Below, piece after piece: positions 1 to 64,000 of a stretch of DNA of 64,000 bases; positions within the stretch are counted from its first letter, which is position 1; every line of letters starts with the position of its first letter. Source of the DNA: a virus; IMG/VR virus record IMGVR_UViG_3300045988_103705, one strand, 5' to 3'. The notes below the pieces were generated by a model. It did not search any database. It had not been told where the DNA came from and saw nothing but the letters and a program-made list of their open reading frames with translations. The position numbers and the translations under genes were made by a program.

Positions 1-33
1 CCTGCGCGAACGGAAACTCGGAGCAGAACGAGG
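1..33. repeat. 33-nt exact repeat, copy 1
   Basis: identical to 24555..24587; followed by hairpin ccctccagg...cctggaggg. Confidence 0.8.
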
Positions 34-81
34 CTAGTGGCAAAAGAAAACCCTCCAGGTTAAAAACCTGGAGGGTTAAAA

Positions 82-978
82 TTAAGGGGTAATCAGAATA
101 GAAGAATCTGTTCCTGTCATAGTAGAAGGCATCTGGCCATTCCACTGTTCATACTTAATCTTTTCAATCAACTCGGGAGTAAGAGAAGCAGCGATTTTGG
201 AGTTAGCTTCTGCTTCCGCCTGGGCAGCAATCTCAAGAGCATCAGCCTCGGCCTGCGCCTTAATCAAAGCCTGCTCAGCCTGAATTTCAGCAACTTCCTT
301 GTCTTTCTCTGCCTGTACCTTTGCAGTCTGAGCCTCAATGTTTGCAAGCTCAAGCTCCTGCTGAGCATTTACCTTCTTCTGAATAGCCTCTGCGGTTTCA
401 TTGTCGACAGAGATGTCGGTAAAGTTCACGGTATCAATAATAATACCATACTGGTCAAACTTCTCACGAAGATAGACATCCAACTCAGCATTGATCGCAG
501 TACGCTGGTCGCCAAAAATATCGGTTACGGGATAATTAGCAGTTACCTCCTGAGTCCAAGCCACAATCTTAGGCTTAATGAAGGTATCCTTAATAGTCTC
601 TCCATCTTTACCCTTGAACAAAGTAAATGTCTCTGCTACGCGCGCTTCATCAAAGCGATAAGAGAACTCAAGATTTACCTTTACGGTCTTACCATCGCTA
701 GTGGGAACATTAAAGCTCTCATCATTGGGAGAATCTCCACGGTCATCGGAGGTTAGATAAGACTGCTCAAGGCCGATAGAATAAGTTGTCACCTTCTTAG
801 TGGGAGAGACAAGATGCCAACCCTGCGTCAGAACCTCTCCATCAACACCGCCGCTCATGTTATAAACAACTCCAACATAGCCTGTCGGCACCTTCTCCAA
901 ACAAGTAATTGCGGCAATCAAACCAAAAATCAAAACCAAGGCAACAATAACGCCACCAATAATTCCGCTTTTCTTCAT
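82..978 (-). CDS. SPFH/band-7 (prohibitin/HflC-like) membrane protein
   Basis: 298 aa; N-terminal TM helix, SPFH-like core, C-terminal Ala/Glu-rich coiled coil; TAA stop. Confidence 0.65.
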   Translation of the reverse strand: MKKSGIIGGVIVALVLIFGLIAAITCLEKVPTGYVGVVYNMSGGVDGEVLTQGWHLVSPTKKVTTYSIGLEQSYLTSDDRGDSPNDESFNVPTSDGKTVKVNLEFSYRFDEARVAETFTLFKGKDGETIKDTFIKPKIVAWTQEVTANYPVTDIFGDQRTAINAELDVYLREKFDQYGIIIDTVNFTDISVDNETAEAIQKKVNAQQELELANIEAQTAKVQAEKDKEVAEIQAEQALIKAQAEADALEIAAQAEAEANSKIAASLTPELIEKIKYEQWNGQMPSTMTGTDSSILITP

Positions 979-1129
979 TATTTACTTTCCTTTCTTTCCT
1001 CAAGACCCAAACGCTTTCGGGTTCTATAATAGATTTTAATAAAGAATTTTCCAATCTTCCTAAATGTGAAATTTAGCAAGAACCATATTGCAACAAGAGC
1101 AAGTACAACTAAAATCCAGAAAATAGGAT

Positions 1130-1693
1130 TCATAGCATCTCGATACACTCCTTTACCTTCAAGTTCATATCTTCAATGACCTTATCCAAAGATACTGGAT
1201 AACAGTCATGAGAATCAACTCCTACATGATACATATAAGGTCTATCTTCAAAGAAATTAGTCTGCTGATGCGTATGACCATATAGATTAATGATCATCTG
1301 CTTGAGACTTTCTTTCTCAAGATTTCCAGTCAAAGTGGGGAAATGAGACATATAGAAGTGATATTTCCTGTACTTAAGAGCAATAGCCCAAGCAGTTTCT
1401 ACCACATTAGGAAGCTCGGCGTACATTTTCTTGCGGCTGTCCGTACAGTGGTTTCCAAAAGTAATGTGGAGTTTTCCATTCATGGAGGAAATAAACTCCT
1501 TATTTCTCTCAAGACTGTCCGCCCCACCGAGGCAAAGGTCCCCAAGAACATATACATCATCTTCTGGAGTGACAATAGAGTTATGCCTCTCGATAAGAGC
1601 AACATTCATCTCTTCAACAGAATTGAATCCACGAGATTTATAGACAAACTCACGGTCATGCGAGAAGTGCCAATCCGAGGTTACGAAAATCAT
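1130..1693 (-). CDS. calcineurin-like metallophosphoesterase (candidate polynucleotide phosphatase partner of adjacent kinase)
   Basis: motifs D-x-H, GDL, GNH, GHTH; start overlaps the upstream gene stop (ATGA). Confidence 0.6.
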   Translation of the reverse strand: MIFVTSDWHFSHDREFVYKSRGFNSVEEMNVALIERHNSIVTPEDDVYVLGDLCLGGADSLERNKEFISSMNGKLHITFGNHCTDSRKKMYAELPNVVETAWAIALKYRKYHFYMSHFPTLTGNLEKESLKQMIINLYGHTHQQTNFFEDRPYMYHVGVDSHDCYPVSLDKVIEDMNLKVKECIEML

Positions 1694-2223
1694 TTATCTC
1701 CCTCCTCCATGTTATGATGATTGATTTTTACATCCTTAAAGCCATACTTGTAGAGTTTAAATTCTGCGGGAGTGGGAGGTCTAAAACCTCTAGCCATCTT
1801 TCTAATCGCGGAATCGGGTACTTTGGAAAATCCCTTTCTCAAGTTATTGCGGGCTATACAAGTATCAATCCCGCAATCACAAACTTCAAAACTAAGTCCA
1901 GTCTTCCCGTCCGGCCGCAGCCTTCCTAACAACTTGGCTCTTGATCCTTGAGAGATATGAGTAGCATCAACAAAGATGTAGTCAATCCCAATTTCAAGGC
2001 ACTCGTTAATTTGTCGAACGAACTCTTCAAATACTTCATTTTCTCGCGAGAAATAATCCTTATCTCCAATGAAACTTTCTCTTATCACATCGCGAGAAAT
2101 AATAGCAGTATGAAAGCCATCCATTTCAAGAAGTTCGGCTTCTTTATTAGCCCAAGTTGACTTCCCACTACCAGGGATACCAACCATGACTTTTACTTCA
2201 ATAGTCATACTGCTTTCCTCCAT
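1690..2223 (-). CDS. P-loop polynucleotide kinase-like protein
   Basis: Walker A GIPGSGKST near the N-terminus as in the T4 Pnk kinase domain; translationally coupled to the phosphoesterase. Confidence 0.6.
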   Translation of the reverse strand: MEESSMTIEVKVMVGIPGSGKSTWANKEAELLEMDGFHTAIISRDVIRESFIGDKDYFSRENEVFEEFVRQINECLEIGIDYIFVDATHISQGSRAKLLGRLRPDGKTGLSFEVCDCGIDTCIARNNLRKGFSKVPDSAIRKMARGFRPPTPAEFKLYKYGFKDVKINHHNMEEGDK

Positions 2224-2286
2224 TCCTCAACTTTCTATATATATTATATTATATTTTTATAATAATTTCAAAAGATTCTATGCGTC

Positions 2287-3153
2287 TCAAAATTCGACTG
2301 GTTGAATGAGGTCTTCGATATAAAGTCTATCTTCTTCCTTAAAAATAGGAATATTGAGATCGACGAACCAATAATGTTTAAAATGGATTGAACCATCCTC
2401 TCTTTCGGTCTCTTCGCAGTCTTTTATGCAACAAGAACCTCTTTGTAAATAGACGGGCAATTCATTCCAATCTATTCCTTTTTGAGAAATAAGCATTTCT
2501 AAAATTTCACTACTACATTTACCTTGAAGTTCACTATGAGAAAAATTCGCTTGTCCAACCATTTGAATAGAATTTCTAATAGCATCTAATTGGCGCCAAT
2601 AAATTAGATTTGTTACTTCTTCTTTCGGAATATTGAAAACACGAGCATCAAACATAGCCCCTCTTGCGTTTGCTATCCGTAAAGTTCTCATATATTCTTG
2701 ATGCTCAAGTTGAATTTCTACGCCCTGAGGAGTTAAAGAATTTTTCCAACCAATATCATATCTTTCAATAGCTGAACGAAACACCTTATTAAAAATCATT
2801 GTTGCCATGGACGCTGCTACAGAACACATTTTTTGAACTTCATAATCAAACCATGCGTCGCTATTTAATTTTTTATAGTCAACAAGAATTAGAGTTATTT
2901 CATCGCTTTGAGTATATCCAAGAACACATCCTTGGATATTTTTACATAAATATTTCATTGTTTCTTGCATAGCCGAAGTCAATACCGCATCAAATGGTTT
3001 TCTAAAACCTTTAGTAAAGGTATGAAATGCTTTTCCATCAATTCTAATTGCTACAGGTGTTCTACGCACAAGTCGAGTTTTTGGAATTTGCTCATAGAAC
3101 TCTTTCATGCGAGCGCCTAGCTGGTCATTCATATTATTCATCCTCCTTATCAA
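2287..3153 (-). CDS. Thg1-like protein (tRNA-His guanylyltransferase family 3'-5' nucleotidyltransferase)
   Basis: N-terminal RIDGKAFHTFTKG and GYTQSDEITLIL resemble the Thg1 VRLDGRNFHRF and AYGQSDEYSFVF motifs. Confidence 0.6.
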   Translation of the reverse strand: MIRRMNNMNDQLGARMKEFYEQIPKTRLVRRTPVAIRIDGKAFHTFTKGFRKPFDAVLTSAMQETMKYLCKNIQGCVLGYTQSDEITLILVDYKKLNSDAWFDYEVQKMCSVAASMATMIFNKVFRSAIERYDIGWKNSLTPQGVEIQLEHQEYMRTLRIANARGAMFDARVFNIPKEEVTNLIYWRQLDAIRNSIQMVGQANFSHSELQGKCSSEILEMLISQKGIDWNELPVYLQRGSCCIKDCEETEREDGSIHFKHYWFVDLNIPIFKEEDRLYIEDLIQPVEF

Positions 3154-3865
3154 CAGTAAAGATGCGTTCGTCGAAAGTATCCAAATTTAGAAGAACAGTT
3201 TTTCCAGACATATAACTGCAACAGTCAATATCAACTTTATGATTATCACAATACCATAAAGCTCCACCATTATATGAGTAAGAGAATTGTCTATCTGGCG
3301 GTAGAAAATTATTCGCATTATCTAATCTTAGAATTAAGTATTCTGAAATTGGAGTATGGCCATGAACGCAAATTCCTTCACCTTCGGTAGTATCATAGAT
3401 ATGCTCTCTATCCCATAGCAAATCCTCGTTTGCTGGGAATGGTTCTTTTGCAGGAGTAAAACCCGCATGACAAAGCATAATGGTTATTCCATTTTTATTC
3501 TTATATTCAAGATATAGGGGCAATTTTCTTAGATAGTGATACCATCCAGACTTAGCTCCATCATTAATCCATCCATTAAAAGTAGAAGCTCCTCCATTCC
3601 AACAGAGAAGATCAAAATGACCTCCTCCATATGTTTCATATTTAATATAATCTTTCATAGCTTTAACAAGCATATCTTCGTGATTACCTTTAATATAGAT
3701 AAAACGCGGATCCGACGCGACCGCTTTAATAGTTTCCCAAGACCGCGGACCTCGATCGCCGCAATCTCCTAGACAATAAACTTTATCTTCTGGCTTTAGA
3801 AAGTCACTAATTTTTTGATATAGCTCATACATACCATGAAGATCGCTAACTGCGTATATGCTCAT
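3134..3865 (-). CDS. Ser/Thr protein phosphatase (lambda-PPase/ApaH-like metallophosphatase)
   Basis: DLHG, GDxxDRG, GNHE motifs; AAGGGAG Shine-Dalgarno. Confidence 0.65.
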   Translation of the reverse strand: MSIYAVSDLHGMYELYQKISDFLKPEDKVYCLGDCGDRGPRSWETIKAVASDPRFIYIKGNHEDMLVKAMKDYIKYETYGGGHFDLLCWNGGASTFNGWINDGAKSGWYHYLRKLPLYLEYKNKNGITIMLCHAGFTPAKEPFPANEDLLWDREHIYDTTEGEGICVHGHTPISEYLILRLDNANNFLPPDRQFSYSYNGGALWYCDNHKVDIDCCSYMSGKTVLLNLDTFDERIFTVDKEDE

Positions 3866-3923
3866 AAATAAAACTCCCTTTCTTATATTATATAAATATT
3901 ATATCATAAATATTATAAAAAAT

Positions 3924-3950
3924 AAAGAGAGCTGTAAAGCTCTCTTTAAG
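3924..3950 (-). terminator. hairpin terminator (representative copy)
   Basis: aaagagagctgtaaagctctcttt; similar agagggc-N4-6-gccctct hairpins recur after most genes in both modules. Confidence 0.55.
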
Positions 3951-4671
3951 AAAAGAATGGACAAGTTGGCATAGGGGAAATCTTATGTAAATTTCTCTTA
4001 TGTCTTTGTTCAATGTTTTTATATATCTCATATGGAGGAGTAATACCATTAAGTAGGAAATTATCTAGGACATCATAAGAAAATCCTAAATTTTCCTCAT
4101 CTGTTAAACCGCTTAATCCATCCTCTGGAGGCTTTTCAATGAAGTTCTTTGGCAATCCAAGCTCAATACCAATTTCTTTAACTTCCGTGGCAGTATAATT
4201 AGAGAGAATAGAAAAATCTCCTGCTGCATCTCCAAATTTAGTAGAATAGCCTACATAGTCTTCACTTCTATTGCAAGTATTCACAACTCTTCCATGACGG
4301 CTCGCGGCGATTGCATAAAGGATATTCATTCTTACTCTTGCTGGAACATTACTTGTAACTTGCGGCTGAATTCTAATATCATTGGGTAAAGACAAGAAAA
4401 TCTCCTGACAAGCTGAACCAATATTGATGTTGTAATGCTCTGTAATTTCGAGGTAATCAATTACCTCATTAGAAACATCAATATCATATTGGAATCCCTG
4501 TGGCATTTGTACGGCAATTACTCGATTCGGGCCAAGAGCCTTACAAAGAAGAGCCGCAGCCACTGTAGAATCTTTGCCGCCAGAAATCCCGATAACAGCT
4601 TTACACTCCGGCCCGTTTTTTATGAAATACTCTTTAATCCAATCTATAATTTTAGTAACCGTATTAGTCAT
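3946..4671 (-). CDS. nadE: NH3-dependent NAD+ synthetase
   Basis: PP-loop GISGGKDS; length 241 aa. Confidence 0.75.
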   Translation of the reverse strand: MTNTVTKIIDWIKEYFIKNGPECKAVIGISGGKDSTVAAALLCKALGPNRVIAVQMPQGFQYDIDVSNEVIDYLEITEHYNINIGSACQEIFLSLPNDIRIQPQVTSNVPARVRMNILYAIAASRHGRVVNTCNRSEDYVGYSTKFGDAAGDFSILSNYTATEVKEIGIELGLPKNFIEKPPEDGLSGLTDEENLGFSYDVLDNFLLNGITPPYEIYKNIEQRHKRNLHKISPMPTCPFFS

Positions 4672-6249
4672 AGAACTTCTCCCATCAATCTCTCTTTAAT
4701 AGTTTCGATAGTCTCTACGCTCTCCGTACAGAAACTTCCATTCTTGACTTTAAATTTCATTACATTGTTCTTATATCCAATGGATTCTTCAAGAGTAAGA
4801 TTTTCTACTAAAGAATAATCGCCATTCTCCTCTTTAAAAATTGCAACACATCCACGAGGAGACTTTTTCCCAGGGTCGGTTTTAGGCATTTTATAAATCT
4901 GAATTTCATCATTGCCGAGGATACAATCTGTAGCTTTAATAGCATAGCCTCTAGTATCACGAGTTACATACTGATAAGTATAAGCTCCAATTCCAAAACA
5001 TAGATTGGATACTGAGATATTATTTCTAAACGCACCAAGAGCAAACTTTTTCAGTAATCTCTGGAGTAATGGCATCTCCATAAATCATACGAATATAAGA
5101 AGGAAGAATAAAATATCCTTTAGTATTCAATTCACCGCCAAAGATTTCTTTTAGAAGATTTAAAGTTCCTATAAACTCAGGAGAACCGGGTACAGCATCT
5201 GGGTCGCCGCAGATAATCTTTACAGGATCTCCGCTATCAGGTCGAACGGAGAAACATCCATCTCTTGCTGCAATAACATCGTGCAACATAGGAAGAACCT
5301 TAGATACAATACCCCAATAATCATATGTATCAGATACATAGGTCATAGTTCCTGTAGGTTGCACTTCTGTGCAAAGATAATTAATAAAAAGCATTTCTGC
5401 AATAAGGTTAATATCCCAATTATCAAAAGCGGCCTTAGAGAAAAGATAACGCTCAGTTTCAGTTAAATCTCCATTAGTAATCTTCTGCTTCATCCAAGCT
5501 ACACCTTGTTCAACAACAGAGTGCTCAAGAGAAGGAGTTCCCATCATGGGAGGATTATTCTCAAGATCTGCTCCATAGTATTTTTCAAGGAGAAGGTTAG
5601 AACCAATGGTTGCAGTTCTATCAAAAGAAAGAGCATGGGCAGCACCTGAGATATAACCCGCTTCAAGGCTTGTATGCCCGCGCAGAGAAAAGTCTCCGCA
5701 CATATGCGAAAGAGCAGACATATCGTCGCAACTAGTCTTGACATAAGGCTCAATTAACTTGCGGCGATAAAAAGCGGTAGTGGCAGAAGTCGAGGGGAGC
5801 CAGTTATTAGCGCTCCACTGATCTTCGATAAATTGCGGAAGCCATGCAAAATCTTGATGATTAGAAAAAATTACATGGTCTGGAATTCCGACAGGAAGAA
5901 GGGTGCCCTCTGGAACCCCCATAATAGAAATGGGTAGATAGCCAAGTTCATGCAGTTTCTTAAATTTGGTGAAATCTGCATAGTCGGGATGAAAAGTGTT
6001 CTTGATTACATGATTCCATTCTTGCTCAAGAAGTTCAATCGGTTGGTCAAAGAATTTTGTCTGCCAGAATTCAAGCAATTTTTGGATAGTATATTGATGA
6101 CCAAAGACTACGGTTTTAGGGCAATTTGGATGATGTTTATAGCTACGAGCTGTCCAAGTAGAATAAACCATAGAGGCAGACTTCGGTTGCATCTTAATGG
6201 CATGACCAATTTTGTAGTAGTCAGCTGCAAACATAGGAAAGAAACTCAT
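4668..6249 (-). CDS. nicotinamide phosphoribosyltransferase family protein (NadV/NAMPT-like), interrupted by a frameshift
   Basis: N-terminus MSFFPMFAADYYKIGH resembles NAMPT; the C-terminal 137-aa ORF (4668..5081) overlaps the main ORF (5026..6249) in another frame around a T5/A5 run at 5047-5051. Confidence 0.6.
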
Positions 6250-6330
6250 AAAATCTTCCTTTCTTTATTTCTAAATATATTATATCATATATTTTTATAA
6301 AAATAAAAGCCCTCTTTATAAGGGCTTTTA

Positions 6331-6597
6331 TCAACTTTGAAGCAAGCTAAGTAGTGCTTCAATTCCAACATACTCTGGAGCGATGATACAAGTAATAATT
6401 GGAATAAAAATTGTTATAATAATTGCAAGTATTGCTATCGTTACAAACATAGCTGAGTGCCATTTCTTATAATCTACATCAAACATTATATAAAATATAA
6501 AAAATAATCCACCAACAAGAGCAATACCAATAAGTCCTCCCATAAAGATAGTTAATCCTAAATCTTTAATAGTTACATACCAACCATATGGGAGCAT
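6331..6597 (-). CDS. small integral membrane protein
   Basis: 88 aa, two to three hydrophobic helices. Confidence 0.4.
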   Translation of the reverse strand: MLPYGWYVTIKDLGLTIFMGGLIGIALVGGLFFIFYIMFDVDYKKWHSAMFVTIAILAIIITIFIPIITCIIAPEYVGIEALLSLLQS

Positions 6598-6681
6598 TTT
6601 CCATAATAGTTTGAGTTGTTACTCCAAAAAAATCTGCGAGCGACTGGAGAATAGATGCGAGAGTCTGCTCTAAAGATAGAT

Positions 6682-7131
6682 TCACTTTAATAACCCTCCA
6701 ACAACAGCACTTACAATCTTCATATCTGCCTTACCTTTAAGCTCCATAGAAATAGACTTCATAAGCGCACCACGATTTGTTTTGAGGAGATCAATACCTG
6801 CGGTTCCCGCGATCTCTCTTACTTTTGTTTCAATTTCTGCCTTATCAGTAATAAGCTGAGGGGCACACATCTTTACTACCTTCATATCCTCTTGATATTG
6901 ATGCAGTTTTTCAGGATAACTAGCAGGACAGGTATCAATCATTTCTTGTACTGTCTTTTGATATTTGATAAGGGTTTCGTCAACTAGTTGTTCAGTTAAT
7001 TCAACTCTTCCTTTTGGAGTAATGGCTGCTTTCTGACACGCATCAATCATGTCAGAAAGTACCCTCTTTGTATTTGTATTTCCATTTTTAAGAGCCATAA
7101 TCTTTAACTCTTGAAGTTTCTCAATAGTCAT
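6682..7131 (-). CDS. GatB/YqeY-domain protein
   Basis: 149 aa helical protein with a YqeY-like pattern; overlaps the next gene by 4 nt. Confidence 0.45.
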   Translation of the reverse strand: MTIEKLQELKIMALKNGNTNTKRVLSDMIDACQKAAITPKGRVELTEQLVDETLIKYQKTVQEMIDTCPASYPEKLHQYQEDMKVVKMCAPQLITDKAEIETKVREIAGTAGIDLLKTNRGALMKSISMELKGKADMKIVSAVVGGLLK

Positions 7132-7961
7132 CTTACAATCTCTACCTTTCCTCTAATATCCCACTCTGTCTTGAAGATGCTATCAGAAGTGAAGATTTTC
7201 TTCACAATATCTTGATTATACATATCGCCCTCAATCATGGTATGCTCTGCATGAGTTACATACAGATAAATATTCTTTGCGCCAGCTTCTTTAAGGGCGT
7301 TTGCTGCGTGATAAAAAGTTCCACCGCGAGAACAAATATCGTCTACAATTAAGACATTTCTCTCTTTAACGATTTCCTCATTTATTAACTGCAAACCAAG
7401 AATTTTTCCAGTAGACCAATCCCTTTTCTTAATTCCAAAAGCGTAAGGAAAATTAATGGGTGGAGCAGAATATCTCTTCATCGCTCCTTCATCTGGGAAA
7501 AATAGGATAGGAATTTCTCCTTCATATTCCTCAGTTCTCTTAATAGCCTCTTTGATTTCTCCAACTGGACTAAGATCAATAACTCTATCAAGTAGAGCTA
7601 ACGATACATTAGAATGAGCATCGCGTACAATAACTTTATCAAAATGAAGGCTATTAATTACTTGACAGAAGTATTTTAGAGTAAATACATCTTCAAGTTC
7701 TTGAACCCGATCCATCCTCGCATGAGGAATATATGGCATATCTAGGTTTACAGGGAAATCTTCGAAATGTCCCTTAACACAAATGAGAGTAAATAATTCT
7801 GCATCATTCTCGTACTCCCAAACAATCGTATCATAATCGAAGTAGTTGGGAGGCATGTTAATGTGCAGCGTACCATCTGGAAAATGATTTTGTTCAATTA
7901 CGTCTGTCCAATGACTGCGTGTATTAATTAGACTAATCATTTTTTTAATCCTCCACATCAA
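7128..7961 (-). CDS. phosphoribosyltransferase / ribose-phosphate pyrophosphokinase (Prs)-like protein
   Basis: PRTase motif VLIVDDICSRGGTF in the C-terminal domain; two-domain, 277 aa. Confidence 0.55.
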   Translation of the reverse strand: MMWRIKKMISLINTRSHWTDVIEQNHFPDGTLHINMPPNYFDYDTIVWEYENDAELFTLICVKGHFEDFPVNLDMPYIPHARMDRVQELEDVFTLKYFCQVINSLHFDKVIVRDAHSNVSLALLDRVIDLSPVGEIKEAIKRTEEYEGEIPILFFPDEGAMKRYSAPPINFPYAFGIKKRDWSTGKILGLQLINEEIVKERNVLIVDDICSRGGTFYHAANALKEAGAKNIYLYVTHAEHTMIEGDMYNQDIVKKIFTSDSIFKTEWDIRGKVEIVR

Positions 7962-8517
7962 TCTGCTGGGCTTTGAAAATAGTTAGCGCTGCTTCATGCG
8001 ATTCTGGAGTTACTCCTGCACACGCGCTAGAATGGACGATAATTCTAGTATTTGGCATCGCCGCACGAAGCATAACTGCATTAGCCATAACGCAAATATC
8101 GGTACAAAATCCACAGATATGAATTTCTACTTCCTCTGGATTCTTCATTTTTAGAGAATCGTATACTTCATTGACCATATCAGTACTGCCGAAGGTATCT
8201 TTTTCATAATAGTTAAATTTGTTATTCAACGCAACCATAATTCTGGAATCCATACACCAGCCCACACTTGCTTTGATACAATGTTTAATGGGAAGTCTTT
8301 TTCCTTCCAAAGTATCAAAGTAATCATTATCATGGGTATCCATGGTACAAATAACTTCCTCCCAACAGAATCGTTTAATTAGATTAACGATATTAGGAAC
8401 CGCGGCATCCGCTGTCTTAGATCCCAAAGAACCAGTAATAAAATCATTCTGCGCATCTACAATCACAAGAAGTCTATACATATCATAATTCCTTTCTTTT
8501 ATATAAATATTATACAA
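7945..8517 (-). CDS. isochorismatase-family hydrolase (nicotinamidase PncA-like)
   Basis: LLVIVDAQNDF N-terminal cysteine-hydrolase motif; catalytic Cys region ICGFCTDICV. Confidence 0.6.
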   Translation of the reverse strand: MYNIYIKERNYDMYRLLVIVDAQNDFITGSLGSKTADAAVPNIVNLIKRFCWEEVICTMDTHDNDYFDTLEGKRLPIKHCIKASVGWCMDSRIMVALNNKFNYYEKDTFGSTDMVNEVYDSLKMKNPEEVEIHICGFCTDICVMANAVMLRAAMPNTRIIVHSSACAGVTPESHEAALTIFKAQQIDVED

Positions 8518-8728
8518 TATTTTATTATAAAATTAAAGGAGAGAATATACTCTCCTTTAATTTAAAGTTTAATTGGTTATAGAATTGCGTTTATTAGTAC
8601 ACAAAGAAATGTAGCTCCAATGCCAGTATAATACCCAAGATAAAACTCTTCATCAACTGGGCCAAAAATAGTTTGAACCGTATAATAAACAAAGAGCATA
8701 CCTACCGCTCCCAAAATAATTCCTAACA

Positions 8729-10000
8729 TTAGATCTCTTCCTCCTGAGCCTCTTCCATGTCAGGTACATTCTCACTTTCTTTAATAATTCCCTCGATGAC
8801 TTTAAACTCATAAGTCTTAGACTTAAAAGCTGTGAAAGCACGACGATTTACAATTCGGACAACGACGCCCTCTTTTACATGGGTGCGGCCGATCGGATCA
8901 GTGAGATCTTCGAAGTATTTGTTAATGCGCTCCTGCAAATCCTCTATGGTAGTAAATTCAAAATCCTCAATCACAGGAACTCGATTAAAGCCATGAGCAT
9001 TACACCATTCAGTAATCTCGTCAGGAGTCCACTCTCTTTCTCCATTTTCAGAGGTAATACGATAAATATACATCTTGCTCTGACCAGGCTCACATCCATA
9101 AGAGAAAATAGAACGCTTACCAAACTGCTTTACAAAAGTCTTATCATTGACTTTGGTATTATCTCCGATAGGCATAATGGTGTTCTCTTCATTAGGGCCG
9201 TAATAACCCACTACTTCGTAGAAAACTTCCATTCCGGGCTCAAGATAAGGTTTCAATGCTTCATGATGTGGCATACGAAACTGGTCATTTCCATAAAATC
9301 CCTGAGAGTTCTCTGTGACTACACAACGACGAGTTCCAAGAACATAAGCCTGCTTAGTGCGCTTTTTCATATGGAAGAGGCGACGGAAGAAACCATTAGG
9401 AAGCTAAGCATAAGTATTCATAGAGCGCTGAGAAGTTCCGTGCATTTTAAGGGTCATATTGAGAATATCTCCGGAGCGGAACTTATCAAGATTATATGCC
9501 AATTGTTCAGTATCAGTATGCATAGAGAACTCAGGATATGTAATTCCCTCAGCCTTACGACCTTTATAAGAAGTCTTAACCTGACCAGTGGGAGTCTTGC
9601 GCTTAGGAATGTATTTACGGCAAAATTCTTTGTCGTTGATAGTGTTTACCTTATCTCCATCTTTCCAGTTCTGATTTCCGAATTTTTCATAAACTTTATC
9701 AAGAGCAATTACAACACCAGAATTCTGATTGCCGCGAAGCTTAATAGCCCTGATATGTCCATTATTTTCGATGTAGCCACCCTGAGGAGTTCCATCCTCG
9801 TTCTTGCGGAAGAGGCAAAATTCATTCCCGAACCATCTCTCAATCTCGCCATCAGTAGGAAGATAAAGAACCAACTGACCGGTTTGCATATCAGGGCCGA
9901 CAATTACGCCCTCATTGAAACAATCTGCAAGATAAAGGCGGTCACTATTCTCGTCCTTCCGCACATTCTGCAACTTAGTTACAAGACCAAAATATGCCAT
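8729..10000 (-). CDS. ATP-dependent RNA ligase with an in-frame TAG
   Basis: motif I KMHGTS (KxHG), motif V KEGVVVRI; the two track ORFs (9404..10000 and 8729..9370) are in the same frame and joined by TAG at 9404-9406. Confidence 0.55.
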
Positions 10001-10019
10001 TCTATATCATTCTCCTTTC

Positions 10020-10358
10020 TTACCATTTATCATATCTATCATGATCAGGGTCTTCTTCAATAGTAGTCACCAAATAGGAAAGCCAACCTTCAATTTCCTC
10101 TTGATACATACCAGAAATTTCATCTTCATCTTCTTGGGTCAGTTCATCCTCAGCCAGTCCATTTTCTTCACAATACTGCTCTCGAATGTCTTCATCAGAC
10201 AAAATCCCATGCAGTCCCTCATAAGATTGGTACTCTTCAATCGCTAGCTCTCGAGCAGCTTCCTCGGCGTCTTCTCTGGAGTCATAATCTTCTGTGCAAT
10301 GATATTGATACCCATCAAATCCTCCGCTCAGGCCTGCGTATAAATTATATTTAGCCAT
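10020..10358 (-). CDS. acidic hypothetical protein
   Basis: 112 aa, highly acidic. Confidence 0.4.
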   Translation of the reverse strand: MAKYNLYAGLSGGFDGYQYHCTEDYDSREDAEEAARELAIEEYQSYEGLHGILSDEDIREQYCEENGLAEDELTQEDEDEISGMYQEEIEGWLSYLVTTIEEDPDHDRYDKW

Positions 10359-11175
10359 TTACTCTCCTCCAACCCATTCCATAGTAGTGGTTACCACCCT
10401 TGATAGCTTTCTCGATGTTTTTTATCGTATTTTCAAGATTGAAATGCTCATAGGTGTCAGACTCGCATTTATTCTCTTTAAGCCACAGTGCAGCAGCTTC
10501 AACACTAGTAAAAGTATTTGTAGCTCGCTTTTTAGAATTAACAATGCAAATAGTTCCAGCAGGATAACCAGCCTTATTCCATTTAGGAGTAAAAACACTT
10601 TCTTTATTAGTTGCTTTCCTCTTCCAATCAGCAAACATTTTATCAAGTGTCTCTCTTGATGTGTTACTCATAAAATCATATACTTCCTTTAATAGAACTG
10701 CATCATCTAAGGAGTTGTGATTTTGTTCAGCAGAAGAATTAAATCTTCTGAGGGTATTCAAAAGACTGTGATTACATTCCCATTTCAGCTCTTTTTTGCA
10801 CATCTTGGCATAATCTCGATAATTGCCACAAATATATCCCAACGCCATTTTTGCTTTAAGCGCAGTTGCATGACGAGAAGTATGTCGAATAAAATCTCCA
10901 TCAGAATTTCCCCATACAAGAAATTCTGGTGCATCATCTAGATTTTCAAACAACCAATCATAGAACTTAGAGAATACGGCATCGGCAGACATAGCACTAT
11001 CAATCATCTCTGCTGTGATACCAGTAAGATTAGTAATGAAAGGAGTAATTTTACCTTTCTTTGGGGCTACGAGTGCATAAAAAGTCTGACCATCCTCTCT
11101 AATACATCCGATAGAAATAATTTCTTGCGAAAATTGTGTAGCCTCAAAGTCGATAAAATATTTCATTACTAACAA
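10351..11175 (-). CDS. DEDDh 3'-5' exonuclease (DnaQ/RNase T-like)
   Basis: FIDFEATQF exo I motif; H-x4-D near the C-terminus of the exonuclease domain. Confidence 0.55.
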   Translation of the reverse strand: MLVMKYFIDFEATQFSQEIISIGCIREDGQTFYALVAPKKGKITPFITNLTGITAEMIDSAMSADAVFSKFYDWLFENLDDAPEFLVWGNSDGDFIRHTSRHATALKAKMALGYICGNYRDYAKMCKKELKWECNHSLLNTLRRFNSSAEQNHNSLDDAVLLKEVYDFMSNTSRETLDKMFADWKRKATNKESVFTPKWNKAGYPAGTICIVNSKKRATNTFTSVEAAALWLKENKCESDTYEHFNLENTIKNIEKAIKGGNHYYGMGWRRVNG

Positions 11176-21621: not shown

Positions 21622-22959
21622 TTATATTACTGTGCTAGAGCTTCCACAATTAAAAATAATTGTAGCAGTCTAAGTTAAATCATCAATCTTTCCACTTTTA
21701 GCAACAGATGATAAGTCTGCATCATTAGCTTTTTTAGCAAGAGCCGCAGGTAACCCGTTGATATTCTCTATGGTAGGTTGAGCACGAGTTACGCTAATAA
21801 TACCATCAGTCTCAGACACCGCGATTACAAATTGATTTGCTACAACAGAATCTTCTTTATCTAAAGCGTTTACCTTAGAATCTGCATAATCTTTAGCCTC
21901 TTGTTTAGCGGAATTAATTTTCCCCTAAGCTGTCTCTGCTGTATCATATGCTGAAAGATCTACCATTCCAGCTAAAACATCCCACTTAAATTCTTCTTCT
22001 CCCACATCTATACAAACAATATTAGTACCCGCGGGATAACTCTTCCCAGAACCTTCTACGAAATCGTCTGTAGTAGTGAATTTATCAAGAATGTTATAAA
22101 CTTTTCCTTCTTCTGTTGCAGTTAGTTCTGGTAGAGAAGCGAACGCAATAGATCCTCCTGCTTTATAAGTAGAGGAAATTCTAGCAGCAATTTGCTAATC
22201 AGTATAGGTTTTAGCTTCATCATAAGCACCTTTAATAGTAGTGGAAGAACCACTTCCTTCACCAATTAGCTCTGTTTTTGCAGCTCCAATTTTAGAATCT
22301 ACTTCTGTGGTTTTTGCATATTCATTGATTTTTAGAGCTGCAATTTTTTCATCAGTGGCACTAGCAGCCTCCTCGATAGCTTCGCTTTTTGCTGTGTCTG
22401 CAGCGCCAGCTGCGTCATAAGCATTGGATTCAGTATAAGCTGCTGATCCAAGTCCATGAACTTTTACTTCTTTTTCAGAACCAGTAATTCCAAATTTTAC
22501 AGTACCATTAGTAGCTCCTTCAGCTAAATTATAAGTAGGAGCGGTAAGAGAAATAGTATTTACATCTGTCCAAGATCCGCCAGTTTTTGGTCTAGATTGA
22601 AGCTTAAAGCCCATATCTCCATTTTTAACAATCTAATATTGTGTATCGGTATCCTGAACTTTTTCTCCAATAAAATCTTCGAGTCCGGTAATTTCAGTTG
22701 CTGCATAAGTTGGTTTACTTGCCGCTTTGGCCCAAGAATAAACATCAGCGGCAGTTCCGCTTACCCATTTTAAAGTTTTAAAATCTGATTCGCCATCACC
22801 GATTTTTAACAAATAGGTAGGCTCATTTTGAGCAACTCCAGTTTCAACAGGAACTTCAACAACCGCCATTTCTCCTTTTAGAAGAATGGGGTTATTGGTA
22901 TCCCAATTTTCATAAGTATCATATTTTAATTGGATTCTTGTATTAAAAGTTGTAGCCAT
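21622..22959 (-). CDS. tail fibre-like protein, TAG-recoded
   Basis: 445 codons ending TAA; in-frame TAG at 22633, 22195, about 21936 and about 21672; N-terminus ENWDTNNPILLKGE...KIGDG...W; GGAGGAAG Shine-Dalgarno. Confidence 0.6.
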
Positions 22960-22985
22960 TATTTATCTTCCTCCAAGTTGATTTT

Positions 22986-23580
22986 TATTCACTAACAGTA
23001 GCATCTCCGCCATTTAAGATAAGCTCTGTACCAAGAGTCTAAGTAATTTTTTCTATATTTATGTTATTGACAATCATAGTTCCATCGCCTGTAATAGAAA
23101 CGCCGTTTTCACTAGTAGTGCTTTTTACTACACCAAGAGCCTCTACTGTAGCAATAGGAATAGTAACTGCGCCATCGCTAACCTAAAGAGGAGTAGTTCC
23201 TACGGTTATACTCTTAATCTTCTCTGCTAAAGCCGCGGGAAGACCAGTAATTTTCTCCTATGCAATCGCTTTTACGCCAAGAGTTTTATCATCAGGATCA
23301 ATTTCTAATTCATCACTGACTCCTTTGATTTCTGCTAAACCCTATAATTTAGCAATTAGAGTGTCTTGAACTAAAGATGATCCTTCTACTTTGTCGACTT
23401 TATTAGCTAACTTAGTATCTACACTACTTGTAGTTTCGTATCCACTTAAATCTACAAATCCCGCAAGAACATCCCATTTGTAAGTTCCAGCATCATCAGT
23501 GTCAATACATACTACATTAGTTCCAGCTGGATATTTATTATCAGCTCCTTCAACGAAGTCTTCAGTAGTGGTGAAAGCAT
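22986..23580 (-). CDS. tail fibre paralogue (C-terminal domains); start unresolved
   Basis: reading frame KDAFTTTEDFVEGADNKYPAGTNVVCID is homologous to the middle of the 21622..22959 product; contains TAG codons; the AAGGAGG plus ATG nearby is out of frame. Confidence 0.4.
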
Positions 23581-23600
23581 CTTTAAAATGCCTCCTTATT

Positions 23601-24061
23601 TTAGTCTACTGCTGTCCCACAGTTTAATATTAAAGTAAAACCTTCAACATCCACTATTTTATCAAGTCCTACAGAATTAATTTCTCCGGTTCCATCTGAA
23701 AGTATTTTTATCTAGTTATTCTAACTACTCCCCTTAATTAAACCAAGATTTTCTTCTGTTCCCGCCGGAATAGTAACTTTATTATCTTCAACCGGCAAAT
23801 CTTTATTTCCGATAGAGATAGTTTCTATTACTTTATCCTAAGATATTGGAGTATACCACTCTAATGTGCCATCTTCTCTTTTTCTAATAGATTGCCCTGT
23901 TGATGCTTCTGTAAATCCTTTTAATGAAATCTGTCCAATTCCATCAATAACAATAGATTGATTGTCTACATCAACATTTACCAAACTACTATTTATATAT
24001 TTTAACTATTTCCACTCGGTGGATCCATCTCCAATTTTTAACTTTCCAGTATCTATTTCAA
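23601..24061 (-). CDS. tail fibre N-terminal domain protein, TAG-recoded
   Basis: AAGGAGG plus TTG start; FKRGTSEKWTELNPILRQGEPGFEIDTGKLKIGDGSTEW; five in-frame TAG; TAA stop. Confidence 0.5.
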
Positions 24062-24175
24062 ATCCCGGCTCACCTTGACGAAGAATTGGATTTAATTCGG
24101 TCCACTTCTCTGATGTTCCTCGCTTGAACTAAAATATTGTTTTATAAACAACTTCAGCCAAAGTTACTCCCTCCT

Positions 24176-24433
24176 TTAGCCAATTAGTCCGCCATCATAA
24201 ATAATAGTTGTATCTTCTGGAGGAAGAGGCTAATCTCCGCCTCCACCAGAGGGCTACAACACCCATTCATGATCAGAATTGAGAATATATTTATTTCCAT
24301 TTTCAATTACATATGCCGAACTGCCTGGCTTTCGGTTTGTAGGGAGATTAGCAACATCACTTTGGTAATCACATAAAAAATGAATCGCGCCATATATAAT
24401 TTTATTGGCTGTATTTTTACCAACAGTAATCAT
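24176..24433 (-). CDS. small hypothetical protein, TAG-recoded
   Basis: AAAGGAGAATAAGT ATG; about 85 aa with two in-frame TAG; TAA stop. Confidence 0.4.
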
Positions 24434-24554
24434 ACTTATTCTCCTTTCTTAAAGAAGTAGAGAAAATTATCTCTCTTTATACTATATAACAATATTGACA
24501 AGAGATTTCACATAAATTGTCCAAACCCCATTTTTGAAAGAAAAATTTGGTGAG

Positions 24555-24587
24555 CCTGCGCGAACGGAAACTCGGAGCAGAACGAGG
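24555..24587. repeat. 33-nt exact repeat, second copy at 1..33
   Basis: CCTGCGCGAACGGAAACTCGGAGCAGAACGAGG is identical at 1-33 and 24555-24587; both copies abut a minus-strand hairpin terminator. Confidence 0.8.
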
Positions 24588-24710
24588 ACAACAGAAAAGA
24601 GGGGCTAGCTTATGGCTAGCCCCTCTAGGGTAATCAAGGTTTTGCAGAACCTCAATCATACATATTGCATTTATAAATGAAATATATATAAACACCGCTG
24701 CAACGATGGA

Positions 24711-24786
24711 TGGTTGCGGGTATGAGAATCGAACTCATTCCTCAAGCCTTATGAGGGCTGCGACTTAACCACTTGTCCTACCCGCA
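24711..24786 (-). tRNA. tRNA with anticodon CAU (elongator Met or Ile-lysidine type)
   Basis: loop CTCATAA; acceptor TGCGGGT/ACCCGCA, A73, CCA. Confidence 0.7.
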
Positions 24787-24825
24787 ATATATAAAGCAGT
24801 TTTAAGACTTGCTTAGGTCTTTATA

Positions 24826-25947
24826 TTAAAGGTCAATATACTTATTGACTCCATAAATTGAAACCTTAGTAAAGGTTGCATTTTCAACCCTTACTTTTTC
24901 GTTAAATTCCTTTCTAGCCTTTGCACTCTCTTCCTCAGTGGGGTAATCATAATCGAAAGCATCAAAATCACAATAGAAATTAGCATCTACGCCCATAAGT
25001 ACGAGAGTACCATCCATAGATTTAATCTTTCCTGGATCAAAAGAAAGGTAGAAATCATTCTTATCTTTTTTAAACCGAAGACACTGAACCTCTTTGGCAT
25101 AAAGATCGAGATTATAATTATATGCAGTCATAACCCAACCATTAGTCAAACGAACATTAACATCAAAGAGAACACCTCTCTCATAGTTAATATTCAAATC
25201 CATTAAGGTTTCCTCCAAAGGATAACCCTGTTTCAAATCAAAAGCAATAGCCCTTAGGCTATCATAAGTGATGTCTGCGACCTGCGATAACTTAACAACC
25301 TTTTCAATTTCCTCTTCCTTACCGCTTCCAAGCGCATCCATCATATATGCCCGTACTTCATCTGCGGTAGGACAGCCAATCTCAAAATGATAGTGAAAAC
25401 GACCAGGGCGATTGATAAGAAATTCGTTCAATTTTCTTGTATCGTTACAAGTGATAACAAAAAGTTTCTTTCCATTATCAATCCCATCAAATAGACTTAA
25501 AAGTCCTACCTGCGGATCGCCGTCATCATTCTTGGCAAAAGTCTTTTCAAACTCGTCAAAGATAATAACAACTTCTTGTTCAATAGAACTGAGGAAATTA
25601 CTAATTCCGGGGATAGGAGAATCGACTACAATCACCGGCATTTCTCGCTTAATAGCGGCGTCCGCGATCATTCTTGCAAAAAGAGATTTGCCAATACCTT
25701 TCTTACCAGAAAGAATTATACCAAAGTTTCGCTCGGACTTATCGAAAGAATTAAAAACTTTCTCTACCTTATGACTATGCGAGCCATAAACTTTTTCTTC
25801 GCCAATCTGCAAATTATTATGAACAGAAAGCCAAATTCCCATTTGGGGATGGAAACCGATTGTATAGGTTCCGATTGGCAACTCTTTATAGGTTTTTACA
25901 TCGTCGCCATATACCTGAAAACGATTTCCTGTATGGACAATATTCAT
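24826..25947 (-). CDS. AAA+ ATPase
   Basis: Walker A GKKGIGKS, Walker B VVIIFDEFEK, sensor/Arg NRPGRFHYHF. Confidence 0.6.
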   Translation of the reverse strand: MNIVHTGNRFQVYGDDVKTYKELPIGTYTIGFHPQMGIWLSVHNNLQIGEEKVYGSHSHKVEKVFNSFDKSERNFGIILSGKKGIGKSLFARMIADAAIKREMPVIVVDSPIPGISNFLSSIEQEVVIIFDEFEKTFAKNDDGDPQVGLLSLFDGIDNGKKLFVITCNDTRKLNEFLINRPGRFHYHFEIGCPTADEVRAYMMDALGSGKEEEIEKVVKLSQVADITYDSLRAIAFDLKQGYPLEETLMDLNINYERGVLFDVNVRLTNGWVMTAYNYNLDLYAKEVQCLRFKKDKNDFYLSFDPGKIKSMDGTLVLMGVDANFYCDFDAFDYDYPTEEESAKARKEFNEKVRVENATFTKVSIYGVNKYIDL

Positions 25948-25976
25948 CTATTTACTTCCTTTCCTATTGTTAGGTG

Positions 25977-26064
25977 TGGTGGGCCAGGAGGGAATCGCAC
26001 CCACTCGAGCTCGAAAGCACCGGTTTTACAGACCGGGGTGTCTACTTTATCACTTTACTGACCC
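25977..26064 (-). tRNA. tRNA-Tyr(GUA)
   Basis: class II; anticodon stem CCGGT/ACCGG, loop CTGTAAA; CCA encoded. Confidence 0.75.
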
Positions 26065-26082
26065 ATATATAAAAGAATTGCT

Positions 26083-26169
26083 TGGTCCCGGAGACGGGAC
26101 TCGAACCCGTACGAGATTGCTCCCAGGGGATTTTAAGTCCCCTGTGTCTGCCAATTCCACCACTCCGGG
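26083..26169 (-). tRNA. tRNA-Leu(UAA)
   Basis: class II; loop CTTAAAA; acceptor CCCGGAG/CTCCGGG. Confidence 0.75.
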
Positions 26170-26252
26170 ATATTGCACATTTTTATGCTGAGTTGTGCTT
26201 CTCACCTTTCTCTTCTTCTTCCCCGGCGGATGAAAGTATCTCCGGCATATTC

Positions 26253-26371
26253 GGCGGGGAGTGCAGGACTCGAACCTGCGACATCGTGCACCCAAAGCAA
26301 GTTAAAGATTGCTGTTACGGTCTTTAACAAGACCAAACTATAACGCGCTCTACCAACTGAGCTAACTCCCC
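26253..26371 (-). ncRNA. atypical 119-nt tRNA-like gene with about 40 nt of inserted hairpins
   Basis: canonical acceptor GGGGAGT/ACTCCCC, D-arm GCTCAGTTGGTAGAGC and T-arm GCAGGTTCGAGTCCTGC, but 67 nt lie between D and T arms, including hairpins GGTCTT-GTTA-AAGACC and AGCAA-TCTTTAAC-TTGCT. Confidence 0.45.
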
Positions 26372-26617
26372 ATATAAACGATTTTGGATAAGGTTAATCG
26401 AGAACCTCGTCAGTGTGCTACTACGCCAAAGGCGAGCCCTGCAGGTTTACTCGCCACTCTTTAAATGGTGGACGCTTTCAATCCTACATCCTGACAATAG
26501 AAGTCTTATTTACGATTTCTGTACGTATTGCTTCTATTACTGGCACCGCTTCTTCGTGTTGAACGAAGACTTCTTGGTTCAGAGCCAAGCGTGCAGACCG
26601 CTACACTAAAGCGGTAT

Positions 26618-26692
26618 ATGGCAGCGGATAGAGGGGTCGAACCTCTAACAAGGGAGTCAAAGTCCCGCGTGTTACCATTACACCAATCCGCT
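26618..26692 (-). tRNA. tRNA-Gln(UUG)
   Basis: loop CTTTGAC; A1-U72, G73; 3' end TCCGCTGCCA. Confidence 0.75.
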
Positions 26693-27052
26693 ATAAATCA
26701 AGACGCATTAAAGAAAAGACTGTTTATCAGACAGTTGCGTAAACCATTCCGCCAAAATCGCTAAGTGCGATCCACAGGATTCGAACCTGCATCTTCTATT
26801 AAGAAGAATTTGCTGTACGCGTCTTTATTTTACTTATATTTTAATTACACTTACTGCCATATCACAGTTGAACAAATCATCATAAATCTTCTCTAAAGAA
26901 GCATCTTCATCAATGGTATATCCATTCAAAAGAGAATGTTTCTTTAGAGCTTCTTTTTCTGATTCAGCAGAAATTTTTTCTAACTTAATTTCATTTTCAA
27001 AGAAACTAAGAACTCCAACAACAAAATTCATAATTTTCTCCTAAACTTTAGG

Positions 27053-27128
27053 TGGTACCCGATGACGGGCTCGAACCGCCGACCTCCGCGGTGTAAACGC
27101 GATGCTCTCCCAGCTGAGCTAACCGGGC
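27053..27128 (-). tRNA. tRNA-Val(UAC)
   Basis: anticodon stem TCGCG/CGCGG, loop TTTACAC. Confidence 0.7.
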
Positions 27129-27588
27129 ATTTAACTCAGAAAGATATTTTTAAATTCGTTCTCAAGCATAAAGAAAACTTCGCTCGCGCAACCACCTTTG
27201 CCGACTTGAACATAAGCAATCATAACATCTCCAGAGTCAGCATCGAAACCACGACAAATAGTCTTAACAAGACCATAAGGATTAGCTCGATAAAAGCAAC
27301 CCATAGCAACAAAGTTATTCTTCATATTTAAGACTTCCTCTCTCAACTTTCTATAAATATTATATCATTTATTTTTAATATTTTCAAAAGTTTCTAAAGA
27401 CTAGACTCAAAAGGGCTTGCCCATATGCTCAACATTTTCTTGGCTTCCCTTCAAAAAGAAAATGCTTCTTAGCTTTCTAAATAAGATTTATTTAGTAAAA
27501 TCTTTTCATACAAGTATATTTACATATATTTGCTGTATTGAGTCTATATAGGAAAGGAGTGATACATATTCTCGCTATTTACGCGAGA

Positions 27589-27662
27589 TGGTAGAAGATG
27601 TCGGATTCGAACCGCTATTCTTGCTCCCAAAGCAAGCGTGTTACCGTTACACTACATCCTCT
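27589..27662 (-). tRNA. tRNA-Pro(UGG)
   Basis: anticodon stem CTTGC/GCAAG, loop TTTGGGA; imperfect T stem. Confidence 0.6.
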
Positions 27663-27938
27663 ATATTAACCTAGGGTTTTCCGCACTTCCGCAGATTTCC
27701 ATGCCTGGTCCTTATCGTTTCCTCTAATGCTATATGGGGCACCGACCCTAAACCCTTCTGCTCTATGCCGGTTATATACTGATACCGGAAAACATCTTGG
27801 GGACTTTATTTTTTTACCTTCGTTGCTCCAATCCTCGAAGGGTATCTCGAAGTATAGCTCTTCTATTTTACTGGCTCGGATTTAAGGCCCTACGATTTAT
27901 TCTTACTGCCTTTCAGACTTGCATGTAAGATACCAATA

Positions 27939-28026
27939 TGGCGCAGAGAGTAGGATTTGAACCCACGGATCTTTCGACCTCCTGCTTTCTAGGCAGGCGC
28001 CATAAACCAGACTCGGCCATCTCTGC
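27939..28026 (-). tRNA. class II tRNA (Ser-type); the anticodon loop CTAGAAA reads as AGA
   Basis: D-arm TGGCCGAGTCTGG, anticodon stem CCTGC/GCAGG, long variable arm, T-loop GGGTTCAAATCC. Confidence 0.55.
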
Positions 28027-28029
28027 ATA

Positions 28030-28106
28030 TGGTACGCCAGAGAAGATTTGAACTCCCACAAGCCAGGGCCCGTAGCCCTGTGCACTCTCCGTTATGCTAC
28101 TGGCGC
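28030..28106 (-). tRNA. tRNA-Arg(ACG)
   Basis: anticodon stem CAGGG/CCCTG, loop CTACGGG. Confidence 0.7.
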
Positions 28107-28181
28107 ATATACTAGACCCATCATCTTTTTCTCCAGTTCAAACAACAGGTAAAGAGTTTTTTTGCAGTACGGGTCTAAATT

Positions 28182-28637
28182 TTAATTACGAGTGCGTAAC
28201 CAATAATTTTTCATCTTGTAATTTGAATCATCCGTCACTTCAATAGCATCATCAATAGGAAACTGATAGTCGCGGGCCTGCTCCTCTGATTCAAATTCAA
28301 TTTCTGCATAGATAAAAGCTCCATCATCTACTACAGAAACCGTGAGTGGATACCCGCCGCAATTAAAAACGGAATAATTTTTCTTAATTGGAGATTTACC
28401 GACAAAATCTTTTAGCTGATTATAAAAATCTTCCGAAATTTCTGCTTCAATTTCTTCTCTTGTTAAAGTCCCTTCACCTTTTACGGTAATTCTAAAAGGC
28501 TCTTTACTTGCGGGATTGTGCCTCAAGCGCACTTCAGGACTTGTTGAAACGTAGAATTGCTCTACCTGAGAATTTCTAACTAATCGAAACTCTGTTGGAA
28601 CTCTTTGAAGAATCCACTTTCTTTCAATCTCCATCAT
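28182..28637 (-). CDS. CYTH-domain (triphosphate tunnel metalloenzyme) protein
   Basis: starts MMEIERKWIL (ExExK signature); AGGAAAGGAAG Shine-Dalgarno; the longer track ORF overlaps the adjacent tRNA. Confidence 0.5.
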   Translation of the reverse strand: MMEIERKWILQRVPTEFRLVRNSQVEQFYVSTSPEVRLRHNPASKEPFRITVKGEGTLTREEIEAEISEDFYNQLKDFVGKSPIKKNYSVFNCGGYPLTVSVVDDGAFIYAEIEFESEEQARDYQFPIDDAIEVTDDSNYKMKNYWLRTRN

Positions 28638-28657
28638 AAACTTCCTTTCCTCTTGTT

Positions 28658-28733
28658 TGGTGCGCTCCGTGGGATTTGAACCCACATCTCTCGGTTTAAG
28701 AGACCGCTACTCTTCCAGTTGAGTTAGAAACGC
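28658..28733 (-). tRNA. tRNA-Lys(CUU)
   Basis: loop CTCTTAA; D stem ACTC/GAGT. Confidence 0.7.
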
Positions 28734-28738
28734 ATAGA

Positions 28739-28856
28739 TGGTGGAGCTGCGGGGAGTCGAACCCCGGTCTTGAGCAACCTAGTCAACTAAAACATACTTA
28801 CACGATAGCTTATATTTTATCATTAAGCGGATATGGCATAAGCATCCTCGCTCCAC
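28739..28856 (-). ncRNA. atypical 118-nt tRNA-like gene with inserted sequence
   Basis: acceptor GTGGAGC/GCTCCAC, T-arm CGGGGTTCGACTCCCCG, variable-arm-like hairpin GGTT-GCTCAA-GACC, about 50 nt where the 17-nt anticodon arm should be. Confidence 0.4.
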
Positions 28857-29026
28857 AAATGTACCAGTTTCTGGCCTCCACCACTTTGTTTAATTATAGC
28901 TTGAACAAAGAAAAAGCATGGGTTAAAAACTGCTATCAAGCAGCAAGATAATTTTCGAAATAATCTTCGTCAGTTAATTTTTAAGTCGCTTCGTAAGGTG
29001 ATTGCCTACCCGTGTGTTTTAGCCTT

Positions 29027-29809
29027 TTAGTCCCCAATCGAATCCAGATTATCAGCCCCATGTGTATACTTCCACTTATATCCTGCCGCAGTTTTGCGTT
29101 TTCCTCTAGCGCATTCTCCAATATGTCTATTGTTATATTCTTTCACCGCGGCCGCTAAAGTGGGCCATTCTTTAACTAAAGTACCATCAATCGTATATTG
29201 TAATACTGATTTAGACCTTGAGGCATATAGATTTCTTTCCTTCAATATATTTTTAATCGTATCAAAGTCATGATGATATTTTTTAGTTAAATCTGTAATT
29301 GTAGTACCTTGAGAATATTCTCTACAAATAGAATCTTTCTCTTGTTGAGAGATCTCGCTATATGAAGTATATGTTTGTTTATTTCTTAGTCCTAACTCTT
29401 CAAGCAAATCTCTTAACCGATTAGGTTGGATTCTTAAATCTTTAGTAATTTCGGTTAAAGTTTTTTCATCTTTATGATGAAGATAATACTCAACTGCTTT
29501 ATCTATATCTGTATAATATGGATCATTCTGCCCACCGCGAGTTGAATTATACCCGTATTCTTGAGAATTATAATAAGCAATCTAAAAGCGTTCTCTTTCA
29601 TTAAGATACTCAGTAGGACATTCTTCAATCATAGAAATAGAAAAATGTTCACTCCCAAGTTCACGAATAGCTTTATGGAATTTACTATTATCTTTATTTA
29701 CTTTAGCATCATATAAATGTTCTTTTAATCGAGATTCTAAAGTTCCACGAGTCTAACCAATATAAATCTAATCGTTAATATCATTAGAAATCTTGTAGAT
29801 GTATGACAT
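29027..29809 (-). CDS. GIY-YIG homing endonuclease, TAG-recoded
   Basis: N-terminus MSYIYKISNDIND(Q)IYIG(Q)TRGTLESRLKEH (GIY..YIG..R..E); three in-frame TAG; C-terminal AAGYKWKY DNA-binding module; 261 codons. Confidence 0.6.
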
Positions 29810-29940
29810 ATTTATGTCTCCTTTCAACAGATTTAATTGGCTCCTCTTGCTTTCGTTGCAGAAATAATCAAATACTAGACTATATAATGCGCAAGAGGAG
29901 AGATACATAAACACTTCAAGAAATTTTGTCCTTGCGGACT

Positions 29941-30015
29941 GGTGGGCCACCGAGGACTCGAACCTCGTCCCGTAGGGCTTCAACCTACTGCTCTGCCTGT
30001 TAAGCTAATGGCCCA
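29941..30015 (-). tRNA. tRNA-Phe(GAA)
   Basis: anticodon stem GTAGG/CCTAC, loop TTGAAGC. Confidence 0.7.
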
Positions 30016-30095
30016 TAGGCTCTCTATGTGAGGCGATGCTCAACTCACAACCAAGACGCGCGCTCTTGTGTTTTCCACTTTTAAACTAATAGAGA

Positions 30096-30172
30096 TGGTA
30101 CCCCGTATTGGACTTGAACCAATGACCTACCGCTTAGAAGGCGGTTGCTCTTTCCAGCTGAGCTAACGGGGC
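30096..30172 (-). tRNA. tRNA-Arg(UCU)
   Basis: anticodon stem ACCGC/GCGGT, loop CTTCTAA. Confidence 0.7.
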
Positions 30173-30184
30173 AAATAAGGAGCA

Positions 30185-30418
30185 TTAAGCTACTCCAGCT
30201 TTTCTTGCTACTCTTGCAAGAATTTTATAGTCTGTACTATCTTCTGCAACCAATTTACATGGCTTTCCAATTAGAGCAAATAAACCAAGCAGACTACGAG
30301 CATCAACCATAATCATACCGTCATTAGAATGAACCCAAAGTAAATCTGGAGTTTTACTCGCTACGGCATTTAGACGCTCAACATCACTTGTGCTTTTGAT
30401 ATTAATATCCATTACCAT
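30185..30418 (-). CDS. hypothetical protein
   Basis: 77 aa. Confidence 0.35.
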   Translation of the reverse strand: MVMDINIKSTSDVERLNAVASKTPDLLWVHSNDGMIMVDARSLLGLFALIGKPCKLVAEDSTDYKILARVARKAGVA

Positions 30419-30433
30419 TTTATCGACCTCCTT

Positions 30434-30685
30434 TTATATTCTCCATGTACGAAACTCTTTGAACTGCTCTTCCAGATCTTGTTGATAGTTATAAACTTCG
30501 AGAACCCGTTGCATATTTAAGCTATTAGTCCTATCAATAAGACTAATCGCTTCATTTCTATCAACTGCATAAATAGGGTAATCTTCAAAGGAAAATTCAT
30601 CAACTGCAATAATGCAGTATTGATTGATACCATTATCACCACGGATTACCATATCGCGAACTTCTGCATAACTTGCTATAGACAT
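30434..30685 (-). CDS. hypothetical protein
   Basis: 83 aa. Confidence 0.35.
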   Translation of the reverse strand: MSIASYAEVRDMVIRGDNGINQYCIIAVDEFSFEDYPIYAVDRNEAISLIDRTNSLNMQRVLEVYNYQQDLEEQFKEFRTWRI

Positions 30686-30703
30686 GGCACTCTCCCCTTT
30701 TAT

Positions 30704-30778
30704 TGGCAGGGCGAGTAGGATTCGAACCTACAGTCATGGTTTTGGAGACCATTGGTTTAGCCATTAACCGATCGCCCT
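30704..30778 (-). tRNA. tRNA-Trp(CCA)
   Basis: anticodon stem ATGGT/ACCAT, loop CTCCAAA; G73. Confidence 0.7.
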
Positions 30779-31017
30779 ATGTAAGCTGAGCGTCCCCAGC
30801 CCTAATCGAGTTACTTTGGAGCTGCTTCCACTGACGGGCGAACTCGATAAACAAAAGCCTTTTGTTCTACACTCTAGTCAAAGCAGCATGACACCCTAGT
30901 GTAGCATGGCCTCTGTGGTCTTTGTCCCACAAAGAATTTTTCGAACCGAACTCTTTGCACATGATAGAATTTTGCGTTAGGTATTCACCCTGCCATCTAT
31001 CAAGGCTGACATTCGGT

Positions 31018-31094
31018 TGGTGCTCCGAGGCAGATTTGAACTGCCGACCTCGCGATTATCAGTCGCGTATTCTAACCAACTGAACTACCGAAGC
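31018..31094 (-). tRNA. tRNA-Ile(GAU)
   Basis: anticodon stem CGCGA/TCGCG, loop CTGATAA. Confidence 0.7.
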
Positions 31095-31330
31095 ATATAA
31101 TAGGTTCGTTTCGGCGTCACCCGCATTGAGGAGAACCATTTCCCCAGTCTGAGGCCTTAGGGCATACCTCGACGACAGCCCAGCGTTATGTCCGCCAACA
31201 GAAAGTTTTTTGACACCCAGTTTATCACTTTCAACTTTTCCGCCGAAGAATGGCGTGGCTTTCCTTTATACGCCTCCGAGGAGGAGCTTCCCGCAGTCTA
31301 TTCGCCCCGGCTACGAGGGGTGGAGCAAGA

Positions 31331-31406
31331 TACCGGATTCGAACCGGCCCTTTCTGCTTGGAAGGCAGACGTGCTAGCCGCTAACACTAATCCTGCATAT
31401 GGTAGT
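31331..31406 (-). tRNA. tRNA-Gly(UCC)
   Basis: anticodon stem TCTGC/GCAGA, loop CTTCCAA; U73. Confidence 0.7.
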
Positions 31407-31677
31407 TTCCCTGTTTTTTAGAGGTACTACCTAACCCAAGTCGACTTTGTCGTTTGTTCACAGATAACCCGCTCAAACAAAACAAACCAAAATGCGGAGA
31501 TGAACGAAATTGTTTTCTTCTTCTTGAATCAGAGAATCGTCATCAAGTTGTCCCTAAGTCATGCAGTCTTCGTAACGCCAGACTACCAGAAACGCTACTC
31601 GGTTTAACCTTGACTGAAAATTCTCGTGCACAGAATAACAGTTGTGTCTCACTCAAGAGTAGAAATGGTGCGTGTGG

Positions 31678-31754
31678 CGAGATTCGAACTCGCGACTCCC
31701 TGCTTAAAAGGCAGGTGCTCTAGCCTACTGAGCTACACACGCGACTGTAAACTT
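31678..31754 (-). tRNA. tRNA-Lys(UUU)
   Basis: anticodon stem CCTGC/GCAGG, loop CTTTTAA. Confidence 0.7.
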
Positions 31755-31994
31755 TTAAAGTTCACTTAGGATATTATCGAGAATCTTTTCAAAATCTTCA
31801 TCCTCAACATAGAACATCTCATTCATAGTTTTACGATCAGTAAGAGAATGATCTGCATTACATCTACAAACTAGCACTTCAAGAAATTGCCAAAAGCGCA
31901 GATTTGGATTAGTCTTTCGCCAAATAACCTCAATCTTATTAGCAATACTAGAAATGCGATTTGCGTCTCTCACACTTAATCCTCCTCTAGCCAC
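31755..31994 (-). CDS. hypothetical protein
   Basis: 79 aa. Confidence 0.35.
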   Translation of the reverse strand: MARGGLSVRDANRISSIANKIEVIWRKTNPNLRFWQFLEVLVCRCNADHSLTDRKTMNEMFYVEDEDFEKILDNILSEL

Positions 31995-32251
31995 ATATCT
32001 TCACTAAACAATTCTCGATATTTGTCATCATCGACAATTAACTGTCTACATCTGCGGGCTTCAGGCTTTGCGTCGTATCTATCAAGGAATTTAGCATCAT
32101 CAGTCAAGAACCCTTGCACTAAATCTTCTTTATCCCATTCATACCCCATCTGATATGCTTCTTCGAGGCAATCTGCATGGCGCTTCCCGCAAATAATTAC
32201 AGGGTACTTACTAAAGTGAGGAATAAATTTAATTGCAGAAGCAATAATCAT
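31976..32251 (-). CDS. hypothetical protein
   Basis: 91 aa. Confidence 0.35.
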   Translation of the reverse strand: MIIASAIKFIPHFSKYPVIICGKRHADCLEEAYQMGYEWDKEDLVQGFLTDDAKFLDRYDAKPEARRCRQLIVDDDKYRELFSEDMWLEED

Positions 32252-32524
32252 AACTCAAAACTTCCTTTCCTTAACTTTCTATATATATTATATAATAAAA
32301 ATTAAGAATTTTCAAAAAGATTTTTATGCTTGAGTTTTCTATTAAAGGAACCTTTTCCTTTCTTTGCTCTTGTTATAGAACCTCTCTGTTTAAAATGAAG
32401 ATATTCTTGCAGCTCTTCTGGAGATTTCTTTTGAGCCTGCTTTATAGTTTTTAAATTCATTTTACTAGACCCCTTTTCATCTTATTATGTACCAAAAACA
32501 TATGATTTAAAGTTGCTGAATAGG

Positions 32525-32601
32525 TCTATGGGGTGTACGACGAGACTTGAACTCGCACCTCTCAGAGCCACAATCTGATGCTCTACCAATTAAGCTACGC
32601 A
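32525..32601 (-). tRNA. tRNA-His(GUG) with an encoded G(-1)
   Basis: anticodon stem TCAGA/TCTGA, loop TTGTGGC; an extra 5' G pairs with C73; CCA encoded. Confidence 0.65.
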
Positions 32602-32786
32602 CAACATATTGGCAATAGATTTTAATATCGGGTATTAGCCTCAGGCCTTTGCGCTCGGAATTGGCGGTACAATTCTCTGCGCCCTATCTAACCCTATCCG
32701 ACTCGATTTACCATACGGACTGCTTGATAAAGTGGCCACAATATCTTGCAGGCTTTCTTGCCGCGTTTAAACGCCTCTGCCGAGGC

Positions 32787-32862
32787 TGGAGCTGGATAAG
32801 AGACTCGAACTCTTAACCTATCGCTTACAAGGCGATTGCTCTACCTATTGAGCTAATCCAGC
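32787..32862 (-). tRNA. tRNA-Thr(UGU)
   Basis: anticodon stem ATCGC/GCGAT, loop CTTGTAA. Confidence 0.7.
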
Positions 32863-33246
32863 GTATAATGGCCGGTATAAACCCCGGCTCGGGTTAAGAA
32901 AATCGACAGTATGCTCGTTTCCGCACTATACACCAACCGCCAGCTTAATCGCCGGCCGTATGGGAGTCGAACCCATTCCTCTGTCTTTCGGTTTTGGCCT
33001 TCTCTTCCCCATAGGCTCCCGCAGCAGTACCGAAAAACTTGACGAGATTATATTGAAGTTGTTTTTGTCTCATTGAGACCGGCAGGCGGCTATACTTCCA
33101 AACCTTCACAAGCCCTATTATTTCGTTAATCGCTTGTATTGTCACCGCAAGCAAACGGAACTACTTAGTCGGTTTTCGTAGTTGACACAATAGCCTCGTT
33201 TATATGCGGCCGGCATATACAACAGTGTCTTATCCCGATTGGCTAT

Positions 33247-33339
33247 TGGCGAAGGGGAGAGGATTCGAACCTCCGGACCGTGTTTCCACAATCAAGGGAT
33301 TAGCAATCCCTCGCATTCAACCTACTCTGCCACCCCTCC
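33247..33339 (-). tRNA. tRNA-Ser(GCU)
   Basis: class II; anticodon stem AGGGA/TCCCT, loop TTGCTAA; long variable arm. Confidence 0.7.
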
Positions 33340-33737
33340 AAATATGTTTCCTCTGCGTTTTATGGGCTTGGAACCATCACCTATCGGCGGCCGCATTAAA
33401 CATAAAAGTTATCTATCACTATGAATAACTTCTGTTTCTGCGAAAATGAAATCATCAATATCCATCATTTTTTAATACCTCCTTAATTTATTTTAATCGG
33501 TAGTGCCATTCTAACAGCCTATCTTGCACTTTTGATAGGTTCCCGATTCGCTAGTCTTTTATATATAAATCTCTATTGAGAAAATAATCGGTGCCAACTT
33601 AATTTTTTAACGAGGTCGTTGACTTCCATCCCCGAACTCTTTTCGTTACTCCAGATTTTATCTCTCAGCCAGCCGATTTCTTTATACAGCGCTATATAAA
33701 GCCGCTTCAACTGAGCCTTTAGGTTCTTGGCACCTAA

Positions 33738-33812
33738 TGGGTGCGGGAGCGAGAATTGAACTCGCGTAATCGAGTTTATGAGACTCGACTGGGAACCAAC
33801 ACCCTTCCCGCG
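33738..33812 (-). tRNA. tRNA-Met(CAU) with a C1.A72 mismatch (initiator-like acceptor end)
   Basis: anticodon stem CGAGT/ACTCG, loop CTCATAA; acceptor CGCGGGA/TCCCGCA leaves C1 opposite A72; C73; no GGG/CCC in the anticodon stem. Confidence 0.55.
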
Positions 33813-34124
33813 ATATACAGCTATTAGAATTAAATTATAATGAAACCAAAATATATTTTTACTACTTAACGCCTAGACACTCTTGAGTTGGTCTGCGTTG
33901 CCACTCCTCGCTTTTTATTCTCGCCTCATATATTCTATATTTTGGAATAACTCTAATAGCCACGGTACTCTTGCGCCCCTCCGCTGGATGTATCAGCCGG
34001 AACCGTTTCACTTTAATTAAGCAAGGGCGTGCCACATATCAATAATTCATTCTTGCCGTACCATACTCTACGCACAAGAAAGGCCCGTCTTTTCTTTCAC
34101 TCGAAACTGTGGAACCCATACATC

Positions 34125-34202
34125 TGGTGACCTTGGAGGGATTCGAACCCATCAACCTCCACCTTGAGAGGGTGGCGACTTTGCCATTTCGTCGACAAGG
34201 CC
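34125..34202 (-). tRNA. tRNA with anticodon CUC (Glu-type); weak T and D stems
   Basis: perfect anticodon stem CCACC/GGTGG, loop CTCTCAA; acceptor GGCCTTG/CAAGGTC. Confidence 0.45.
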
Positions 34203-34241
34203 ATTTAAAGAGCAGTTTATTGACTTGCTCAGGTCTTTTAG

Positions 34242-34478
34242 TTAATCGCTAAGTTCGACGGCGCCACATTTAGTGAACACCTGCACGGGAGTTCCGTTCA
34301 ACTCGTTGTCCTCAAGAATGGAATAATCACAAATATAAACATTTGTGTTACCAACCTTGCGAAGCGGGTTTCCGCAATTAGAACACTTACGTTCCTTTTC
34401 CACATTCTGCGGAACCTTAATTCCGAGAGCCTTACCAAGCTCTACGAAAGAGTTGAACTTCCCGTGAACATTCTTCAT
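34242..34478 (-). CDS. zinc-ribbon protein
   Basis: CSNC...C pattern, 78 aa. Confidence 0.35.
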   Translation of the reverse strand: MKNVHGKFNSFVELGKALGIKVPQNVEKERKCSNCGNPLRKVGNTNVYICDYSILEDNELNGTPVQVFTKCGAVELSD

Positions 34479-34506
34479 AATAGCAATCTCCTTTTCTATT
34501 GTTTAA

Positions 34507-34581
34507 TGGTACTCGGTACGGGAGTCGAACCCGTGTTTCTGGCGTGAAAGGCCAGCGTCTTTACCGCTTGACTAACCGAGC
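34507..34581 (-). tRNA. tRNA-Glu(UUC)
   Basis: anticodon stem CTGGC/GCCAG, loop CTTTCAC. Confidence 0.7.
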
Positions 34582-34833
34582 ATATCTGCACTTTTAATAA
34601 TCTCTTTCTGTCTTATTTAATAATAGCTATTGTTTATTATAAGCTATACTGTCATTACTATATATAAAGAGAATATTAACTTATCTTCTAGTTGGTGAAC
34701 AGCGGCGTCACTGAAAACCACCTATTTCTATTAAGGACGGAAATAGGAATGCCCTATTGTTCTTATGGCAATGAAATCAATAAAAACCTGTAATCATTAG
34801 ACGGTATCATATATAATTATTAGTAGATACCTA

Positions 34834-34909
34834 TGGTGGAACATACGAGGGTCGAACTCGTGACCTCCTGCTTGCAAGGCAGGCGCTCTCCCAACTGAGC
34901 TAATGCCCC
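34834..34909 (-). tRNA. tRNA-Ala(UGC)
   Basis: G3.U70 in the acceptor GGGGCAT/ATGTTCC; loop CTTGCAA. Confidence 0.75.
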
Positions 34910-35123
34910 ATATTGTGATTAAGATGATTGGTCGTGTCAATCAAGGAGAACTACGCTCTAATTTATCGGCTACTACAGTCCAATGTGCCAGGCATCAACC
35001 TAAAAGGGACACCGCATTGCTGATTCGCTTGCGCGCTATCGCTGCCTATATACGACTTGCGATACTTTGTTCTTTCTTAACCTTATATAAATATTATACA
35101 ATATTTTTTATTGTTTTTCAAAT

Positions 35124-35164
35124 TGGCGATGACGACGGGGTTTGAACCCGTGACCTTCGGCGTG
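35124..35164 (-). tRNA. tRNA-Asp(GUC) 3' exon
   Basis: CACGCCGAAGGTCACGGGTTCAAACCCCGTCGTCATCGCCA; 3' anticodon stem GCCGA, T-arm, acceptor 3' strand CGTCATC, G73, CCA. Confidence 0.65.
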
Positions 35165-35632
35165 CCTTAGTGATTATAGTGTGGATAGAATATCTTCAGC
35201 TTTAAAATCTTTAGCCTGCTTTTGAGTAGATAATCTTGTGGCAACAGTCCAAAACTTAGTCTCTACTGTTCCAAAAACGGGGAACATATAAAACTTTCCA
35301 TTAAACTCTGTCATAAAATAGTCTACATCTTTAGCAGAATAAGTCATTTTTTTAACTTTTCCGTTTTCTCGCACTTCATATTTAGTACGAACAAGAAATC
35401 CAGTTTCCTCTACCGGCATAGCGTGTTTTACTTGAATTTTATAGAATTTGCCGTTCTTCTCTATCACTAAATCATACTTTTGATGATTTCCAATCGGGAT
35501 AAGAACATTCCAACCGTTCTCAATTAAATACACCTAACATTTAAGCTCTGTAATATCTCCAATCTGAGATGGATTTAATTTCTCCAATGCTATTAATCCT
35601 CTCTCTAAAGATATTCTCTATCAATTTCCAAG
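35165..35632 (-). other. intervening sequence (putative self-splicing intron) in the tRNA-Asp anticodon loop
   Basis: 468 nt between anticodon positions 35 and 36; ends in G; contains ORF 35174..35533. Confidence 0.5.
35174..35533 (-). CDS. intron-encoded ORF (possible homing endonuclease)
   Basis: 119 aa, balanced composition, YDLVIEKNGKFYKIQVK segment; entirely inside the tRNA-Asp intervening sequence. Confidence 0.4.
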   Translation of the reverse strand: MYLIENGWNVLIPIGNHQKYDLVIEKNGKFYKIQVKHAMPVEETGFLVRTKYEVRENGKVKKMTYSAKDVDYFMTEFNGKFYMFPVFGTVETKFWTVATRLSTQKQAKDFKAEDILSTL

Positions 35633-35668
35633 ACAGGCCGACGTTCTAGCCTACTGAACTACGCCACC
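35633..35668 (-). tRNA. tRNA-Asp(GUC) 5' exon
   Basis: GGTGGCGTAGTTCAGTAGGCTAGAACGTCGGCCTGT; acceptor pairs with the 3' exon (two G.U pairs); the joined loop is CTGTCAC as in bacterial tRNA-Asp. Confidence 0.65.
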
Positions 35669-35772
35669 GTATAAGGCGAGGAAGGGTCATACGCACCCCG
35701 TGTGCTTTGCGCCTCGTCGTTCACATATATCACACTTCTGACTTATTGGGCATGGGAAATCAGTAGAAACCA

Positions 35773-35859
35773 TGGTGCGCATGATGGGACTTGAACCCAT
35801 ACGCTCTTACGAACACGAGCACCTCAAGCTCGCCTGTCTGCCGATTCCAGCACACGCGC
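35773..35859 (-). tRNA. tRNA-Leu(GAG)
   Basis: class II; anticodon stem CGAGC/GCTCG, loop TTGAGGT. Confidence 0.7.
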
Positions 35860-36016
35860 ATATTTCTATGGTATTGATCGAGTTCCAAGGCTTCCTCTTT
35901 TAATACTGACTAGCCATCATAAATGCTTGGCCATTTACGACAAGAAATCCAGTCTTCAACTACGGGCCATAGCTCCGCCGGTTATATGGGTTTAAGACAA
36001 TGTCACCGGAACCATC

Positions 36017-36093
36017 TGGTGTTCCCGGCGGGAGTCGAACCCGCAACATCATGGTTCTAAACCACGCGTGTCTGCCTATTGCACCACGAGAAC
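36017..36093 (-). tRNA. tRNA with anticodon UAG in a class-I cloverleaf
   Basis: anticodon stem CGTGG/CCATG, loop TTTAGAA; 5-nt variable loop; acceptor GTTCTCG/CGGGAAC, A73, CCA. Confidence 0.55.
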
Positions 36094-36219
36094 ATAAAAG
36101 AGCAACTATTTGTTTCAGAACTACCCGTCGCTCTATTGGGCCAGCCTATTATTTTAGTTCGCAGTGGACGAATTGAGAGTTTAGGGTTAAAGTCGCGGCG
36201 CTACTCACAAACTCGACTT

Positions 36220-36296
36220 TGGCGGGAAGGGTGGGGCTCGAACCCACGACATCTTGCTTAACAGGCAAGCGCTCTACTCTTCTGAGCTACCGACCC
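36220..36296 (-). tRNA. tRNA-Asn(GUU); acceptor with two mismatches
   Basis: anticodon stem CTTGC/GCAAG, loop CTGTTAA; T-arm GTGGGTTCGAGCCCCAC. Confidence 0.55.
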
Positions 36297-36409
36297 AAGC
36301 TCAAGGCAGAATAAATAAACTTTCTTAAACCAAAAATAAGTGTTTTATTTAATAAAAGATTTGCTGTGTCTGCCTTATATAAATATTATACAATATTTTT
36401 TATTGTTTT

Positions 36410-36616
36410 TCAAAAAAGATTCAGTTGTTTAGCTTCATCATAAGAAATACCAAAGGTATCCTTGAAAGTTGCGTTAAAGTTCTCCCACTGTTCCTCGGGG
36501 CCACCAACTCCACCATTCATAAGCCAAATAGCATCACAAATACTATCCTCATTTTTATAACAAGAAAGAGCCTCGGCCGCGAGTTGTGCAAGATATAACT
36601 TCTTATCCATATGCAA
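36410..36616 (-). CDS. hypothetical protein
   Basis: 68 aa. Confidence 0.3.
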   Translation of the reverse strand: MHMDKKLYLAQLAAEALSCYKNEDSICDAIWLMNGGVGGPEEQWENFNATFKDTFGISYDEAKQLNLF

Positions 36617-36695
36617 CTTCCTTTCTTACTTTCTATAAATATTATATCATATTTATAAAAGTTTTTCAAATGTTTTCAAGACGCTAGCTATTTAG

Positions 36696-36769
36696 CTCCG
36701 GAAATCGGATTCGAACCGATAATTTTTCACTTTGAGTTGAAATGTCTTAACCATTTGACTATTCTGGAA
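36696..36769 (-). tRNA. tRNA-like gene with an irregular anticodon loop (possible CAA)
   Basis: acceptor TCCAGAA/TTCCGGA (one mismatch), T-arm ATCGGTTCGAATCCGAT, stem TTTCA/TGAAA around an 8-nt loop ACTCAAAG; no encoded CCA. Confidence 0.4.
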
Positions 36770-36820
36770 ATAGATTTGCTGTATGCGTCTTATAGCAAGA
36801 GGGCCCTCCTATTGGGTCTG

Positions 36821-36896
36821 TCCTCTTAAATGGTACTCCGAGCTGGACTCGAACCAAGCATCAAGCGATTATAAGTCGCCCGTTCTAACCTTTGAA
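36821..36896 (-). tRNA. tRNA-Ile(UAU)
   Basis: anticodon stem GGCGA/TCGCT, loop CTTATAA; acceptor ACTCCGG/TCGGAGT, A73, CCA. Confidence 0.6.
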
Positions 36897-37383
36897 CTAC
36901 CGGAGTATAGATAAAGTGAGTATTTTATTTAACGCATATCAGCCCCACTCACGCCTTACCTGTGCAATTATTTATAGTTACTGTCGATAACTTATATAAA
37001 TATTATATAATATTTATTTTTATTTTTCAAATAATCAATAAGGAGTAGGTGTTCCATAAAGACCAGTAATATCAATATCATTACATAGATCTCTAGTCAC
37101 ACAAGTTTCAAGTTCTGCCTGAGAAATAATCTCTTCCTCCGCTAGAGGTTCATCACTCTCAATAGTAGCAAGGATAGTGAAAGAAACTGCATAAGTATAT
37201 TTACTCATAAACTCAAAACTTCCTTTCCTTAACTTTCTATATATATTATATAATAATTTTTTTTATTTTTCAAGGAAGCGTAAGTTCTAGAAAATATTTC
37301 TCTTACGCTTCCCTTTTAGTAAGGAAGTTTGTACTATTATTAAACTTTATATTAAATATCTTAATTACCCATACCCAAAATTT

Positions 37384-37692
37384 TTAATCAGTAATTCCCA
37401 ACTTGGCTTTAAGTTCCTCAATCTTAGCTTTATCCTCTGGAGCCAACTCAGTTGGAGTAAAACTATTTGCGGATGGAGTATCAGAACTTGATGTAGAGAG
37501 CGTACTATCTCCTCCGCCCGCAATCGGTGTCTTAGGCATTGTAAGTGATACAGCAATCTGAACAACTTCTCCACTCGCTCCATCTTTTACTGAAATGTAA
37601 ATCTTTTTATCCGAAACAAAAGAGCCTTCAAATGTTGAAAGAATTGTCTTTGTAATTAGGTCTTTCGCGGCATCTCCTCGTCTAACTGCCAT
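37384..37692 (-). CDS. hypothetical protein
   Basis: 102 aa, Ser/Thr/Pro-rich centre. Confidence 0.35.
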   Translation of the reverse strand: MAVRRGDAAKDLITKTILSTFEGSFVSDKKIYISVKDGASGEVVQIAVSLTMPKTPIAGGGDSTLSTSSSDTPSANSFTPTELAPEDKAKIEELKAKLGITD

Positions 37693-38996
37693 TATTCATC
37701 GTCCTCCTCGATTAATCTATCCTCTTGTTTCATTAGATTATGGCAAGTCTTACAATACGGCCTACCATCCATCCAATAAATTTTATCTTCATCATATATT
37801 CTACGATAACAACTATTACAAGTCAAGAAGAAATCTTCATCTGCCTCTTTCTCTGATATGCAGAAATTACATAAAAATGAATCTTCTCTATTTATATGTT
37901 CTGTTCCACAACAGGGGCAAATTGGTCTTTCACCAATTTTGATTTGAAAAACATCATTAAAATATAGTTCTTCCACATATTTATTTTGATCTAAATGCTT
38001 TGTATAATCCTCATACTTTCCATTATTTACTGATATAATCGGTGCGTACGTACTAGAAATAACTAAATCAGAATATCCTAAATAATCACTCATATCAATT
38101 ACATCTCTCGTATCATGAATACGTCCACCTGCATTTATTTGATTATATATAAGTTGCTCACTACCCCATTGAGTTTGGATTACTTTAAATCCATAATCAA
38201 GAGGAAGAGACATATCAAATTTAATCAATTTAAGTAACATATTATGTACACAAGCGAGTAAATCTCTTGATTCATATGGATATTGTCTATTATAATAAAT
38301 ATTTCTGATACCATCTGTATGGACTAACATTCTCCATTTTTTGCTATTCCATTTCATTCCTAATGGAAGACATTTTAGATGCTCTTGTTTACCATTAGAT
38401 AAATAAGCAACAATAGTTGTTTTATCTACTAAATAACTAAGATTTCCACTTCTATAATCTCCATCAAGAGACTGACATGACCACCAATTTTCATTGTTTT
38501 CTGAAACAGTTAAGAAATCAAGAGGATGAATAGAAAGATATAAATATCCTTCTATTTTATTTTCTTGCATATATCTTGAAGCGGTATCTTGTGCCCATCT
38601 AACAATCTCTTGACTGTTAATAAATCGCTTAAAAGATTTGGATAATTTAGAGCCTAGTGGAATATTAAAAGAAGGATATGGTAATAAAACCCTGTTATCA
38701 AAAAATCCTCCTTTATTATCTCTCAAAAATAATTCGAGATCAGTAGTTAAGATTCCATTTTCATCAAGAGCTTGAATAAACTCTTCAAATCTTTTATTCT
38801 TCTGCTCTTCTGTCAAAAAAATTTTAATTGGTTCCTTGCTTCTTAATATCAATTCTCCGCCAAAAAGATTTATTATATCTTTTTTCGCTTCTGCCCATTG
38901 TTCGATTAAATTTTTTGAATCGAGATAAAATGGATAATCTTGAGAATGGACAAGTACAGATTCAAAATCATTTTGTAACTTCTGTAATTCTATCAT
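37692..38996 (-). CDS. hypothetical protein with C-terminal Cys4 zinc-finger clusters
   Basis: 434 aa; CPCCG...CNFC, CNSC...CKTC. Confidence 0.4.
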   Translation of the reverse strand: MIELQKLQNDFESVLVHSQDYPFYLDSKNLIEQWAEAKKDIINLFGGELILRSKEPIKIFLTEEQKNKRFEEFIQALDENGILTTDLELFLRDNKGGFFDNRVLLPYPSFNIPLGSKLSKSFKRFINSQEIVRWAQDTASRYMQENKIEGYLYLSIHPLDFLTVSENNENWWSCQSLDGDYRSGNLSYLVDKTTIVAYLSNGKQEHLKCLPLGMKWNSKKWRMLVHTDGIRNIYYNRQYPYESRDLLACVHNMLLKLIKFDMSLPLDYGFKVIQTQWGSEQLIYNQINAGGRIHDTRDVIDMSDYLGYSDLVISSTYAPIISVNNGKYEDYTKHLDQNKYVEELYFNDVFQIKIGERPICPCCGTEHINREDSFLCNFCISEKEADEDFFLTCNSCYRRIYDEDKIYWMDGRPYCKTCHNLMKQEDRLIEEDDE

Positions 38997-39017
38997 CTAT
39001 ACATTATATCTCCCATC

Positions 39018-39731
39018 TTATAAACTCCAATCAATCGGTTCTCCACCCATAGAAAGCAATAAATCATTCGCTGTTGAAAACGGTTTACTACCTTTAAACG
39101 CAGGAGTTCCTTTGCATGGTTTACTTACACTAAAAGGACTTGGATGGGAAGATAAAATATAAGCCTTCTTAATCAAATTCTCTCTGGCAACTCCAGGTCC
39201 ATCCCATACCATAGGACTAGAATTTAAATCTTTTAATAAATTCTGAGCATTAGCTCCCCATAACATAAAAACAATAGGTTGTGGCAAATGGGTTGCGGCT
39301 TTCAGCACCGCTGTTGTAAACCTACTCCATCCCCAATTAACGCAGCTATTGGCTTGATGTTCATAGACAGTTAAACTTGCATTAAGAAGCAATACTCCTC
39401 TTTCTGCCCAAGATGTTAAATCTCCAGACCGCGGAATTGGAATCCCTAAATCGCTATTAAGTTCGCTAAAAATATTTCTTAAAGATGGTTGAATGGGGCT
39501 CCCATCAGAAATAGAAAATGCTAACCCGTTTGCTGCGCCTGGGGTATGATACGGGTCTTGTCCTACAATACAAACTTTTACATCTTCTGGATGCGTAAGA
39601 TTAAGCGCTCTAAAGATTTTATCCTATTCTGGAAATAAAATCTTTCCTTTAGAGCGCTCTTCTAAAGCATGATTTTCAAGTTGAACACTTAAATCCAGTG
39701 CCTCTTGAGGAAGAATTTCCGACCATTTCAC
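39018..39731 (-). CDS. ung: uracil-DNA glycosylase with an in-frame TAG
   Basis: GQDPYHTPGAANGLAFS and LLLNASLTV...HPSPFS motifs; AAAGGAG plus GTG start at 39731; TAG near 39624 within ...LFPE(Q)DKIF... Confidence 0.7.
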
Positions 39732-39796
39732 TTTAGAAACACTCCTTTTATTATCTTTATAATAATATTATAATATATAAAAATAATAAAATCTAA

Positions 39797-40573
39797 TTAT
39801 TTCTTTTTGCTAAGTCTAGCAAGTTCATGGAAATGCGAGATTACTGAAAAATAAGTATCACAATAATGACAAGAATGACCGGGTATATTACATTTTTGCC
39901 CACAGTTTAAACGAGTTTTTGCAAATGTTTCTTTAAATGTTAGATTATTTCTTGCCGGTAAGCCATCAATAAGAAGATTTATGTCATAATTAAATGAACC
40001 TCTATTATAGATATTAAACAAAGTATCTTCTTTTTCTAAATTAGGTTGCTTAAAATCTATTACATCAATAGCAGAATATAAATGGAGATCCTCCGGGCGA
40101 ATAAAAAAACTTGAAGGTTTTCTTTCTGCGGATAGGGAGACATTAGGGGAAATGGTGGGTGATACTCTTATCTTAATATCTCCTTTAACCTTTTCTAATA
40201 ACTCCATTTGAAACCCTAATGGTCCATCTATATAGATATCACTAACCTTGGCCTCCCGCAATTCTTGAAAAGTTTCCCAATCAGTAACCGGGAACCGCAA
40301 ATATCTATTATATCCCATATCTTTTAAATCATTTAATTGATATATGTTTCCGCATTGAATAGTGTAATCATTTGCTATTGTTTTAATTATCTCAACTTGC
40401 TCAGCCAATCTTGTTAATTGCACCTGAGTTAATTCATCTGGAATAATTATATTACACCTTTTATTTGGATTTTCTTTAAGAAATTTAATAATTGTTCCTA
40501 ATTGATTGTAGGGGCAACGTATTTCTCCAGCCATTTTTATATTGCTGGAATGATAATTTACACTAAATATCAT
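39797..40573 (-). CDS. hypothetical protein
   Basis: 258 aa; C-terminal CGQKC...CHYCD. Confidence 0.35.
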   Translation of the reverse strand: MIFSVNYHSSNIKMAGEIRCPYNQLGTIIKFLKENPNKRCNIIIPDELTQVQLTRLAEQVEIIKTIANDYTIQCGNIYQLNDLKDMGYNRYLRFPVTDWETFQELREAKVSDIYIDGPLGFQMELLEKVKGDIKIRVSPTISPNVSLSAERKPSSFFIRPEDLHLYSAIDVIDFKQPNLEKEDTLFNIYNRGSFNYDINLLIDGLPARNNLTFKETFAKTRLNCGQKCNIPGHSCHYCDTYFSVISHFHELARLSKKK

Positions 40574-40866
40574 TAAATAAGCCCTCCTTTATTTATATAT
40601 TTATTATAGCATATAATAAAAAATCCGTCAATCTTGAGATGAAAATGCCAAATTGACAAATCCTTTTGCTTTTGTTATAATAAATATATAAATAAAAAAG
40701 GAGTTTTAACTGTGGTTTTTATTATTATCGCTATTTGCGTAATATTATTCGCGGCATTTCATATTATGAATTTTCCAGGTGGCCCTTCTGGATTTGCAAT
40801 TTGTACTAAAGTATGGCTAAAAAGAAAGGTATCTACTTTTCGTAGATACCTTTCTAAAGGTTTTAA

Positions 40867-41307
40867 TTAGCCAATTCTGCGGTAAGCAGAGAGCTTCTTA
40901 GACTTTCCACCCTCAGTGGAAGCAGGAACACTTACGGTCTCCTTAGCAACACGATTGACCTCAGGAGAAGCAAGCTGGGTTAGACGAGCAGTAACCATCT
41001 GAGCAGAAATGTCCTCGTCGTTCAAAGCCTTTACAATATCATTGATAGTCATAGGCTCATCACCAAGGACTTCATAAATCTTCTCGCGAAGAGCATCTCC
41101 CTCGACCTTCTTAGCAGCAGCTCTCTTAGCGGCAGCAGCAGCCTTATTGTCAAGCAACTCTACCTCGTGCTCGACGAACTCGCGCAGGCTGTCATAAGTA
41201 ATTTCACTGGACTCGAGGACAAGACCCTCGTTCTCAGCGACAGACAAAATGCTCAAAATAGCATTATAATTGGCTTTCTTTGTGGGCTTCTTTACAGTGT
41301 TAGACAT
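40867..41307 (-). CDS. hypothetical protein
   Basis: 146 aa, Ala/Lys-rich. Confidence 0.35.
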   Translation of the reverse strand: MSNTVKKPTKKANYNAILSILSVAENEGLVLESSEITYDSLREFVEHEVELLDNKAAAAAKRAAAKKVEGDALREKIYEVLGDEPMTINDIVKALNDEDISAQMVTARLTQLASPEVNRVAKETVSVPASTEGGKSKKLSAYRRIG

Positions 41308-41389
41308 AATTTAATCAATTCCTCTCTTGTTTTATTGTATTTATATTATATGATATTTTTTGAGTAAAGTCAAGAAAATTTCTTGTAAT

Positions 41390-41698
41390 TTACAAAACAC
41401 AATGGACTACATACCATTTAGGTTCTCGTGTAATGTTTAACGCGCCCAAAATGTTTTTAAGTTCACTGGTTTCAAGATTGTTATTAGAGAAAGTGATTTC
41501 TCTAATTGTCCCTTCTTCAACGTTATCGCCTACTTGAATACCAATTACAATATCTTCATCGTTATCATAGTAGTTAGCTCTGTGAATAAAATCGCAATTT
41601 TTATCACAAAATTCATCATCCTTCTGATTTAAGATATTAATTTCGTCATTCTCAAGACGAACTCCATAAACGATTTTAGTAAAATAGCTAACGCTCAT
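41390..41698 (-). CDS. hypothetical protein
   Basis: 102 aa. Confidence 0.35.
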   Translation of the reverse strand: MSVSYFTKIVYGVRLENDEINILNQKDDEFCDKNCDFIHRANYYDNDEDIVIGIQVGDNVEEGTIREITFSNNNLETSELKNILGALNITREPKWYVVHCVL

Positions 41699-41945
41699 TA
41701 CAAGAAATCTCCTTTCCTACTTTCTATATTTATTATAACTTATTTTTTTGTTTTTTGCAAACCGATTCCTTGGCTGAAGTGGCAATTTTTATGTCAAATA
41801 TCTCTAATGAAAAGGATTAGATTTGTAATCCAACAAGTTGCGCAGATACTATATAAGACTGCGTGAAGTATTGTTGGTGAAGAATACAGAAGTATTAGAG
41901 ACGAAAAGACAAGAAACATATATAGTATTAGCAGCAGAGTAGTTT

Positions 41946-42428
41946 TCATTTCATTTTAACCCATTCTTTATTTCTAGCTTTTTTATCGAGTAAGGTAGAC
42001 AAATCCGCAGGTTTCTTCATATGACGGTCATCTCCATCGCGGAATTCGTCCCAACCGAGCAGGAGATACTTCAGATGCTCAGGAGCATCATCAGGGAAAA
42101 TATCGGTAGAAGCGATATACCAACCAATCCCTACGGCATATCTAGCTACGGACTCCCGCAGCCAATCTTCGTCAGCAGCCTTATTCCCACGAATTACAAG
42201 AATAGGCCCATTGTCAAAGCCGCGAGCATGCTTTAGACCATCATAGCCTTTATCGGTATCAACAATCTTCTTACCGTAGGCTTTTGCATATTCTGCATCA
42301 CTGTAGTAGCGAACATCTCGATGATTCTTAGTATTTGGATGCTCTACGGTAACATAATATTTACCATTTTTAATGAAAGGCTCTTCAGTAATGCGCTTAT
42401 AGGACTGAAAACTAGGTGCAACAGGCAT
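41946..42428 (-). CDS. hypothetical protein
   Basis: 160 aa. Confidence 0.35.
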   Translation of the reverse strand: MPVAPSFQSYKRITEEPFIKNGKYYVTVEHPNTKNHRDVRYYSDAEYAKAYGKKIVDTDKGYDGLKHARGFDNGPILVIRGNKAADEDWLRESVARYAVGIGWYIASTDIFPDDAPEHLKYLLLGWDEFRDGDDRHMKKPADLSTLLDKKARNKEWVKMK

Positions 42429-42441
42429 GATTTAAACCTCC

Positions 42442-42663
42442 TTAGATAGTTTTCCGAATTTCGTCAATTACTTCTTTGCTCATGATAAGACAACCTTCAC
42501 ATTCCCAAGGCTTAACCTTTAGAGAAACAATATCTCTTTCGCCGAAAAATTCAACAATGTTATCTACGGATTCACTAAAATCATCGCCATAGGTAACTCC
42601 ACGATAAGTGACAATATCATCATCTTCCCAAACTTCAACCTTATACTCAAAATAATTCTTCAT
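42442..42663 (-). CDS. hypothetical protein
   Basis: 73 aa. Confidence 0.3.
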   Translation of the reverse strand: MKNYFEYKVEVWEDDDIVTYRGVTYGDDFSESVDNIVEFFGERDIVSLKVKPWECEGCLIMSKEVIDEIRKTI

Positions 42664-42742
42664 ACTTTTTATCTCCTTTCCTCATCTTCTATAAATATTA
42701 TATCATTATTTTTTATTTTTTGCAAAAGAAAAAGAGCCTCCA

Positions 42743-42994
42743 TTAAGGAAGCTCTTCTCCAAGAAAATTTACTTTATTGTAGCCGAAATCAAGAGCATAA
42801 GATTCATCATCCCAAAAATCTCTTGGATCAGCAACTGGATCCCAGCTAAGAGTAGAAAGATAATTATCGTAAGCGGCATTCTCCCAGAAAGAAAGGACTA
42901 GTTCTTGGGCTTCTGCCTCAGACTTTACAGCAACTAAATTTTTAGGTAAGTCTTCAAAATCAGGCCAAAAGTAGACTACATAGAGTTTTTTCAT
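42743..42994 (-). CDS. hypothetical protein
   Basis: 83 aa. Confidence 0.3.
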   Translation of the reverse strand: MKKLYVVYFWPDFEDLPKNLVAVKSEAEAQELVLSFWENAAYDNYLSTLSWDPVADPRDFWDDESYALDFGYNKVNFLGEELP

Positions 42995-43022
42995 AGAGAA
43001 TCATTCCTTTCTTTAAAGCGCT

Positions 43023-43925
43023 TTATACCTGAGTTTCCGCGAAGTTAAAGAGGTTTCCGAAGGGGTTAGAACCGTTGGTCATCATATTGAGCATAAAGAG
43101 CTTGCCCATATCCATATTCTCAAACATGGAACCTTCACCATTACTGTCGCCAAGAACTGCGCTAGCAATCATCATGGGCATGATATTACCAAACGGCTGA
43201 TCGGAAGAGGGTGCACTACCACCAAAGTTTACAAGACTTACAATCTTGGTAACGAAATTGAAGCCAAAGGGATTGGTAGTAGGAATGATGCTCTTGATTT
43301 CAGAATCAAGAATGTCGATAACTTCAATATTGGTATTATCAATAGAAGTCACGAACATAGGCTTGTGCTTGTGGATAATCATATCGCCAACCTTGATGTC
43401 TTTTACAGCAACCGGCATACGATAAATCATACCTTTGAAATCAAAGGTAAAGCCGGTAACATCAATGGTCTGCGCGGTTGCAGGGTTGTAGGTATAAAAT
43501 TCTCCCTTAGAGTTGCACACAGCAAGACCATAAGGAGAAAAAGCGACTCCGTCGTTCATGGGGCCAAAATCAAAATTGAGGTTAAGGCCTCTGCGGGAAG
43601 TGTGGTCAGTAGTCTTCTTATTCTCGGTCTTAGGTACATCCATGTTAGAATTAGTGTCAACCATATGAATAGTCCTTTCTTTAACAACATAAGCGAATCC
43701 ATCAGTTACAGGGATCGCGCTAGTAATATCAGTTCGGGTGTCAGTTAAATAGAGCATAGAGTTTTTATCTGTAATCTCTATTTTGACTATATAATCGGTA
43801 CTAGTATTACTTAGTTTCTTTAGGGTTCTCCACGAATCATACGAAATTTTATTATAACCGAATTTAACTTTTTCGGCGTATTCGGTAAGGATAAGATTTA
43901 TAAGATTTGAATTGAGGATATACAT
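43023..43925 (-). CDS. hypothetical protein (possible structural protein)
   Basis: 300 aa. Confidence 0.35.
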   Translation of the reverse strand: MYILNSNLINLILTEYAEKVKFGYNKISYDSWRTLKKLSNTSTDYIVKIEITDKNSMLYLTDTRTDITSAIPVTDGFAYVVKERTIHMVDTNSNMDVPKTENKKTTDHTSRRGLNLNFDFGPMNDGVAFSPYGLAVCNSKGEFYTYNPATAQTIDVTGFTFDFKGMIYRMPVAVKDIKVGDMIIHKHKPMFVTSIDNTNIEVIDILDSEIKSIIPTTNPFGFNFVTKIVSLVNFGGSAPSSDQPFGNIMPMMIASAVLGDSNGEGSMFENMDMGKLFMLNMMTNGSNPFGNLFNFAETQV

Positions 43926-43928
43926 ATC

Positions 43929-44465
43929 TTATACCTTCAGTCTCTTGTTGAGTTCAGCAATTAGCTCCTCGTTAGTAAAGTCACTAAGAGATTTCCCATT
44001 TTTATCAAGAATGAAAGCCGGCGCCAGCCCGTCGCTGAAGTTGCAGGAGTTGAAGTTCGCAGATCCACCGCTGTAGACACTGCAAACGTAGGTCGAGGCC
44101 CAATTATCCTTTTCAGGGCTTCCCCAAGAAGTAACAAGCCAGAACGAATCCTTGATATGAGGGGTTAGAATATGATTATACTTTCGATATTCATCGAAGG
44201 TAAGTGGTGCAACAGTGGTGTTTAGCGAACCATATCCTTTATATCCATCCATTGCAGTCAGGTCGACATTGCGCGGAATAGCCTTGATGTCAGTTTTCTT
44301 AAGCCAAGCCTCAGCGCCCTTCCGCAATGTACTCTCTTTATAGTTATTAGAATTTCCAAAAACAAAATCAATTCCTACTTCAAGTGCAATTACGAAGGGG
44401 TTACCATCAATTTCGTCAAGAACAAGGCACTTTACTCCATTTACAGTAATAGTCTTTCCAATCAT
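43929..44465 (-). CDS. hypothetical protein
   Basis: likely starts at MIGKTITV after AAAGGAAG; the longer track start overlaps the upstream gene. Confidence 0.35.
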   Translation of the reverse strand: MIGKTITVNGVKCLVLDEIDGNPFVIALEVGIDFVFGNSNNYKESTLRKGAEAWLKKTDIKAIPRNVDLTAMDGYKGYGSLNTTVAPLTFDEYRKYNHILTPHIKDSFWLVTSWGSPEKDNWASTYVCSVYSGGSANFNSCNFSDGLAPAFILDKNGKSLSDFTNEELIAELNKRLKV

Positions 44466-44676
44466 ATTTCTCTTCCTTTCTTTAATTAGAATACTCTTCA
44501 ACCATTTGAGAAAGCATATCAATTTCATCATCTGTTATGTTATCAAAAAAGATACCGTATTTTGCGCAGATTTGAGCTTGCTGAGATGGATCGTTCATAG
44601 TCCATGGCTTTGAAGCTAATTCTCGAGCAGCCAGTTCAAAAGCGCCAGTGTATGCGAGAAATGACATATCCATATT

Positions 44677-45111
44677 TTACACCTCCTCTACAGAATCAAA
44701 TTCATGAATTAAGATTGCTCCATCACTGATTTTTTCTGCGCAAACAATGTGTTTAATTTCATATTTATTTTCATCGGGACAGTAAACAATATGTCCACTT
44801 TTTAGCAAGGAAAGAAAGTCACTTTGATAGTAAGTACGACCTCCGAACTCGTTGCAAATTTTAAGGCGAATTTTATATCCTTCATCAACAGAATAGAGAT
44901 CTCTTACATTATTATCTACTTCGCATAACCGCCAAGTTGGGTCTCCATTATTAATGCTGACCCCAAGAACCGGAATAGGACTATAAGTTTCTTGAATAGC
45001 GAAGAATTTAGCTCTTTTGAGTTGGTCTGTATCAGAAAAGCCGAGGAACTCGCAGATTCTTACAGTGGAGTTCTTATATCCTTCTGATTTAATCAGTTCA
45101 CTAATCTTCAT
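44677..45111 (-). CDS. hypothetical protein
   Basis: 144 aa. Confidence 0.35.
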   Translation of the reverse strand: MKISELIKSEGYKNSTVRICEFLGFSDTDQLKRAKFFAIQETYSPIPVLGVSINNGDPTWRLCEVDNNVRDLYSVDEGYKIRLKICNEFGGRTYYQSDFLSLLKSGHIVYCPDENKYEIKHIVCAEKISDGAILIHEFDSVEEV

Positions 45112-45200
45112 AACTTTTACTTCCTTTCCTTAACTTTCTATATATATTATATAATAATTTTATAAAAAAATAAAGACGCTCTTAAAAGAGCGTCTTTATT

Positions 45201-45707
45201 TTACTCAAGGTCGATTACATAATTCTCTTGGATAAATGAATCTTCTGGAATATAGATGGTATACTCGGTAGACCAGGGTCCAAGCAGGAAATTCAAAACT
45301 GGGTTTTTAAAACGGATTTTGTTTTCTTTTATGTATGGGGCATCATCTGTATTCTTAATATAGGACTGATCTGCCTCAATAGATTTGGCGGTTATACCTT
45401 TATCTGTTTGATACAGGAATGAGTAATAGAGCCCATCTTCTGTATAATAACGGCCTACGTAAGAACTAAAATTATCACTCAAAGCAGTAATAGAATATGT
45501 TTGAGTGGTTTTCGCAGAATAGGTTGCAGGTTCAACAAAAATAACAATACCACAAATTATAATCGCAAATAAGAAAGCGATAAATGCTGAAAGTACAACT
45601 CCGAGAATTGTAGAGAATAGATATTCTGCAAAAGAGTCACAGTCTTTATATAATACTATAAGAGATGTAACCATGAGTAATATAAAGAATCCAATAGCTA
45701 ATGGCAT
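45201..45707 (-). CDS. membrane protein
   Basis: two N-terminal TM helices. Confidence 0.4.
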   Translation of the reverse strand: MPLAIGFFILLMVTSLIVLYKDCDSFAEYLFSTILGVVLSAFIAFLFAIIICGIVIFVEPATYSAKTTQTYSITALSDNFSSYVGRYYTEDGLYYSFLYQTDKGITAKSIEADQSYIKNTDDAPYIKENKIRFKNPVLNFLLGPWSTEYTIYIPEDSFIQENYVIDLE

Positions 45708-45872
45708 AAGTAAAACCTCTTTTCTTATTTATATAAATATATTACCATATTTTATTAAGATACGCAAGTAAATCTTATGGATTATAACGAACCGTCATAA
45801 TTTCTCACGGATGCGGGAATTTTTTAGACAGAAAAATTGGCAATCCCGCAGGAATTTTAATAAAATGGTCAT

Positions 45873-45995
45873 AGAGGCATTTTTGTCCAAAATTTTCTAC
45901 GAGTGTCCAAAAATTTCTAATAAAATGTCCAATTTTTTCTAATAAGTTGTCCAGAAATTTCTAATGGTTGGTCTAAAATCTGATATTGTGGACAT
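45873..45995. repeat. iteron array: five direct repeats of about 24 bp, TGTCCAAAAATTTCTAATAAAA
   Basis: tgtccaaaattttctac / tgtccaaaaatttctaataaaa / tgtccaattttttctaataag / ttgtccagaaatttctaatgg / ttggtctaaaatctgatattg, then the inverted repeat TGTGGACA; directly upstream of the RHH gene. Confidence 0.7.
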
Positions 45996-46089
45996 AGTAT
46001 AATTGTAATAAAAAAATATTAAAAAAGTTGGACAACCGCAATTAATTATGTTATAATAAAAGTAAAGATATAGTAGAGAGGTGATTTAT

Positions 46090-46228
46090 ATGGCTTAGAT
46101 AGCAGCTCGTATTTCTGAGGAAGAAAAACAAGAGTTAGAAAAGTATTGTAGAGAGCACGATATTAAATTGTCATAGCTTATTAGATGGGCTATAAAAGAA
46201 TATATTGAGAAAAATAAAGTAGACTAAA
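46090..46228 (+). CDS. ribbon-helix-helix (CopG/Arc-like) DNA-binding protein, TAG-recoded; frame continuity across the A-run at 46138-46143 needs checking
   Basis: GAGAGGTGA Shine-Dalgarno plus ATG. A one-base frame adjustment in the A-run gives MAQIAARISEEEKQELEKYCREHDIKLSQLIRWAIKEYIEKNKVD. This has the full ribbon-helix-helix pattern and uses two TAG as Gln. Confidence 0.4.
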
Positions 46229-46254
46229 GGAGATTAAACTAAATGACTAATGAT

Positions 46255-46464
46255 ACTTATAAAGTTTTTACAGTAAAGTTAGCACGCAAACTCTGTGATC
46301 TTGGTTTTATTATTGTTGGAACTGTTCCTAATGTTTAGAAACCTTGGTTAAATGTTTATCTTTTTGAAGATAGTTAGGATTTAAGGGATGCAGTTTAGAA
46401 GTATAAAGGGATAAGTTCGCTATTGGAGGATGATTGCCATGGCAGACAAAAGAAGAAGTCCTAA
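46255..46464 (+). CDS. hypothetical protein, TAG-recoded; start region unresolved
   Basis: frame KVFTVKLARKLCDLGFIIVGTVPNV(Q)KPWLNVYLFEDS(Q)DLRDAV(Q)KYKG... ends TAA at 46462-46464; the nearby ATG at 46244 may need a 1-nt frame adjustment. Confidence 0.3.
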
Positions 46465-46828
46465 TTAGCGAACTATTAATCATATTCATAAGGAACCATG
46501 TGATACTAATAATATATATGCTAGGATTAATAAGGAAGCGTTATTTGCGGCCCGTAGAGAGTTGACAGATGGAGAGTTTTCTTTGTGGATATTTTTTGCT
46601 AGTCAATCTGAGAAGTTAATTGATTATGATTTTGGGCCTACTATTATAGAAAAAGAGCTTGGTATAAAGAGAGCGAAATATACAAGTGCAATAGATGGAT
46701 TGGTAAAAAAGGGATATTTAGTTCCAGTTGAGAGAAAAGGATATTACGATTTTTACGAGATTCCTATTGATAGTGACGACGACAAGTATAATTATATAGC
46801 TCCAAACGGAGAGAAATTTTCTTTTTAA
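46439..46828 (+). CDS. winged-helix protein (replication-initiator or regulator-like), one in-frame TAG
   Basis: GGAGGA plus ATG at 46439; TAG at 46466-46468; ...IEKELGIKRAKYTSAIDGLVKKGYLV winged-helix segment; the track ORF 46562..46828 is its C-terminal part. Confidence 0.45.
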
Positions 46829-46837
46829 TCGTATTTC

Positions 46838-47100
46838 TGCAATACTATGAAAAATTTCATGTATTTCTGAGAATACTATGATTTCATCATATTGTGAAAA
46901 AGCTATGAAATTTTCATGTATTTGTTGGAAAGCGATGAAATTGTTTTCATGGTATTCTGATAATACTATGAAATTAAATAAAAAGGATTTTCATAGCTTT
47001 CCAACAATACCATGTCATAGTATTCTGACAATACCATGAAAGTAAATAAAAATCCATTTCATGGTATTCTGACAATACAACAAATATAACATATATTAGA
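46838..47100. repeat. second iteron array (TTTCATGGTATTCTGACAATAC-type repeats; ATGAAA/TTTCAT inverted motifs)
   Basis: at least seven partly inverted copies of aatactatgaaa / tttcatggtattctga(c/t)aatac in 260 bp of AT-rich ORF-free sequence. Confidence 0.65.
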
Positions 47101-47173
47101 TAACAGAGTTAAGATAACAGTCGCGACTTTTTTTATGTATTTGTGAAAAAGCGATGAGTAGGAGGATTAAGGC

Positions 47174-47593
47174 ATGGAAGTATTTAAACCGATTAAGGTA
47201 GAAAATTATCAATTCATGAAGAATGGATTAAATTAGTATGAACCAGTATTAGTTTACTTTAAAGATGATGAAGAAGAAGGCAAGGTATATTTTGTAAAGA
47301 ATAAATTTGATGATAAGTTAGAAGAATGGATGGAAGAGAATTTAAAGGTAGAAGGAAGAAGTAGAGTTATAGTAGATAAGTATCATAATAGGATAAGTAT
47401 AGATGTTTTTACTCAAGATTTAGAGGACTCTATAACCGATTTAGAAAAACGAATTGAAAAGTTAGAAGAAGGTTTTAGAGAAATCGAATTGAAAAATCGA
47501 GATAAAAATGGAGAGATATATGATTTGGTTGGAAGGATAAGAGAGATAAATAGAACTGGATAGAGATGTAGATTATCTTTATATGAAGATTGA
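47174..47593 (+). CDS. hypothetical coiled-coil protein, TAG-recoded
   Basis: GGAGGA plus ATG at 47174; TAG at 47237 and 47561 read through to TGA at 47591. Confidence 0.45.
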
Positions 47594-47726
47594 AAGAAAT
47601 TAAAGGAAATTAAAAGAAGTTTATAAAATGATGGAGTTGGGTGCCGATCGGGTCTAGGTACGAACCATCACAACACTCGTCACAACGATCGTAAACCTAG
47701 CCTTCCGCAATTATAATATATAAAAA

Positions 47727-47760
47727 AGGAGAGAAGCTACAATACTTCTCTCCTTTAATC
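47727..47760. terminator. bidirectional hairpin terminator
   Basis: aaaaaaggagagaagctacaatacttctctcctttaatcttttt. Confidence 0.6.
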
Positions 47761-47772
47761 TTTTTCCTCTTG

Positions 47773-48228
47773 TTACTTTAGATGCTTCAAAAACTCCATA
47801 ATATTATCTTCATCAGACCGAGTATTACCCTTAATCTGAGACATACTCTTCGCGAGAGTATCAGAAATAGAATCAACAGCAATGTCAATTACTTCATCAA
47901 GACTCTCTGCATTAACAACCTTAGCGGAAGTCTTAGCAGTTACAGTCATAGCCTGCATAAACTGCTCAATATCCTTAGCTGTCCACTTAGGATTGCTCTT
48001 GCTATAAACCAACGCAGCCACACGGCCAACGTCATCCTCAGTAAGAGACAAGTCATCAACATTTTCATAGAAAGTAGACTCAATCTCATCCAGAAGATTA
48101 TCTCGCTCATGGTCTGCGGCGTTAGCCTCGGAGATTCTATTCATGGCATCAGTAAATGCCTTTGCAATCTCCTCCTGAGTAGAACCATTCTGCATTGCAT
48201 CACGAATCATAATCTCATAACTATTCAT
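47773..48228 (-). CDS. hypothetical protein
   Basis: 151 aa acidic. Confidence 0.4.
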   Translation of the reverse strand: MNSYEIMIRDAMQNGSTQEEIAKAFTDAMNRISEANAADHERDNLLDEIESTFYENVDDLSLTEDDVGRVAALVYSKSNPKWTAKDIEQFMQAMTVTAKTSAKVVNAESLDEVIDIAVDSISDTLAKSMSQIKGNTRSDEDNIMEFLKHLK

Positions 48229-48327
48229 AATAAGTTCTTTTAGTTAGAAAAGCGTTATGATGCTTCTTAAACTAAAATCCTCCTTTTCTTTATCTTATGT
48301 ATATATTATATTATATTTTTTATATAT

Positions 48328-48960
48328 TGTCGAACCGATCGGGTCTAGATAAAAAGATCGCTTTAACGGAATCCCGCGGAAAAGATTTTTACTTTTTAAA
48401 TTGTTAGCAACATCTTTGCTATTGTTTGCTGTATCTTTAATAGTTTTAATTCTGTGAATATCAAGAAATTTTGAGAAAAACGAGGCATTTTTTGCTTATT
48501 TTTAAGTAAATTTGTTAGAAAAACGCGTATTTTTGCAAGATTTTAGAGGTTTTTCGTTATATTTTGCGATAACAAGAGGTAAAATAATGCGGACCGATCG
48601 GTTTATCTAGCTAAAATCTCTATTTTTGAGCTATTTTTATCATAAAATCGTGTTAAACCGATCGGTTCCGCGAAAGAAAACTCTGGTCGTATTTGTTTTT
48701 CATAGCTATATCTTTGCTATTGCTAGTTGTATCTTAGAAAGTTTTGGTGCTATGAATACTTGACAATTTTAAGATTTTTATTATAAAAATTTGGACGAGA
48801 GAGCCAATATTGTCGAACCGATCGGGTTTAGATAAAGGAAGAAGTAAAGTAGGGCCGATCGGTGTTTGGGAGAGGGCGTTATGAATTTTGGGAAAATCGC
48901 TATGAAGTTGCGTTATGGCCAAGTTGCTATGAAAATTTGCGCTATGGTCCGATCGGGGAA
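48328..48960. repeat. cluster of CCGATCGG palindromes in an ORF-free region
   Basis: accgatcgggtctag (48330), ccgatcggt (48597), accgatcggt (48662), accgatcgggt (48817), gccgatcggt (48853), tccgatcggg (48950); one more at 47642. Confidence 0.6.
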
Positions 48961-49039
48961 ACTCGGGCCGAGTCGCCCGCGACCGGCCCGTCGAGTTTAG
49001 GAAATATGAAATAAAAGAGAGGCCGAAGCCTCTCTTTTC

Positions 49040-49291
49040 TTAATCCTCGTTTTCTAAATTGATTTCTCCTATACAGTTACACCGTATCGGAGATTCAAGA
49101 ACAAATTCATCTCCATATCCAACGATAGTTATTTCTCCATACTTTTTACAATACTCGTCTATCTTTTCGATTAGACTATTCCAATCTTTCTCTTGCGCTT
49201 TTTGTTTTCTAAGTGCCACTTCTTTATAGGCGGTAGCACTCAACCATTGCAACTCCTCGTCATTCAGTTTGTTGAAATCAATATCAACCAT
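49040..49291 (-). CDS. hypothetical protein
   Basis: 83 aa. Confidence 0.35.
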   Translation of the reverse strand: MVDIDFNKLNDEELQWLSATAYKEVALRKQKAQEKDWNSLIEKIDEYCKKYGEITIVGYGDEFVLESPIRCNCIGEINLENED

Positions 49292-49308
49292 CTAAAAATC
49301 TCCTTTCT

Positions 49309-49797
49309 TTAATGAAAAATCTCAGCCGGAATTTCACTAAAAACTTGCTTAAATTGCTCCATAGTCAGTTCTCTTGCCGCTCTCTCGACCCTTTCTTTTG
49401 CCCAGTCGCAAACCATTTCACAAGAAATAAATTTAATTTCATACCCGGTAATGGCGTAGATTTTAGGCGACCACTCAAATCTTTTTGTATCAGCCATATT
49501 TCCAGTTAAAATCATATATTCGCCGGTGGCTTGATTTTCTTCTGACTGTTCAACCCAACATTGAACTATATTTTCAACATAGTTTTTCCCCGTTTTAACC
49601 GCTTCTTTTTCGGTTCGAGCATTGATTAAAAAGGTAGAAAGCATAATATCATCACGAAATGATACCGTAAATTTATAAGGCTTCTTAGAGAAGATACCCT
49701 TGCGACCTTCACACCAAAAGGTAACTTGAAAATTAACACGAAATTGTTTCAGACTTTCCATTTCTTTTATCTCCTTTCCATGGTTAAATGATACCAC
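49309..49797 (-). CDS. hypothetical protein
   Basis: 162 aa. Confidence 0.4.
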   Translation of the reverse strand: MVSFNHGKEIKEMESLKQFRVNFQVTFWCEGRKGIFSKKPYKFTVSFRDDIMLSTFLINARTEKEAVKTGKNYVENIVQCWVEQSEENQATGEYMILTGNMADTKRFEWSPKIYAITGYEIKFISCEMVCDWAKERVERAARELTMEQFKQVFSEIPAEIFH

Positions 49798-49825
49798 ATT
49801 TTTGGGAGAAAGTCAAGCTGTCAAG

Positions 49826-49856
49826 TTGCACAAATTTTCAATTCAAAATTGTTGAA
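49826..49856. promoter_or_regulatory. palindromic operator, copy 1 (TTGCACAA-N15-TTGTTGAA)
   Basis: followed by GC hairpin ccgcggcgcacgcaagcggcccgcc at 49868-49905. Confidence 0.55.
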
Positions 49857-49951
49857 AATGACAATAGAAGAAAAAATCGGACCGCGGCGCACGCAAGCGG
49901 CCCGCCCAAAATTTTGCGTAAAAAAATCTCCCCATAAGGGGAGATTTTTCT

Positions 49952-50302
49952 TTAATTGAGAATTATCGGGTATGCCTTGCGAATAACCACCGTAACCATG
50001 GCCGGGGGAGTGTCGCACAAGAAACGGTCATTTCTGATAAAACGACCAATTCCCATACTCTGCCACAAAGTTCGGTTTACATCCTCGTATCGTAGGGTAT
50101 TATACTTGGAAAGTTTGATATGCCAATCATAGATAAAGGAACCATCTTCCGGCATGGTGTAATCTGGCGCCCGCTTATAATTTCTCGTATGTTCTGCGGC
50201 TCTGCGCTCAAGGTCATTTGTCGTACCAATCTTGAGAATATAGCGCCCCTTTTTGTCGATATAATGTCCGACATATAGGAACTCTTTTCCCCTTGTCTGC
50301 AA
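49952..50302 (-). CDS. GIY-YIG-like (T5orf172/Bro-N-type) domain protein
   Basis: FLYVGHYIDKKGRYILKIGTTNDLERRAAEH. Confidence 0.5.
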   Translation of the reverse strand: MQTRGKEFLYVGHYIDKKGRYILKIGTTNDLERRAAEHTRNYKRAPDYTMPEDGSFIYDWHIKLSKYNTLRYEDVNRTLWQSMGIGRFIRNDRFLCDTPPAMVTVVIRKAYPIILN

Positions 50303-50358
50303 ACTAACTATAACTTGCCTCTTTTCTGGTAGGGCCGGGGTAGGCCGACCCTACCCCG

Positions 50359-50676
50359 TTATTTCTTCGGCTTACGCTTTTGCACAAGCGTCAACTCGAA
50401 ACTATCCCCACCAATAGAAAACGCAATCTGTCTTTCCTTATTAGTAATAGACAAATCAGCGATAGAGAATTGACTGTTTTTTTCCAAAAACTCTGCCAAT
50501 TCCGCGATTATACCGCCTTTCGTGGCGTTTGGCTTGCGTTGCCGTGTAGTGAACTTATATGCGGTTGGCTGTTTGCGCGTTCCAGCATGGGCAAACTTTT
50601 GAGCGATTTTCGCCTTTTCTGGCGGTAAATCGTATTCAGTCTTTTTATCAGCCTCTACCGCTTTATCATAGGCCAA
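50359..50676 (-). CDS. hypothetical basic protein
   Basis: 105 aa. Confidence 0.35.
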   Translation of the reverse strand: MAYDKAVEADKKTEYDLPPEKAKIAQKFAHAGTRKQPTAYKFTTRQRKPNATKGGIIAELAEFLEKNSQFSIADLSITNKERQIAFSIGGDSFELTLVQKRKPKK

Positions 50677-50814
50677 TAAATCTGCCTCCTCTTCCGGCGT
50701 TAATTGCAGGGCTTTATACCTTGCAATCCGTTCAGCGTCACTAATACGACTGGATATAATATCACCCCCATATTATAAGTTAGGGCGGGGATTTTCACCC
50801 CGCCCTATACGGGG

Positions 50815-51225
50815 TTACGCCATCTTAAAAAGGGACTTGCCCTTCTTTTCCGTGCAGACCACTCGACCATCGAGTTTCAACTGCCGCACAAGGGCGGCGA
50901 CCTTCTGGTTAGAATAGGCCGTCAGATCAGGAATAGCCTTAAAAATTTCCGTGCAGGTCACGCCATCGGTATCGGCATCCAGATCAGCCAGATACTCCAT
51001 AATCTGCTCCTTAAAATTCTCGTTCTCCTGCTGGGTGGGAGTCAGCTTCTTGTCACCGCTAGAGCTATTCTTCTTACGCAGAAGCTCCAGCTCATGGTCA
51101 ATGACAGTAATAGCCACCTCGATGGTAGTGCCATACTTTACCTCGCCGTCAGTCAAGAGGGCCTTAATGTCCTCAAAACGCTGGGCCTTAGTAATGCGGA
51201 TTTTCTTCTCGTCCATAATATACAT
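50815..51225 (-). CDS. hypothetical protein (possible winged-helix)
   Basis: 136 aa. Confidence 0.35.
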   Translation of the reverse strand: MYIMDEKKIRITKAQRFEDIKALLTDGEVKYGTTIEVAITVIDHELELLRKKNSSSGDKKLTPTQQENENFKEQIMEYLADLDADTDGVTCTEIFKAIPDLTAYSNQKVAALVRQLKLDGRVVCTEKKGKSLFKMA

Positions 51226-51264
51226 CCTTTCTGGTTTTTAGGACTGTCCTTGTCCTTTGATTAT

Positions 51265-51293
51265 ATTGTACCACACTATTTGGTACTTGTCAA
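51265..51293 (-). promoter_or_regulatory. sigma-70-type promoter TTGACA-N17-TACAAT
   Basis: minus-strand CCTCTTGACAagtaccaaatagtgtggTACAAT, about 40 nt upstream of the ATG at 51225. Confidence 0.6.
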
Positions 51294-51436
51294 GAGGTTT
51301 TTCAAACTTTTTTCAAGAACTTTTGCCCTTTACTTGTTTGCCCTCTCAACCTCCCTTATAGTGTAACACACTTTGGAAAGTTTGTCAAGCCCTTTTTGTT
51401 TAATTTTCAAGGTACATTGCCTTGTTTTCTGTACTT

Positions 51437-51465
51437 ATTATAGCACATCTTCAAAGGCTTGTCAA
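51437..51465 (-). promoter_or_regulatory. sigma-70 consensus promoter TTGACA-N17-TATAAT (tandem, no adjacent ORF)
   Basis: minus-strand CCTCTTGACAagcctttgaagatgtgcTATAAT. Confidence 0.55.
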
Positions 51466-51573
51466 GAGGTTTTTGAAAGATTTTTGAGAAATTCGCTGTC
51501 ACTGTCTGCCGTTCGTCTCTCTCACTTTCTGAATGTATTTTACCACAAGCAAAAGCAGATTGCAAGCGTCAAA

Positions 51574-51651
51574 TTGCACAAAAAATCGGAATTTTGGGAG
51601 AGAGTTTTTGTGCAAAATTCTGCACAAAAACGGGACGAAATTTTTGTGCAA
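51574..51651. promoter_or_regulatory. two adjacent palindromic operators (four TTGCACAA/TTGTGCAA half-sites)
   Basis: ttgcacaa (51574), ttgtgcaa (51608), ctgcacaa (51620), ttgtgcaa (51644); GC hairpin 51664-51698. Confidence 0.55.
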
Positions 51652-51955
51652 CATTACCATTGAAAAATTCGGCCCGCGTCAGCCATCCGCGGGCCGTCGA
51701 CCTTTTAGATATAAAAAAAAATAAGAGGGCTGTAAAGCCCTCTTAAATATCAATCATATAACTATAAACCATATCCCAAAGCGGCATATCATCCAGAAGG
51801 ATATTTACAGTCAAAAGTCCGGTTTCTGTCGGCCCATCAACAAACCATCCCAGCCGCTGCGTAAGGTGAATAACCTCATAGACATAATCGGGGTCAAGAT
51901 GGTTAGTGGTAAACTGTCTTGAAAACATTTCTTTTCCTTTCTATCGGGCGGGGCT

Positions 51956-52747
51956 TTAAGCCCCTACCCGAATTGTCGGATTATTTTTCAAACTTGCGGA
52001 AAGTTGACGCTGAAAATCTGTCATAGGCGGAAACTCTCTTTTATTCTCATACAGGGCCTTTCTCATGGGCTTATGCTGACGCATACAATACCACATGATT
52101 TCCGCCTCAATCAGAACATCCTCAAGCCCCGTATGACTTTCTTCAAAATCGGTATTGCCAGAGATAAACCGCCACACGATTTCCGCAGTCTTGCGGGGGA
52201 CACCATTAGCCTGGACATATCCGTTTTCCTGACAGAATTTCTTATAAGTGGGCATATTGCAGATAACATCCTGTGTCATCTTCATAATATCCCAAATCTC
52301 CACGCTGTCAAATGGGAACCAATAACGCCACTTGGAGTAGGTCACATAACGCTGTGTAACTCTCAAGGCATTATCGTCAAATCTGGCATTATAAGCCGCA
52401 ACTTCCTTAATGCCGTATCGCTCAATGGTATTGAGCATAGCTTGGCGGATTTCATAAGTGGTAGCCATTTTACGAGTGCCGGCCCGCAGTTCCTCAATAT
52501 AGCGTGGAATTTTCCAATTATAATAAGCAGTCCGCATGAGATCCCGCTCATCGTTGAAAATGTCCCTATTTACAAAACTGGCAGTTTCATAAATATTGCC
52601 CTTGGTATCCACTACCGCCCATCCGCAATCATAGACAAGAACGCAACTCATATCCATGCGGGCTTTGCCGTTTTCGTCAGTTTCAGTCAGTGTGTTAGCA
52701 GTTTCAGTATCAACCACCAAAACATAGTGTCTACGCTTATCAATCAT
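51956..52747 (-). CDS. DEDDh 3'-5' exonuclease (DnaQ-like)
   Basis: VVDTETAN exo I; H-x4-D (HTGLEDV). Confidence 0.55.
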   Translation of the reverse strand: MIDKRRHYVLVVDTETANTLTETDENGKARMDMSCVLVYDCGWAVVDTKGNIYETASFVNRDIFNDERDLMRTAYYNWKIPRYIEELRAGTRKMATTYEIRQAMLNTIERYGIKEVAAYNARFDDNALRVTQRYVTYSKWRYWFPFDSVEIWDIMKMTQDVICNMPTYKKFCQENGYVQANGVPRKTAEIVWRFISGNTDFEESHTGLEDVLIEAEIMWYCMRQHKPMRKALYENKREFPPMTDFQRQLSASLKNNPTIRVGA

Positions 52748-52779
52748 AATCTTTGACTTCCTTTCCTCTTGTTGAGTTT

Positions 52780-52808
52780 ATTATAGCACATATCATGCTT
52801 GATGTCAA
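52780..52808 (-). promoter_or_regulatory. sigma-70 consensus promoter TTGACA-N17-TATAAT
   Basis: minus-strand CCTCTTGACAtcaagcatgatatgtgcTATAAT upstream of the exonuclease gene. Confidence 0.6.
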
Positions 52809-53012
52809 GAGGAAAAGGAAATTTTTATTGCGATTTACTGCAAGCTACTGGGCATTAGAACGGCCTATTCTAACGGCGTTCACTCGACTTACGACACAAT
52901 ATAAATTTACTTCCTTTACTTTCTAAGAGTTCGCGACCTCTTGATTTCTTGGCCTTCCCCTCTTGACAAATATATAATACCATACTTTCGGGATAATTAC
53001 AAGATGGCAAAT

Positions 53013-53043
53013 TGCACAAAATTTGCAAGCCAAAATTGTGCAA
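53013..53043. promoter_or_regulatory. palindromic operator TTGCACAA-N15-TTGTGCAA (perfect 8-bp inverted repeat)
   Basis: ttgcacaaaatttgcaagccaaaattgtgcaa; GC hairpin 53062-53095; terminator hairpin 53115-53137. Confidence 0.6.
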
Positions 53044-53363
53044 CATCGACAAAAACAAAAACTCGGCTCGCCGCGTGCGCCAGCGAGCCGCCCAAACGAT
53101 ATTAAAGAGTAAAAATAAGAGGGCCGAAGCCCTCTTAATATCCAAGATATTCTTTATTGATAATCTCGTCAAGCCAATAGCTCAAATCTTCAAGCGAAAT
53201 ATCGTCATCAATTTCATTGTCGGCCATAACCTGATCAATTTGACCAATGAGAATGGACGCATTTTTCAATACTTGTCGCTCTTCCTCGCTGAGGATAAGC
53301 CTATTAACCTTTCTAATCTTCATTTACAAAACTTCCTTTCTTATTTTAAGATTGACTGGTGGA

Positions 53364-53828
53364 TTACTCTACCAGTCGCCATAAGGCCGTAGGTAAATCT
53401 TCATGTGGCTCGATTGTTTCCCCTAAATGCCAGCCATCCCGCACACTTTTATTATCATCAATCAAAATGAAATTGCTAATTCCCGGCTCAAAGTGTTTCC
53501 GCACACAATTTGCTTTTGTTGTGCCATATTCCACAAGGTGGACTTTATGTGCGGGGAAGTTGTATTTTGCAAGCCAAGTGCGCTTTGCGTCACGAACAGC
53601 AGTTTTATATGAGTTAGAACTGTCTTTTGCAAGCCAACTGATAACCCGAATTTCCCAGCCCTGCTCAATGAGTTTATTAAGAACGGTATTCAATTCTTCC
53701 ATATCGCAAAGAGGTTTGGCGACTGTATATGGATAGGGATTTTCATTCATTAAATCTTTTAACCAATCATCCACGCCGTACAGGTCAGCGATTGTTCCAT
53801 CCATATCAAAGCAGAGCATCTTTTTCAT
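53364..53828 (-). CDS. HAD-family hydrolase (5'(3')-deoxyribonucleotidase-like)
   Basis: CFDMDGTI motif I; 154 aa. Confidence 0.6.
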   Translation of the reverse strand: MKKMLCFDMDGTIADLYGVDDWLKDLMNENPYPYTVAKPLCDMEELNTVLNKLIEQGWEIRVISWLAKDSSNSYKTAVRDAKRTWLAKYNFPAHKVHLVEYGTTKANCVRKHFEPGISNFILIDDNKSVRDGWHLGETIEPHEDLPTALWRLVE

Positions 53829-53897
53829 TTTGATTTACTTCCTTTCTTTAGGTTGATTAAAGTATATCAGATTTCGGGATAGAAAACAAGAGGCAAA

Positions 53898-53929
53898 CTG
53901 CACAAAATTTCGGCTGGAAAATTGTGCAA
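53898..53929. promoter_or_regulatory. palindromic operator CTGCACAA-N16-TTGTGCAA
   Basis: ctgcacaaaatttcggctggaaaattgtgcaa; GC hairpin 53950-53983. Confidence 0.55.
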
Positions 53930-54027
53930 CTTCTACAAAAGAGAAAATTCGGCGCGCCACGCACGTTAGCGCGCCGCCGAGAAGCCTATTCAAAAAATGG
54001 GATAAAAAAGAGGGCCGAAGCCCTCTT

Positions 54028-54489
54028 TTAACTTTCACATATATTTGCAAGAAATCTTGCAGAAAGTTTAACCATGTCATGGACAGATTCTTCGTTATTG
54101 CTATTTTTATAGCAAATAAAACCAACCTGGTCGCCATTCACAAGAATTGGTGTAATAAACATACTTTCCCATTTTGTCGCCGAACTGCGAATATCAATCC
54201 AGTCATCGGGAACTCTTGTAATTCCAAAGGAACGCGGCCCGCATAAAATTCCATCATTGTCAAAAATAGCCGCGGCGATTCCGTTAGATGAAAGGGCATT
54301 TTGCATTTGTTTAGCGTAAGAGGAAAATTCTCCCATTATAGAATATTTCTTAAAAACTACGCCGCCATCTTCTTCAAGAAAAATCTCTAATGGGTCGCCT
54401 TCTCTAATATGAAGGTTTCTACGGATTTCCTTTGGAATTACTATCCGGCCCAAATCATCAATACGGCGCACAATTCCAGTAGCTTTCAT
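54028..54489 (-). CDS. SpoVT/AbrB-family transcriptional regulator (swapped-hairpin N-domain plus C-terminal sensor-like domain)
   Basis: GIVRRIDDLGRIVIPKEIRRNL. Confidence 0.6.
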   Translation of the reverse strand: MKATGIVRRIDDLGRIVIPKEIRRNLHIREGDPLEIFLEEDGGVVFKKYSIMGEFSSYAKQMQNALSSNGIAAAIFDNDGILCGPRSFGITRVPDDWIDIRSSATKWESMFITPILVNGDQVGFICYKNSNNEESVHDMVKLSARFLANICES

Positions 54490-54541
54490 TTTTATCTGCG
54501 GGAGTGCAAGATTTATAGTCTTGCACTCCCTTCCTCCCTTC

Positions 54542-54934
54542 TTAATCCAGTTCTTTCAACATCCGTTCGAGGTCAGCTTTAGTACTACCCAACTCAAGCG
54601 TAAGAATAATTTCCGTTACGGTATTTTTCTCCCAGTCGCTAACTTCCCGCATGGCCTTTTTCTTCTCGTTCTCCATAGCGGGGTAAATACAATCCTGGCA
54701 AGCCTCTACCAGCCGGTCATTATATCTGCGGAAACTCATCCCCTTGTTTTTAACCTCCGAAAGAAGTTCGTCGTTAAGGGCTTTTACCGCCTGCTTAACT
54801 TTCTCCTGCATGATTTTACACTCTGTCTCATAAGCGGAAAAGGTTTCATGGACAGCCTGCCTCTTGATTTCAGCCTTTACTCCAACTTCCTTTTCAATAT
54901 ACTCCCGAACAACCTTACTAACACGCATTTCCAA
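54542..54934 (-). CDS. hypothetical protein
   Basis: 130 aa; sigma-70-type promoter TTGACA-N17-TACAAT at 54991-55019. Confidence 0.4.
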   Translation of the reverse strand: MEMRVSKVVREYIEKEVGVKAEIKRQAVHETFSAYETECKIMQEKVKQAVKALNDELLSEVKNKGMSFRRYNDRLVEACQDCIYPAMENEKKKAMREVSDWEKNTVTEIILTLELGSTKADLERMLKELD

Positions 54935-55172
54935 AACTTCCTTTCTTAATTTTAATTTTTATTTATCGGGGTCGCCCCTTCCATGGTCTTATTGTACCAT
55001 AATTGGGGCGATTTGTCAACCCCTTACATCAAAGTTTTTGCAAGATACGCAAATATTAAAATCTCCGCCGCAAACATGATTTCAAGTCCTATGCAATCTC
55101 TTTCAATAGCGGCTACAAATTGCCATACCAGACATAGAACAAAAGCAATCAGAATTATCATGGTAAAAGTTG

Positions 55173-55508
55173 TCATATACTCACCCCCGCAAAGGAAACT
55201 TCCGCAAAGTTGATATTGAAACGCTCCCATTCACTTTCCATACCTAACATCATATCATGGAAAAGGTCATCACGATTTTCATATCCATCTTCTTCCAGAA
55301 TAGCCTCCCATTCTCCATCGTCATATTGATTTTCCAGATAATCCAAAGCAGACTTGCGGGCGGCGATGGTATTAGACGCTACGCAGATAGGTTTATCGTC
55401 GTATCCGTCCGTGACCAAAATCATTTTCTTTTCTTCCATGATTTTTTCTTTCCTTTCTTTCGAGGTGTTTCTGTCTCCCTCTTTCTGATAATAATATACC
55501 ACAGGCAA
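55173..55508 (-). CDS. hypothetical acidic protein
   Basis: 111 aa. Confidence 0.35.
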   Translation of the reverse strand: MPVVYYYQKEGDRNTSKERKEKIMEEKKMILVTDGYDDKPICVASNTIAARKSALDYLENQYDDGEWEAILEEDGYENRDDLFHDMMLGMESEWERFNINFAEVSFAGVSI

Positions 55509-55550
55509 AGCAGAAAGTCAAGCGATTTTAGGAAAAAATCTTTCGTCAGA

Positions 55551-55582
55551 TTGCACAACAATTCGAGCCTAAAATTGTGCAA
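55551..55582. promoter_or_regulatory. palindromic operator TTGCACAA-N16-TTGTGCAA
   Basis: ttgcacaacaattcgagcctaaaattgtgcaa; GC hairpin 55596-55632. Confidence 0.55.
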
Positions 55583-56354
55583 ATTGCCTCTTGATAAAAA
55601 ATTCCGGCCGCGCCTGTGGTGCACGGCCGGGCGAACGAATAAAAAAAAAGAACCTCCTGAATTTCAGGAGGTCATTAATTTCTGCATACCAACAACTCCC
55701 TTTCTTTTGAGAAGTCAATCGGCATTTTCAACAATCTTTAATCCGTTTGCTTGGATAATTTTCATAGCTTCTTCAAGCGAGGAATCAACCGATCCGCAGT
55801 CAATACAGATATATTTTCTACCATCTTTTACCATAGTAGTAAAATAGTATTCCTAACCGGAAGTAAGTCCCATTTGTTCACGCAAGCGAATCGGAATCAT
55901 AATTCTACCACTTGAATCTAATTTGCGAGAGAAAGTAGTTTCTTGCATTTTGATAAATAAATTCTAGTGACCTAGGCTCGTGCGAAAAACGACTCCATCA
56001 CGGGAATCGCCGATTTAGAACAATCGGAAGGAACATTTACCACTCGCAAGGCATTTTCTGGCAGAACTGAGACATAGGACAATTTTTACAAGAATCCTAG
56101 TTCAAACAGAACTCCAAAATAACCGCGAGTGCTTTCAGCACTTCTAAGGTCATTAGAAAAACTCCTTTCTTTATTTTTCTATAATTATTATAATATATTT
56201 TTTTGAAAAAATCAATAGGGCCGGCATTACGCCAGCCCTAATCTCTGCAACCAAACCAGATGGTATTTACCAATGTGAAGTAGAACTGTGCCATATCCCT
56301 TATCCGTCCAGACAGTGGAGCCGATAGGATATGTGTGCGGTAAACGCTCAATAC

Positions 56355-56570
56355 TCACTTTAGTTCCACCTCCTCGAAAGCTCCAATTTTTAGCAGATAA
56401 TTATATAAGGCTCTATCTTGCTTGTCGCCGGTATTAAAATCAAGTGTACGAACACAGCCGGTAACATTGGAATTGAGAGGATGACCCAAACACCAGCCAG
56501 CCATATTACAAATTGTGTTTCCAAACTCCACAGACTTTTCTGCACTTTCAAATTTAATAACAGCAATCAT
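56355..56570 (-). CDS. hypothetical protein
   Basis: 71 aa. Confidence 0.3.
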   Translation of the reverse strand: MIAVIKFESAEKSVEFGNTICNMAGWCLGHPLNSNVTGCVRTLDFNTGDKQDRALYNYLLKIGAFEEVELK

Positions 56571-56632
56571 ATTTATTCCTCCTTTTTATCGTGGGGAGTA
56601 GAGGTTTGTGGCCTCCACTCCCGCAAGTTTTC

Positions 56633-56872
56633 TTAACCATCTACATAAATGATTAAATTGTTATCTCTTGCCTCAATGCCGGTTACCTGAAGTCCCATCA
56701 CCCATTCCTTAGATACCTCGATTACGTCTCCTCCCAGAGTTATTCTACCATCAGGTAATTCATGGTAATGAGCTTGGGTATTCTTATTGATAATTTCGAA
56801 TCCCTCCCCGTCAAAGAACATAGTATCTTCTGCAAGCGGAGAAAGTAACCAAGCAACCATATCTAAAGTCAT
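56633..56872 (-). CDS. hypothetical protein
   Basis: 79 aa; promoter TTGACA-N17-TATTAT about 56905-56933 on the minus strand. Confidence 0.35.
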   Translation of the reverse strand: MTLDMVAWLLSPLAEDTMFFDGEGFEIINKNTQAHYHELPDGRITLGGDVIEVSKEWVMGLQVTGIEARDNNLIIYVDG

Positions 56873-56982
56873 TTTTTTTACTTCCTTTCAAATTCTTTTT
56901 GTGGCCTGTCCCTTTGGACAAGTATATAATAACACATGGCAAAAGGAATGTCAAGTAATTTCGGGAGAAAAACTTTCGTCGA

Positions 56983-57014
56983 ATTGCACAGACTTTCGGT
57001 CATATAATTGTTGA
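56983..57014. promoter_or_regulatory. palindromic operator TTGCACAG-N16-TTGTTGAA
   Basis: GC hairpin gggccgcggcgcacgctggcggcccgg at 57037-57070. Confidence 0.5.
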
Positions 57015-57139
57015 AATTGCCGAATAAATAAAAATTCGGGCCGCGGCGCACGCTGGCGGCCCGGCGAAAAGTCAATATGGAAAAGTGCATAAAAATGACT
57101 GGCAATCTTTGTGCAGATTGCCAGTCAAGTATTATTCCT

Positions 57140-57373
57140 TTACAGCTCCATGGTTTCCATGAGATAGCCCGTACCCATCGGCACCTCCCGCAGATTGCTG
57201 GGACTTATACGCAACTTATATTTCCTATTGATTTTATTCGCCGCACTTGTCTTATCTCTTGCTTGGACAATTACTGGTATATGGAGTTTATTCAGAGTGG
57301 GCTTATTAAGACTGAAATATCCCATCTCTCTACGCTTGCGACCCATGGCGTCGATATAAGTTCCTCTATACAT
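57140..57373 (-). CDS. hypothetical basic protein
   Basis: 77 aa. Confidence 0.3.
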   Translation of the reverse strand: MYRGTYIDAMGRKRREMGYFSLNKPTLNKLHIPVIVQARDKTSAANKINRKYKLRISPSNLREVPMGTGYLMETMEL

Positions 57374-57528
57374 TTTTTTCTCCTATTATTTAGTCATGAG
57401 AACAAACATATTATATTCGCTGTGCTGTGGGTTTGGCTCACAGTTATCCGCCACTATATCAGCCCAACTAAGGACTGTCCAGAGTAGGAGAGCGGCACAA
57501 AGGCCGCCTCCTATCCGCTTAATAATTC

Positions 57529-57825
57529 TCATACTTTTGCCTCCTGTTCTTTAACCCATTCAATACCGATTGTGTCTTTCTCCATAGCCACTTTATATTC
57601 TTCTCTGCTTGCGGGTCTAGTATGCAGATTGCTATTGATAAACTTGCGGTTGATATATGCCCAATGTGGCATATAGGCTACTCTGATAGCATTAAAAGCA
57701 TTTAAGTCCAAAATAATGCCATCTTCCACCTCTGCGGCTTCGACATTCATCTTATAGCGCAAGAGCTTAATAAAATCTCTTTTCCTAAACATAGGCCCAA
57801 CGAACCACTTAATATAATTGTTCAT
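57529..57825 (-). CDS. hypothetical protein
   Basis: 98 aa. Confidence 0.35.
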   Translation of the reverse strand: MNNYIKWFVGPMFRKRDFIKLLRYKMNVEAAEVEDGIILDLNAFNAIRVAYMPHWAYINRKFINSNLHTRPASREEYKVAMEKDTIGIEWVKEQEAKV

Positions 57826-58093
57826 AGTCTTTTATCCTTTCTCCCCGTATAGCCGTTAGGTCAGCTTCTTTTTAATCTACGATTTCTCCACTGGATAAAT
57901 CTACAATCCAATGATTGGGATTGACTATCTCGTGACTGGCTTTCCATCTTGCCATTGAAAGGGTGGATGGTTCATAATAGCGCATTTTCTCATTGGCTAA
58001 AACCTGTAATTGATACATATAGTATACCCCTTTCTTTTAATCATTATAAACCCCGCCTTGCCTTGTGTTTTGCAAGGCGGGGTTTATAAACTA

Positions 58094-58528
58094 TTATCCT
58101 CTAATCTCTTCTTCTTGGGTCTTTGTCGCCCAATCAAAAGAGGTACGAATATCGGAAGGTCTGCGGAATTGCTCTGCTTCGGCCTCTGTTCCACCTAATG
58201 CCATAGCATAGGCTTTCCAGTCAACCGTTCCTTTTGCGGTAGTTTCTTTATATACTACCGCTTTCGCCTTACCCTGCATTTGTACCGTGCCATATAGATA
58301 ACTTGTTTTGTCCGTAGCCTTAAAAGCCTTTCCTAATCTGGAAAATAACTCTTTAGCCTTGGCCTTAGCCGCTTTTTCCGCCGCATCCGCCGCAGACTTA
58401 GCCATCTTAGCGGCCATATACTCCATGATAATGGCTCGATCTTCATTGGTAAAATCAATCTTTTTCATACTCTTTTGACTCCCTTTCTTTTTGTGGTGTT
58501 GGCTTTCGCTCTGTCTGTATTGTATCAA
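58094..58528 (-). CDS. hypothetical protein
   Basis: 144 aa Ala/Lys-rich. Confidence 0.35.
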   Translation of the reverse strand: MIQYRQSESQHHKKKGSQKSMKKIDFTNEDRAIIMEYMAAKMAKSAADAAEKAAKAKAKELFSRLGKAFKATDKTSYLYGTVQMQGKAKAVVYKETTAKGTVDWKAYAMALGGTEAEAEQFRRPSDIRTSFDWATKTQEEEIRG

Positions 58529-59061
58529 ACCTTTAGCAGTTTGTCAATACCTTTTTGAAATTTTTTAATTTTCAAAGTGCCGTGCTTTTGTCTCTGTCCT
58601 ACTGGACAAGTCCAGTTTACTACCAAAACGCCCACTTGTCAATAGTTTTTTTGAAATTTCTTTCTCTCTCTTTTGCACAAAATAAATAGCGTCTTGTTGT
58701 GCAGTTTGCACAAATCCTTTACGCGCGTATTCCTTTAGGGGCGTGCTTTCTTGCTTTCGTACTTTAGCGAGTGAAAGAGGCTGTCTACACTTCAATACTT
58801 TACCATGTGAAAGAGGGGCGTGTATTTTGGGAAAAACTGGAAATTTTTTGGTGAAATCGTTCTGCCACGCCATTTCAAAATCTAAATCGACTTTTCAATC
58901 TCAATAACGAAAAAGAGAGAAGAACTTACTTCTTCTCTCCGCATTTACACTTCTTCTTTAAATTATATATAATATGATCTTCCACTTTGTAAATTGGATA
59001 TAATTCTCCACAGACTGCGCATATATTATAATAATGCTTGCCGTCAAACCATACTAATACT

Positions 59062-59334
59062 TTATCCATCGTCGGTTGCCTCAAAACTAAAAATCAAATT
59101 ATATCCATCCTCAGTTTCTATCGTTTCATATCCTTTTAAGATATATCCATTCTCTAGTTTAATATTAATCGCATCAGATCTCCACATTGTAGGAATATAC
59201 TCTAGCCTTGGATAACGATTGTTCTCCTCCACGCAAGCAGTTAACAACAGTACGATTAATACTATGTTAATTATAAAGCTGATACTTCTTCCCAATTTTG
59301 TCAATCTCTTCCGCCTCCATTGGCCTAAATCCAA
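59062..59334 (-). CDS. small membrane/lipoprotein-like protein
   Basis: N-terminal hydrophobic segment followed by Cys. Confidence 0.35.
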   Translation of the reverse strand: MDLGQWRRKRLTKLGRSISFIINIVLIVLLLTACVEENNRYPRLEYIPTMWRSDAINIKLENGYILKGYETIETEDGYNLIFSFEATDDG

Positions 59335-59704
59335 TACACGTCAAAGTCCCTTCCGGGCCTTCGCGCTCTAACTCTGTCCTACAGGAATCGTAAATAAGCC
59401 AGTAGTCTTTATCCTCTTCCCATCCCAATTCTTTAGCCATTGCAACAGCTTTTAGCAAATCATTCTTATTCTTCGCTCTACAAACTACTTTGGTCTCCGC
59501 TTCCGCTATCCAGTTATGGAATAAGTCTCTATCGAGACTTATTCCTATATGATACATAAGACCGTCTCTTTCTTCAACGATTTCTTTGCCTCCCCAATAT
59601 AACTTCTCCAAAAGGAAAGCAATAGAAGCATGAGAAACTTGCGCGGCAAGTTTCCCTGGAGACATATTTAAATCTCGTCTTGCGATAATTAATTGCTTGA
59701 ACAT
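59267..59704 (-). CDS. peptidyl-tRNA hydrolase, PTH2 family
   Basis: QLIIARRDLNMSPGKLAAQVSHAS resembles the Pth2 VRTDL.MG.GKIAAQCSHA signature. Confidence 0.6.
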   Translation of the reverse strand: MFKQLIIARRDLNMSPGKLAAQVSHASIAFLLEKLYWGGKEIVEERDGLMYHIGISLDRDLFHNWIAEAETKVVCRAKNKNDLLKAVAMAKELGWEEDKDYWLIYDSCRTELEREGPEGTLTCIGFRPMEAEEIDKIGKKYQLYN

Positions 59705-60456
59705 TTTTCCAAAACCTCCAAGAAAGCTCTAAAATTGCGGGAATTGCGGCCTGGAATTGCAAAATAGATATTTGGAATATTATAATTGCGGGCTGCGTTT
59801 ACGAGCAAGGTAGCGACCGTTGATGGATCTTGCATAAAAACACCACAACCCCAGGCTCCCGCGATTAAATTTTCCACTCCCTTAGCCTCGGCAATTCGAT
59901 ACATAAAATTAATTCTCTCTTCCATTATCCTATTGTTTAGAGAAAGAGGAACTTGCTGATAAGTATGTGCTGTTCTATAATTAGGAGAAGCACAAGTAAT
60001 TACATCAGCTAATTTTCTACTATTGTCTTTTTCAAAGACTACATCAGGAGTATAGATAGCTCTATCAAGATATAGGGCTCGATTCAGTCTCTGTCTATTC
60101 CATGCGTAATAAGTATCATCAAAAGCAAGAAGAATAGGATAAAGGTTGCTTTCATGACACAATGCCTCTTCTTGTGCAGAGCTACCTCCAAGGAAATAAC
60201 CACCTGGATGTTTATAGCTTGCATAATTTAAGATCGCAGTCTTGCTCCGATCGGTTAAACCGAATAGACAGGATACGCTATCTTGGTCTTTAAGATAAAA
60301 GGTATTATGGTAGGTTTCTTGCGGTTTTGGCGGAAAAGGAAGATTGGGGCCAAAAATTTCAGAGTTTATAATTGCGCGATCTGTATCTTCCTTGAGTCTC
60401 ACTTTAATGTCTGCGTAATGCGATTGCGCGTGTTGTTTGAGCTCTTCTCGTTTCAT
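59689..60456 (-). CDS. microbial PARG-like macrodomain protein (ADP-ribose glycohydrolase family)
   Basis: GGYFLGGSSAQEE (GGG-x6-8-QEE catalytic signature) and AGAWGCGVF. Confidence 0.55.
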   Translation of the reverse strand: MKREELKQHAQSHYADIKVRLKEDTDRAIINSEIFGPNLPFPPKPQETYHNTFYLKDQDSVSCLFGLTDRSKTAILNYASYKHPGGYFLGGSSAQEEALCHESNLYPILLAFDDTYYAWNRQRLNRALYLDRAIYTPDVVFEKDNSRKLADVITCASPNYRTAHTYQQVPLSLNNRIMEERINFMYRIAEAKGVENLIAGAWGCGVFMQDPSTVATLLVNAARNYNIPNIYFAIPGRNSRNFRAFLEVLEKCSSN

Positions 60457-60681
60457 TTGCAGTTTCCTTTCTTCTGTGCGGTTGGGCAGAAGTGGATAAT
60501 TTAATTATCCCAATCTTCAAATAAAGTGTGTAAACTATTTGTTTCTGCCGCTAGCTTCTTTAAATATTCTCTTAATATTTTATTTTCTTTAACTTTAATT
60601 GCATAATCGCAAGTATTGTCACAGTCTGATGTGTACTACCGACCGAATCTATTATAACAATAATCAATGCAAGGACACATT

Positions 60682-61035
60682 TTACTCATATTTACACCTA
60701 TTCATTCTACAGTCTATTGTACATTGCCCTGATGCTCCCTCACAAGGAATAGCATCAGGATAGTGTTCGAAATAAGACGAGGTTAATAGAACTTCATATC
60801 CAAGTTCCCGCAGTATTCTTTCTGCGACATATCTATCTCTTAATTTAATCCATTCTTCTCTATTTACTTTTGTTTCTTCATATATTTTTCGAGATTCTTC
60901 CATATCTATTGTTATGATACCATCGGTGTTAGTTTTAAATACTGAAGGACTTTGTGTATGATAAAATTTTCGAAAGGGATTGTTAATATGAAGAACTTCT
61001 TCAGCATATTTGTCAAAATCTCCCGAAAATTTCAT
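60682..61035 (-). CDS. hypothetical protein
   Basis: probable start at MKFSGDFDKY; the longer track ORF overlaps FolD. Confidence 0.3.
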   Translation of the reverse strand: MKFSGDFDKYAEEVLHINNPFRKFYHTQSPSVFKTNTDGIITIDMEESRKIYEETKVNREEWIKLRDRYVAERILRELGYEVLLTSSYFEHYPDAIPCEGASGQCTIDCRMNRCKYE

Positions 61036-61058
61036 TATCTTTGCGCCTGTTTCGCTAA

Positions 61059-61820
61059 CTATAAACAATTTTTCATCAACCCCAATCTTGTTAATAGACC
61101 TACTCCTCCGGGGACAGGAGTTGACCATACATTATTTCTTTTTGCAATTTCATCAATTTCTACAAAGTCTCCAAGAATAATTCCTGCTTCATTTCTGCGA
61201 ATACCAACATCTATAACAATAGCGTTAGGACAGGCTTCTCTTGTTAAGCTAAATTTTCCTACCGCAGAGACAATTAAATCTGCTTGCCTTGTTAAATAGA
61301 GTTTTGTATTTATATCTGTTTTGCTATGACATACTGATACGGTCATATTTCTATCCAGTAGAGCTTTAGCCATTGGCTTTCCTACAATATCGCTTCTTCC
61401 CAAAATAACAGCAGATTTACCTTCGTAGTTAAAACCACATTCATCCAAATAGTCTATAATTCCTCTTACTGTTGCTGGAGTAATATTGCTCATAGGATTT
61501 AAACCATCCGCATCTTTAGAGATAGGTATTTGACTATAATTGAAATCAATTCCATTTGCTACTGGCATTTGAACTATTACCGCATCCCAGTCTTTCGCAT
61601 GGCCTAAGAGTAATCTTAACTCTACTGAACTATTCGCTCTAAACACTTCTGCTTCCCAACCAAGAGCATTAAAGTCTTTTATTTTATTACGAATATAAAT
61701 TTGATTTGCGGGATCCTAGGCTGTTGCGTCGATAATCATGAGTGATGGAACATTACCACTAATCTCCCGCAATTTGTTTACCTATTGTTGAAAATATTCT
61801 TTTATATTAATCTATTGCAT
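61059..61820 (-). CDS. folD: bifunctional methylene-THF dehydrogenase/cyclohydrolase FolD, TAG-recoded
   Basis: C-terminal half VILGRSDIVGKPMA...VSVCHSKT...LIVSAVGK...IVIDVGI...TPVPGGVGLLT; the N-terminal half continues upstream through at least two in-frame TAG (DATA(Q)DPANQIYIRNKIK); start uncertain. Confidence 0.55.

Positions 61821-64000: not shown

Follow-up and report, generated by a model that had tools for sequence, protein, structure and literature searches.

On the minus strand of the window (the whole 64,000-nucleotide stretch of DNA analysed here, IMG/VR record IMGVR_UViG_3300045988_103705) lies, at 3946-8517, a gut-phage operon for NAD+ metabolism which, in a reading to which we assign roughly even probability, would represent a distinct four-enzyme subfamily of NARP1-type operons, predicted from its sequence to rebuild NAD+ through nicotinate and nicotinate adenine dinucleotide (NaAD). 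In the strain represented by the window the pathway is most likely broken, while its close relatives carry it intact. We found no description of such a four-enzyme, deamidated version of NARP1 in the searchable literature. NARP1 itself consists of Adps and Namat, which are annotated as Prs and Nampt (Osterman et al. 2024, with structures of Namat from SpβL1 and Adps from ICP1), while NARP2 consists of Nampt and Nmnat (KVP40) and NARP3 of PnuC and a NadR-like protein.

All five genes that the first-pass annotation had listed as a phage NAD+ reconstitution set are present where it had placed them, and Adps and Namat family members are among them; of the two pairs it had suggested, the one offered second, Adps-Namat (NARP1), stood, while "NadV-Prs" matches no described pathway of that kind. 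The strand carries genes for a hydrolase resembling nicotinamidase, a kinase resembling Prs, YqeY and an NH3-dependent NadE, along with a membrane ORF of 88 aa and a NAMPT-like gene that is split, flanked by genes with RNA-repair and nucleotide functions. The same gene order is repeated in dozens of related phage contigs, and the clustering is not due to chance.

Table 1. Features of the NAD+ operon (positions in the window)
Feature	Position	Strand	Details
NH3-dependent NAD synthetase NadE	3946..4671	-	241 aa; PF02540 E=3e-46
Namat-like transferase, C-terminal part	4668..5027	-	119 codons, +1 frame; phrog_448 E=2e-25
Frameshift site	5026..5031	-	GTT TAG vs GTT AG(A) in relatives; extra T within 5030-5028
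Namat-like transferase, N-terminal part	5026..6249	-	407 codons; phrog_448 E=5e-99
Hydrophobic membrane ORF	6331..6597	-	88 aa, between YqeY and the NAMPT-like gene; omitted from the first-pass annotation
YqeY-like protein	6682..7131	-	149 aa; PF09424 E=1e-8; phrog_1460
Adps-like, predicted ADP-ribose pyrophosphokinase	7128..7940	-	270 aa; phrog_619 E=1.6e-67
PncA-like isochorismatase-fold hydrolase	7945..8481	-	178 aa, likely start at ATG 8481

The proposed pathway would take up the ADPR and nicotinamide into which defence NADases cleave NAD+. The nicotinamidase would convert nicotinamide into nicotinate and NH3, and the Adps-like enzyme would convert ADPR into ADPR-PP; the Namat-like transferase would then combine nicotinate with ADPR-PP to yield NaAD, which the NH3-dependent NadE would amidate to NAD+. 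The transferase has retained the adenine clamp, but has exchanged the nicotinamide-recognising His and Asp for Gly and Ala, and a neighbouring Ala for Ser. We infer nicotinate as the substrate and NaAD as the product only from these residue changes and from the gene context, and the anti-defence role of the four-gene operon is likewise a putative one. Counting against the proposal, the nicotinate route spends one extra ATP, and its benefit is not obvious.

By profile score, the Prs-like protein belongs to the Adps family and is not a canonical Prs. With a profile made from 123 Adps proteins neighbouring Asp-type Namats, it scores 242.8 bits, where the validated Adps of ICP1 reaches 255 and the Prs of E. 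coli 140, and it falls under every NCBIfam ribose-phosphate diphosphokinase cutoff. It keeps K185, D212, D213, C215 and F221 (ICP1 numbering), lacks the C-terminal helices of Prs, and does not group with purine/pyrimidine phosphoribosyltransferases, a placement that the first-pass annotation had named as telling against its reading. The ORF spans 7128-7961, and gene callers on identical contigs start it at ATG 7940. The Adps-like and Namat-like genes are located on one strand with 879 bp between them, occupied by YqeY and the 88-aa ORF, whereas in Phass-1 and most other loci of the type described below adps directly adjoins namat.

The NAMPT-like protein is, judging by its motifs and structural matches, a member of the Namat family of NARP1. 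Once repaired, it finds SpβL1 Namat as its best match among solved structures (E=1e-96), with human NAMPT at about 4e-40, and its adenine clamp, GAYTYQYVTRD, encoded in the C-terminal part downstream of the frameshift, fits the Namat signature GSXΦXΦXΦTRD apart from a Ser to Ala change at position 2. At the third position of the selectivity-clamp loop (SCL), where NARP1 Namats have Arg, Lys or Tyr, K38 aligns with R40 of SpβL1. The N-terminal part carries F187, R190 and the catalytic H243, together with the diagnostic G185, A213 and S240. It is in the nicotinamide pocket that the protein departs from Namat, having Ala213, Gly185 and Ser240 where SpβL1 has Asp215, His187 and Ala242, respectively. 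The three columns concerned (H187->G, D215->A and A242->S in SpβL1 numbering) separate the two clades of Namat homologues perfectly, being invariant in 28 representatives of the Ala clade and in the opposite state in 107 of the Asp/Glu clade, with the remaining catalytic and clamp residues all conserved across the comparison. In SpβL1 Namat, D215 forms a hydrogen bond with nicotinamide, and activity drops about 8-fold in D215A; in human NAMPT, the counterparts of D215 and H187 are D219, which sets substrate specificity, and H191, and the two share one hydrogen-bond network.

The hydrolase is apparently a divergent member of the nicotinamidase family, with predicted activity. It matches PF00857 (E=7e-20), among solved structures it comes nearest to isochorismatase-fold enzymes and to the pyrazinamidase/nicotinamidase of P. 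horikoshii, and it combines the isochorismatase fold with the Asp-Lys-Cys triad and the Asp-x-His...His metal site of nicotinamidases, although at 21 bits it scores well under the NCBIfam PncA equivalog cutoff of 174 (NF008623). The residues D9, K94 and C130, which are catalytic in PncA structures, and D48, H50 and H67, the metal ligands there, are kept in 42-43 of 43 distinct homologues, all from Ala-type loci. With TTG as the longest possible start, the ORF extends to 8517 (7945-8517). NadE, the start of which overlaps the stop of the C-terminal transferase frame, scores 156.5 bits with TIGR00552 (cutoff 63.65) and has the PP-loop GISGGKDS, in agreement with SGGxDS, in a single synthetase domain with no glutaminase domain. 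The closest solved structures are single-domain NH3-dependent NadE enzymes, 3fiu (E=1e-31) and 2e18 (E=3e-30). We take the former to be Francisella NadE, which works as an NMN synthetase and may thus speak against NaAD, as opposed to NaMN, as the substrate here; the lead of 3fiu over 2e18, an ordinary NadE, is trivial.

We surveyed the neighbours within about 4 kb of Namat homologues at 184 phage and bacterial loci. Asp or Glu occupies the position of SpβL1 D215 at 129 of them, including the validated ICP1 locus, the source of Adps, and the validated NARP1 locus of Paenibacillus foliorum, and none of these 129 has a PncA or NadE homologue nearby. At the other 55 loci the position is occupied by Ala, with PncA present at 52 (of the three loci lacking it, two lie at the end of a contig) and NadE at 40. 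The first-pass annotation had taken NadE and the PncA-like enzyme as signs of a pathway broader than the described pairs, and their occurrence only beside the Ala-type clade bears this out. In other phage lineages the four genes are found again at 44-49% identity, and in Clostridium chromosomes their homologues are located directly downstream of the ADPR-sensing regulator NrtR. An adjacent NadE is missing at 14 bacterial Ala-type loci; bacterial nadE normally resides elsewhere in the genome. Two loci from Desulfovibrionaceae MAGs, L133 and L134, contain PncA, the transferase and NadE with no detectable Adps, which would fit PRPP as the donor instead. All 55 Ala-type sequences form one clade, split from the others in 37 of 40 neighbour-joining bootstraps, and, given this single origin, the link between Ala-type transferase, PncA and NadE is one evolutionary event kept over deep divergence, not repeated convergence.

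An ordinary NARP1, making NAD+ from nicotinamide and ADPR-PP, could in principle be accompanied by PncA and NadE that boost, in parallel, the opening and closing reactions of the host Preiss-Handler pathway, with the pocket swap being neutral or tuning some trait other than the choice of base. Conservation of the adenine clamp and the catalytic core agrees with this explanation, as do the known promiscuity of Namat, which also accepts PRPP, and the known addition of other genes to NARP1 by phages (Macro phosphatase, RyDEP). We nevertheless consider it unlikely, as PncA and such a transferase would compete for nicotinamide, PncA and NadE make no pathway without host PncB and NadD, the swap and these neighbours co-occur without exception across the 184 loci, and D215A lowers the activity of SpβL1 Namat about 8-fold. 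The swap and the PncA/NadE context would be equally suited to nicotinate use in a PRPP-based Preiss-Handler route, in which the Prs-like protein supplies PRPP, the NAMPT-like protein gives NaMN from the nicotinate made by PncA, host NadD converts it to NaAD, and the phage NadE finishes. The two MAG loci without Adps point in this direction, as does the NCBIfam family name of the transferase match, nicotinate phosphoribosyltransferase (score below cutoff), and NrtR-controlled prs-nadV operons were first interpreted in this way. Such a route is decidedly unlikely, however, since the Prs-like protein scores as Adps and is devoid of the regulatory C-terminus of Prs, the adenine clamp, which is required only for ADPR-PP, is strictly kept in the Ala clade, and scans of the window turned up neither NadD nor NMNAT.

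The biochemistry aside, the operon could serve general NAD housekeeping or an auxiliary metabolism that raises NAD+ for replication with no specific anti-defence role, as may be suggested by the control of homologous bacterial operons by the metabolic regulator NrtR, by the ability of NARP2 to raise NAD+ with or without defence, and by the RNA-repair and nucleotide genes in the neighbourhood. This we find highly doubtful, in view of the fact that the Adps-Namat pairs tested so far all counter NADase defences, and that ADPR, the input of the pathway, is the product of such defences.

The transferase gene of the window is interrupted by one extra T, in agreement with the frameshift noted in the first-pass annotation. 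Alignment with Phass-1 and relatives shows that GTT AGA became GTT TAG A, so that the N-terminal frame stops at a TAG (5028-5026) made by the insertion; the downstream ORF, taken whole, covers 4668-5081 (137 aa). Eight 96%-identical contigs read TGC GTT AGA AAT, in frame, and so does, at this position, the whole cluster at 98% identity, the intact members of which were recovered from 279 data blocks. Restoring the frame yields a transferase of 526 aa that shares 98% identity with P0001, an intact protein of 529 aa, and the 360 nt at 4668-5027 are identical to L005. Irreparable truncation, which the first-pass annotation had raised as counting against its reading, applies only to the extent that the gene is disrupted, as a one-base deletion would repair it. 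The same lesion, at 100% identity, is present in contigs of two other samples put together by different assemblers; its absence from the intact 98%-identical relatives indicates that it is strain-specific and not a case of programmed recoding. With the transferase gene split ahead of the clamp, the pathway of this genome has probably lost its central step, most likely being inactive at the joining of nicotinate to ADPR-PP. In the same strain, an RNA ligase gene has undergone a GAG->TAG change, which, beside the frameshift, suggests that lesions are accumulating.

It is scarcely credible that the split gene is expressed and the pathway works, whether through prfB-like programmed +1 frameshifting at GUU-UAG-A, with a Gln-reassigned amber as the slow A-site codon, or through two associating fragments. 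The site does have a stop codon after one that is prone to shift, the phage has a tRNA with anticodon CTA, and the lesion recurs in at least two more samples. On the other hand, the in-frame relatives show that the shift site is not conserved, a tRNA-Val slipped to UUU would mispair at the first position, the downstream ATG is not preceded by a Shine-Dalgarno-like element, and the second lesion, in the RNA ligase gene, suggests that damage is building up.

Compared with known systems, the operon resembles NARP1 in combining an Adps-family kinase and a clamp-bearing Namat-family transferase in one phage operon, predicted to turn ADPR into NAD+, and differs from it in the H187->G, D215->A and A242->S substitutions, in having nicotinamidase and NadE as obligate neighbours with NaAD, rather than NAD+, as the predicted transferase product, and, in the window, in the frameshifted transferase and the two small genes separating it from Adps. 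NARP1-AP, with its Macro-domain ADPR-1''-phosphate phosphatase, and RyDEP-associated NARP1 are likewise extended by input-widening accessory enzymes; however, those feed ADPR to an unchanged Adps-Namat core, whereas here the additions are on the pyridine side and the transferase is altered, and neither a Macro nor a RyR domain turned up. With the Preiss-Handler pathway (PncA-PncB-NadD-NadE) the operon would share the nicotinamidase at the first step, NadE at the last, and deamidated intermediates, but PncB and NadD are absent, and a single proposed Namat-like step from ADPR-PP would replace both. Pfam scans of 30 window ORFs revealed no nucleotidyltransferase, and no HxGH motif came to light, the 64 kb covered being part of a genome of some 148 kb. 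NARP2 and NARP3 are similar in being phage-encoded means of NAD+ restoration, although the scans of window ORFs brought up neither Nmnat nor PnuC nor a NadR-like gene, and the Namat clamp is present here and missing from true Nampt. Finally, the Clostridium homologues recall, by their position directly downstream of NrtR, the NrtR-regulated prs-nadV operons (Rodionov et al. 2008), but the classical operons have two genes, read as converting PRPP and nicotinamide to NMN, while those in Clostridium add PncA, often NadE, and an Ala-type transferase.

The YqeY gene, which the first-pass annotation had counted among the NAD-related ones, yielded no evidence of such a link. It is confined to the sub-lineage of the window (L005-L022) and is absent from the Phass-1-like, P0109-like, P0096-like and bacterial loci holding the other four genes. 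The 88-aa ORF, which has no family match in Pfam, phrog and NCBIfam searches, is also conserved in this sub-lineage only, and both are lineage-specific passengers. Besides the four-gene module, one related phage contig (L108) harbours a PnuC and AAA_28 pair.

The gene set under study comprises NadE, a NAMPT-like gene divided between two frames, a YqeY protein, a Prs-like protein and an isochorismatase-fold (nicotinamidase-like) protein, all of them encoded on the minus strand with operon-like packing in the ORF listing, with start/stop overlaps joining the Prs-like gene to YqeY and the NAMPT-like gene to NadE. Since the ORF listing and the family searches of the window return every one of these genes, the five-gene cluster proposed in the first-pass annotation is confirmed, with two qualifications: no evidence ties YqeY to NAD, and an 88-aa hydrophobic ORF had been overlooked. 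Pfam searches of 30 ORFs and a motif search detected no NMNAT, Nudix, Macro, NADAR, PnuC or NadR in the window, which at 64 kb covers part of a genome of about 148 kb. Apart from the NAMPT-like gene, the module genes are intact in the window and near-identical to the copies in its relatives. The module sits inside an RNA-repair-like gene set, which includes a Thg1-like tRNA-His guanylyltransferase, a PNK/AAA_33-like kinase, an RNase T-like exonuclease, an RNA ligase, an RlaP-like nucleotidyltransferase and three calcineurin-like phosphoesterases, of which the ApaH-like one adjoins NadE, a position kept in relatives.

Coordinates of the NAD module and of other features in the window and in collected loci
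Feature	Sequence	Coordinates	Strand	Match or remark
RNA-repair-like gene set	window	1130-3865 and 8729-13531	-	
NadE	window	3946-4671	-	PF02540, E=3e-46; TIGR00552, 156.5 bits (cutoff 63.65); PP-loop GISGGKDS
NAMPT-like gene, two frames	window	5026-6249 (407 aa) and 4668-5081 (137 aa)	-	phrog_448 (both)
Inserted T	window	5030-5028	-	within a TT run
88-aa hydrophobic ORF	window	6331-6597	-	family searches without match
YqeY protein	window	6682-7131	-	PF09424
Prs-like protein	window	7128-7961	-	ATG at 7940 gives 270 aa; phrog_619, E=1.6e-67
Isochorismatase-fold protein	window	7945-8517	-	likely ATG at 8481, 178 aa; PF00857, E=7e-20
RNA ligase gene	window	8729-10000	-	in-frame TAG at 9404-9406; 198 + 213 codons under the standard code
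Vault-like/SPFH protein and DUF2828/DUF7788 protein	window	14538-16124 and 17392-18912	-	
tRNA array	window	19040-36906		31 tRNA genes in window
tRNA with anticodon CTA	window	20097-20171	-	amber suppressor
AAA/STAND-type NTPase	window	24826-25947	-	nSTAND3, NACHT-like
GC skew sign flips	window	46000-48300 and 62000-64000	+	
TAG-rich ORF	window	62242-63312	+	11 in-frame TAG
Namat homologue	L015, crAss-like phage cr85_1	4352-5872		annotated as two pieces around an in-frame stop
NrtR-linked locus	L105, Clostridium chromosome	5666-9470		
NADAR-domain protein	L106/L107, phage contigs	11621-12499		
Module with PnuC and AAA_28 kinase	L108, phage-like contig of GCA_001577415.1	4533-6342 and 8378-12903		

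NAD+ depletion is among the commonest bacterial anti-phage strategies, and the pathways by which phages reconstitute NAD+ are a very active topic. NARP1 consists of Adps, a Prs-like ADP-ribose (ADPR) pyrophosphokinase, and Namat, a Nampt-like transferase joining nicotinamide to ADPR-PP, while NARP2 combines Nampt with Nmnat (both published in 2024), and NARP3 combines PnuC with a NadR-like enzyme; NARP3 was published in 2026, as was NARP1-AP, which adds a Macro-domain phosphatase and, together with RyDEP, represents the known extensions of NARP1. The “NadV-Prs pair” invoked at first pass is not a separate system, the pair annotated as “Prs + Nampt” being NARP1 itself. Namat differs from Nampt by an adenine “selectivity clamp”, a helix of the form G-S-X-Φ-X-Φ-X-Φ-T-R-D with aromatic X, which in the window transferase reads GAYTYQYVTRD, with K38 at the clamp-loop position. 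With its frame repaired, the transferase matches SpβL1 Namat structures at E=1e-96, as opposed to about 4e-40 for human NAMPT. The kinase falls under all NCBIfam cutoffs for a true ribose-phosphate diphosphokinase, lacks the C-terminal Prs helices, and retains K185, D212, D213, C215 and F221 of the ICP1 Adps structure. As the PDB set did not include that structure, so that solved matches were to canonical Prs only, the kinase was placed with phage sequences and our own profile, built from 123 Adps proteins, on which it scores 242.8 bits, compared with 255 for the validated ICP1 Adps and 140 for E. coli Prs. The clamp motif, structure matches, retained Adps residues and profile score identify the window pair as an Adps-family kinase and a Namat-family transferase, the alternative that the first-pass annotation had also offered.

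While these NARP1 family memberships are solid, the nicotinamide pocket of Namat is not preserved in the window transferase. In the SpβL1 structure, Asp215 hydrogen-bonds nicotinamide, and D215A lowers activity about 8-fold; the human counterpart, Asp219, has been described as fundamental for NAMPT substrate specificity and takes part in a hydrogen-bond network with His191. The window transferase has Ala at this position, in the motif DRTAT versus GTDT. After clustering at 90% identity, three alignment columns separated 28 Ala-type from 107 acidic-type (Asp or Glu) representatives without exception: G185 in the window (H187 in SpβL1, H191 in human), A213 (D215 and D219, respectively) and S240 (A242 in SpβL1). 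Common to both groups are D13, Y15, F189, S190, R192, the catalytic His and the entire clamp. In the phage sub-clade, moreover, Arg or Lys takes the place of the Gly that precedes the Ala by two residues; this position corresponds to human G217, at which an Arg generates a basic patch next to the pocket. In a neighbor-joining tree built without the motif columns, a single branch set every Ala-type sequence apart from the others, and the split was recovered in 37 of 40 bootstraps, indicating one ancient sub-family and not a repeated, convergent origin of the Ala state. Glu replaces Asp at the nicotinamide-binding position in L015, L065, L068, L080-L083, L094 and L102, the first of these being the crAss-like phage homologue listed in the table.

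We gathered Namat homologues with their flanks from IMG/VR, from one genome per bacterial species and by individual look-ups, searched six-frame ORFs with the window proteins to identify neighbors, and read the pocket residue as an alignment column. Among the 184 loci surveyed, none of the 129 with Asp or Glu at the SpβL1 D215 position, which include the experimentally validated loci of ICP1, the source of the validated Adps, and of the Paenibacillus foliorum NARP1 pair, has a PncA or NadE homologue within about 4 kb; the corresponding numbers for the 55 loci with Ala are 52 for PncA and 40 for NadE. Two of the three Ala loci lacking PncA start at a contig edge, and the 14 in which PncA is present and NadE is not adjacent lie on bacterial contigs, chiefly of Clostridium. 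The partnership is maintained across phages, Clostridia, Oscillospiraceae and one Desulfovibrionaceae MAG. It can be seen in the order PncA-Adps-Namat-NADAR-NadE on two phage contigs at 47% identity (L106 and L107), a distant lineage in which a NADAR-domain protein lies between the Ala-type transferase and NadE, and in the order PncA-Adps-Namat-NadE on a phage-like contig at 49% identity (L108). The latter also carries, about 2 kb upstream of the module, PnuC and an AAA_28 kinase in a NARP3-like combination, and this genome may harbor two NAD-restoring systems. In Clostridium chromosomes (L105 and L109-L128) the arrangement is NrtR-Adps-PncA-Namat(Ala), often with NadE next. NrtR is an ADPR-responsive regulator of NAD genes, and these loci suggest a bacterial ADPR-recycling operon under an ADPR sensor, from which the phage module may derive.

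The isochorismatase-fold protein aligns with the P. horikoshii pyrazinamidase/nicotinamidase and retains the catalytic Asp9, Lys94 and Cys130 and the metal ligands Asp48, His50 and His67, which are invariant or near-invariant in 43 distinct homologues from Ala-type loci. It scores far under the NCBIfam PncA cutoff and is a divergent PncA member with putative nicotinamidase activity. The window NadE is of the single-domain, NH3-dependent type. Its best solved match, by a negligible margin over ordinary NadE, is 3fiu, which we take to be the Francisella enzyme. As the Francisella enzyme is an NMN synthetase, the window NadE may act on either NaAD or NaMN. Few phage genomes carry NadE, which is present in 48 of 50,697 records, as compared with 1,521 having an Adps-like gene, and the best matches among phage records are from uncultured human-faecal phages and phage Phass-1.

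Judged by residues and gene content, there is about an even chance, or slightly less, that the module operates by a deamidated route, in which the phage nicotinamidase would deamidate nicotinamide freed by a defence NADase, Adps would pyrophosphorylate ADPR, the Ala-type transferase would couple nicotinate to ADPR-PP to yield NaAD, and NadE would amidate NaAD to NAD+, possibly with the ammonia released in the first step. Nicotinate is the candidate substrate because the observed changes (the acid and its His partner lost, Ser gained and, in phages, Arg or Lys nearby) are what would be expected for a change from neutral amide to carboxylate, and because a nicotinamidase is needed in that case only; a deamidated product is suggested because NadE would not otherwise be needed. 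We regard as unlikely the reading of the locus as ordinary NARP1 accompanied by independent helpers. Still less probable is that the NAMPT-like enzyme is a nicotinate phosphoribosyltransferase in a PRPP-based route that needs host NadD. Only two Ala-type Desulfovibrionaceae MAG contigs (L133 and L134) show a pattern that fits PRPP better than ADPR-PP: PncA and NadE are present, yet no Adps-like gene is detectable within 8 kb. ADPR-PP as the donor is favored by the Adps partner and by conservation of the adenine clamp. That the genes provide a housekeeping NAD supply, as opposed to acting against defence, seems improbable.

The deamidated route would rest on a reaction not previously described, nicotinate + ADPR-PP -> NaAD + PPi, catalyzed by Ala-type enzymes. 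Somewhat short of an even chance, in our estimation, is the broader proposal that this reaction, together with nicotinamidase, Adps and NadE, constitutes a fourth self-contained pathway, “deamido-NARP1”, widespread in human-gut Clostridia phages, with an ancestral or parallel NrtR-controlled version in Clostridium chromosomes. A literature search for NARP1, Adps or Namat linked with nicotinamidase, NadE, nicotinic acid or NaAD returned no relevant paper. If true, the proposal would add new enzyme chemistry arising from a remodelled transferase pocket in combination with nicotinamidase and NadE, explain how NAD+ is rebuilt by phages whose hosts rapidly deamidate nicotinamide, provide a three-residue annotation rule (Gly/Ala/Ser versus His/Asp/Ala), and allow the NrtR-linked Clostridia operons to be reread as ADPR-recycling modules.

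In the window itself the transferase gene is interrupted, as had been noted at first pass. Three-frame translation and alignment with the intact 532-aa Phass-1 gene place one extra nucleotide between “WCV” and “RNNIS”, just ahead of the adenine-clamp helix: eight contigs of relatives read TGC GTT AGA AAT, and the window reads TGC GTT TAG AAA, revealing a single inserted T. The closest protein cluster (P0001), whose contigs reach about 149 kb and which was encountered in 279 data blocks, shares 98% identity and has an intact frame of 529 aa; removal of one T from the window yields a 526-aa protein, the final 119 residues of which are identical to that cluster. The lesion is real, and a fault of any single assembly is excluded, since the exact 407-aa product also appears on contigs of two samples, ERZ501463 and ERR209850, which were built by different assemblers and are 100% identical to the window. 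The 360 nt downstream of the insertion are identical to L005, a relative's contig, and the upstream part, roughly 1.2 kb, differs by about 4.8%; the gene is therefore a mosaic and the lesion recent, and the pattern suggests that recombination took place not long ago. An error in the A5 homopolymer (GAAAAAG) before the stop was rejected, as alignment with Phass-1 and close relatives puts the extra base in GTTT; so was read-through of TAG as Gln, because a TAA follows two codons later. A conserved programmed frameshift was likewise discarded, the relatives being in frame. It is highly improbable that the product is rescued by +1 frameshifting or by complementation between fragments. With its transferase interrupted, the module has probably lost its function at the central step in the window strain, and the broken copy shows that at least one phage lineage in circulation can do without it.

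The closest deposited genome is that of Phass-1, from human gut, with 69.5% nucleotide identity across the NAMPT-like gene; a megablast search of the phage collection with the region gave no match, and Phass-1 was retrieved only in distant mode. Its GenBank annotation is nearly all “hypothetical”. It is filed under “Caudoviricetes code 15 clade” (TAG = Gln), and Clostridia were predicted as its hosts in the Phass-1 paper, a prediction fitted by a SpoVT/AbrB-like gene in the window. The tRNA genes of the window include an amber suppressor, and its RNA ligase gene is interrupted by an in-frame TAG, which is GAG (Glu) in four related contigs (L005, L006, L008 and L011), corresponding to a G-to-T change in the window strain; it may be tolerated via the suppressor tRNA, with Gln replacing Glu, or may represent a second lesion. 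Plus-strand ORFs in the two stretches where the GC skew changes sign are rich in in-frame TAG, and both features fit late genes that are recoded and lie on the opposite strand. One protein combining major-vault-protein shoulder and SPFH domains, and another with DUF2828/DUF7788, form an unusual pair for a phage; the vault-like protein of relatives is longer, at 811 aa. The tRNA-rich region also encloses the AAA/STAND-type NTPase.

What the first reader, a model, noticed from the sequence alone, without database searches (positions are those of the whole stretch)
45873..47100. Two iteron arrays flanking an RHH regulator and a winged-helix protein
Five 24-bp direct repeats (TGTCCAAAAATTTCTAATAAAA) sit immediately upstream of a 45-aa RHH gene. 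After the winged-helix gene comes a second 260-bp array of TTTCATGGTATTCTGACAATAC/ATGAAA repeats. This is the classic layout of an iteron-controlled origin or a genetic switch. It also marks the boundary where transcription changes from the minus to the plus strand.
Basis: seen in the sequence. Interest (0 to 1): 0.6.

Follow-up and report, generated by a model that had tools for sequence, protein, structure and literature searches.

The report
Iteron origin module in recoded phage
A small three-gene island in a large, uncultivated gut phage that reads the TAG stop codon as glutamine most likely holds the phage's replication start site: a minimal DNA-binding initiator sitting next to nine copies of its own binding site, which is a familiar design in an unfamiliar setting.

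Summary
Both repeat arrays are real and are the two strongest tandem repeats in the 64-kb window, but they are different things.

**Array 2 (46824-47159).** It has nine ~29-bp dyad-symmetric units (TTTCATGGTATT-CTGAC-AATACCATGAAA) just after a 129-aa winged-helix gene. That protein belongs to a family of over 500 members related to the N-terminal origin-binding domain of phage replication initiators. In 9 of 11 lineages examined, a different dyad-symmetric array follows or lies inside the gene, as in lambda ori. Best reading: a replication origin with a minimal initiator (confidence about 0.6).

**Array 1 (45884-45965).** It has four 18-bp repeats at 20-22-bp spacing. It is specific to this lineage, varies in copy number and is absent from most relatives. 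Its repeats resemble the TTGGACA element at the -35 of the island promoter. That element changes together with the DNA-contacting residues of the RHH protein, so array 1 is probably an accessory operator array, not an origin iteron array.

- All four island genes carry in-frame TAG codons read as Gln. The flanking genes carry none, and a CTA-anticodon tRNA lies at 20097-20171.
- A DUF5659 gene lies between the RHH and winged-helix genes.
- The strand switch and GC-skew blip cover only a 1.7-kb island.

Origin activity itself is untested.

The parts
45812..45850 (.). Conserved imperfect palindrome at the left edge of the island (GCGGGAATTTTTT..AAAAATTGGCAATCCCGC). It contains the -35-like TTGGCA of an upstream promoter-like site, TTGGCA-18-TAAAAT (45837-45866, plus strand).
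   Evidence: The element is present in every relative, including distant ones (L013, L050, L051). RNA fold z-score is -2.4. The promoter-like site came from the scan. Function unknown.
45884..45986 (+). Array 1. Four 18-bp direct repeats TGTCCAAAATTTTCTAAT at 45884, 45904, 45926 and 45948, plus a weak fifth at 45969-45986. Each repeat carries an A4T4-type tract.
   Evidence: It has 3-4 copies in the 92-96 % relatives and is absent from the 78 % group and from L013, L050 and L051.
45989..46057 (+). Promoter-proximal segment. It holds inverted TGGACA copies at 45989-45994 and 46029-46034. The main island promoter is TGGACA-17-TGtTATAAT (46029-46057).
   Evidence: This is the best sigma-70-type match in the region, 11 of 12 positions plus an extended -10. 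AAAAGTTGGACAA is invariant in all four lineages with the class-A RHH. This segment and the RHH gene exchange together as one cassette.
46090..46227 (+). RHH gene, 45 aa, with in-frame TAG at codons 3 and 29. Probable autorepressor of the island promoter.
   Evidence: Pfam DUF6290 scores 32 bits against a 27-bit cutoff, and PHROG Arc-like repressor families match. TAG at codon 29 aligns with CAA (Gln) in the ~78 % relatives L011/L012.
46243..46464 (+). DUF5659 gene, 73 aa, three in-frame TAGs. It is a conserved upstream partner of the winged-helix gene.
   Evidence: The window protein scores 22.5 bits on Pfam DUF5659, just under the 23.6-bit cutoff. Close homologues carry a precomputed PF18903 hit. 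A called DUF5659 gene directly precedes the winged-helix homologue in L048, L049, L051 and L052 and lies one 57-aa gene upstream of it in L015. Read-through translation shows a DUF5659-like ORF in the same place in L013 and L014. The fold search was uninformative.
46439..46828 (+). Winged-helix gene, 129 aa, TAG at codon 10. It consists of a DNA-binding domain, a short linker and a conserved C-terminal tip ..NGEKFSF.
46824..47085 (.). Array 2, units 1-8. Dyad-symmetric ~29-bp units start at 46824, 46855, 46882, 46912, 46945, 46989, 47013 and 47057. The consensus is TTTCATGGTATT-CTGAC-AATACCATGAAA. Units 3, 4 and 6 carry a variant half-site, AAAGCKATGAAA.
   Evidence: Units are gained and lost between strains. 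Units 7-8 with their spacer are 95.6 % identical to L005, against 84 % for the winged-helix gene and 69 % for the left part of the array. The small ORFs inside the array are not conserved, because indels shift their frame.
47079..47125 (.). Conserved segment after unit 8 with three RATAACA repeats (ATATAACA, AGATAACA, AGATAACA). It is the candidate unwinding region. A promoter-like site, CTGACA-17-TATATT (47069-47097, plus strand), has its -35 inside unit 8.
   Evidence: The same AGATAACA repeats follow an unrelated iteron type in L014, and AGAATACA x3 follows in L013. GC content is 27.7 %, no lower than the rest of the array.
47131..47159 (.). Array 2, unit 9 (TTTTATGTATTTGTGAAAAAGCGATGAGT). 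It abuts the ribosome-binding site of the next gene.
   Evidence: repeat family D3. It is conserved in the 78 % group.
47174..47593 (+). Coiled-coil gene, 139 aa if TAG at codon 130 is read through, with another TAG at codon 21. It is a variable passenger and not part of the conserved core.
   Evidence: It is replaced by unrelated short genes in L005 and L013 and is partly deleted in L004 and L006.
47725..47756 (.). Bidirectional intrinsic terminator that closes the plus-strand island and the converging minus-strand gene 47773-48228.
20097..20171 (-). tRNA with a CTA anticodon (amber suppressor). It is needed in trans to translate all four island genes.

Best explanation
The island at about 45.8-47.76 kb is a compact replication-initiation module.

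**Proposed mechanism.**
1. A sigma-70-type promoter (46029-46057) transcribes three genes: an RHH protein, a DUF5659 protein and a 129-aa winged-helix protein.
2. The winged-helix protein is a minimal initiator. It has an origin-binding domain of the lambda-O / DnaD-N-terminal kind, a short linker and a conserved C-terminal ..KFSF tip.
3. It binds as dimers to the nine dyad-symmetric units just downstream of its own gene.
4. The resulting nucleoprotein complex opens the adjacent conserved segment (47079-47125). The two best-conserved units, 7 and 8, lie next to that segment.
5. The C-terminal tip recruits a helicase, loader or primase.
6. A promoter whose -35 lies inside unit 8 may help activate the site by transcription, and it also drives the next gene.
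7. The RHH protein represses the island promoter through the TTGGACA element at the -35. In this lineage array 1 supplies 4-5 extra copies of that element.
8. Every island gene contains TAG codons, so the proteins can be made only once the phage's CTA-anticodon tRNA is present.

**What is shown:** the anatomy, the homology, the conservation, the matching changes between protein and site, and the codon usage.

**What is inferred:** DNA binding, unwinding, recruitment, repression and timing.
For: **Family membership.**
- The winged-helix family has 520 representatives.
- 46 of 66 members hit PHROG 270 'replication initiation protein', 29 hit the DnaD-like loader family, and 25 hit an O-like family, always over the N-terminal part of those profiles.
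- 22 of 66 hit Pfam HTH_36.

**Arrays follow the gene across lineages.** Nine of 11 lineages have 3-12 tandem dyad-symmetric repeats (period 23-30 bp) starting inside or within about 100 bp after the winged-helix coding part. Each lineage has its own sequence.
- Window: GTATT-CTGAC-AATAC core.
- L013: CCTC-TGA-GAGG core inside the same TTTCAT..ATGAAA frame.
- L014: GGGTTCA-AAA-TGAACCC.
- L045: TCATAGG..CCTATGA.
- L015: GTTGTTTT-CTGAC-AAAACAAC, 4 copies inside the gene.
- L048: AAAAGTGGG-AAAAA-CCCACTTT, 3 copies inside the gene, followed by two 13-bp AT-rich direct repeats.
- L044, L047 and L051/L052 each have further types.

This is the lambda ori layout described in PMC7466680.

**Specificity and conservation.**
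- The sites occur nowhere else in the 64-kb window.
- The core at 47016-47105 is 95.6 % conserved, against 84 % for the gene itself.
- In L050 the third gene and its repeats are replaced together by an unrelated HTH protein with its own GACAAAA repeats.

**Genomic context of relatives.** In small temperate relatives the homologue lies between the integrase and repressor genes and the terminase genes. No gene there carries a Pfam replication-family hit, although several small genes remain unannotated. In L054 it sits on a plasmid-like contig with a resolvase.

**C-terminal tip.** The aromatic tip is conserved: KFSF, EFEF, SFVF and IFIF in this clade, and DDDLPF-like in other members.

**RHH and its operator.** Four class-A lineages (DNA-facing strand residues Q, A, R) share AAAAGTTGGACAA at the -35. 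Class-B lineages (T, S, R) have TTTTAGGACAAA instead.

**Recoding.** The island has 8 TAG in 386 codons. Twenty-three flanking genes have 0 TAG in 3872 codons (Fisher p = 4e-9).
Against: - There is no functional data of any kind.
- The window protein itself is below curated thresholds: HTH_36 19.2 bits against a 25-bit cutoff, PHROG 270 E = 0.04.
- A profile comparison with lambda O is not significant (E = 0.38).
- The protein has no C-terminal domain like those of lambda O or DnaD.
- No helicase, loader or primase gene is in the island or elsewhere in the window.
- The supposed unwinding segment is no more AT-rich than its surroundings: 27.7 % GC against 26.5 % for the whole array.
- Its conservation could equally reflect the promoter that overlaps it.
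- GC skew gives no origin signal beyond the coding-strand effect.
- Two of the 11 lineages (L054, L055) show no array.
- TAG-dependent translation is unexpected for a protein needed early, although replication genes are reported as variably recoded (bioRxiv 10.1101/2021.08.26.457843).
Confidence: 0.6

Rival explanations
1. The island is a purely transcriptional switch. The winged-helix protein is a local repressor or activator, and its nine operators control the promoter inside unit 8 (47069-47097), and therefore the downstream gene. They may also block transcription running through from the island promoter. The RHH protein and array 1 control the island promoter. Replication is not involved.
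For: - A promoter-like site has its -35 (CTGACA) in the centre of unit 8. The same geometry recurs in L013, where CTGAGA lies in the last unit and TAGAAT lies 17 bp downstream (read from the L013 sequence; window site).
- Unit 9 abuts the ribosome-binding site of the next gene.
- The best-conserved core coincides with this promoter.
- The protein is only a DNA-binding domain.
Against: - The regulated gene would be a non-conserved passenger. It is different or absent in L005, L013 and L014, while the array is always kept.
- Nine to twelve sites is far more than operators need.
- In longer family members the repeats lie inside the gene's own linker-coding region, where they cannot serve as an operator for a downstream promoter.
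- Homology points to initiator families.
- The conserved C-terminal tip suggests that a partner is recruited.
Confidence: 0.2
2. The module is an acquired or selfish mini-replicon, or an origin decoy, carried by the phage and not its main origin. One version is an incompatibility or exclusion device that soaks up the initiator of competing phages, like cloned phage origins that confer resistance. Another is a remnant of a temperate-phage replication cassette.
For: - The island has lower GC (0.30-0.31 against 0.376 for the window), lies on the opposite strand, and is bounded by a conserved palindrome and a terminator.
- The same trio of genes occurs in small temperate phages.
- Cassette exchange is frequent. 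The RHH variant in the window is about 85 % identical to that of the unrelated locus L051, and in L050 the third gene is replaced.
- The island sits among auxiliary and early genes, far from any replisome gene.
Against: - The island is kept at the same place in every relative found, down to 49 % protein identity.
- It uses the phage's own TAG recoding.
- The core of the array is under strong purifying selection.
- No second candidate origin is visible in the window, since no other repeat array exists there.
Confidence: 0.1
3. Array 2 marks the physical genome ends or a packaging site. In this view it is a pac or cos region bound by a small-terminase-like winged-helix protein.
For: - Four long contigs (98-143 kb; L003, L007, L033, L042) end inside array 2.
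- Small terminase subunits often have a winged-helix DNA-binding domain and bind repeated sites (established knowledge).
Against: - The four contig ends fall at different positions, from about 46937 to 47027.
- L033 ends in three identical 27-bp tandem units, which is a typical assembly break.
- Logan contigs also break there.
- Most contigs read straight through the array.
- There is no terminase gene nearby, and the protein's relatives match initiator families, not terminase families.
Confidence: 0.05
4. The palindromic units act as RNA or single-stranded DNA hairpins in the transcript between the winged-helix gene and the next gene, for example to stabilise or process the RNA or to attenuate transcription.
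For: - The array is transcribed with the operon, because no terminator occurs before 47725.
- The symmetric change of both half-sites in L013 preserves pairing.
Against: - Units 3, 4, 6 and 9 combine two different half-site types and would pair only over the outer 6 bp.
- In long family members the repeats are translated as the linker.
- No Rfam family matches.
- The unit sequence changes with the divergence of the adjacent DNA-binding protein, which a hairpin model does not predict.
Confidence: 0.05

Closest known systems
[quoted passage not shown]
   Same: - The initiator's N-terminal winged-helix domain is encoded just before a tandem array of inverted-repeat iterons.
- The iterons are followed by a segment thought to unwind.
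- Iteron number varies between relatives (4 in lambda, 6 in Stx phages), as it does between strains here.
- The iterons next to the unwinding segment matter most in lambda, and the equivalent units are the best conserved here.
- Transcription close to the origin is a feature of both.
   Different: - The protein here stops after the DNA-binding domain and keeps only a short conserved C-terminal tip.
- Its iterons lie outside the gene.
- There are nine units of about 29 bp, not four of 19 bp.
- No P-like loader gene follows.
- Sequence similarity to lambda O itself is not significant.
Replication initiators of phages and plasmids of Gram-positive bacteria built on a DnaD / DnaB N-terminal or RepA_N winged-helix domain (PHROG 270, 186 and 428; PDB 5wtn, 4pta, 2vn2, 8ojj)
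   Same: - The best fold matches and profile matches are to this group.
- The fold is a winged helix with an N-terminal strand extension.
   Different: - Only the first ~100-200 positions of those 300-450-residue profiles are matched.
- The C-terminal DnaD-like domain is missing.
P1 plasmid-prophage replicon: incC iterons, repA, incA iterons (own knowledge)
   Different: - In P1 both arrays are bound by the same RepA protein and share one sequence.
- Here the two arrays are unrelated in sequence.
- Array 1 is dispensable in relatives.
- Array 1 resembles the RHH operator, not the winged-helix sites.
Arc / Mnt / CopG-type RHH autorepressors (Pfam DUF6290, RHH_1; PHROG Arc-like repressor)
   Same: - It is a small RHH protein encoded first in its operon.
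- The candidate operator overlaps the -35.
- Operator and repressor are exchanged together as a cassette.
   Different: The extra upstream array of 4-5 operator-like repeats at two-turn spacing is not typical of these repressors. It looks more like the repeat arrays bound by ParR- or omega-type RHH proteins, but no partition ATPase is present.
TAG-to-Gln recoded gut phages (crAss-like, Lak, Phass-1 group; bioRxiv 10.1101/2021.08.26.457843; PMC10607447; PMC9523058)
   Same: - A CTA-anticodon suppressor tRNA is present.
- In-frame TAG sits at conserved Gln positions.
- Only a subset of genes is recoded.
- The closest deposited genome is Phass-1, at 69.5 % nucleotide identity over one gene.
   Different: The literature emphasises recoded structural and lysis genes. 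Here a small regulatory and initiator island is recoded in the middle of a TAG-free block.

Membership tests
Lambda-type / O-like phage origin-initiator pair | The initiator has an N-terminal winged-helix origin-binding domain homologous to known phage initiators. | tested here: inconclusive
   The window protein is below thresholds: HTH_36 19.2 bits against 25, PHROG 270 E = 0.04. Its phmmer relatives do match. P0005 (49 % identical) hits PHROG 186 at 3.5e-5 and PHROG 270 at 3.9e-4, and 46 of 66 members hit PHROG 270, best 1.5e-11.
Lambda-type / O-like phage origin-initiator pair | A tandem array of dyad-symmetric initiator-binding repeats lies inside or next to the initiator gene. | tested here: met
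   Nine units lie at 46824-47159, starting 2 bp before the stop codon. Nine of 11 family lineages have equivalent arrays with lineage-specific sequences.
Lambda-type / O-like phage origin-initiator pair | An AT-rich unwinding segment flanks the iterons. | tested here: inconclusive
   A conserved segment with three RATAACA repeats follows unit 8, and similar repeats follow unrelated iterons in L014 and L013. Its GC content (27.7 %) is no lower than that of the array, and AGATAACA is not enriched in the window.
Lambda-type / O-like phage origin-initiator pair | The initiator has a C-terminal domain that recruits a helicase loader, and a loader gene lies next to it. | tested here: not met
   The protein ends 20-30 residues after the winged helix. 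Only a conserved ..NGEKFSF tip remains. The downstream gene is a non-conserved coiled-coil protein.
Lambda-type / O-like phage origin-initiator pair | The locus supports initiation of DNA synthesis. | not testable with these tools
   This needs read-depth profiles, plasmid replication assays or 2D gels.
Iteron plasmid replicons (Rep_3 / RepA with direct 19-22-bp iterons; P1 incC-repA-incA) | The Rep protein has two winged-helix domains, and identical direct-repeat iterons on both sides are bound by that same Rep. | tested here: not met
   The model shows a single winged-helix domain. The two arrays have unrelated sequences. There is no tblastn match in 72,556 plasmids.
RHH autorepressor (Arc / CopG / DUF6290) | The protein has ribbon-helix-helix sequence signatures. 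| tested here: met
   DUF6290 scores 32 bits, above the 27-bit cutoff. PHROG 876, 3180 and 582 repressor families match at E 8e-7 to 2e-4.
RHH autorepressor (Arc / CopG / DUF6290) | The operator lies at the protein's own promoter and matches its DNA-contacting strand. | tested here: inconclusive
   This rests on comparison only. Class Q-A-R lineages (window, L013, L050, L051) have TTGGACAA at the -35, while class T-S-R lineages have TAGGACAA. However, the 92-96 % relatives combine a class-B RHH with an array 1 made of class-A-type sites. Binding has not been tested.
RHH-type plasmid partition centromere (ParR / ParG / omega with repeat arrays) | A partition NTPase gene lies in the same operon. 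| tested here: not met
   No NTPase is present in the island.
TAG-to-Gln (code 15) recoded phage | A suppressor tRNA with a CTA anticodon is present, and in-frame TAG sits at conserved Gln positions. | tested here: met
   The tRNA lies at 20097-20171. TAG at codon 10 of the winged-helix gene is a position where Q is at least 90 % conserved in the family. TAG at codon 29 of the RHH gene aligns with CAA in L011. The sigma factor, FolD and a tail-like gene also carry TAGs yet give strong family hits when TAG is read as Q.

The most novel reading that the evidence does not exclude
The module is an origin gated by the genetic code. Every protein of the island begins with or contains TAG; the RHH gene has one at codon 3 and the initiator at codon 10. 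Neither the initiator nor its regulator can therefore be made until the phage's own amber-suppressor tRNA has accumulated. Origin firing, or a switch to a second mode of replication, would then be timed by the code change and not by a transcription cascade. In addition, the family would define a minimal initiator design: a winged helix, a linker often encoded by the iterons themselves, and an aromatic C-terminal tip. This initiator would work with the previously uncharacterised DUF5659 partner.
Probability: 0.2. Interest if true: 0.65.

Novelty: new variant of a known kind. Interest (0 to 1): 0.45.

Why it matters
- **Starting point for experiments.** Origins of replication are unknown for essentially all uncultivated, stop-codon-recoded gut phages. 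This locus gives a concrete, testable candidate together with its cognate protein.
- **A family that reveals its own binding sites.** The same analysis defines a large uncharacterised family of over 500 clusters of minimal winged-helix proteins. Their binding sites can be read directly from the DNA beside each gene. That is useful for origin annotation, for designing phage-derived replicons, and for studying how DNA-binding specificity evolves.
- **Recoding beyond late genes.** It extends the picture of TAG recoding from structural and lysis genes to a small regulatory and initiator cassette.
- **A caution for screening.** A local GC-skew flip and a strand switch here reflect only a 1.7-kb opposite-strand island.

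Tried and rejected
- **Nucleotide search of the island.** blastn of the 2-kb island against 50,697 phage records found nothing.
- **Protein searches in curated collections.** tblastn of the winged-helix protein against phages and plasmids, and of three family members against phages, found nothing. Every link to known initiators therefore rests on profile or fold comparison.
- **RNA families.** An Rfam scan of 44-51 kb found nothing credible.
- **Solved structures by sequence.** A profile search of PDB sequences returned only generic winged-helix hits.
- **Lambda O.** hhalign against lambda O was not significant.
- **Array-1 18-mer in IMG/VR.** Eight extra hits were single chance matches inside unrelated genes.
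- **Contig ends as physical termini.** Rejected. The ends fall at different positions, and one contig ends in perfect tandem units.
- **ORFs inside the arrays** (46878-47039 plus strand, 46825-47037 minus strand, 45795-45995 minus strand). Rejected as coding, because the frames are not conserved and array 1 is absent in relatives.
- **Long plus-strand 'TAG' ORFs at 7996-8565 and 8879-10567.** Rejected as antisense artefacts on the basis of their low-complexity translations.
- **AGATAACA as a dispersed motif.** It is not enriched in the window.
- **GC skew as an origin test.** It is uninformative here.
Full report
**Setting**

The window has 37.6 % GC. It carries 31 tRNA genes on the minus strand between 19 and 37 kb, including one with a CTA anticodon at 20097-20171. 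Most genes lie on the minus strand. They encode NAD-salvage enzymes, tRNA-repair enzymes, a TROVE/DUF2828-like RNA-binding protein, an ATPase and many unknowns.

Relatives are human-gut contigs of 96-164 kb. Several lie at 143-148 kb, which is probably the genome size. The closest deposited genome is the TAG-recoded phage Phass-1, at 69.5 % nucleotide identity over one gene (PMC10607447). The window is therefore part of a large uncultivated phage that reads TAG as a sense codon.

**Recoding**

With TAG read through, the plus-strand block contains four genes:
- RHH, 46090-46227, with TAG at codons 3 and 29.
- DUF5659, 46243-46464, with three TAGs.
- Winged helix, 46439-46828, with TAG at codon 10.
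- A coiled-coil protein, 47174-47593, with TAG at codons 21 and 130.

Three observations support TAG = Gln:
- RHH codon 29 aligns with CAA in the 78 % relatives.
- Codon 10 of the winged-helix gene is a position where Q is at least 90 % conserved across 66 family members.
- Public gene calls for this protein already carry Q at that position.

The island has 8 TAG, 5 CAA and 0 CAG in 386 codons. Twenty-three flanking minus-strand genes have 0 TAG, 63 CAA and 39 CAG in 3872 codons (Fisher p = 4e-9). Other TAG-bearing genes in the window give strong family hits when TAG is read as Q. These are a sigma factor (62242-63312, 11 TAGs), a FolD-like gene and a tail-like gene.

**Checking the observation**

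Array 1 has four 18-bp repeats at 45884, 45904, 45926 and 45948, spaced 20/22/22 bp. A fifth copy is poor.

Array 2 has nine units at 46824-47159. Each is an inverted repeat of about 29 bp with the consensus TTTCATGGTATT-CTGAC-AATACCATGAAA. Units 3, 4, 6 and 9 carry a variant half-site. Both arrays are far beyond chance, are confined to this locus, and are the two best tandem repeats in the window.

The strand 'boundary' is a 1.7-kb plus-strand island. It starts at a strong sigma-70-type promoter, TGGACA-17-TGtTATAAT (46029-46057). It ends at a bidirectional terminator (47725-47756) shared with the converging gene 47773-48228. GC skew is positive only over this island, and cumulative skew keeps falling afterwards to a minimum near 62 kb. 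The skew therefore reflects coding strand only.

**The winged-helix protein**

A word-indexed search found only close relatives. An exhaustive phmmer search found 520 cluster representatives with E <= 1e-3, all matching over the first ~110 residues.
- Of 66 sampled members, 22 hit Pfam HTH_36. In PHROGs, 46 hit family 270 (replication initiation protein), 29 hit family 186 (DnaD-like loader), and 25 each hit families 428 and 678 (initiator, O-like). The matches always cover the N-terminal part of those profiles.
- The window protein alone is sub-threshold.
- An AlphaFold2 model (pLDDT 85) is a winged helix with an N-terminal strand.
- The C-terminus is a conserved aromatic tip..NGEKFSF here, and EFEF, SFVF or IFIF in relatives. 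Other family members end in a DDDLPF-like tip that resembles the SSB C-terminal tail. The SSB comparison rests on my own knowledge.

**Array 2 goes with the winged-helix gene**

All relatives at 78-96 % nucleotide identity keep array 2. Units are gained and lost between strains. The stretch at 47016-47105 holds units 7 and 8, their spacer, and the segment ATATAACATATATTAGATAACA. It is 95.6 % identical to L005, against 84 % for the gene and 69 % for the left part of the array.

More distant homologues each carry a different dyad-symmetric array at the same place:
- L013 (49 % identical): TTTCATGTACCTC-TGA-GAGGATTATGAAA, starting inside the 3' end of the gene.
- L014: GGGTTCA-AAA-TGAACCC, about 12 copies, with three AGATAACA repeats in the middle.
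- L045: TCATAGG..CCTATGA.
- L047, L044 and L051/L052 have further types.
- L015 and L048 are long forms, with four and three 23-bp dyad repeats inside the linker-coding part of the gene. In L048 these are followed by two 13-bp AT-rich direct repeats.

L054 and L055 show no array. The rule therefore holds in 9 of 11 lineages.

This is the arrangement of ori-lambda. [quoted passage not shown]

In small temperate relatives the homologue lies between the integrase and repressor genes and the terminase genes. No neighbouring gene there carries a Pfam replication-family hit, although several small genes remain unannotated. In L054 it sits on a plasmid-like contig with a resolvase. In L050 the third gene and its repeats are replaced together by an unrelated HTH protein with its own GACAAAA repeats, as expected for an initiator and origin cassette.

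**Array 1 and the RHH protein**

Among about 20 relatives, array 1 has 3-4 copies in the 92-96 % group and in L034. It is missing from the 78 % group, where a ~135-bp segment is absent, and from L013, L050 and L051.

The RHH gene and the promoter-proximal segment exchange as one cassette. The window alone carries variant A, whose DNA-facing strand residues are Q, A and R. This variant is about 85 % identical to the RHH of the otherwise unrelated locus L051. All close relatives carry variant B, with T, S and R.

All four class-A lineages share AAAAGTTGGACAA at the -35. Class-B lineages have TTTTAGGACAAA. This suggests that the RHH protein binds there.

Read on the other strand, the array-1 repeats are W4-TTGGACA, the class-A type of site. 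In the window, array and RHH class therefore match. In the close relatives the array is an orphan next to a class-B RHH. Array 1 also lies between an upstream promoter-like site (45837-45866) and the main promoter. Its A4T4 tracts recur every two helical turns and should curve the DNA; this last point is an inference.

Array 1 is best seen as an accessory, lineage-specific operator or architectural array, not a replication iteron array. My confidence in that reading is moderate to low.

**Contig ends**

Four long contigs end inside array 2, but at different positions. L033 ends in three identical 27-bp units. Logan contigs also break there. Assembly breakage at a variable repeat explains this better than physical genome ends.

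**Verdict**

- Array 2 with the winged-helix gene is most likely a lambda-style origin with a minimal initiator (about 0.6).
- A purely transcriptional role is the main rival (about 0.2).
- The RHH gene with the TTGGACA element and array 1 forms the control region of the island.
- DUF5659 is a conserved partner of unknown role.
- The module is a new variant of a known kind. Its unusual features are the initiator reduced to a DNA-binding domain plus a C-terminal tip, the iterons lying outside the gene, the expanded and variable array, the DUF5659 partner, and TAG-dependent translation within a TAG-free neighbourhood.
- No function has been demonstrated.

Noticed in passing
window 47644-48956: Seven copies of the 8-bp palindrome CCGATCGG lie in about 1.3 kb of apparently non-coding DNA just right of the island. 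The whole window has 9 copies against 0.29 expected. Several sit in a longer shared context, GAACCGATCGGGTCTAGAT, and two lie immediately upstream of minus-strand promoter-like sites (48333-48305 and 48807-48780). A copy is also present at the matching place in L013.
   Followed up: partly
window 47626-47712: An 87-bp stretch between the coiled-coil gene and the terminator is 91-92 % identical in the 78 % group, more conserved than its flanks. It contains CCGATCGG and ACGATCGT. The RNA fold z-score is only -1.2 to -1.3, and there is no Rfam match.
   Followed up: partly
window 62242-63312 (+), 61035-62139 (-), 21622-22959 (-): Several other genes are heavily TAG-recoded while most of the window has none. 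These are a sigma factor (PHROG 5767, 11 TAGs), a FolD-like dehydrogenase/cyclohydrolase (4 TAGs) with its upstream neighbour (6 TAGs), and a tail-like protein (4 TAGs). The divergent point near 62.14-62.24 kb is where gene orientation and GC skew really switch in this window.
   Followed up: partly
window 5020-6249 (-), 52855-53046 (-), 55257-55856 (+), 47174-47593 (+): In several genes a TAG lies 1-9 codons before the TAA or TGA stop. For example, the NAMPT-like gene has TAG at codon 408 of 409. TAG may act as a leaky or early stop backed up by a second stop.
   Followed up: no
L003, L007, L033, L042 (contigs of 98-143 kb): Four long metagenomic contigs end inside array 2. L033 ends in three identical 27-bp units. 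This was read as assembly breakage at a variable tandem repeat.
   Followed up: yes
window 19040-36906 (-): An array of 31 tRNA genes is interspersed with short ORFs. The window also encodes tRNA-His guanylyltransferase, polynucleotide kinase, phosphoesterases, a nucleotidyltransferase and a TROVE/DUF2828-like RNA-binding protein, which together look like a tRNA repair and maintenance kit. NAD-salvage genes are also present.
   Followed up: partly
L051 vs L052 (third gene, 189 vs 248 aa): Near-identical strains differ by about 60 residues in the length of the winged-helix homologue, yet both end in an aromatic tip (..SFVF and ..IFIF). The L052 gene carries its TTCCGG..CCGGAA repeats inside the linker-coding part.
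   Followed up: no
window 54028-54489 (-): The N-terminal 50 residues of a 153-aa protein match phage antitoxin families (PHROG 4681, E = 3e-20).
   Followed up: no

Follow-up and report, generated by a model that had tools for sequence, protein, structure and literature searches.

The closest described systems are of several kinds. One is the multi-operator control region, exemplified by the lambda and 186 CI OL-OR regions, the lac and gal auxiliary operators and the KorB OB sites of RK2. Another is the MetJ met-box AGACGTCT, an 8-bp palindrome that is read by a ribbon-helix-helix dimer and repeated in directly abutting tandem units. The pac site of phage P1 has seven GATC-containing hexamers in 162 bp, lies inside the gene of the terminase small subunit and is cleaved under the regulation of Dam. 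Regarding longer non-coding regions, T5 has an untranslated region of 1.66 kb with repeats and palindromes, better conserved than the neighbouring genes, and the injection-stop (iss) region of this coliphage, whose terminal repeat is proven, has eight DnaA boxes (bioRxiv 10.1101/866236). The 1.2-kb silent zone of Listeria phage CKA15 and the origin of phage K are ORF-free repeat regions (PMC12282133), and the unit genome of kayvirus 812 has a variable tandem repeat at its end, beside the terminal repeat (PMC6445280).

Here we analyse a locus in a 64-kb stretch of viral DNA (the window, by which we always mean this whole stretch). The virus appears to be a large gut phage that reads TAG as an amino acid and infects a Firmicutes host, probably of Eubacterium type. 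To our knowledge, metagenomes are almost the sole source of information on stop-codon-recoded gut phages, and no map exists of their regulatory circuits. The locus is at a module boundary, and the composition step that the first-pass annotation had noticed there is real: GC is 0.30-0.32 at 45-48 kb vs 0.40-0.47 at 50-58 kb. On one side there are TAG-free small genes of early type (49-62 kb) behind tandem consensus sigma-A promoters, and every minus-strand gene that flanks the element in the window is TAG-free. On the other side, the adjacent plus-strand module, which encodes ribbon-helix-helix (46066-46227), DUF5659 (46243-46464), HTH (46440-46828) and coiled-coil proteins, needs TAG suppression, as does the phage sigma-like factor for its translation.

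Seven copies of the palindrome CCGATCGG had been reported in this region, and all of them are exact (P1 to P7 in the table, each copy starting at the first coordinate given). The window has 9 copies in total vs 0.29 expected, a number reached by 0 of 100 shuffles, and seven of the nine are within 47644-48956 (around 1.3 kb); the remaining two (8889 and 60247) are inside long ORFs. The spacings are irregular, namely 691, 259, 64, 160, 37 and 94 bp. One-mismatch variants of the palindrome were not found in the region and are randomly scattered elsewhere in the window. Every intergenic copy belongs to this single locus, unlike those of a dispersed mobile repeat (REP/MITE-like). Our search of the published literature on CCGATCGG gave nothing relevant.

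The core is a contiguous 8-bp dyad-symmetric palindrome. The flanks proposed at first, (A/G)CCGATCGG(G/T)T, hold for five of the seven sites (starting with A at P2, P3, P4 and P5 and with G at P1) and fail at the other two. At four sites, the variant ACGATCGT included, we found an oriented composite CCGATCGG-N2-5-CTAG, whose oriented form is 14 bp long. This extension is strictly one-way, with 41 unique contexts on one side and 0 on the other.

Table. Features of the palindrome-bearing locus (positions in the window)
Feature	Position	Strand	Remark
P1, CCGATCGG-GT-CTAG composite	47644..47657	+	just 3' of the stop of the plus-strand TAG-recoded 140-aa gene
P1', variant palindrome ACGATCGT-AAAC-CTAG, then TTCCGCAAT	47685..47700	+	
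Bidirectional intrinsic terminator between the convergent 140-aa (+) and 151-aa (-) genes	47725..47756		12-13 bp stem
151-aa gene	47773..48228	-	standard-code, conserved; no in-frame TAG (count 0)
5' UTR of the 151-aa gene	48238..48287	-	Shine-Dalgarno AAAAGGAGGA (48278-48287), 16-bp hairpin (48238-48277), then ATG
Predicted promoter of the 151-aa gene	48305..48333	-	-35 TCGACA (48333..48328), 17-nt spacer, -10 TATAAT (48310..48305); 11/12 consensus
P2, CCGATCGG-GT-CTAG	48335..48348	+	abuts the -35 hexamer of the 151-aa gene promoter
72-nt repeat, copy 1	48405..48476	+	74% identity to copy 2
P3, GCGGA-CCGATCGG-TTTAT-CTAG	48594..48610	+	
P4, CCGATCGG-TT-CCGCGAAAG	48658..48674	+	
72-nt repeat, copy 2	48703..48774	+	right end bears the -35 of the plus-strand promoter
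Promoter-like TTGACA-16-TATAAA	48760..48787	+	directed at the hairpin; kept in window-like and L020-like lineages
Promoter-like TTGGCT-16-TATAAT	48807..48780	-	divergently overlaps the plus-strand promoter
P5	48818..48825	n/a	lost in L017/L018
P6	48855..48862	n/a	mutated in L022
P7	48949..48956	n/a	8 nt from the GC hairpin
GC-rich hairpin CGGGCCGAGTCGCCCGCGACCGGCCCG	48964..48990		right edge of the conserved element
Bidirectional intrinsic terminator	49013..49038		end of the upstream minus-strand early genes

The region had been described as free of credible ORFs, which is wrong for one third of the interval, where the 151-aa gene has more than 120 database homologues at 44-99% identity. The non-coding parts are only 48229-49010 (around 0.78 kb) and 47594-47772. 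Gene calling under table 15, the test that the first-pass annotation had proposed, showed no conserved coding gene spanning 48229-49010; only the 151-aa gene codes, and it uses the standard code. The code-15 ORFs in 48240-49010 do not exceed 101 codons and close relatives have 1-nt indels at three places of the non-coding part, therefore no conserved gene extends across it. Coding of 48229-49010 was rejected under codes 11, 15 and 4, as there is no long ORF and the indels are frameshifting. The small ORF at 48881-49000, the only one preceded by an RBS (RBS-like GGGAGAGGG), is also broken by a 1-nt indel in relatives.

The 151-aa protein is acidic and all-helical (AF2 model, pLDDT 84), and we found no Pfam, PHROG or PDB sequence match and no PDB fold match for it. 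Its gene is fast-evolving and hypervariable, with indels and a nucleotide identity of 76-93% vs around 99% in the flanks. The layout of Shine-Dalgarno, hairpin and ATG in its 5' UTR is kept in the L020, L023 and L024 lineages with different stem sequences. Regarding the terminators, the one between the convergent genes has T runs on both strands and is invariant in close relatives; the stem sequence of the one at the end of the early genes varies between lineages.

The phage family is abundant, with more than 120 clusters of the neighbouring 151-aa protein and contigs up to around 148 kb. Around 40 related contigs of five lineages keep 3-7 exact copies of CCGATCGG in the same element, and the copies persist where the aligned element drops to 40-52% identity. 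In 22 related loci we counted 129 sites inside the 1.4-kb element vs 2 in 191 kb outside, which is around 400-fold denser. L002, L044 and the high-GC loci among L046-L061 were discarded as chance matches to the search patterns, and a blastn search with the region as query gave no match among 50,697 phage records.

Regarding the individual sites, P1 is present as GTGCCGATCGGNNCTAG in every lineage; it is downstream of both convergent genes and no promoter is evident there. P1' is kept in the window-like and L020-like lineages and degenerate in the L024 lineage. The spacing between P3 and P4 is 64-66 bp in three lineages and 58 bp in L034. The core of P5 is invariant among relatives and its flanking bases vary. 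Single sites have been lost, since L017 has P6 without P5 and L022 has P5 without P6, and sites have been gained in L034; such gain and loss is the behaviour expected of redundant binding sites.

Other parts of the element are conserved as well. The 72-nt repeat and the palindrome units preceding it form a duplicated module of around 150-180 nt, and both copies of the repeat are kept in the L020 lineage. The short direct repeats of the GCTATGAA type seen on the first reading are present too, as five GYTATGR copies at 48877-48945 (plus strand). Further conserved blocks are TTYGGGARAW, GAAAATTTTGC and YCCGCR. A CodY-like AATTTTGGGAAAATC was rejected, as the conserved core reads CGGGARA and differs from the CodY consensus. 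Relatives that were retrieved through the protein (L014-L023) have an identical GC hairpin; in all other lineages, fetched with the hairpin as bait, the identity is by construction. A second, similar hairpin rich in GC is at 51670-51712, after another terminator.

The promoter of the 151-aa gene is kept in four lineages with differing -35 hexamers (TCGACA, TTGGCA, TTGCAA), and in these four, in spite of the differing hexamers, the centre of P2 is at -39.5 to -40.5 (thus near -41) of the predicted promoter (11/12 or 10/12 consensus). This register is not universal, because the site nearest to the -35 is 21 nt away in L026 and around 105 nt away in L041. Furthermore, the L020 lineage has a site equivalent to P6 in the spacer of a predicted TAGAAA-16-TATAAT promoter, and the distant relative L047 has CCGATCGG in that of a perfect predicted TTGACA-17-TATAAT. 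In the L024 lineage P7 is at around +33 of another perfect predicted promoter of the same TTGACA-17-TATAAT form. In the window, transcription would start at around 48298 and 48772 on the minus strand and at around 48795 on the plus strand. All these promoters are matches to the sigma-A consensus, of which AT-rich DNA yields many (26 found vs 19 expected). When IMG/VR was scanned for CCGATCGG in the spacers of perfect promoters, 7 loci with three distinct sequences appeared vs around 8 by a rough chance estimate; thus, outside this phage family, promoters with the palindrome in the spacer are no commoner than by chance. Spo0A boxes were considered and rejected: TGTCGAA abuts P2 and P5, the heptamer is not enriched (9 vs 6 expected), and only the P2 copy is conserved, this copy being the -35 hexamer itself.

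We tentatively read the interval as a conserved cis-regulatory region of 1.35 kb, made up of the small early 151-aa gene and the non-coding DNA on its two sides, in which the CCGATCGG copies may well be operators for a dimeric DNA-binding regulator of early promoters. Among the three options offered at first (packaging site, methylation-sensitive regulatory region, recombination hotspot), it is the regulatory part of the second that fits best, given conserved DNA motifs in register with sigma-A-type promoters. A dimeric sequence-specific protein would occupy the putative operators, and their occupancy would control sigma-A-type promoters within the element and near it; one operator would act where it abuts the -35 of the 151-aa gene promoter, and the other copies would raise local occupancy and may permit looping. 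The positions in the spacers and at +33 suggest repression, and the position at -41 fits either sign of regulation. Like the multi-operator regions, the element has one dyad-symmetric site in several copies over around 1 kb, with one copy beside or inside a core promoter and others distant, and the sites are kept while the spacers drift. It differs from them in its contiguous 8-bp core, instead of separated half-sites, and in the oriented CTAG at four sites. We found no ParB/KorB-like or CI-like gene near the element. An operator cluster in a phage intergenic region is by itself an expected and fairly ordinary feature, though a solid one here.

Several points argue against operators, among them the exceptions in L026 and L041, the lack of an evident promoter at P1, the many consensus matches that AT-rich DNA yields and the chance-level outcome of the IMG/VR scan. 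A symmetric dimer has no need of the strict CTAG orientation, and this orientation may be a sign of a process with a direction, e.g. packaging, replication or injection. In addition, the GC hairpin and the blocks TTYGGGARAW, GAAAATTTTGC and YCCGCR are left unexplained by the operator model.

A directional process would be expected if the element were a terminus-associated cis-site, that is, a packaging region, a long-terminal-repeat boundary or a T5-type injection stop at the inner edge of the standard-code early ('host-takeover') module. This is quite improbable in our view. Beside the oriented composite, it would account for the location exactly between the TAG-free early genes and the TAG-recoded module and for the variable tandem repeats immediately left of the element. 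Like P1 pac, the locus has seven GATC-containing repeats. Unlike P1 pac and other compact pac sites, it extends over 1.3 kb and encloses an unrelated gene, the ten largest ORFs in the window include no match to a terminase family, and the neighbours are small early-type genes. The T5 counterpart would be the conserved untranslated region with repeats and palindromes, 1.66 kb long, at the inner end of the terminal repeat (bioRxiv 10.1101/866236). As in the iss region of T5, there are more than 1 kb of non-coding DNA at the inner boundary of an early gene block; nevertheless, DnaA boxes are absent here (none with <=1 mismatch in 47600-49030), the host is probably a Firmicute, and it is in T5 that the terminal repeat is proven.

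Among cultured phages, members of the Herelleviridae gave the best matches to one ATPase of the window (44% identity). Like the phage studied here, they are large Firmicutes phages that have a phage sigma factor and many tRNAs, their early genes follow consensus sigma-A promoters, and an ORF-free repeat-rich region adjoins variable tandem repeats. However, the kinship rests on this one ATPase, and the regions of the Herelleviridae consist of simple tandem repeats, e.g. (TAGGA)n, and an AT-rich segment, whereas the palindromes here are dispersed and GC-rich. A genome end at P1 had been prompted by the fact that nine of the nine fetched Logan and ENA contigs stop 113-709 nt beyond the gene. We rejected it because these stops are inside 18-34-nt tandem repeats, of the kind that break k-mer assemblies, and because the IMG/VR contigs cross both P1 and the element at internal positions.

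Replication is also directional, and it is unlikely, to a lesser degree, that the region is a replication origin or an origin-associated nucleoprotein region. The palindromes, the GYTATGR repeats and the GC hairpin would then recruit an initiator and accessory proteins, and the promoters firing into the conserved block would give transcriptional activation or priming. Several unrelated repeat families are indeed crowded into ORF-free DNA, and in the Herelleviridae repeat regions that are free of ORFs have been proposed as origins (PMC12282133). The half-site YATGAA of the GYTATGR repeats is common to an iteron-like array of around 9 copies at 46823-47160, located after a gene with a weak HTH_36 match, and the 3' part of the L026 homologue of this gene contains 8 TCTGAAAAMC repeats, an arrangement reminiscent of lambda O. 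Furthermore, promoters enter the hairpin-proximal block from opposite sides, on the plus strand in the window and L020 lineages and on the minus strand in the L024 lineage, which suggests that the act of transcribing the block is more important than the RNA produced. Nevertheless, the palindromes are irregularly spaced without tandem iterons at helical spacing, the lack of DnaA boxes counts here too, the AT-rich stretches coincide with the promoter and the 5' UTR, and no replication genes were identified nearby. The HTH_36 match (E=0.001, 19.2 bits) is under the Pfam cut-off of 25, and the protein has no PDB match and too few database homologues; besides, translation of this putative initiator module depends on TAG suppression, an odd requirement if it serves replication early on. 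The array at 46823-47160 would suit the role of origin better than the palindrome region. Should the motif prove to be at a terminus or an origin, genome maps of the family could be anchored on it.

The same promoters bear on a reading at the RNA level, which we regard as very unlikely. The element would be a plus-strand ncRNA of around 250 nt (about 48795 to 49040) or a long minus-strand leader of the 151-aa gene, where the self-complementary CCGAUCGG copies would pair (P3 with P4 and P5 with P6) and the GC hairpin would be a 5'/3' stabiliser or a terminator. Such transcripts are bracketed by promoter-like elements and terminators, the MFE folds do pair P5 with P6 and P3 with P4, the perfect predicted promoter of the L024 lineage would begin a minus-strand transcript at the hairpin, and the akin hairpin after another terminator fits as well. 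Against this, Rfam gave no match at the gathering threshold and only chance-level ones at E<=1, and RNAalifold on 13 diverse sequences from five lineages recovered only the invariant hairpin, with no other covariation (covariation term -0.48 kcal/mol). The z-scores of the folds are just -1.8 to -2.1, the helix extensions around P3/P4 are uncompensated in L024 and L027, and the palindromes come and go singly, not pairwise, as L017 and L022 show.

A contiguous 8-bp palindrome is typical of restriction-modification recognition, and the copies could be modification or cleavage sites, either for a GATC/CGATCG methyltransferase or for a strand-specific nicking or homing endonuclease, or else boundaries of module exchange. 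GATC is depleted in the window (observed/expected 0.48) and nine copies nonetheless persist in this region. A possible endonuclease is next door, as the conserved right-hand neighbour is a T5orf172-domain (GIY-YIG-like) gene at 49952-50302, which adjoins the hairpin in L011 and L014. Both edges of the element coincide with mosaic breakpoints. Even so, we give this reading hardly any probability: the rest of the window shows no avoidance of CGATCG (12 observed vs 7.6 expected), a search of its real ORFs for methyltransferase motifs, a weak test confined to these 64 kb, found none, the fixed promoter register would be unexplained, and any conserved element beside variable cargo should have breakpoints at its edges. 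The breakpoints are also the whole of the evidence for a recombination hotspot, and they are circumstantial.

Returning to the operators, the location of the element raises a further idea, which is a long shot: the palindromes would be a cis-acting switchboard at the border of two 'genetic-code compartments' of the phage. In one version, a regulator made after the expression of the phage suppressor tRNA would bind CCGATCGG and silence the standard-code early promoters; in the other, an early winged-helix regulator would hold the boundary until the code switch. If this were true, stop-codon recoding and the passage from early to late transcription would be linked through the element, which could double as the boundary of the early block or as an injection-stop signal. 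In any case, the cis-motif is conserved and sharply delimited, it is placed exactly where the standard-code early genes give way to TAG-dependent ones, and it is a handle for finding phage DNA-binding proteins and for testing early/late promoter control.

Regarding the protein that would bind the operators, the comparison with MetJ points first to a ribbon-helix-helix gene 1.4 kb away (46066-46227), as the palindrome is, like the met-box, contiguous, perfect, 8 bp long and repeated; unlike met-boxes, the sites are 37-691 bp apart. This neighbour is an unlikely binder, because its reading strand differs (QIAARIS vs STVSVRL) between lineages that share CCGATCGG and because its own promoter bears a different repeat, TGTCCA. 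Other candidates are a SpoVT/AbrB-type protein of 153 aa (54028-54489), a small AbrB-like protein (55715-55948) and the HTH and DUF5659 proteins of the plus-strand module, as well as the T5orf172 protein. A further candidate is a conserved early protein of 136 aa (50815-51225), whose model has a C-terminal winged helix (pLDDT 86). This domain can be superposed on its winged-helix counterparts in ArsR-family repressors and TubR (65-69 residues, 1.3-2.9 A); the match of the protein to whole PerR and MepR chains is looser (around 9-12 A over 95-113 columns). SNQKV(A/S)AL, its putative recognition helix, is preserved in three lineages, those of the window, L026 and L041. Furthermore, the predicted L047 promoter that contains the palindrome precedes, and would drive, a paralogue of this winged-helix protein.

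The 8-bp GATC-containing palindrome CCGATCGG was found nine times in the 64-kb window, where 0.29 copies are expected. Seven of these copies (P1 to P7) fall within 47640-49030, as the first-pass annotation had counted, and the other two sit within long ORFs; one-mismatch variants are randomly scattered over the window, with none in the palindrome region. The same annotation had called this region ORF-free, which is correct only in part, since the - strand carries a real gene at 47773-48228; its 151-aa product belongs to a set of over 120 clusters of homologues. The non-coding stretches are 47594-47772 and 48229-49010. Gene calling with table 15, as well as with codes 11 and 4, gave no long ORF in the non-coding part, and near-identical relatives differ there by three 1-nt indels; therefore, we excluded that it is coding. 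Nor does the element, that is, the conserved unit of about 1.4 kb from P1 to a GC-rich hairpin, qualify as a dispersed REP-like repeat.

Features of the element, its surroundings and related contigs (window coordinates unless a contig is named)
Feature	Position	Strand	Remark
Stop of 140-aa gene	left edge, before P1	+	TAG-recoded
P1, CCGATCGG-GT-CTAG	47644		past 140-aa gene stop
P1' (variant), ACGATCGT-AAAC-CTAG	47685		right of P1
Bidirectional terminator	47725-47756		between P1' and 151-aa gene
151-aa gene	47773-48228	-	
5' UTR of 151-aa gene	48238-48287	-	Shine-Dalgarno and 16-bp hairpin
Promoter of 151-aa gene, TCGACA-17-TATAAT	48333..48305	-	consensus prediction
P2	48335		abuts -35 hexamer of this promoter
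Duplicated module, ~150-180 nt	48405-48476, 48703-48774 (repeats)		each copy a palindrome unit plus 72-nt repeat
P3, P4	48594, 48658		pair precedes second module copy
Divergent promoter-like elements	48760-48807		
P5, P6	48818, 48855		
Five direct repeats GYTATGR	between P6 and P7		
P7	48949		between GYTATGR repeats and hairpin
GC-rich hairpin	48964-48990		
Terminator of upstream genes	49013-49038		genes on - strand
TAG-containing modules	46066-47593, 62197-63312	+	
ATACTGTATACAGTAT	L041 5549-5564, 5767-5782, 6490-6520; L052 about 4420-4650		
tmRNA	28739-29059	-	Rfam 76.8 bits; absent from ARAGORN output
Two further tRNA-like matches	26255-26371, 25980-26064	-	Rfam

Relatives were found by three independent routes: the 151-aa protein, the hairpin sequence and the P1 composite (palindrome plus oriented CTAG extension). 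They comprise five lineages, each with 3-7 exact CCGATCGG copies from the hairpin to just past the 3' end of the gene, and these copies persist while the overall identity of the element goes down to 40-52% across lineages. Among 22 relatives there are 129 sites inside the element and 2 in the 191 kb outside it; these counts are inflated by kinship, although the contrast is still extreme. Sites also turn over, with a gain in L034 (at -69) and losses of P5 in L017 and P6 in L022, and P5 has an invariant core with variable flanking bases. Mosaic breakpoints against the related loci L011 and L014 lie directly left of P1 and directly right of the hairpin, therefore P1 and the hairpin delimit the conserved unit. 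The region was absent from 50,697 phage records (blastn), so no cultured phage there carries it, we found no literature record of the motif, and the element is outside any described family. In the most distant lineages a second, 16-bp perfect palindrome, ATACTGTATACAGTAT, adjoins the CCGATCGG sites of the same element. A second GC-rich hairpin at 51670-51712 (CGGCCCGCGGATGGCTGACGCGGGCCG then AATTTTT), directly after a canonical terminator, matches the invariant one in style and context, and similar hairpins in L041 and L047 are followed by TTTGTCAAG.

Regarding RNA structure, the element matched no Rfam family, its MFE z-scores were modest (-1.8 to -2.1), RNAalifold on 13 sequences from all lineages returned only the invariant hairpin, and a longer inverted repeat around P3/P4 (GCGGACCGATCGGTTTA...TAAACCGATCGGTTCCGC) lacks compensation in the L024 and L027 lineages. 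A structured RNA is thus unsupported and roles at the RNA level are quite improbable; those in modification, nicking or recombination we consider the most improbable of all. It follows from the RNA results that the conserved blocks are motifs of primary sequence, which is the signature of protein-DNA recognition. We classify the element as a cis-regulatory cluster of predicted protein-binding sites, whose mode of action would resemble that of phage and plasmid multi-operator control regions.

An operator cluster, whose CCGATCGG copies would be occupied by a putative dimeric regulator, is tentatively ranked first because of dyad symmetry, conservation at the DNA level, turnover of redundant copies, confinement to one control region and promoter register. 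Every promoter named here was predicted from consensus matches, in DNA that is AT-rich. In four lineages, 39.5-40.5 nt separate the centre of P2 from the transcription start predicted downstream of it for the 151-aa gene, while the -35 hexamer varies (TCGACA, TTGGCA, TTGCAA). The P6 equivalent of the L020 lineage falls within the spacer of TAGAAA-16-TATAAT, and a perfect promoter of the distant relative L047 has a site within its 17-nt spacer. The L024 lineage has a perfect TTGACA-17-TATAAT on the - strand directed straight at the hairpin; P7 then falls at about +33. L026 and L041 depart from the register, their site being 21 nt and about 105 nt, respectively, away from the -35. Two IMG/VR contigs of 63 kb and 18 kb (L064 1215-1243, L069 1182-1210) have in common a perfect TTGACA-17-TATAAT with a 14-bp palindrome, TAACCGATCGGTTA, in its spacer, which may be the same operator used independently.

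As the binder, the ribbon-helix-helix and HTH proteins of the neighbouring recoded module are poor candidates, because their DNA-reading parts and own repeats differ across lineages sharing CCGATCGG. A better candidate is a TAG-free 136-aa protein (50815-51225), whose model (pLDDT 86) has a winged helix at the C-terminus. This domain fits those of TubR and the ArsR family at 1.3-2.9 A over 65-69 residues; whole PerR and MepR chains align less closely, at about 9-12 A. Its putative recognition helix, SNQKV(A/S)AL, is retained across lineages, and the predicted palindrome-containing promoter of L047 drives a paralogue. The candidates also include a SpoVT/AbrB-type protein (54028-54489).

The operator model leaves unexplained the one-way CTAG extension, P1 beyond any promoter and the other conserved blocks. 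CTAG lies within 6 nt of the palindrome on the hairpin side in 41 unique site contexts and on the other side in none; the four composites of the window (47644, 47685, 48335, 48594) share one orientation and occur nowhere else in the 64 kb. YCCGCR comes after P1', after a degenerate GATCG following P2 and after P4. P3 and P4 are 64-66 bp apart in three lineages and 58 bp in L034, and other spacings showed no phasing. One-way orientation would suit a signal associated with a terminus (pac, terminal-repeat boundary or T5-type injection stop), as would the element's place bordering the early block, the likeness to the T5 injection-stop region (bioRxiv 10.1101/866236) and the adjoining variable tandem repeats, which recall kayvirus 812 (PMC6445280). 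However, the ten largest ORFs of the window gave no terminase, to which a pac site should be linked, and we regard such a signal as distinctly unlikely. The nine contigs retrieved via the 151-aa protein (L014-L023, Logan/ENA; one of 144,559 bp) all stop 113-709 nt past the gene within 18-34-nt tandem repeats; these stops are a systematic assembly break and no sign of a genome end.

A replication origin is somewhat less improbable, yet still unlikely. The element is rich in repeats, promoters on one side or the other, depending on lineage, are directed at the conserved block, and putative origins of Herelleviridae are ORF-free regions (PMC12282133); moreover, a YATGAA half-site is common to the element repeats and an iteron-like array, although the element itself lacks the tandem iterons expected. 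This array (46823-47160) repeats an imperfect palindrome of 28-34 nt, TTTCATGGTATTCTGACAATACCATGAAA, about nine times and fills the gap after a TAG-recoded gene with a weak HTH_36 match, a layout similar to an initiator gene with iterons; the L026 homologue has eight TCTGAAAAMC repeats within its 3' part. All the readings given here are compatible with one another; a control region can double as an origin.

In-frame TAG was found only in + strand modules, where genes at 46.0-47.6 kb have 2-4 each and a sigma-like gene has 11, and in none of the eleven flanking - strand genes checked on both sides, so that strand and genetic code coincide in this stretch. Therefore, the element stands at the boundary between standard-code early-type genes, small ORFs downstream of three tandem consensus promoters, and recoded genes, the neighbouring module encoding ribbon-helix-helix, DUF5659 and weak HTH_36 proteins. 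That the element couples this boundary to transcriptional or DNA-entry control is a speculative, rather improbable idea. The three promoters (51240-51480, - strand) are near-consensus sigma-A type, TTGACA-17-TAtAAT with upstream TG each, before the 136-aa winged-helix gene. The ribbon-helix-helix gene (46066-46227) has two promoter-like elements, and directly before them come four direct repeats TGTCCAAAAWTTTCTAAT, spaced 20-22 nt (45884-45965), which probably serve this gene as operators.

The 151-aa gene, encoding a helical protein, has 76-93% nucleotide identity and in-frame indels, against ~99% in neighbouring genes; its protein homologues go down to 44% identity. Its strong Shine-Dalgarno, AAAAGGAGGA, lies 45 nt from the ATG with the 16-bp hairpin between, and this order is retained with different stem sequences in the L020, L023 and L024 lineages, which suggests a hairpin-bridged ribosome-binding site.

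The window belongs to a large phage. It contains genes for 31 tRNAs, one of them a TAG suppressor (anticodon CTA, 20097-20171), and for a tmRNA; a 117-nt tRNA-like match is possibly intron-containing. Other products are a nicotinamide phosphoribosyltransferase (NAMPT), the sigma-like factor, a Ro/TROVE-like RNA-binding protein (phrog_850, E=1e-119; 17392-18933, - strand) and an RNA ligase (8729-10006, - strand), the last two adjoining the tRNA array. At its gathering threshold, Rfam gave no Y-RNA family in the window. Related contigs reach 144-149 kb, and one of these shares a bin with a MAG of an uncultured Eubacterium. The host is indicated as a Firmicute by strong AGGAGG ribosome-binding sites and by TTGACA/TATAAT promoters. 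Finally, some 4-bp palindromes are strongly avoided over the whole window (observed/expected 0.12 for ACGT, 0.43 for CTAG and GTAC, 0.48 for GATC), which suggests restriction pressure exerted by the host.

Follow-up and report, generated by a model that had tools for sequence, protein, structure and literature searches.

Gene pair and neighbouring genes

The window, i.e., the whole stretch of DNA analysed here, comprises 64 kb of a phage genome of ~146 kb, for which Oscillospiraceae are the predicted hosts. Two minus-strand ORFs, encoding a PARG-like protein and a Pth2 protein, lie at exactly 59267-60456, the limits that a preliminary description had given for them. The pair lies in a leftward string of genes beside a conserved anchor gene, with the following features:

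59689..60456, minus strand: PARG-like ORF (255 aa, ATG start, TAA stop)
59267..59704, minus strand: Pth2 ORF (145 aa, ATG start, TAA stop)
59689..59704, minus strand: 16-nt overlap of the two, so that Pth2 starts (ATG) before the PARG-like ORF has reached its 3' end (read from the sequence)
61035..61859, minus strand: FolD-like gene, head of the leftward string; full length only with four in-frame TAGs as sense codons
60682-61128, minus strand: ORF of 148 aa between FolD and the PARG-like gene; function unassigned by Pfam, conserved in part of the clade
60501-60689, minus strand: ORF of 62 aa between FolD and the PARG-like gene; contains one TAG
58926..59334, minus strand: two small downstream ORFs before the terminator (from the ORF list)
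58914..58940, minus strand: terminator-like hairpin, 11-bp stem and T tract (consensus scan only)
62177..62264, minus strand: promoter-like sites between the divergent genes (consensus scan only)
62242-63312, plus strand: anchor gene with 11 in-frame TAGs

The overlap makes it likely that the PARG-like and Pth2 genes are co-transcribed and translationally coupled. Judged by sequence, the leftward transcription unit probably starts at the promoter-like sites, where the GC skew flips, and probably ends at the hairpin. The 148-aa and 62-aa ORFs matched neither Pfam nor PADLOC. One of the small downstream ORFs is up to 90 aa long, contains a hydrophobic stretch and probably starts later than the listed TTG; the other (52 aa) is Cys-rich, and no Pfam match was obtained for either. 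A Pfam search of the operon's unknown neighbours and ten more ORFs of the window matched only FolD and a SpoVT/AbrB-like regulator. Comparison of the 57-62 kb part of the window with 50,697 phage records by megablast returned zero matches; the phage is without a close sequenced relative in that record set.

The phage reads TAG as a sense codon in some genes. This was settled by the in-frame TAGs of FolD, while ORF-length comparisons were not decisive. Three of the FolD TAGs lie inside conserved N-terminal sequence, and another TAG, at 61061, forms the apparent end of the ORF. Translation of TAG as Gln gave matches to both FolD domains (PF02882, 3.7e-38; PF00763, 3.7e-9), and independent gene calls on identical contigs gave a FolD of 261 aa with both domains. 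An amber-suppressor tRNA (anticodon CUA) is encoded at 20097-20171; its acceptor stem and G73 resemble those of the phage's own tRNA-Gln(UUG). Since in-frame TAG codons are absent from the PARG-like ORF (0) and from the Pth2 ORF (0), the genetic-code question leaves both unaffected.

Family membership of the two proteins

The motifs on which the preliminary description had based its family calls are all present, namely GKLAAQVSHAS in Pth2, and GG-x8-QEE and AGAWGCGVF in the PARG-like protein. Both calls were confirmed by the profiles named beforehand for checking them (PF01981 for Pth2; PF10021 and TIGR02452 for the PARG-like protein), no unrelated family emerged, and similarity to solved structures and predicted folds gave further backing. 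Both proteins are intact family members with conserved catalytic residues.

In the Pfam search, the PARG-like protein matched PF10021 (PARG_cat_microb) with 92.5 bits (E=4.3e-26; cut-off 23.5), and in the NCBIfam search it matched TIGR02452 over residues 17-245 with 166.7 bits (E=7.3e-49; cut-off 50). Solved proteins that were matched included the PARGs of D. radiodurans (DrPARG, E=1e-23) and T. curvata (TcPARG, E=7e-21), with alignments to PDB chains ending at residue 217. The signature GG-x8-QEE is formed by P84-G85-G86-Y87 and the catalytic Q95-E96-E97. G85, G86, Q95, E96 and E97 were invariant in 25 homologs (40-70% identity) and align with the motif of DrPARG and TcPARG. The canonical signature is GGG-X6-8-QEE; its third Gly is a Tyr here (PGGYFLGGSSAQEE), at a position that is variable across the clade. 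AGAWGCGVF spans residues 199-207, and the diphosphate-binding loop (GxxGCGxF) within it, G200-A-W-G-C-G-V-F207, is invariant except for W202 and aligns with gawgcgvf of DrPARG.

In the AF2 model of the PARG-like protein (pLDDT 90.4, pTM 0.90), helices at residues 3-30 precede an alpha/beta core. Its best Foldseek matches were TcPARG and DrPARG (TM 0.78-0.82 to 3SIG/5ZDB, E=1e-16), whereas other macrodomains were remote fold matches (E of at least 4e-6, TM of at most 0.54). Sequence and model thus identify a bacterial-type PARG macrodomain with an N-terminal helical extension, a putative hydrolase. The QEE motif, the GAWGCGVF loop and the helical extension are shared with the bacterial-type PARGs DRB0099 (5ZDA-G), which is the closest solved relative, TcPARG (3SIG) and SCO0909. 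In contrast to the solved PARGs, to which it is ~23-28% identical, the window protein is phage-encoded and has Tyr as the third signature residue.

These features bear on the proposal of the preliminary description that the enzyme counters DarT-like toxins. Stripping ADP-ribose off the thymidine or guanosine bases of DarT-modified phage DNA would be compatible with a macrodomain-fold putative ADP-ribose hydrolase, and two reports describe DarG-like or other antitoxin-like hydrolases carried by phages against DarTG (PMC11825919, PMC13309987). However, reversal of base-linked ADP-ribosylation is the job of TARG1/DarG-type macrodomains and NADAR-like enzymes (PMC11833690; also PMC11825919), and the substrates with which PARG-type enzymes were characterised are ribose-ribose and phosphate-linked ADP-ribose (PMC11833690). 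A PADLOC search (E<=0.01) with the PARG-like protein, Pth2 and six other proteins of the window gave no relevant match, including to DarG, and in Foldseek the PARG matches lead those to other macrodomains by ten orders of magnitude. A role against DarT is therefore highly improbable.

Pth2 matched the full PF01981 profile (1-115 of 115) with 78 bits (E=8.3e-22; cut-off 23), as well as phrog_1866 (E=2.4e-21) and archaeal Pth2 structures (E=7e-15 to 1e-8). GKLAAQVSHAS corresponds to residues 17-27 and includes K18; a second segment reads D106-x-C-x-T110-E. K18, D106 and T110 were invariant in 31 Pth2 homologs and align with their counterparts in 1RLK, 1WN2 and 1RZW. In S. solfataricus Pth2, a Lys and an Asp are catalytic, and we take K18 and D106 to be their equivalents. 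The AF2 model (pLDDT 85.2) retrieved Pth2/Bit1 entries as its top 14 Foldseek matches (TMt 0.79-0.83; 0.49 for the NMR-model 1rzw), and the next match had E=0.015. The archaeal and eukaryotic enzymes (S. solfataricus, P. horikoshii, A. fulgidus; human PTRH2/Bit1) have the same fold (TMt ~0.82), the N-terminal GK motif and the D-x-x-x-T-E segment. Unlike them, the window Pth2 carries an insertion of ~22 aa after helix 1 (~residues 33-57), modelled with low confidence and ~20 to 70 aa long among phage relatives, and a second short one of ~8 residues, split in two pieces. It also scored below the NCBIfam equivalog cut-offs of NF003314 (79.5 vs. 126 bits) and TIGR00283 (63.4 vs. 82 bits). By sequence and model, it is a divergent member of the Pth2 family and presumably a peptidyl-tRNA hydrolase; since the scores are below the equivalog cut-offs and the insertion is lineage-specific, its exact substrate may differ.

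The statement that Pth2 is unusual in phages proved to be overstated. PTH2 has been reported across group 2/3 jumbo phages, where it was read as ribosome rescue after tRNA cleavage (PMC7824862); Pth2 has its own PHROG family, and our search matched 17 phage records. The jumbo-phage proteins (Iyer et al. 2021; XacN1 ORF295, Xoo-sp13, SCTP-2 gp326, Enterococcus phage H1_150) also come from tRNA-rich large phages. They are only 30-37% identical to the window Pth2, whose phage, with ~146-149 kb, is below the jumbo threshold. A literature search on phage peptidyl-tRNA hydrolases in an anti-phage or tRNA setting yielded just the comparative-genomics survey of 2021 and a review on toxin-antitoxin systems, and an experimental test of a phage Pth was noticed in neither.

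Conservation of the gene pair

Although both genes belong to known families, their conserved pairing is modestly new. It was found in 6 of 95 PARG lineages, all from one gut-phage clade with a shared anchor gene, which is kept at 65-93% identity in all pair-bearing relatives; PARG itself has diverged to 41-55% identity among the six sub-lineages. The 16-nt overlap recurs in the close relatives L001-L008. PARG and Pth2 overlap by ~30-40 nt in L025/L026 and are separated by a 1-nt spacer in L021. The gene order is reversed in L100, with an overlap, and in L035, where a homolog of the 90-aa ORF sits between Pth2 and PARG.

The adjacency may be incidental, i.e., independent accessory genes with separate targets and no joint function may lie in the same hypervariable operon by the anchor gene; we regard this as possible, but on balance doubtful. 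The six lineages often share the same FolD and 148-aa ORF in addition to the anchor, and inherited synteny within one clade explains much of the pairing. The other 89 lineages, outside the clade, have no Pth2 within 6 kb of PARG. Both genes are present in LR756511, ~370 kb apart. No Pth2 was detected within 6-10 kb of PARG in Lak phage, in phage G or in a scaffold from a gut phage, while XacN1 and Enterococcus phages show the reverse, with Pth2 and no PARG. Moreover, short gene overlaps are common in phages. On the other hand, the pair survives the order swap of L035 and L100, and it stays in the variable operon while FolD, the 148-aa ORF and the downstream genes turn over across relatives. 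In L026 and L107, PARG and Pth2 were the sole homologs of window genes found in the operon itself besides the anchor gene. Both genes look decayed in L009, an apparently joint decay; PARG is kept and Pth2 absent in L040. An analogous case against mere coincidence is XacN1, which pairs Pth2 with an ADP-ribose hydrolase of a different fold, NADAR, where the window has a PARG-type macrodomain. The genes around Pth2 in XacN1 encode a metallophosphoesterase, NADAR, the RNA-repair HAD domain HAD_SAK_2 and Nudix, and Pth2 of Enterococcus phage H1 lies near FolD, as in the window. If the pairing is incidental, these are ordinary accessory genes, of use for annotation only.

A 177-aa ORF after PARG in L022 was considered as a divergent Pth2 and rejected, as it matched neither Pfam nor a Pth2 HMM. 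PARG-Pth2 fusions were not found among the 240 homologs listed. One PARG homolog among these was fused to DUF2493.

Genomic contexts and possible targets

In other lineages, PARG genes recurrently neighbour genes for RNA-end processing. RNA-repair-type or metallophosphoesterase genes were found within +/-6 kb of PARG in 11/33 viral/metagenomic lineages (a raw count without a background rate) and in 9/62 cellular lineages, both counted by insensitive single-sequence searches. An RNA ligase lies 27 bp from PARG in L083, a fusion of Pnk-phosphatase and Rnl1 61 bp from it in L022, and an RNase T 4 bp from it in L096, together with ligase, RlaP, MVP and Pnk; in L077, Thg1, DUF2828 and RlaP are nearby. 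KptA/Tpt1 (PF01885, E=1e-47) is encoded at most 61 bp from PARG in three bacterial lineages and nearby in two more. Overall, PARG stands beside ligase, Pnk, phosphatase or KptA in L022, L083, L096, L114, L121 and L151. In the window, by contrast, its neighbours are FolD, ORFs without assigned function and Pth2. NadE or PncA-like genes were near PARG in only four lineages.

Known systems show a context of nucleic-acid end healing and sealing. DRB0099 lies in the D. radiodurans operon DRB0100-DRB0099-DRB0098 (ligase-PARG-HD-Pnk; PMC11833690), and the KptA/Tpt1-linked PARG genes of Lachnospiraceae belong to the same family, as do those of L022, L083 and L096. Members of the DrPARG family thus adjoin RNA ligase and Pnk, where the window copy adjoins Pth2 instead. 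[quoted passage not shown] Anabaena has a TIGR02452 gene whose derepression goes along with that of a tRNA operon and of genes for RtcB, a slipin and a vWA protein (PMC10272220).

The window also contains genes for RNA repair, NAD metabolism and tRNAs, at some distance from the pair:

82..18912, minus strand: RNA-repair and NAD gene block (Pfam and NCBIfam scans)
19040..36906, minus strand: array of 31 tRNA genes, including the amber suppressor (ARAGORN)

The block encodes Band_7, metallophosphoesterases, an AAA_33/KTI12 kinase, Thg1, NadE, split NAMPT-like and Prs-like proteins, an isochorismatase/PncA-like protein, RNA ligase, an RNase T-like protein, RlaP, an MVP/vault-like protein and DUF2828/DUF7788. 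The preliminary description had joined the pair to NAD and tRNA modules. These exist (31 tRNAs, Thg1, a Pnk-like kinase, RNA ligase, RlaP, NadE, and NAMPT-like, Prs-like and PncA-like proteins), but the NAD and tRNA modules are more than 20 kb from the pair; for the genes of RNA repair and NAD metabolism, the distance exceeds 40 kb. The distal modules are therefore genome-level context and not a linked module. Neither KptA nor an ADP-ribosyltransferase was found in the 64-kb window (phmmer, E<=10); in this, and in being detached from the phage's ligase/Pnk/RlaP block, the window PARG differs from its counterparts in the DrPARG operon and the KptA-linked loci.

In our assessment, there is about an even chance that the locus is a co-expressed accessory enzyme pair that keeps the tRNA pool and translation of a large gut phage running under host attack; what is said here of its function draws on homology and context, from which we infer the substrates. 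The glutamates of the PARG-like QEE motif would hydrolyse the O-glycosidic bond joining ADP-ribose to the 2'-OH of an RNA ribose or, alternatively, would act on an ADP-ribose cap at a 5'-phosphate RNA end. Hydrolysis would free ADP-ribose and restore usable or ligatable RNA. RhsP2-like or KptA-like ADP-ribosyltransferase toxins of the host may place such marks, or they may arise when NAD-dependent RNA repair undergoes side reactions. Pth2 would hydrolyse the ester by which A76 of tRNA carries a peptide or an N-blocked amino acid, and could recycle tRNAs that became trapped when a ribosome stalled, a tRNA was cleaved or an acylating toxin acted. The two enzymes would then free the ribose hydroxyls of RNA from different blocking groups, which would explain why the genes stay together in this lineage. 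Points against this reading include the position of the pair outside the RNA-repair block, more than 40 kb off, beside FolD and ORFs without assigned function, and the canonical in vitro activity of PARG on protein-linked poly(ADP-ribose) (PMC8120803). The anti-defence interpretation of the preliminary description holds as far as the family identities are concerned; its Pth2 rarity and DarT target find little or no support, and the evidence points to de-ADP-ribosylation of RNA/tRNA instead.

The in vitro activity leads to another reading, in which the PARG-like enzyme trims poly- or mono-ADP-ribose off proteins hit by a host ART defence or by a phage ART encoded beyond the window. Protein-linked PAR is an in vitro substrate of TcPARG, HaPARG and DrPARG, the last of which also influences endogenous PAR following UV damage (PMC8120803), and the window protein has the fold and catalytic motif of TcPARG and DrPARG. 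Yet searches of the 64-kb window for a PARP or an ART were negative, and PARP activity in bacteria is infrequent and weakly documented (PMC8120803). PARG cannot remove the protein-proximal ADP-ribose (PMC8120803) and would thus not reverse mono-ADP-ribosylating toxins. With genomic contexts that point to RNA, proteins are a quite improbable target.

A signalling molecule could also be the substrate. The PARG-like enzyme would cleave the 1''-2' (or 1''-3') bond of Thoeris gcADPR/2'cADPR and disarm signalling, the released ADP-ribose might return to NAD+ via a NARP1-like pathway, and Pth2 would be unrelated. Hydrolysis of exactly such a ribose-ribose bond is PARG chemistry (PMC11833690), and comparative-genomics surveys favour soluble ADPr derivatives as targets for many phage macro domains (PMC7824862, PMC9503650). 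[quoted passage not shown] However, RyDEP has an unrelated fold and lies inside a NARP1 operon, whereas the PARG-like gene is outside any such operon. In favour of the signalling target, the Prs-like and NAMPT-like proteins of the window could be Adps/Namat-type enzymes; both scored far below the equivalog cut-offs, no Adps or Namat model was matched, and NCBIfam did not tell NARP1 from classical NAD salvage. Against it, the NAD genes of the window are more than 50 kb from the PARG-like gene, the recurrent PARG neighbours are RNA-end-processing enzymes and KptA rather than NAD-reconstitution genes, and a literature search found no link between PARG and gcADPR. This substrate is distinctly unlikely.

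The accessory-pair explanation could be narrowed to a dedicated two-enzyme module for tRNA deblocking, in which PARG removes an ADP-ribosyl group and Pth2 an acyl or peptidyl group; so specific a role is unlikely. Some hosts, or competing elements in gut Clostridia, would have to shut down translation by ADP-ribosylating tRNA ribose hydroxyls in an RhsP2-like manner, possibly at the acceptor end or close to it. This modification would also trap acylated or peptidyl-tRNA, and the phage would return the tRNA to service. If true, the module would be the first phage counter-defence against RNA ADP-ribosylation and would imply a still undescribed tRNA-ADP-ribosylating anti-phage defence in the hosts. 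Bacterial-type PARGs are widespread, and ADP-ribose removal from RNA was shown only in 2025. Phage copies acting in this way would show that RNA ADP-ribosylation matters in infection and would point to undescribed host toxins or defences.

The locus offers a natural, abundant case of a PARG tied to a putative tRNA-recycling enzyme in a phage rich in tRNA, RNA-repair and NAD genes. The index of the contig collection lists an identical protein in 54 blocks, which include metagenome assemblies with names suggestive of human-gut cohorts.

The PARG-like and Pth2 proteins

The interval in which the preliminary description had placed adjacent Pth2 and PARG-like genes resolved into exactly two minus-strand ORFs:

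59689..60456, minus: PARG-like ORF, 255 aa, TAA stop
59267..59704, minus: Pth2 ORF, 145 aa, TAA stop

Reading of the sequence placed the Pth2 ATG inside the last 16 nt of the PARG-like ORF. The signatures described for both proteins were recovered, with GG-x8-QEE at residues 85-97 and AGAWGCGVF at residues 199-207 of the PARG-like protein and GKLAAQVSHAS at residues 17-27 of Pth2, and PF10021, TIGR02452 and PF01981 were all matched by the respective ORFs. The PARG-like protein matched Pfam PARG_cat_microb (PF10021) with E=4.3e-26 and NCBIfam TIGR02452 with E=7.3e-49 (167 bits, cut-off 50). Its nearest solved relatives in sequence were the PARGs of D. radiodurans (E=1e-23) and T. curvata (E=7e-21), with an alignment that takes in QEE as well as the GAWGCGVF loop. 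G85, G86, Q95, E96, E97 and G200-A-x-G-C-G-V-F207 were invariant among 25 homologs of 40-70% identity. The AlphaFold2 model (pLDDT 90.4, pTM 0.90) was matched in Foldseek by TcPARG and DrPARG (TM ~0.8, E ~1e-16) and by other macrodomains ten orders of magnitude worse.

Pth2 covered the entire Pfam PTH2 profile (E=8.3e-22), matched phrog_1866 and aligned with archaeal Pth2 structures; in the NCBIfam scan, the NCBI equivalog cut-offs were not reached. K18, D106 and T110 were invariant across 31 homologs. The Pth2 model matched Pth2/Bit1 structures only (TMt ~0.82), and an insertion following helix 1, of low confidence in the model, ranged from ~20 to 70 residues among relatives. Both proteins belong to their assigned families with intact active sites and are bona fide, probably active enzymes.

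These families are known, and phage Pth2 and RNA-repair-linked phage macro domains have already been described. Pth2 had been regarded as unusual in phages, but Iyer et al. 2021 (PMC7824862) had reported PTH2 across group 2/3 jumbo phages and proposed that it frees peptides from tRNAs when ribosomes are rescued following cleavage of tRNA. In the literature searched, no description was found of PARG-type enzymes specifically in phages or of a conserved PARG-Pth2 pairing in a widespread gut-phage lineage.

Probable operon, apparent TAG recoding and surrounding genome

Almost all window genes lie on the minus strand. The pair belongs to a leftward string, whose start is probably marked by the first of these features:

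near 62.2 kb: promoter-like sites facing the conserved divergent gene (consensus match only)
minus: leftward string FolD - orf148 - orf62 - PARG - Pth2 - two small ORFs
58940-58914, minus: terminator-like hairpin (consensus match only)

Since the two ORFs overlap and no signals intervene, the pair would be co-transcribed.

FolD (61035-61859, minus) contained four in-frame TAGs, three within conserved sequence and one at the apparent stop. Reading TAG as Gln recovered both of its Pfam domains, and full-length FolD was present in independent gene calls on identical contigs. In-frame TAGs also occurred in the divergent gene, referred to as the anchor gene (62242-63312, plus; 11 TAGs), and in three tail-fibre-like ORFs (21622-24161, minus; 4-5 each). 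The window encodes a matching tRNA:

20097-20171, minus: suppressor tRNA, anticodon CUA

Its acceptor stem and discriminator G73 resemble phage tRNA-Gln(UUG). TAG is apparently a sense codon in this phage, with Gln as the probable amino acid. Since TAG is taken as sense in some genes, it is relevant that neither focal ORF contains an in-frame TAG; many window genes, the pair among them, avoid TAG wholly. Conceivably, Pth2 could help the phage to deal with peptidyl-tRNA drop-off tied to TAG recoding. Many database entries for clade Pth2 homologs (P0154-P0171, P0174, P0183, P0227) were short (~90-110 aa, 65% coverage) or N-terminally frame-shifted, which may reflect in-frame TAG or assembly errors under standard-code calls, or true decay.

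Further features of the window are:

82-18912, minus: RNA-repair-type block with Band_7, three metallophosphoesterases, AAA_33/KTI12 kinase, Thg1, RNA ligase (PF09414), RNase T-like exonuclease, RlaP, MVP/vault-like (PF11978 shoulder domain) and DUF2828/DUF7788
3946-8517, minus: NAD cluster with NadE, split NAMPT-like, Prs-like and isochorismatase/PncA-like
4668-5081 and 5020-6249, minus: NAMPT-like, two overlapping ORFs, the second holding one TAG
19040-36906, minus: tRNA array, 31 tRNA genes for most amino acids, small ORFs between
24826-25947, minus: AAA/STAND-like ATPase (PF00004, nSTAND3; weak PADLOC IetA match) within the tRNA array
46430-46828, 47174-47593 and 62242-63312, plus: ORFs of strand-switch islands
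54028-54489, minus: SpoVT/AbrB-type regulator (MazE_antitoxin and SpoVT_C domains)

The tRNA, RNA-repair and NAD blocks occupy 0.1-37 kb of the window; the tRNA array comes closest to the pair, at >20 kb, and >40 kb separates the pair from the RNA-repair and NAD genes. Since the Prs-like (89 bits, equivalog cut-off 113) and NAMPT-like (253 bits, cut-off 405) proteins scored far under these cut-offs, they might be NARP1-type Adps/Namat rebuilding NAD+ from ADP-ribose rather than enzymes of classical salvage. No NMNAT was seen in the window. The strand-switch islands (45700-47800 and 62000-64000) showed reversed GC skew and low GC (~0.30).

Conservation and spread of the pairing

The pairing was kept in close relatives (65-98% identity). 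Within the same clade, a nearby Pth2 also accompanied distant PARG homologs at loci L021 (52%), L025/26 (55%) and L107 (44%) and, at 41-46% identity, at L024, L035, L100 and L046. The order was either PARG-Pth2 or Pth2-PARG, with overlap found in both. After dereplication of homologs at 75% identity, 6/95 PARG lineages had Pth2 within +/-6 kb of PARG; since the window gene has its closest relatives in precisely these six, the pairing is lineage-specific. A homolog of the anchor gene was common to all pair loci, and gene-map comparison revealed that PARG and Pth2 were retained while FolD, orf148 and downstream genes were gained or lost. The pairing thus exceeds plain synteny. One locus (L040) carried PARG and FolD without Pth2, and beyond the clade the two genes were not found travelling together in the phage records and loci examined. 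In L009 (IMGVR_UViG_3300045988_075249, ~7940-8710), remnants of both genes lay beside intact flanking genes; the PARG-like gene had an internal deletion of ~residues 96-162, Pth2 consisted of fragments in several frames, and both look decayed.

Within the contig collection, 54 blocks index the identical PARG protein, on contigs of up to ~121 kb (21 contigs read), and metagenome assemblies with names suggestive of human-gut cohorts were among the carriers. Relatives resided on contigs of ~145-149 kb, one of which (L106, 91%-identical) was binned with an Oscillospiraceae MAG. This binning and the SpoVT/AbrB-type regulator suggest a host among Clostridia (Oscillospiraceae). The PARG-like homolog P0079 is fused to DUF2493 (PF10686), and at L021 (7137-7986) genes for DUF1653, DUF488-N3a and YpsA (SLOG-type) come after the pair, which hints at a link to domains binding nucleotides or ADP-ribose derivatives.

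PARG neighbourhoods and candidate roles

Among the hydrolase types compared by Lu et al. 2025 (PMC11833690), bacterial-type PARGs, represented by SCO0909 and DRB0099 (DrPARG), were alone in reversing the ADP-ribosylation that the toxin RhsP2 places on RNA 2'-OH. They shielded E. coli from RhsP2 and were active, too, against ADP-ribose attached to 5'-phosphate ends of RNA/DNA; the DrPARG gene is flanked by genes for a ligase and an HD-Pnk. A survey by insensitive single-sequence searches agreed with this context and extended it to phages: RNA-repair-type genes or metallophosphoesterases were located <=6 kb from PARG in 11/33 viral/metagenomic and 9/62 cellular lineages. For phages these are raw counts, suggestive rather than statistical. 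Among phage lineages, L083 had an RNA ligase 27 bp from PARG, L022 a Pnk-phosphatase-Rnl1 fusion upstream of PARG at a distance of 61 bp, L096 RNase T/ligase/RlaP/MVP/Pnk and L077 Thg1/DUF2828/RlaP. Vault-like and DUF2828 proteins like those of the window reappeared near PARG-like genes of phage lineages L096, L077 and L098. The RNA 2'-phosphotransferase KptA/Tpt1 (PF01885, E=1e-47) lay 2-61 bp from PARG in three bacterial lineages (L114, adjoined by Thg1 as well, L121 and L151), in genomes of Lachnospiraceae, Acetatifactor and Verrucomicrobiota, and near it in L130 and L145. This arrangement suggests a functional unit of KptA and PARG in bacteria; chance adjacency of a single-copy KptA in bacterial genomes is very unlikely. 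Independently, the translation-stress regulon of TrcR in Anabaena shows co-derepression of RtcB, a slipin, a vWA protein and a TIGR02452 gene together with a tRNA operon (PMC10272220), families that mirror the repertoire of the window phage.

From these relatives and the genomic context, we infer that the pair are probably co-expressed accessory genes, most likely acting within phage tRNA/translation maintenance: the PARG-like enzyme would strip ADP-ribose off RNA 2'-OH or 5'-phosphate ends, and Pth2 would recycle peptidyl-tRNA or N-blocked aminoacyl-tRNA, possibly in cooperation. As a whole, this reading has about an even chance of being correct. An incidental adjacency of the two genes is less likely and is the most probable of the rival readings. 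Breakdown of gcADPR-type immune signals by the PARG-like enzyme would be chemically sensible and similar to RyDEP, a phage degrader of such signals (PMC13232231), but the genomic context gives it no support, no PARG-gcADPR link was found in the literature searched, and we regard it as improbable. Protein de-PARylation, the further activity considered for a PARG-like enzyme, appears quite improbable. Reversal of DarT modification, put forward in the preliminary description, is hardly credible, since base-linked ADP-ribose is undone by TARG1/DarG-type macrodomains and NADARs, and PADLOC and Foldseek detected no DarG-like similarity in the PARG-like protein. The original finding and the identity of both genes stood, whereas its reading of DNA or signalling targets is redirected to RNA. 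The pair offers a directly testable lead to the physiological role of bacterial-type PARGs.

Two phages show comparable arrangements. In XacN1 (L186, record 170246-174458), Pth2 is clustered with a metallophosphoesterase, a NADAR (YbiA-like), a Nudix hydrolase and HAD_SAK_2, the 'Swiss Army Knife RNA repair' HAD domain; Pth2 is likewise co-located with an ADP-ribose hydrolase, although NADAR has another fold than PARG. In Enterococcus phage H1 (L187, record 123920-129923), Pth2 lies among thymidylate synthase, DHFR and FolD with tRNA-Glu nearby, a grouping with folate and thymidylate genes that echoes the FolD-PARG-Pth2 order of the window.
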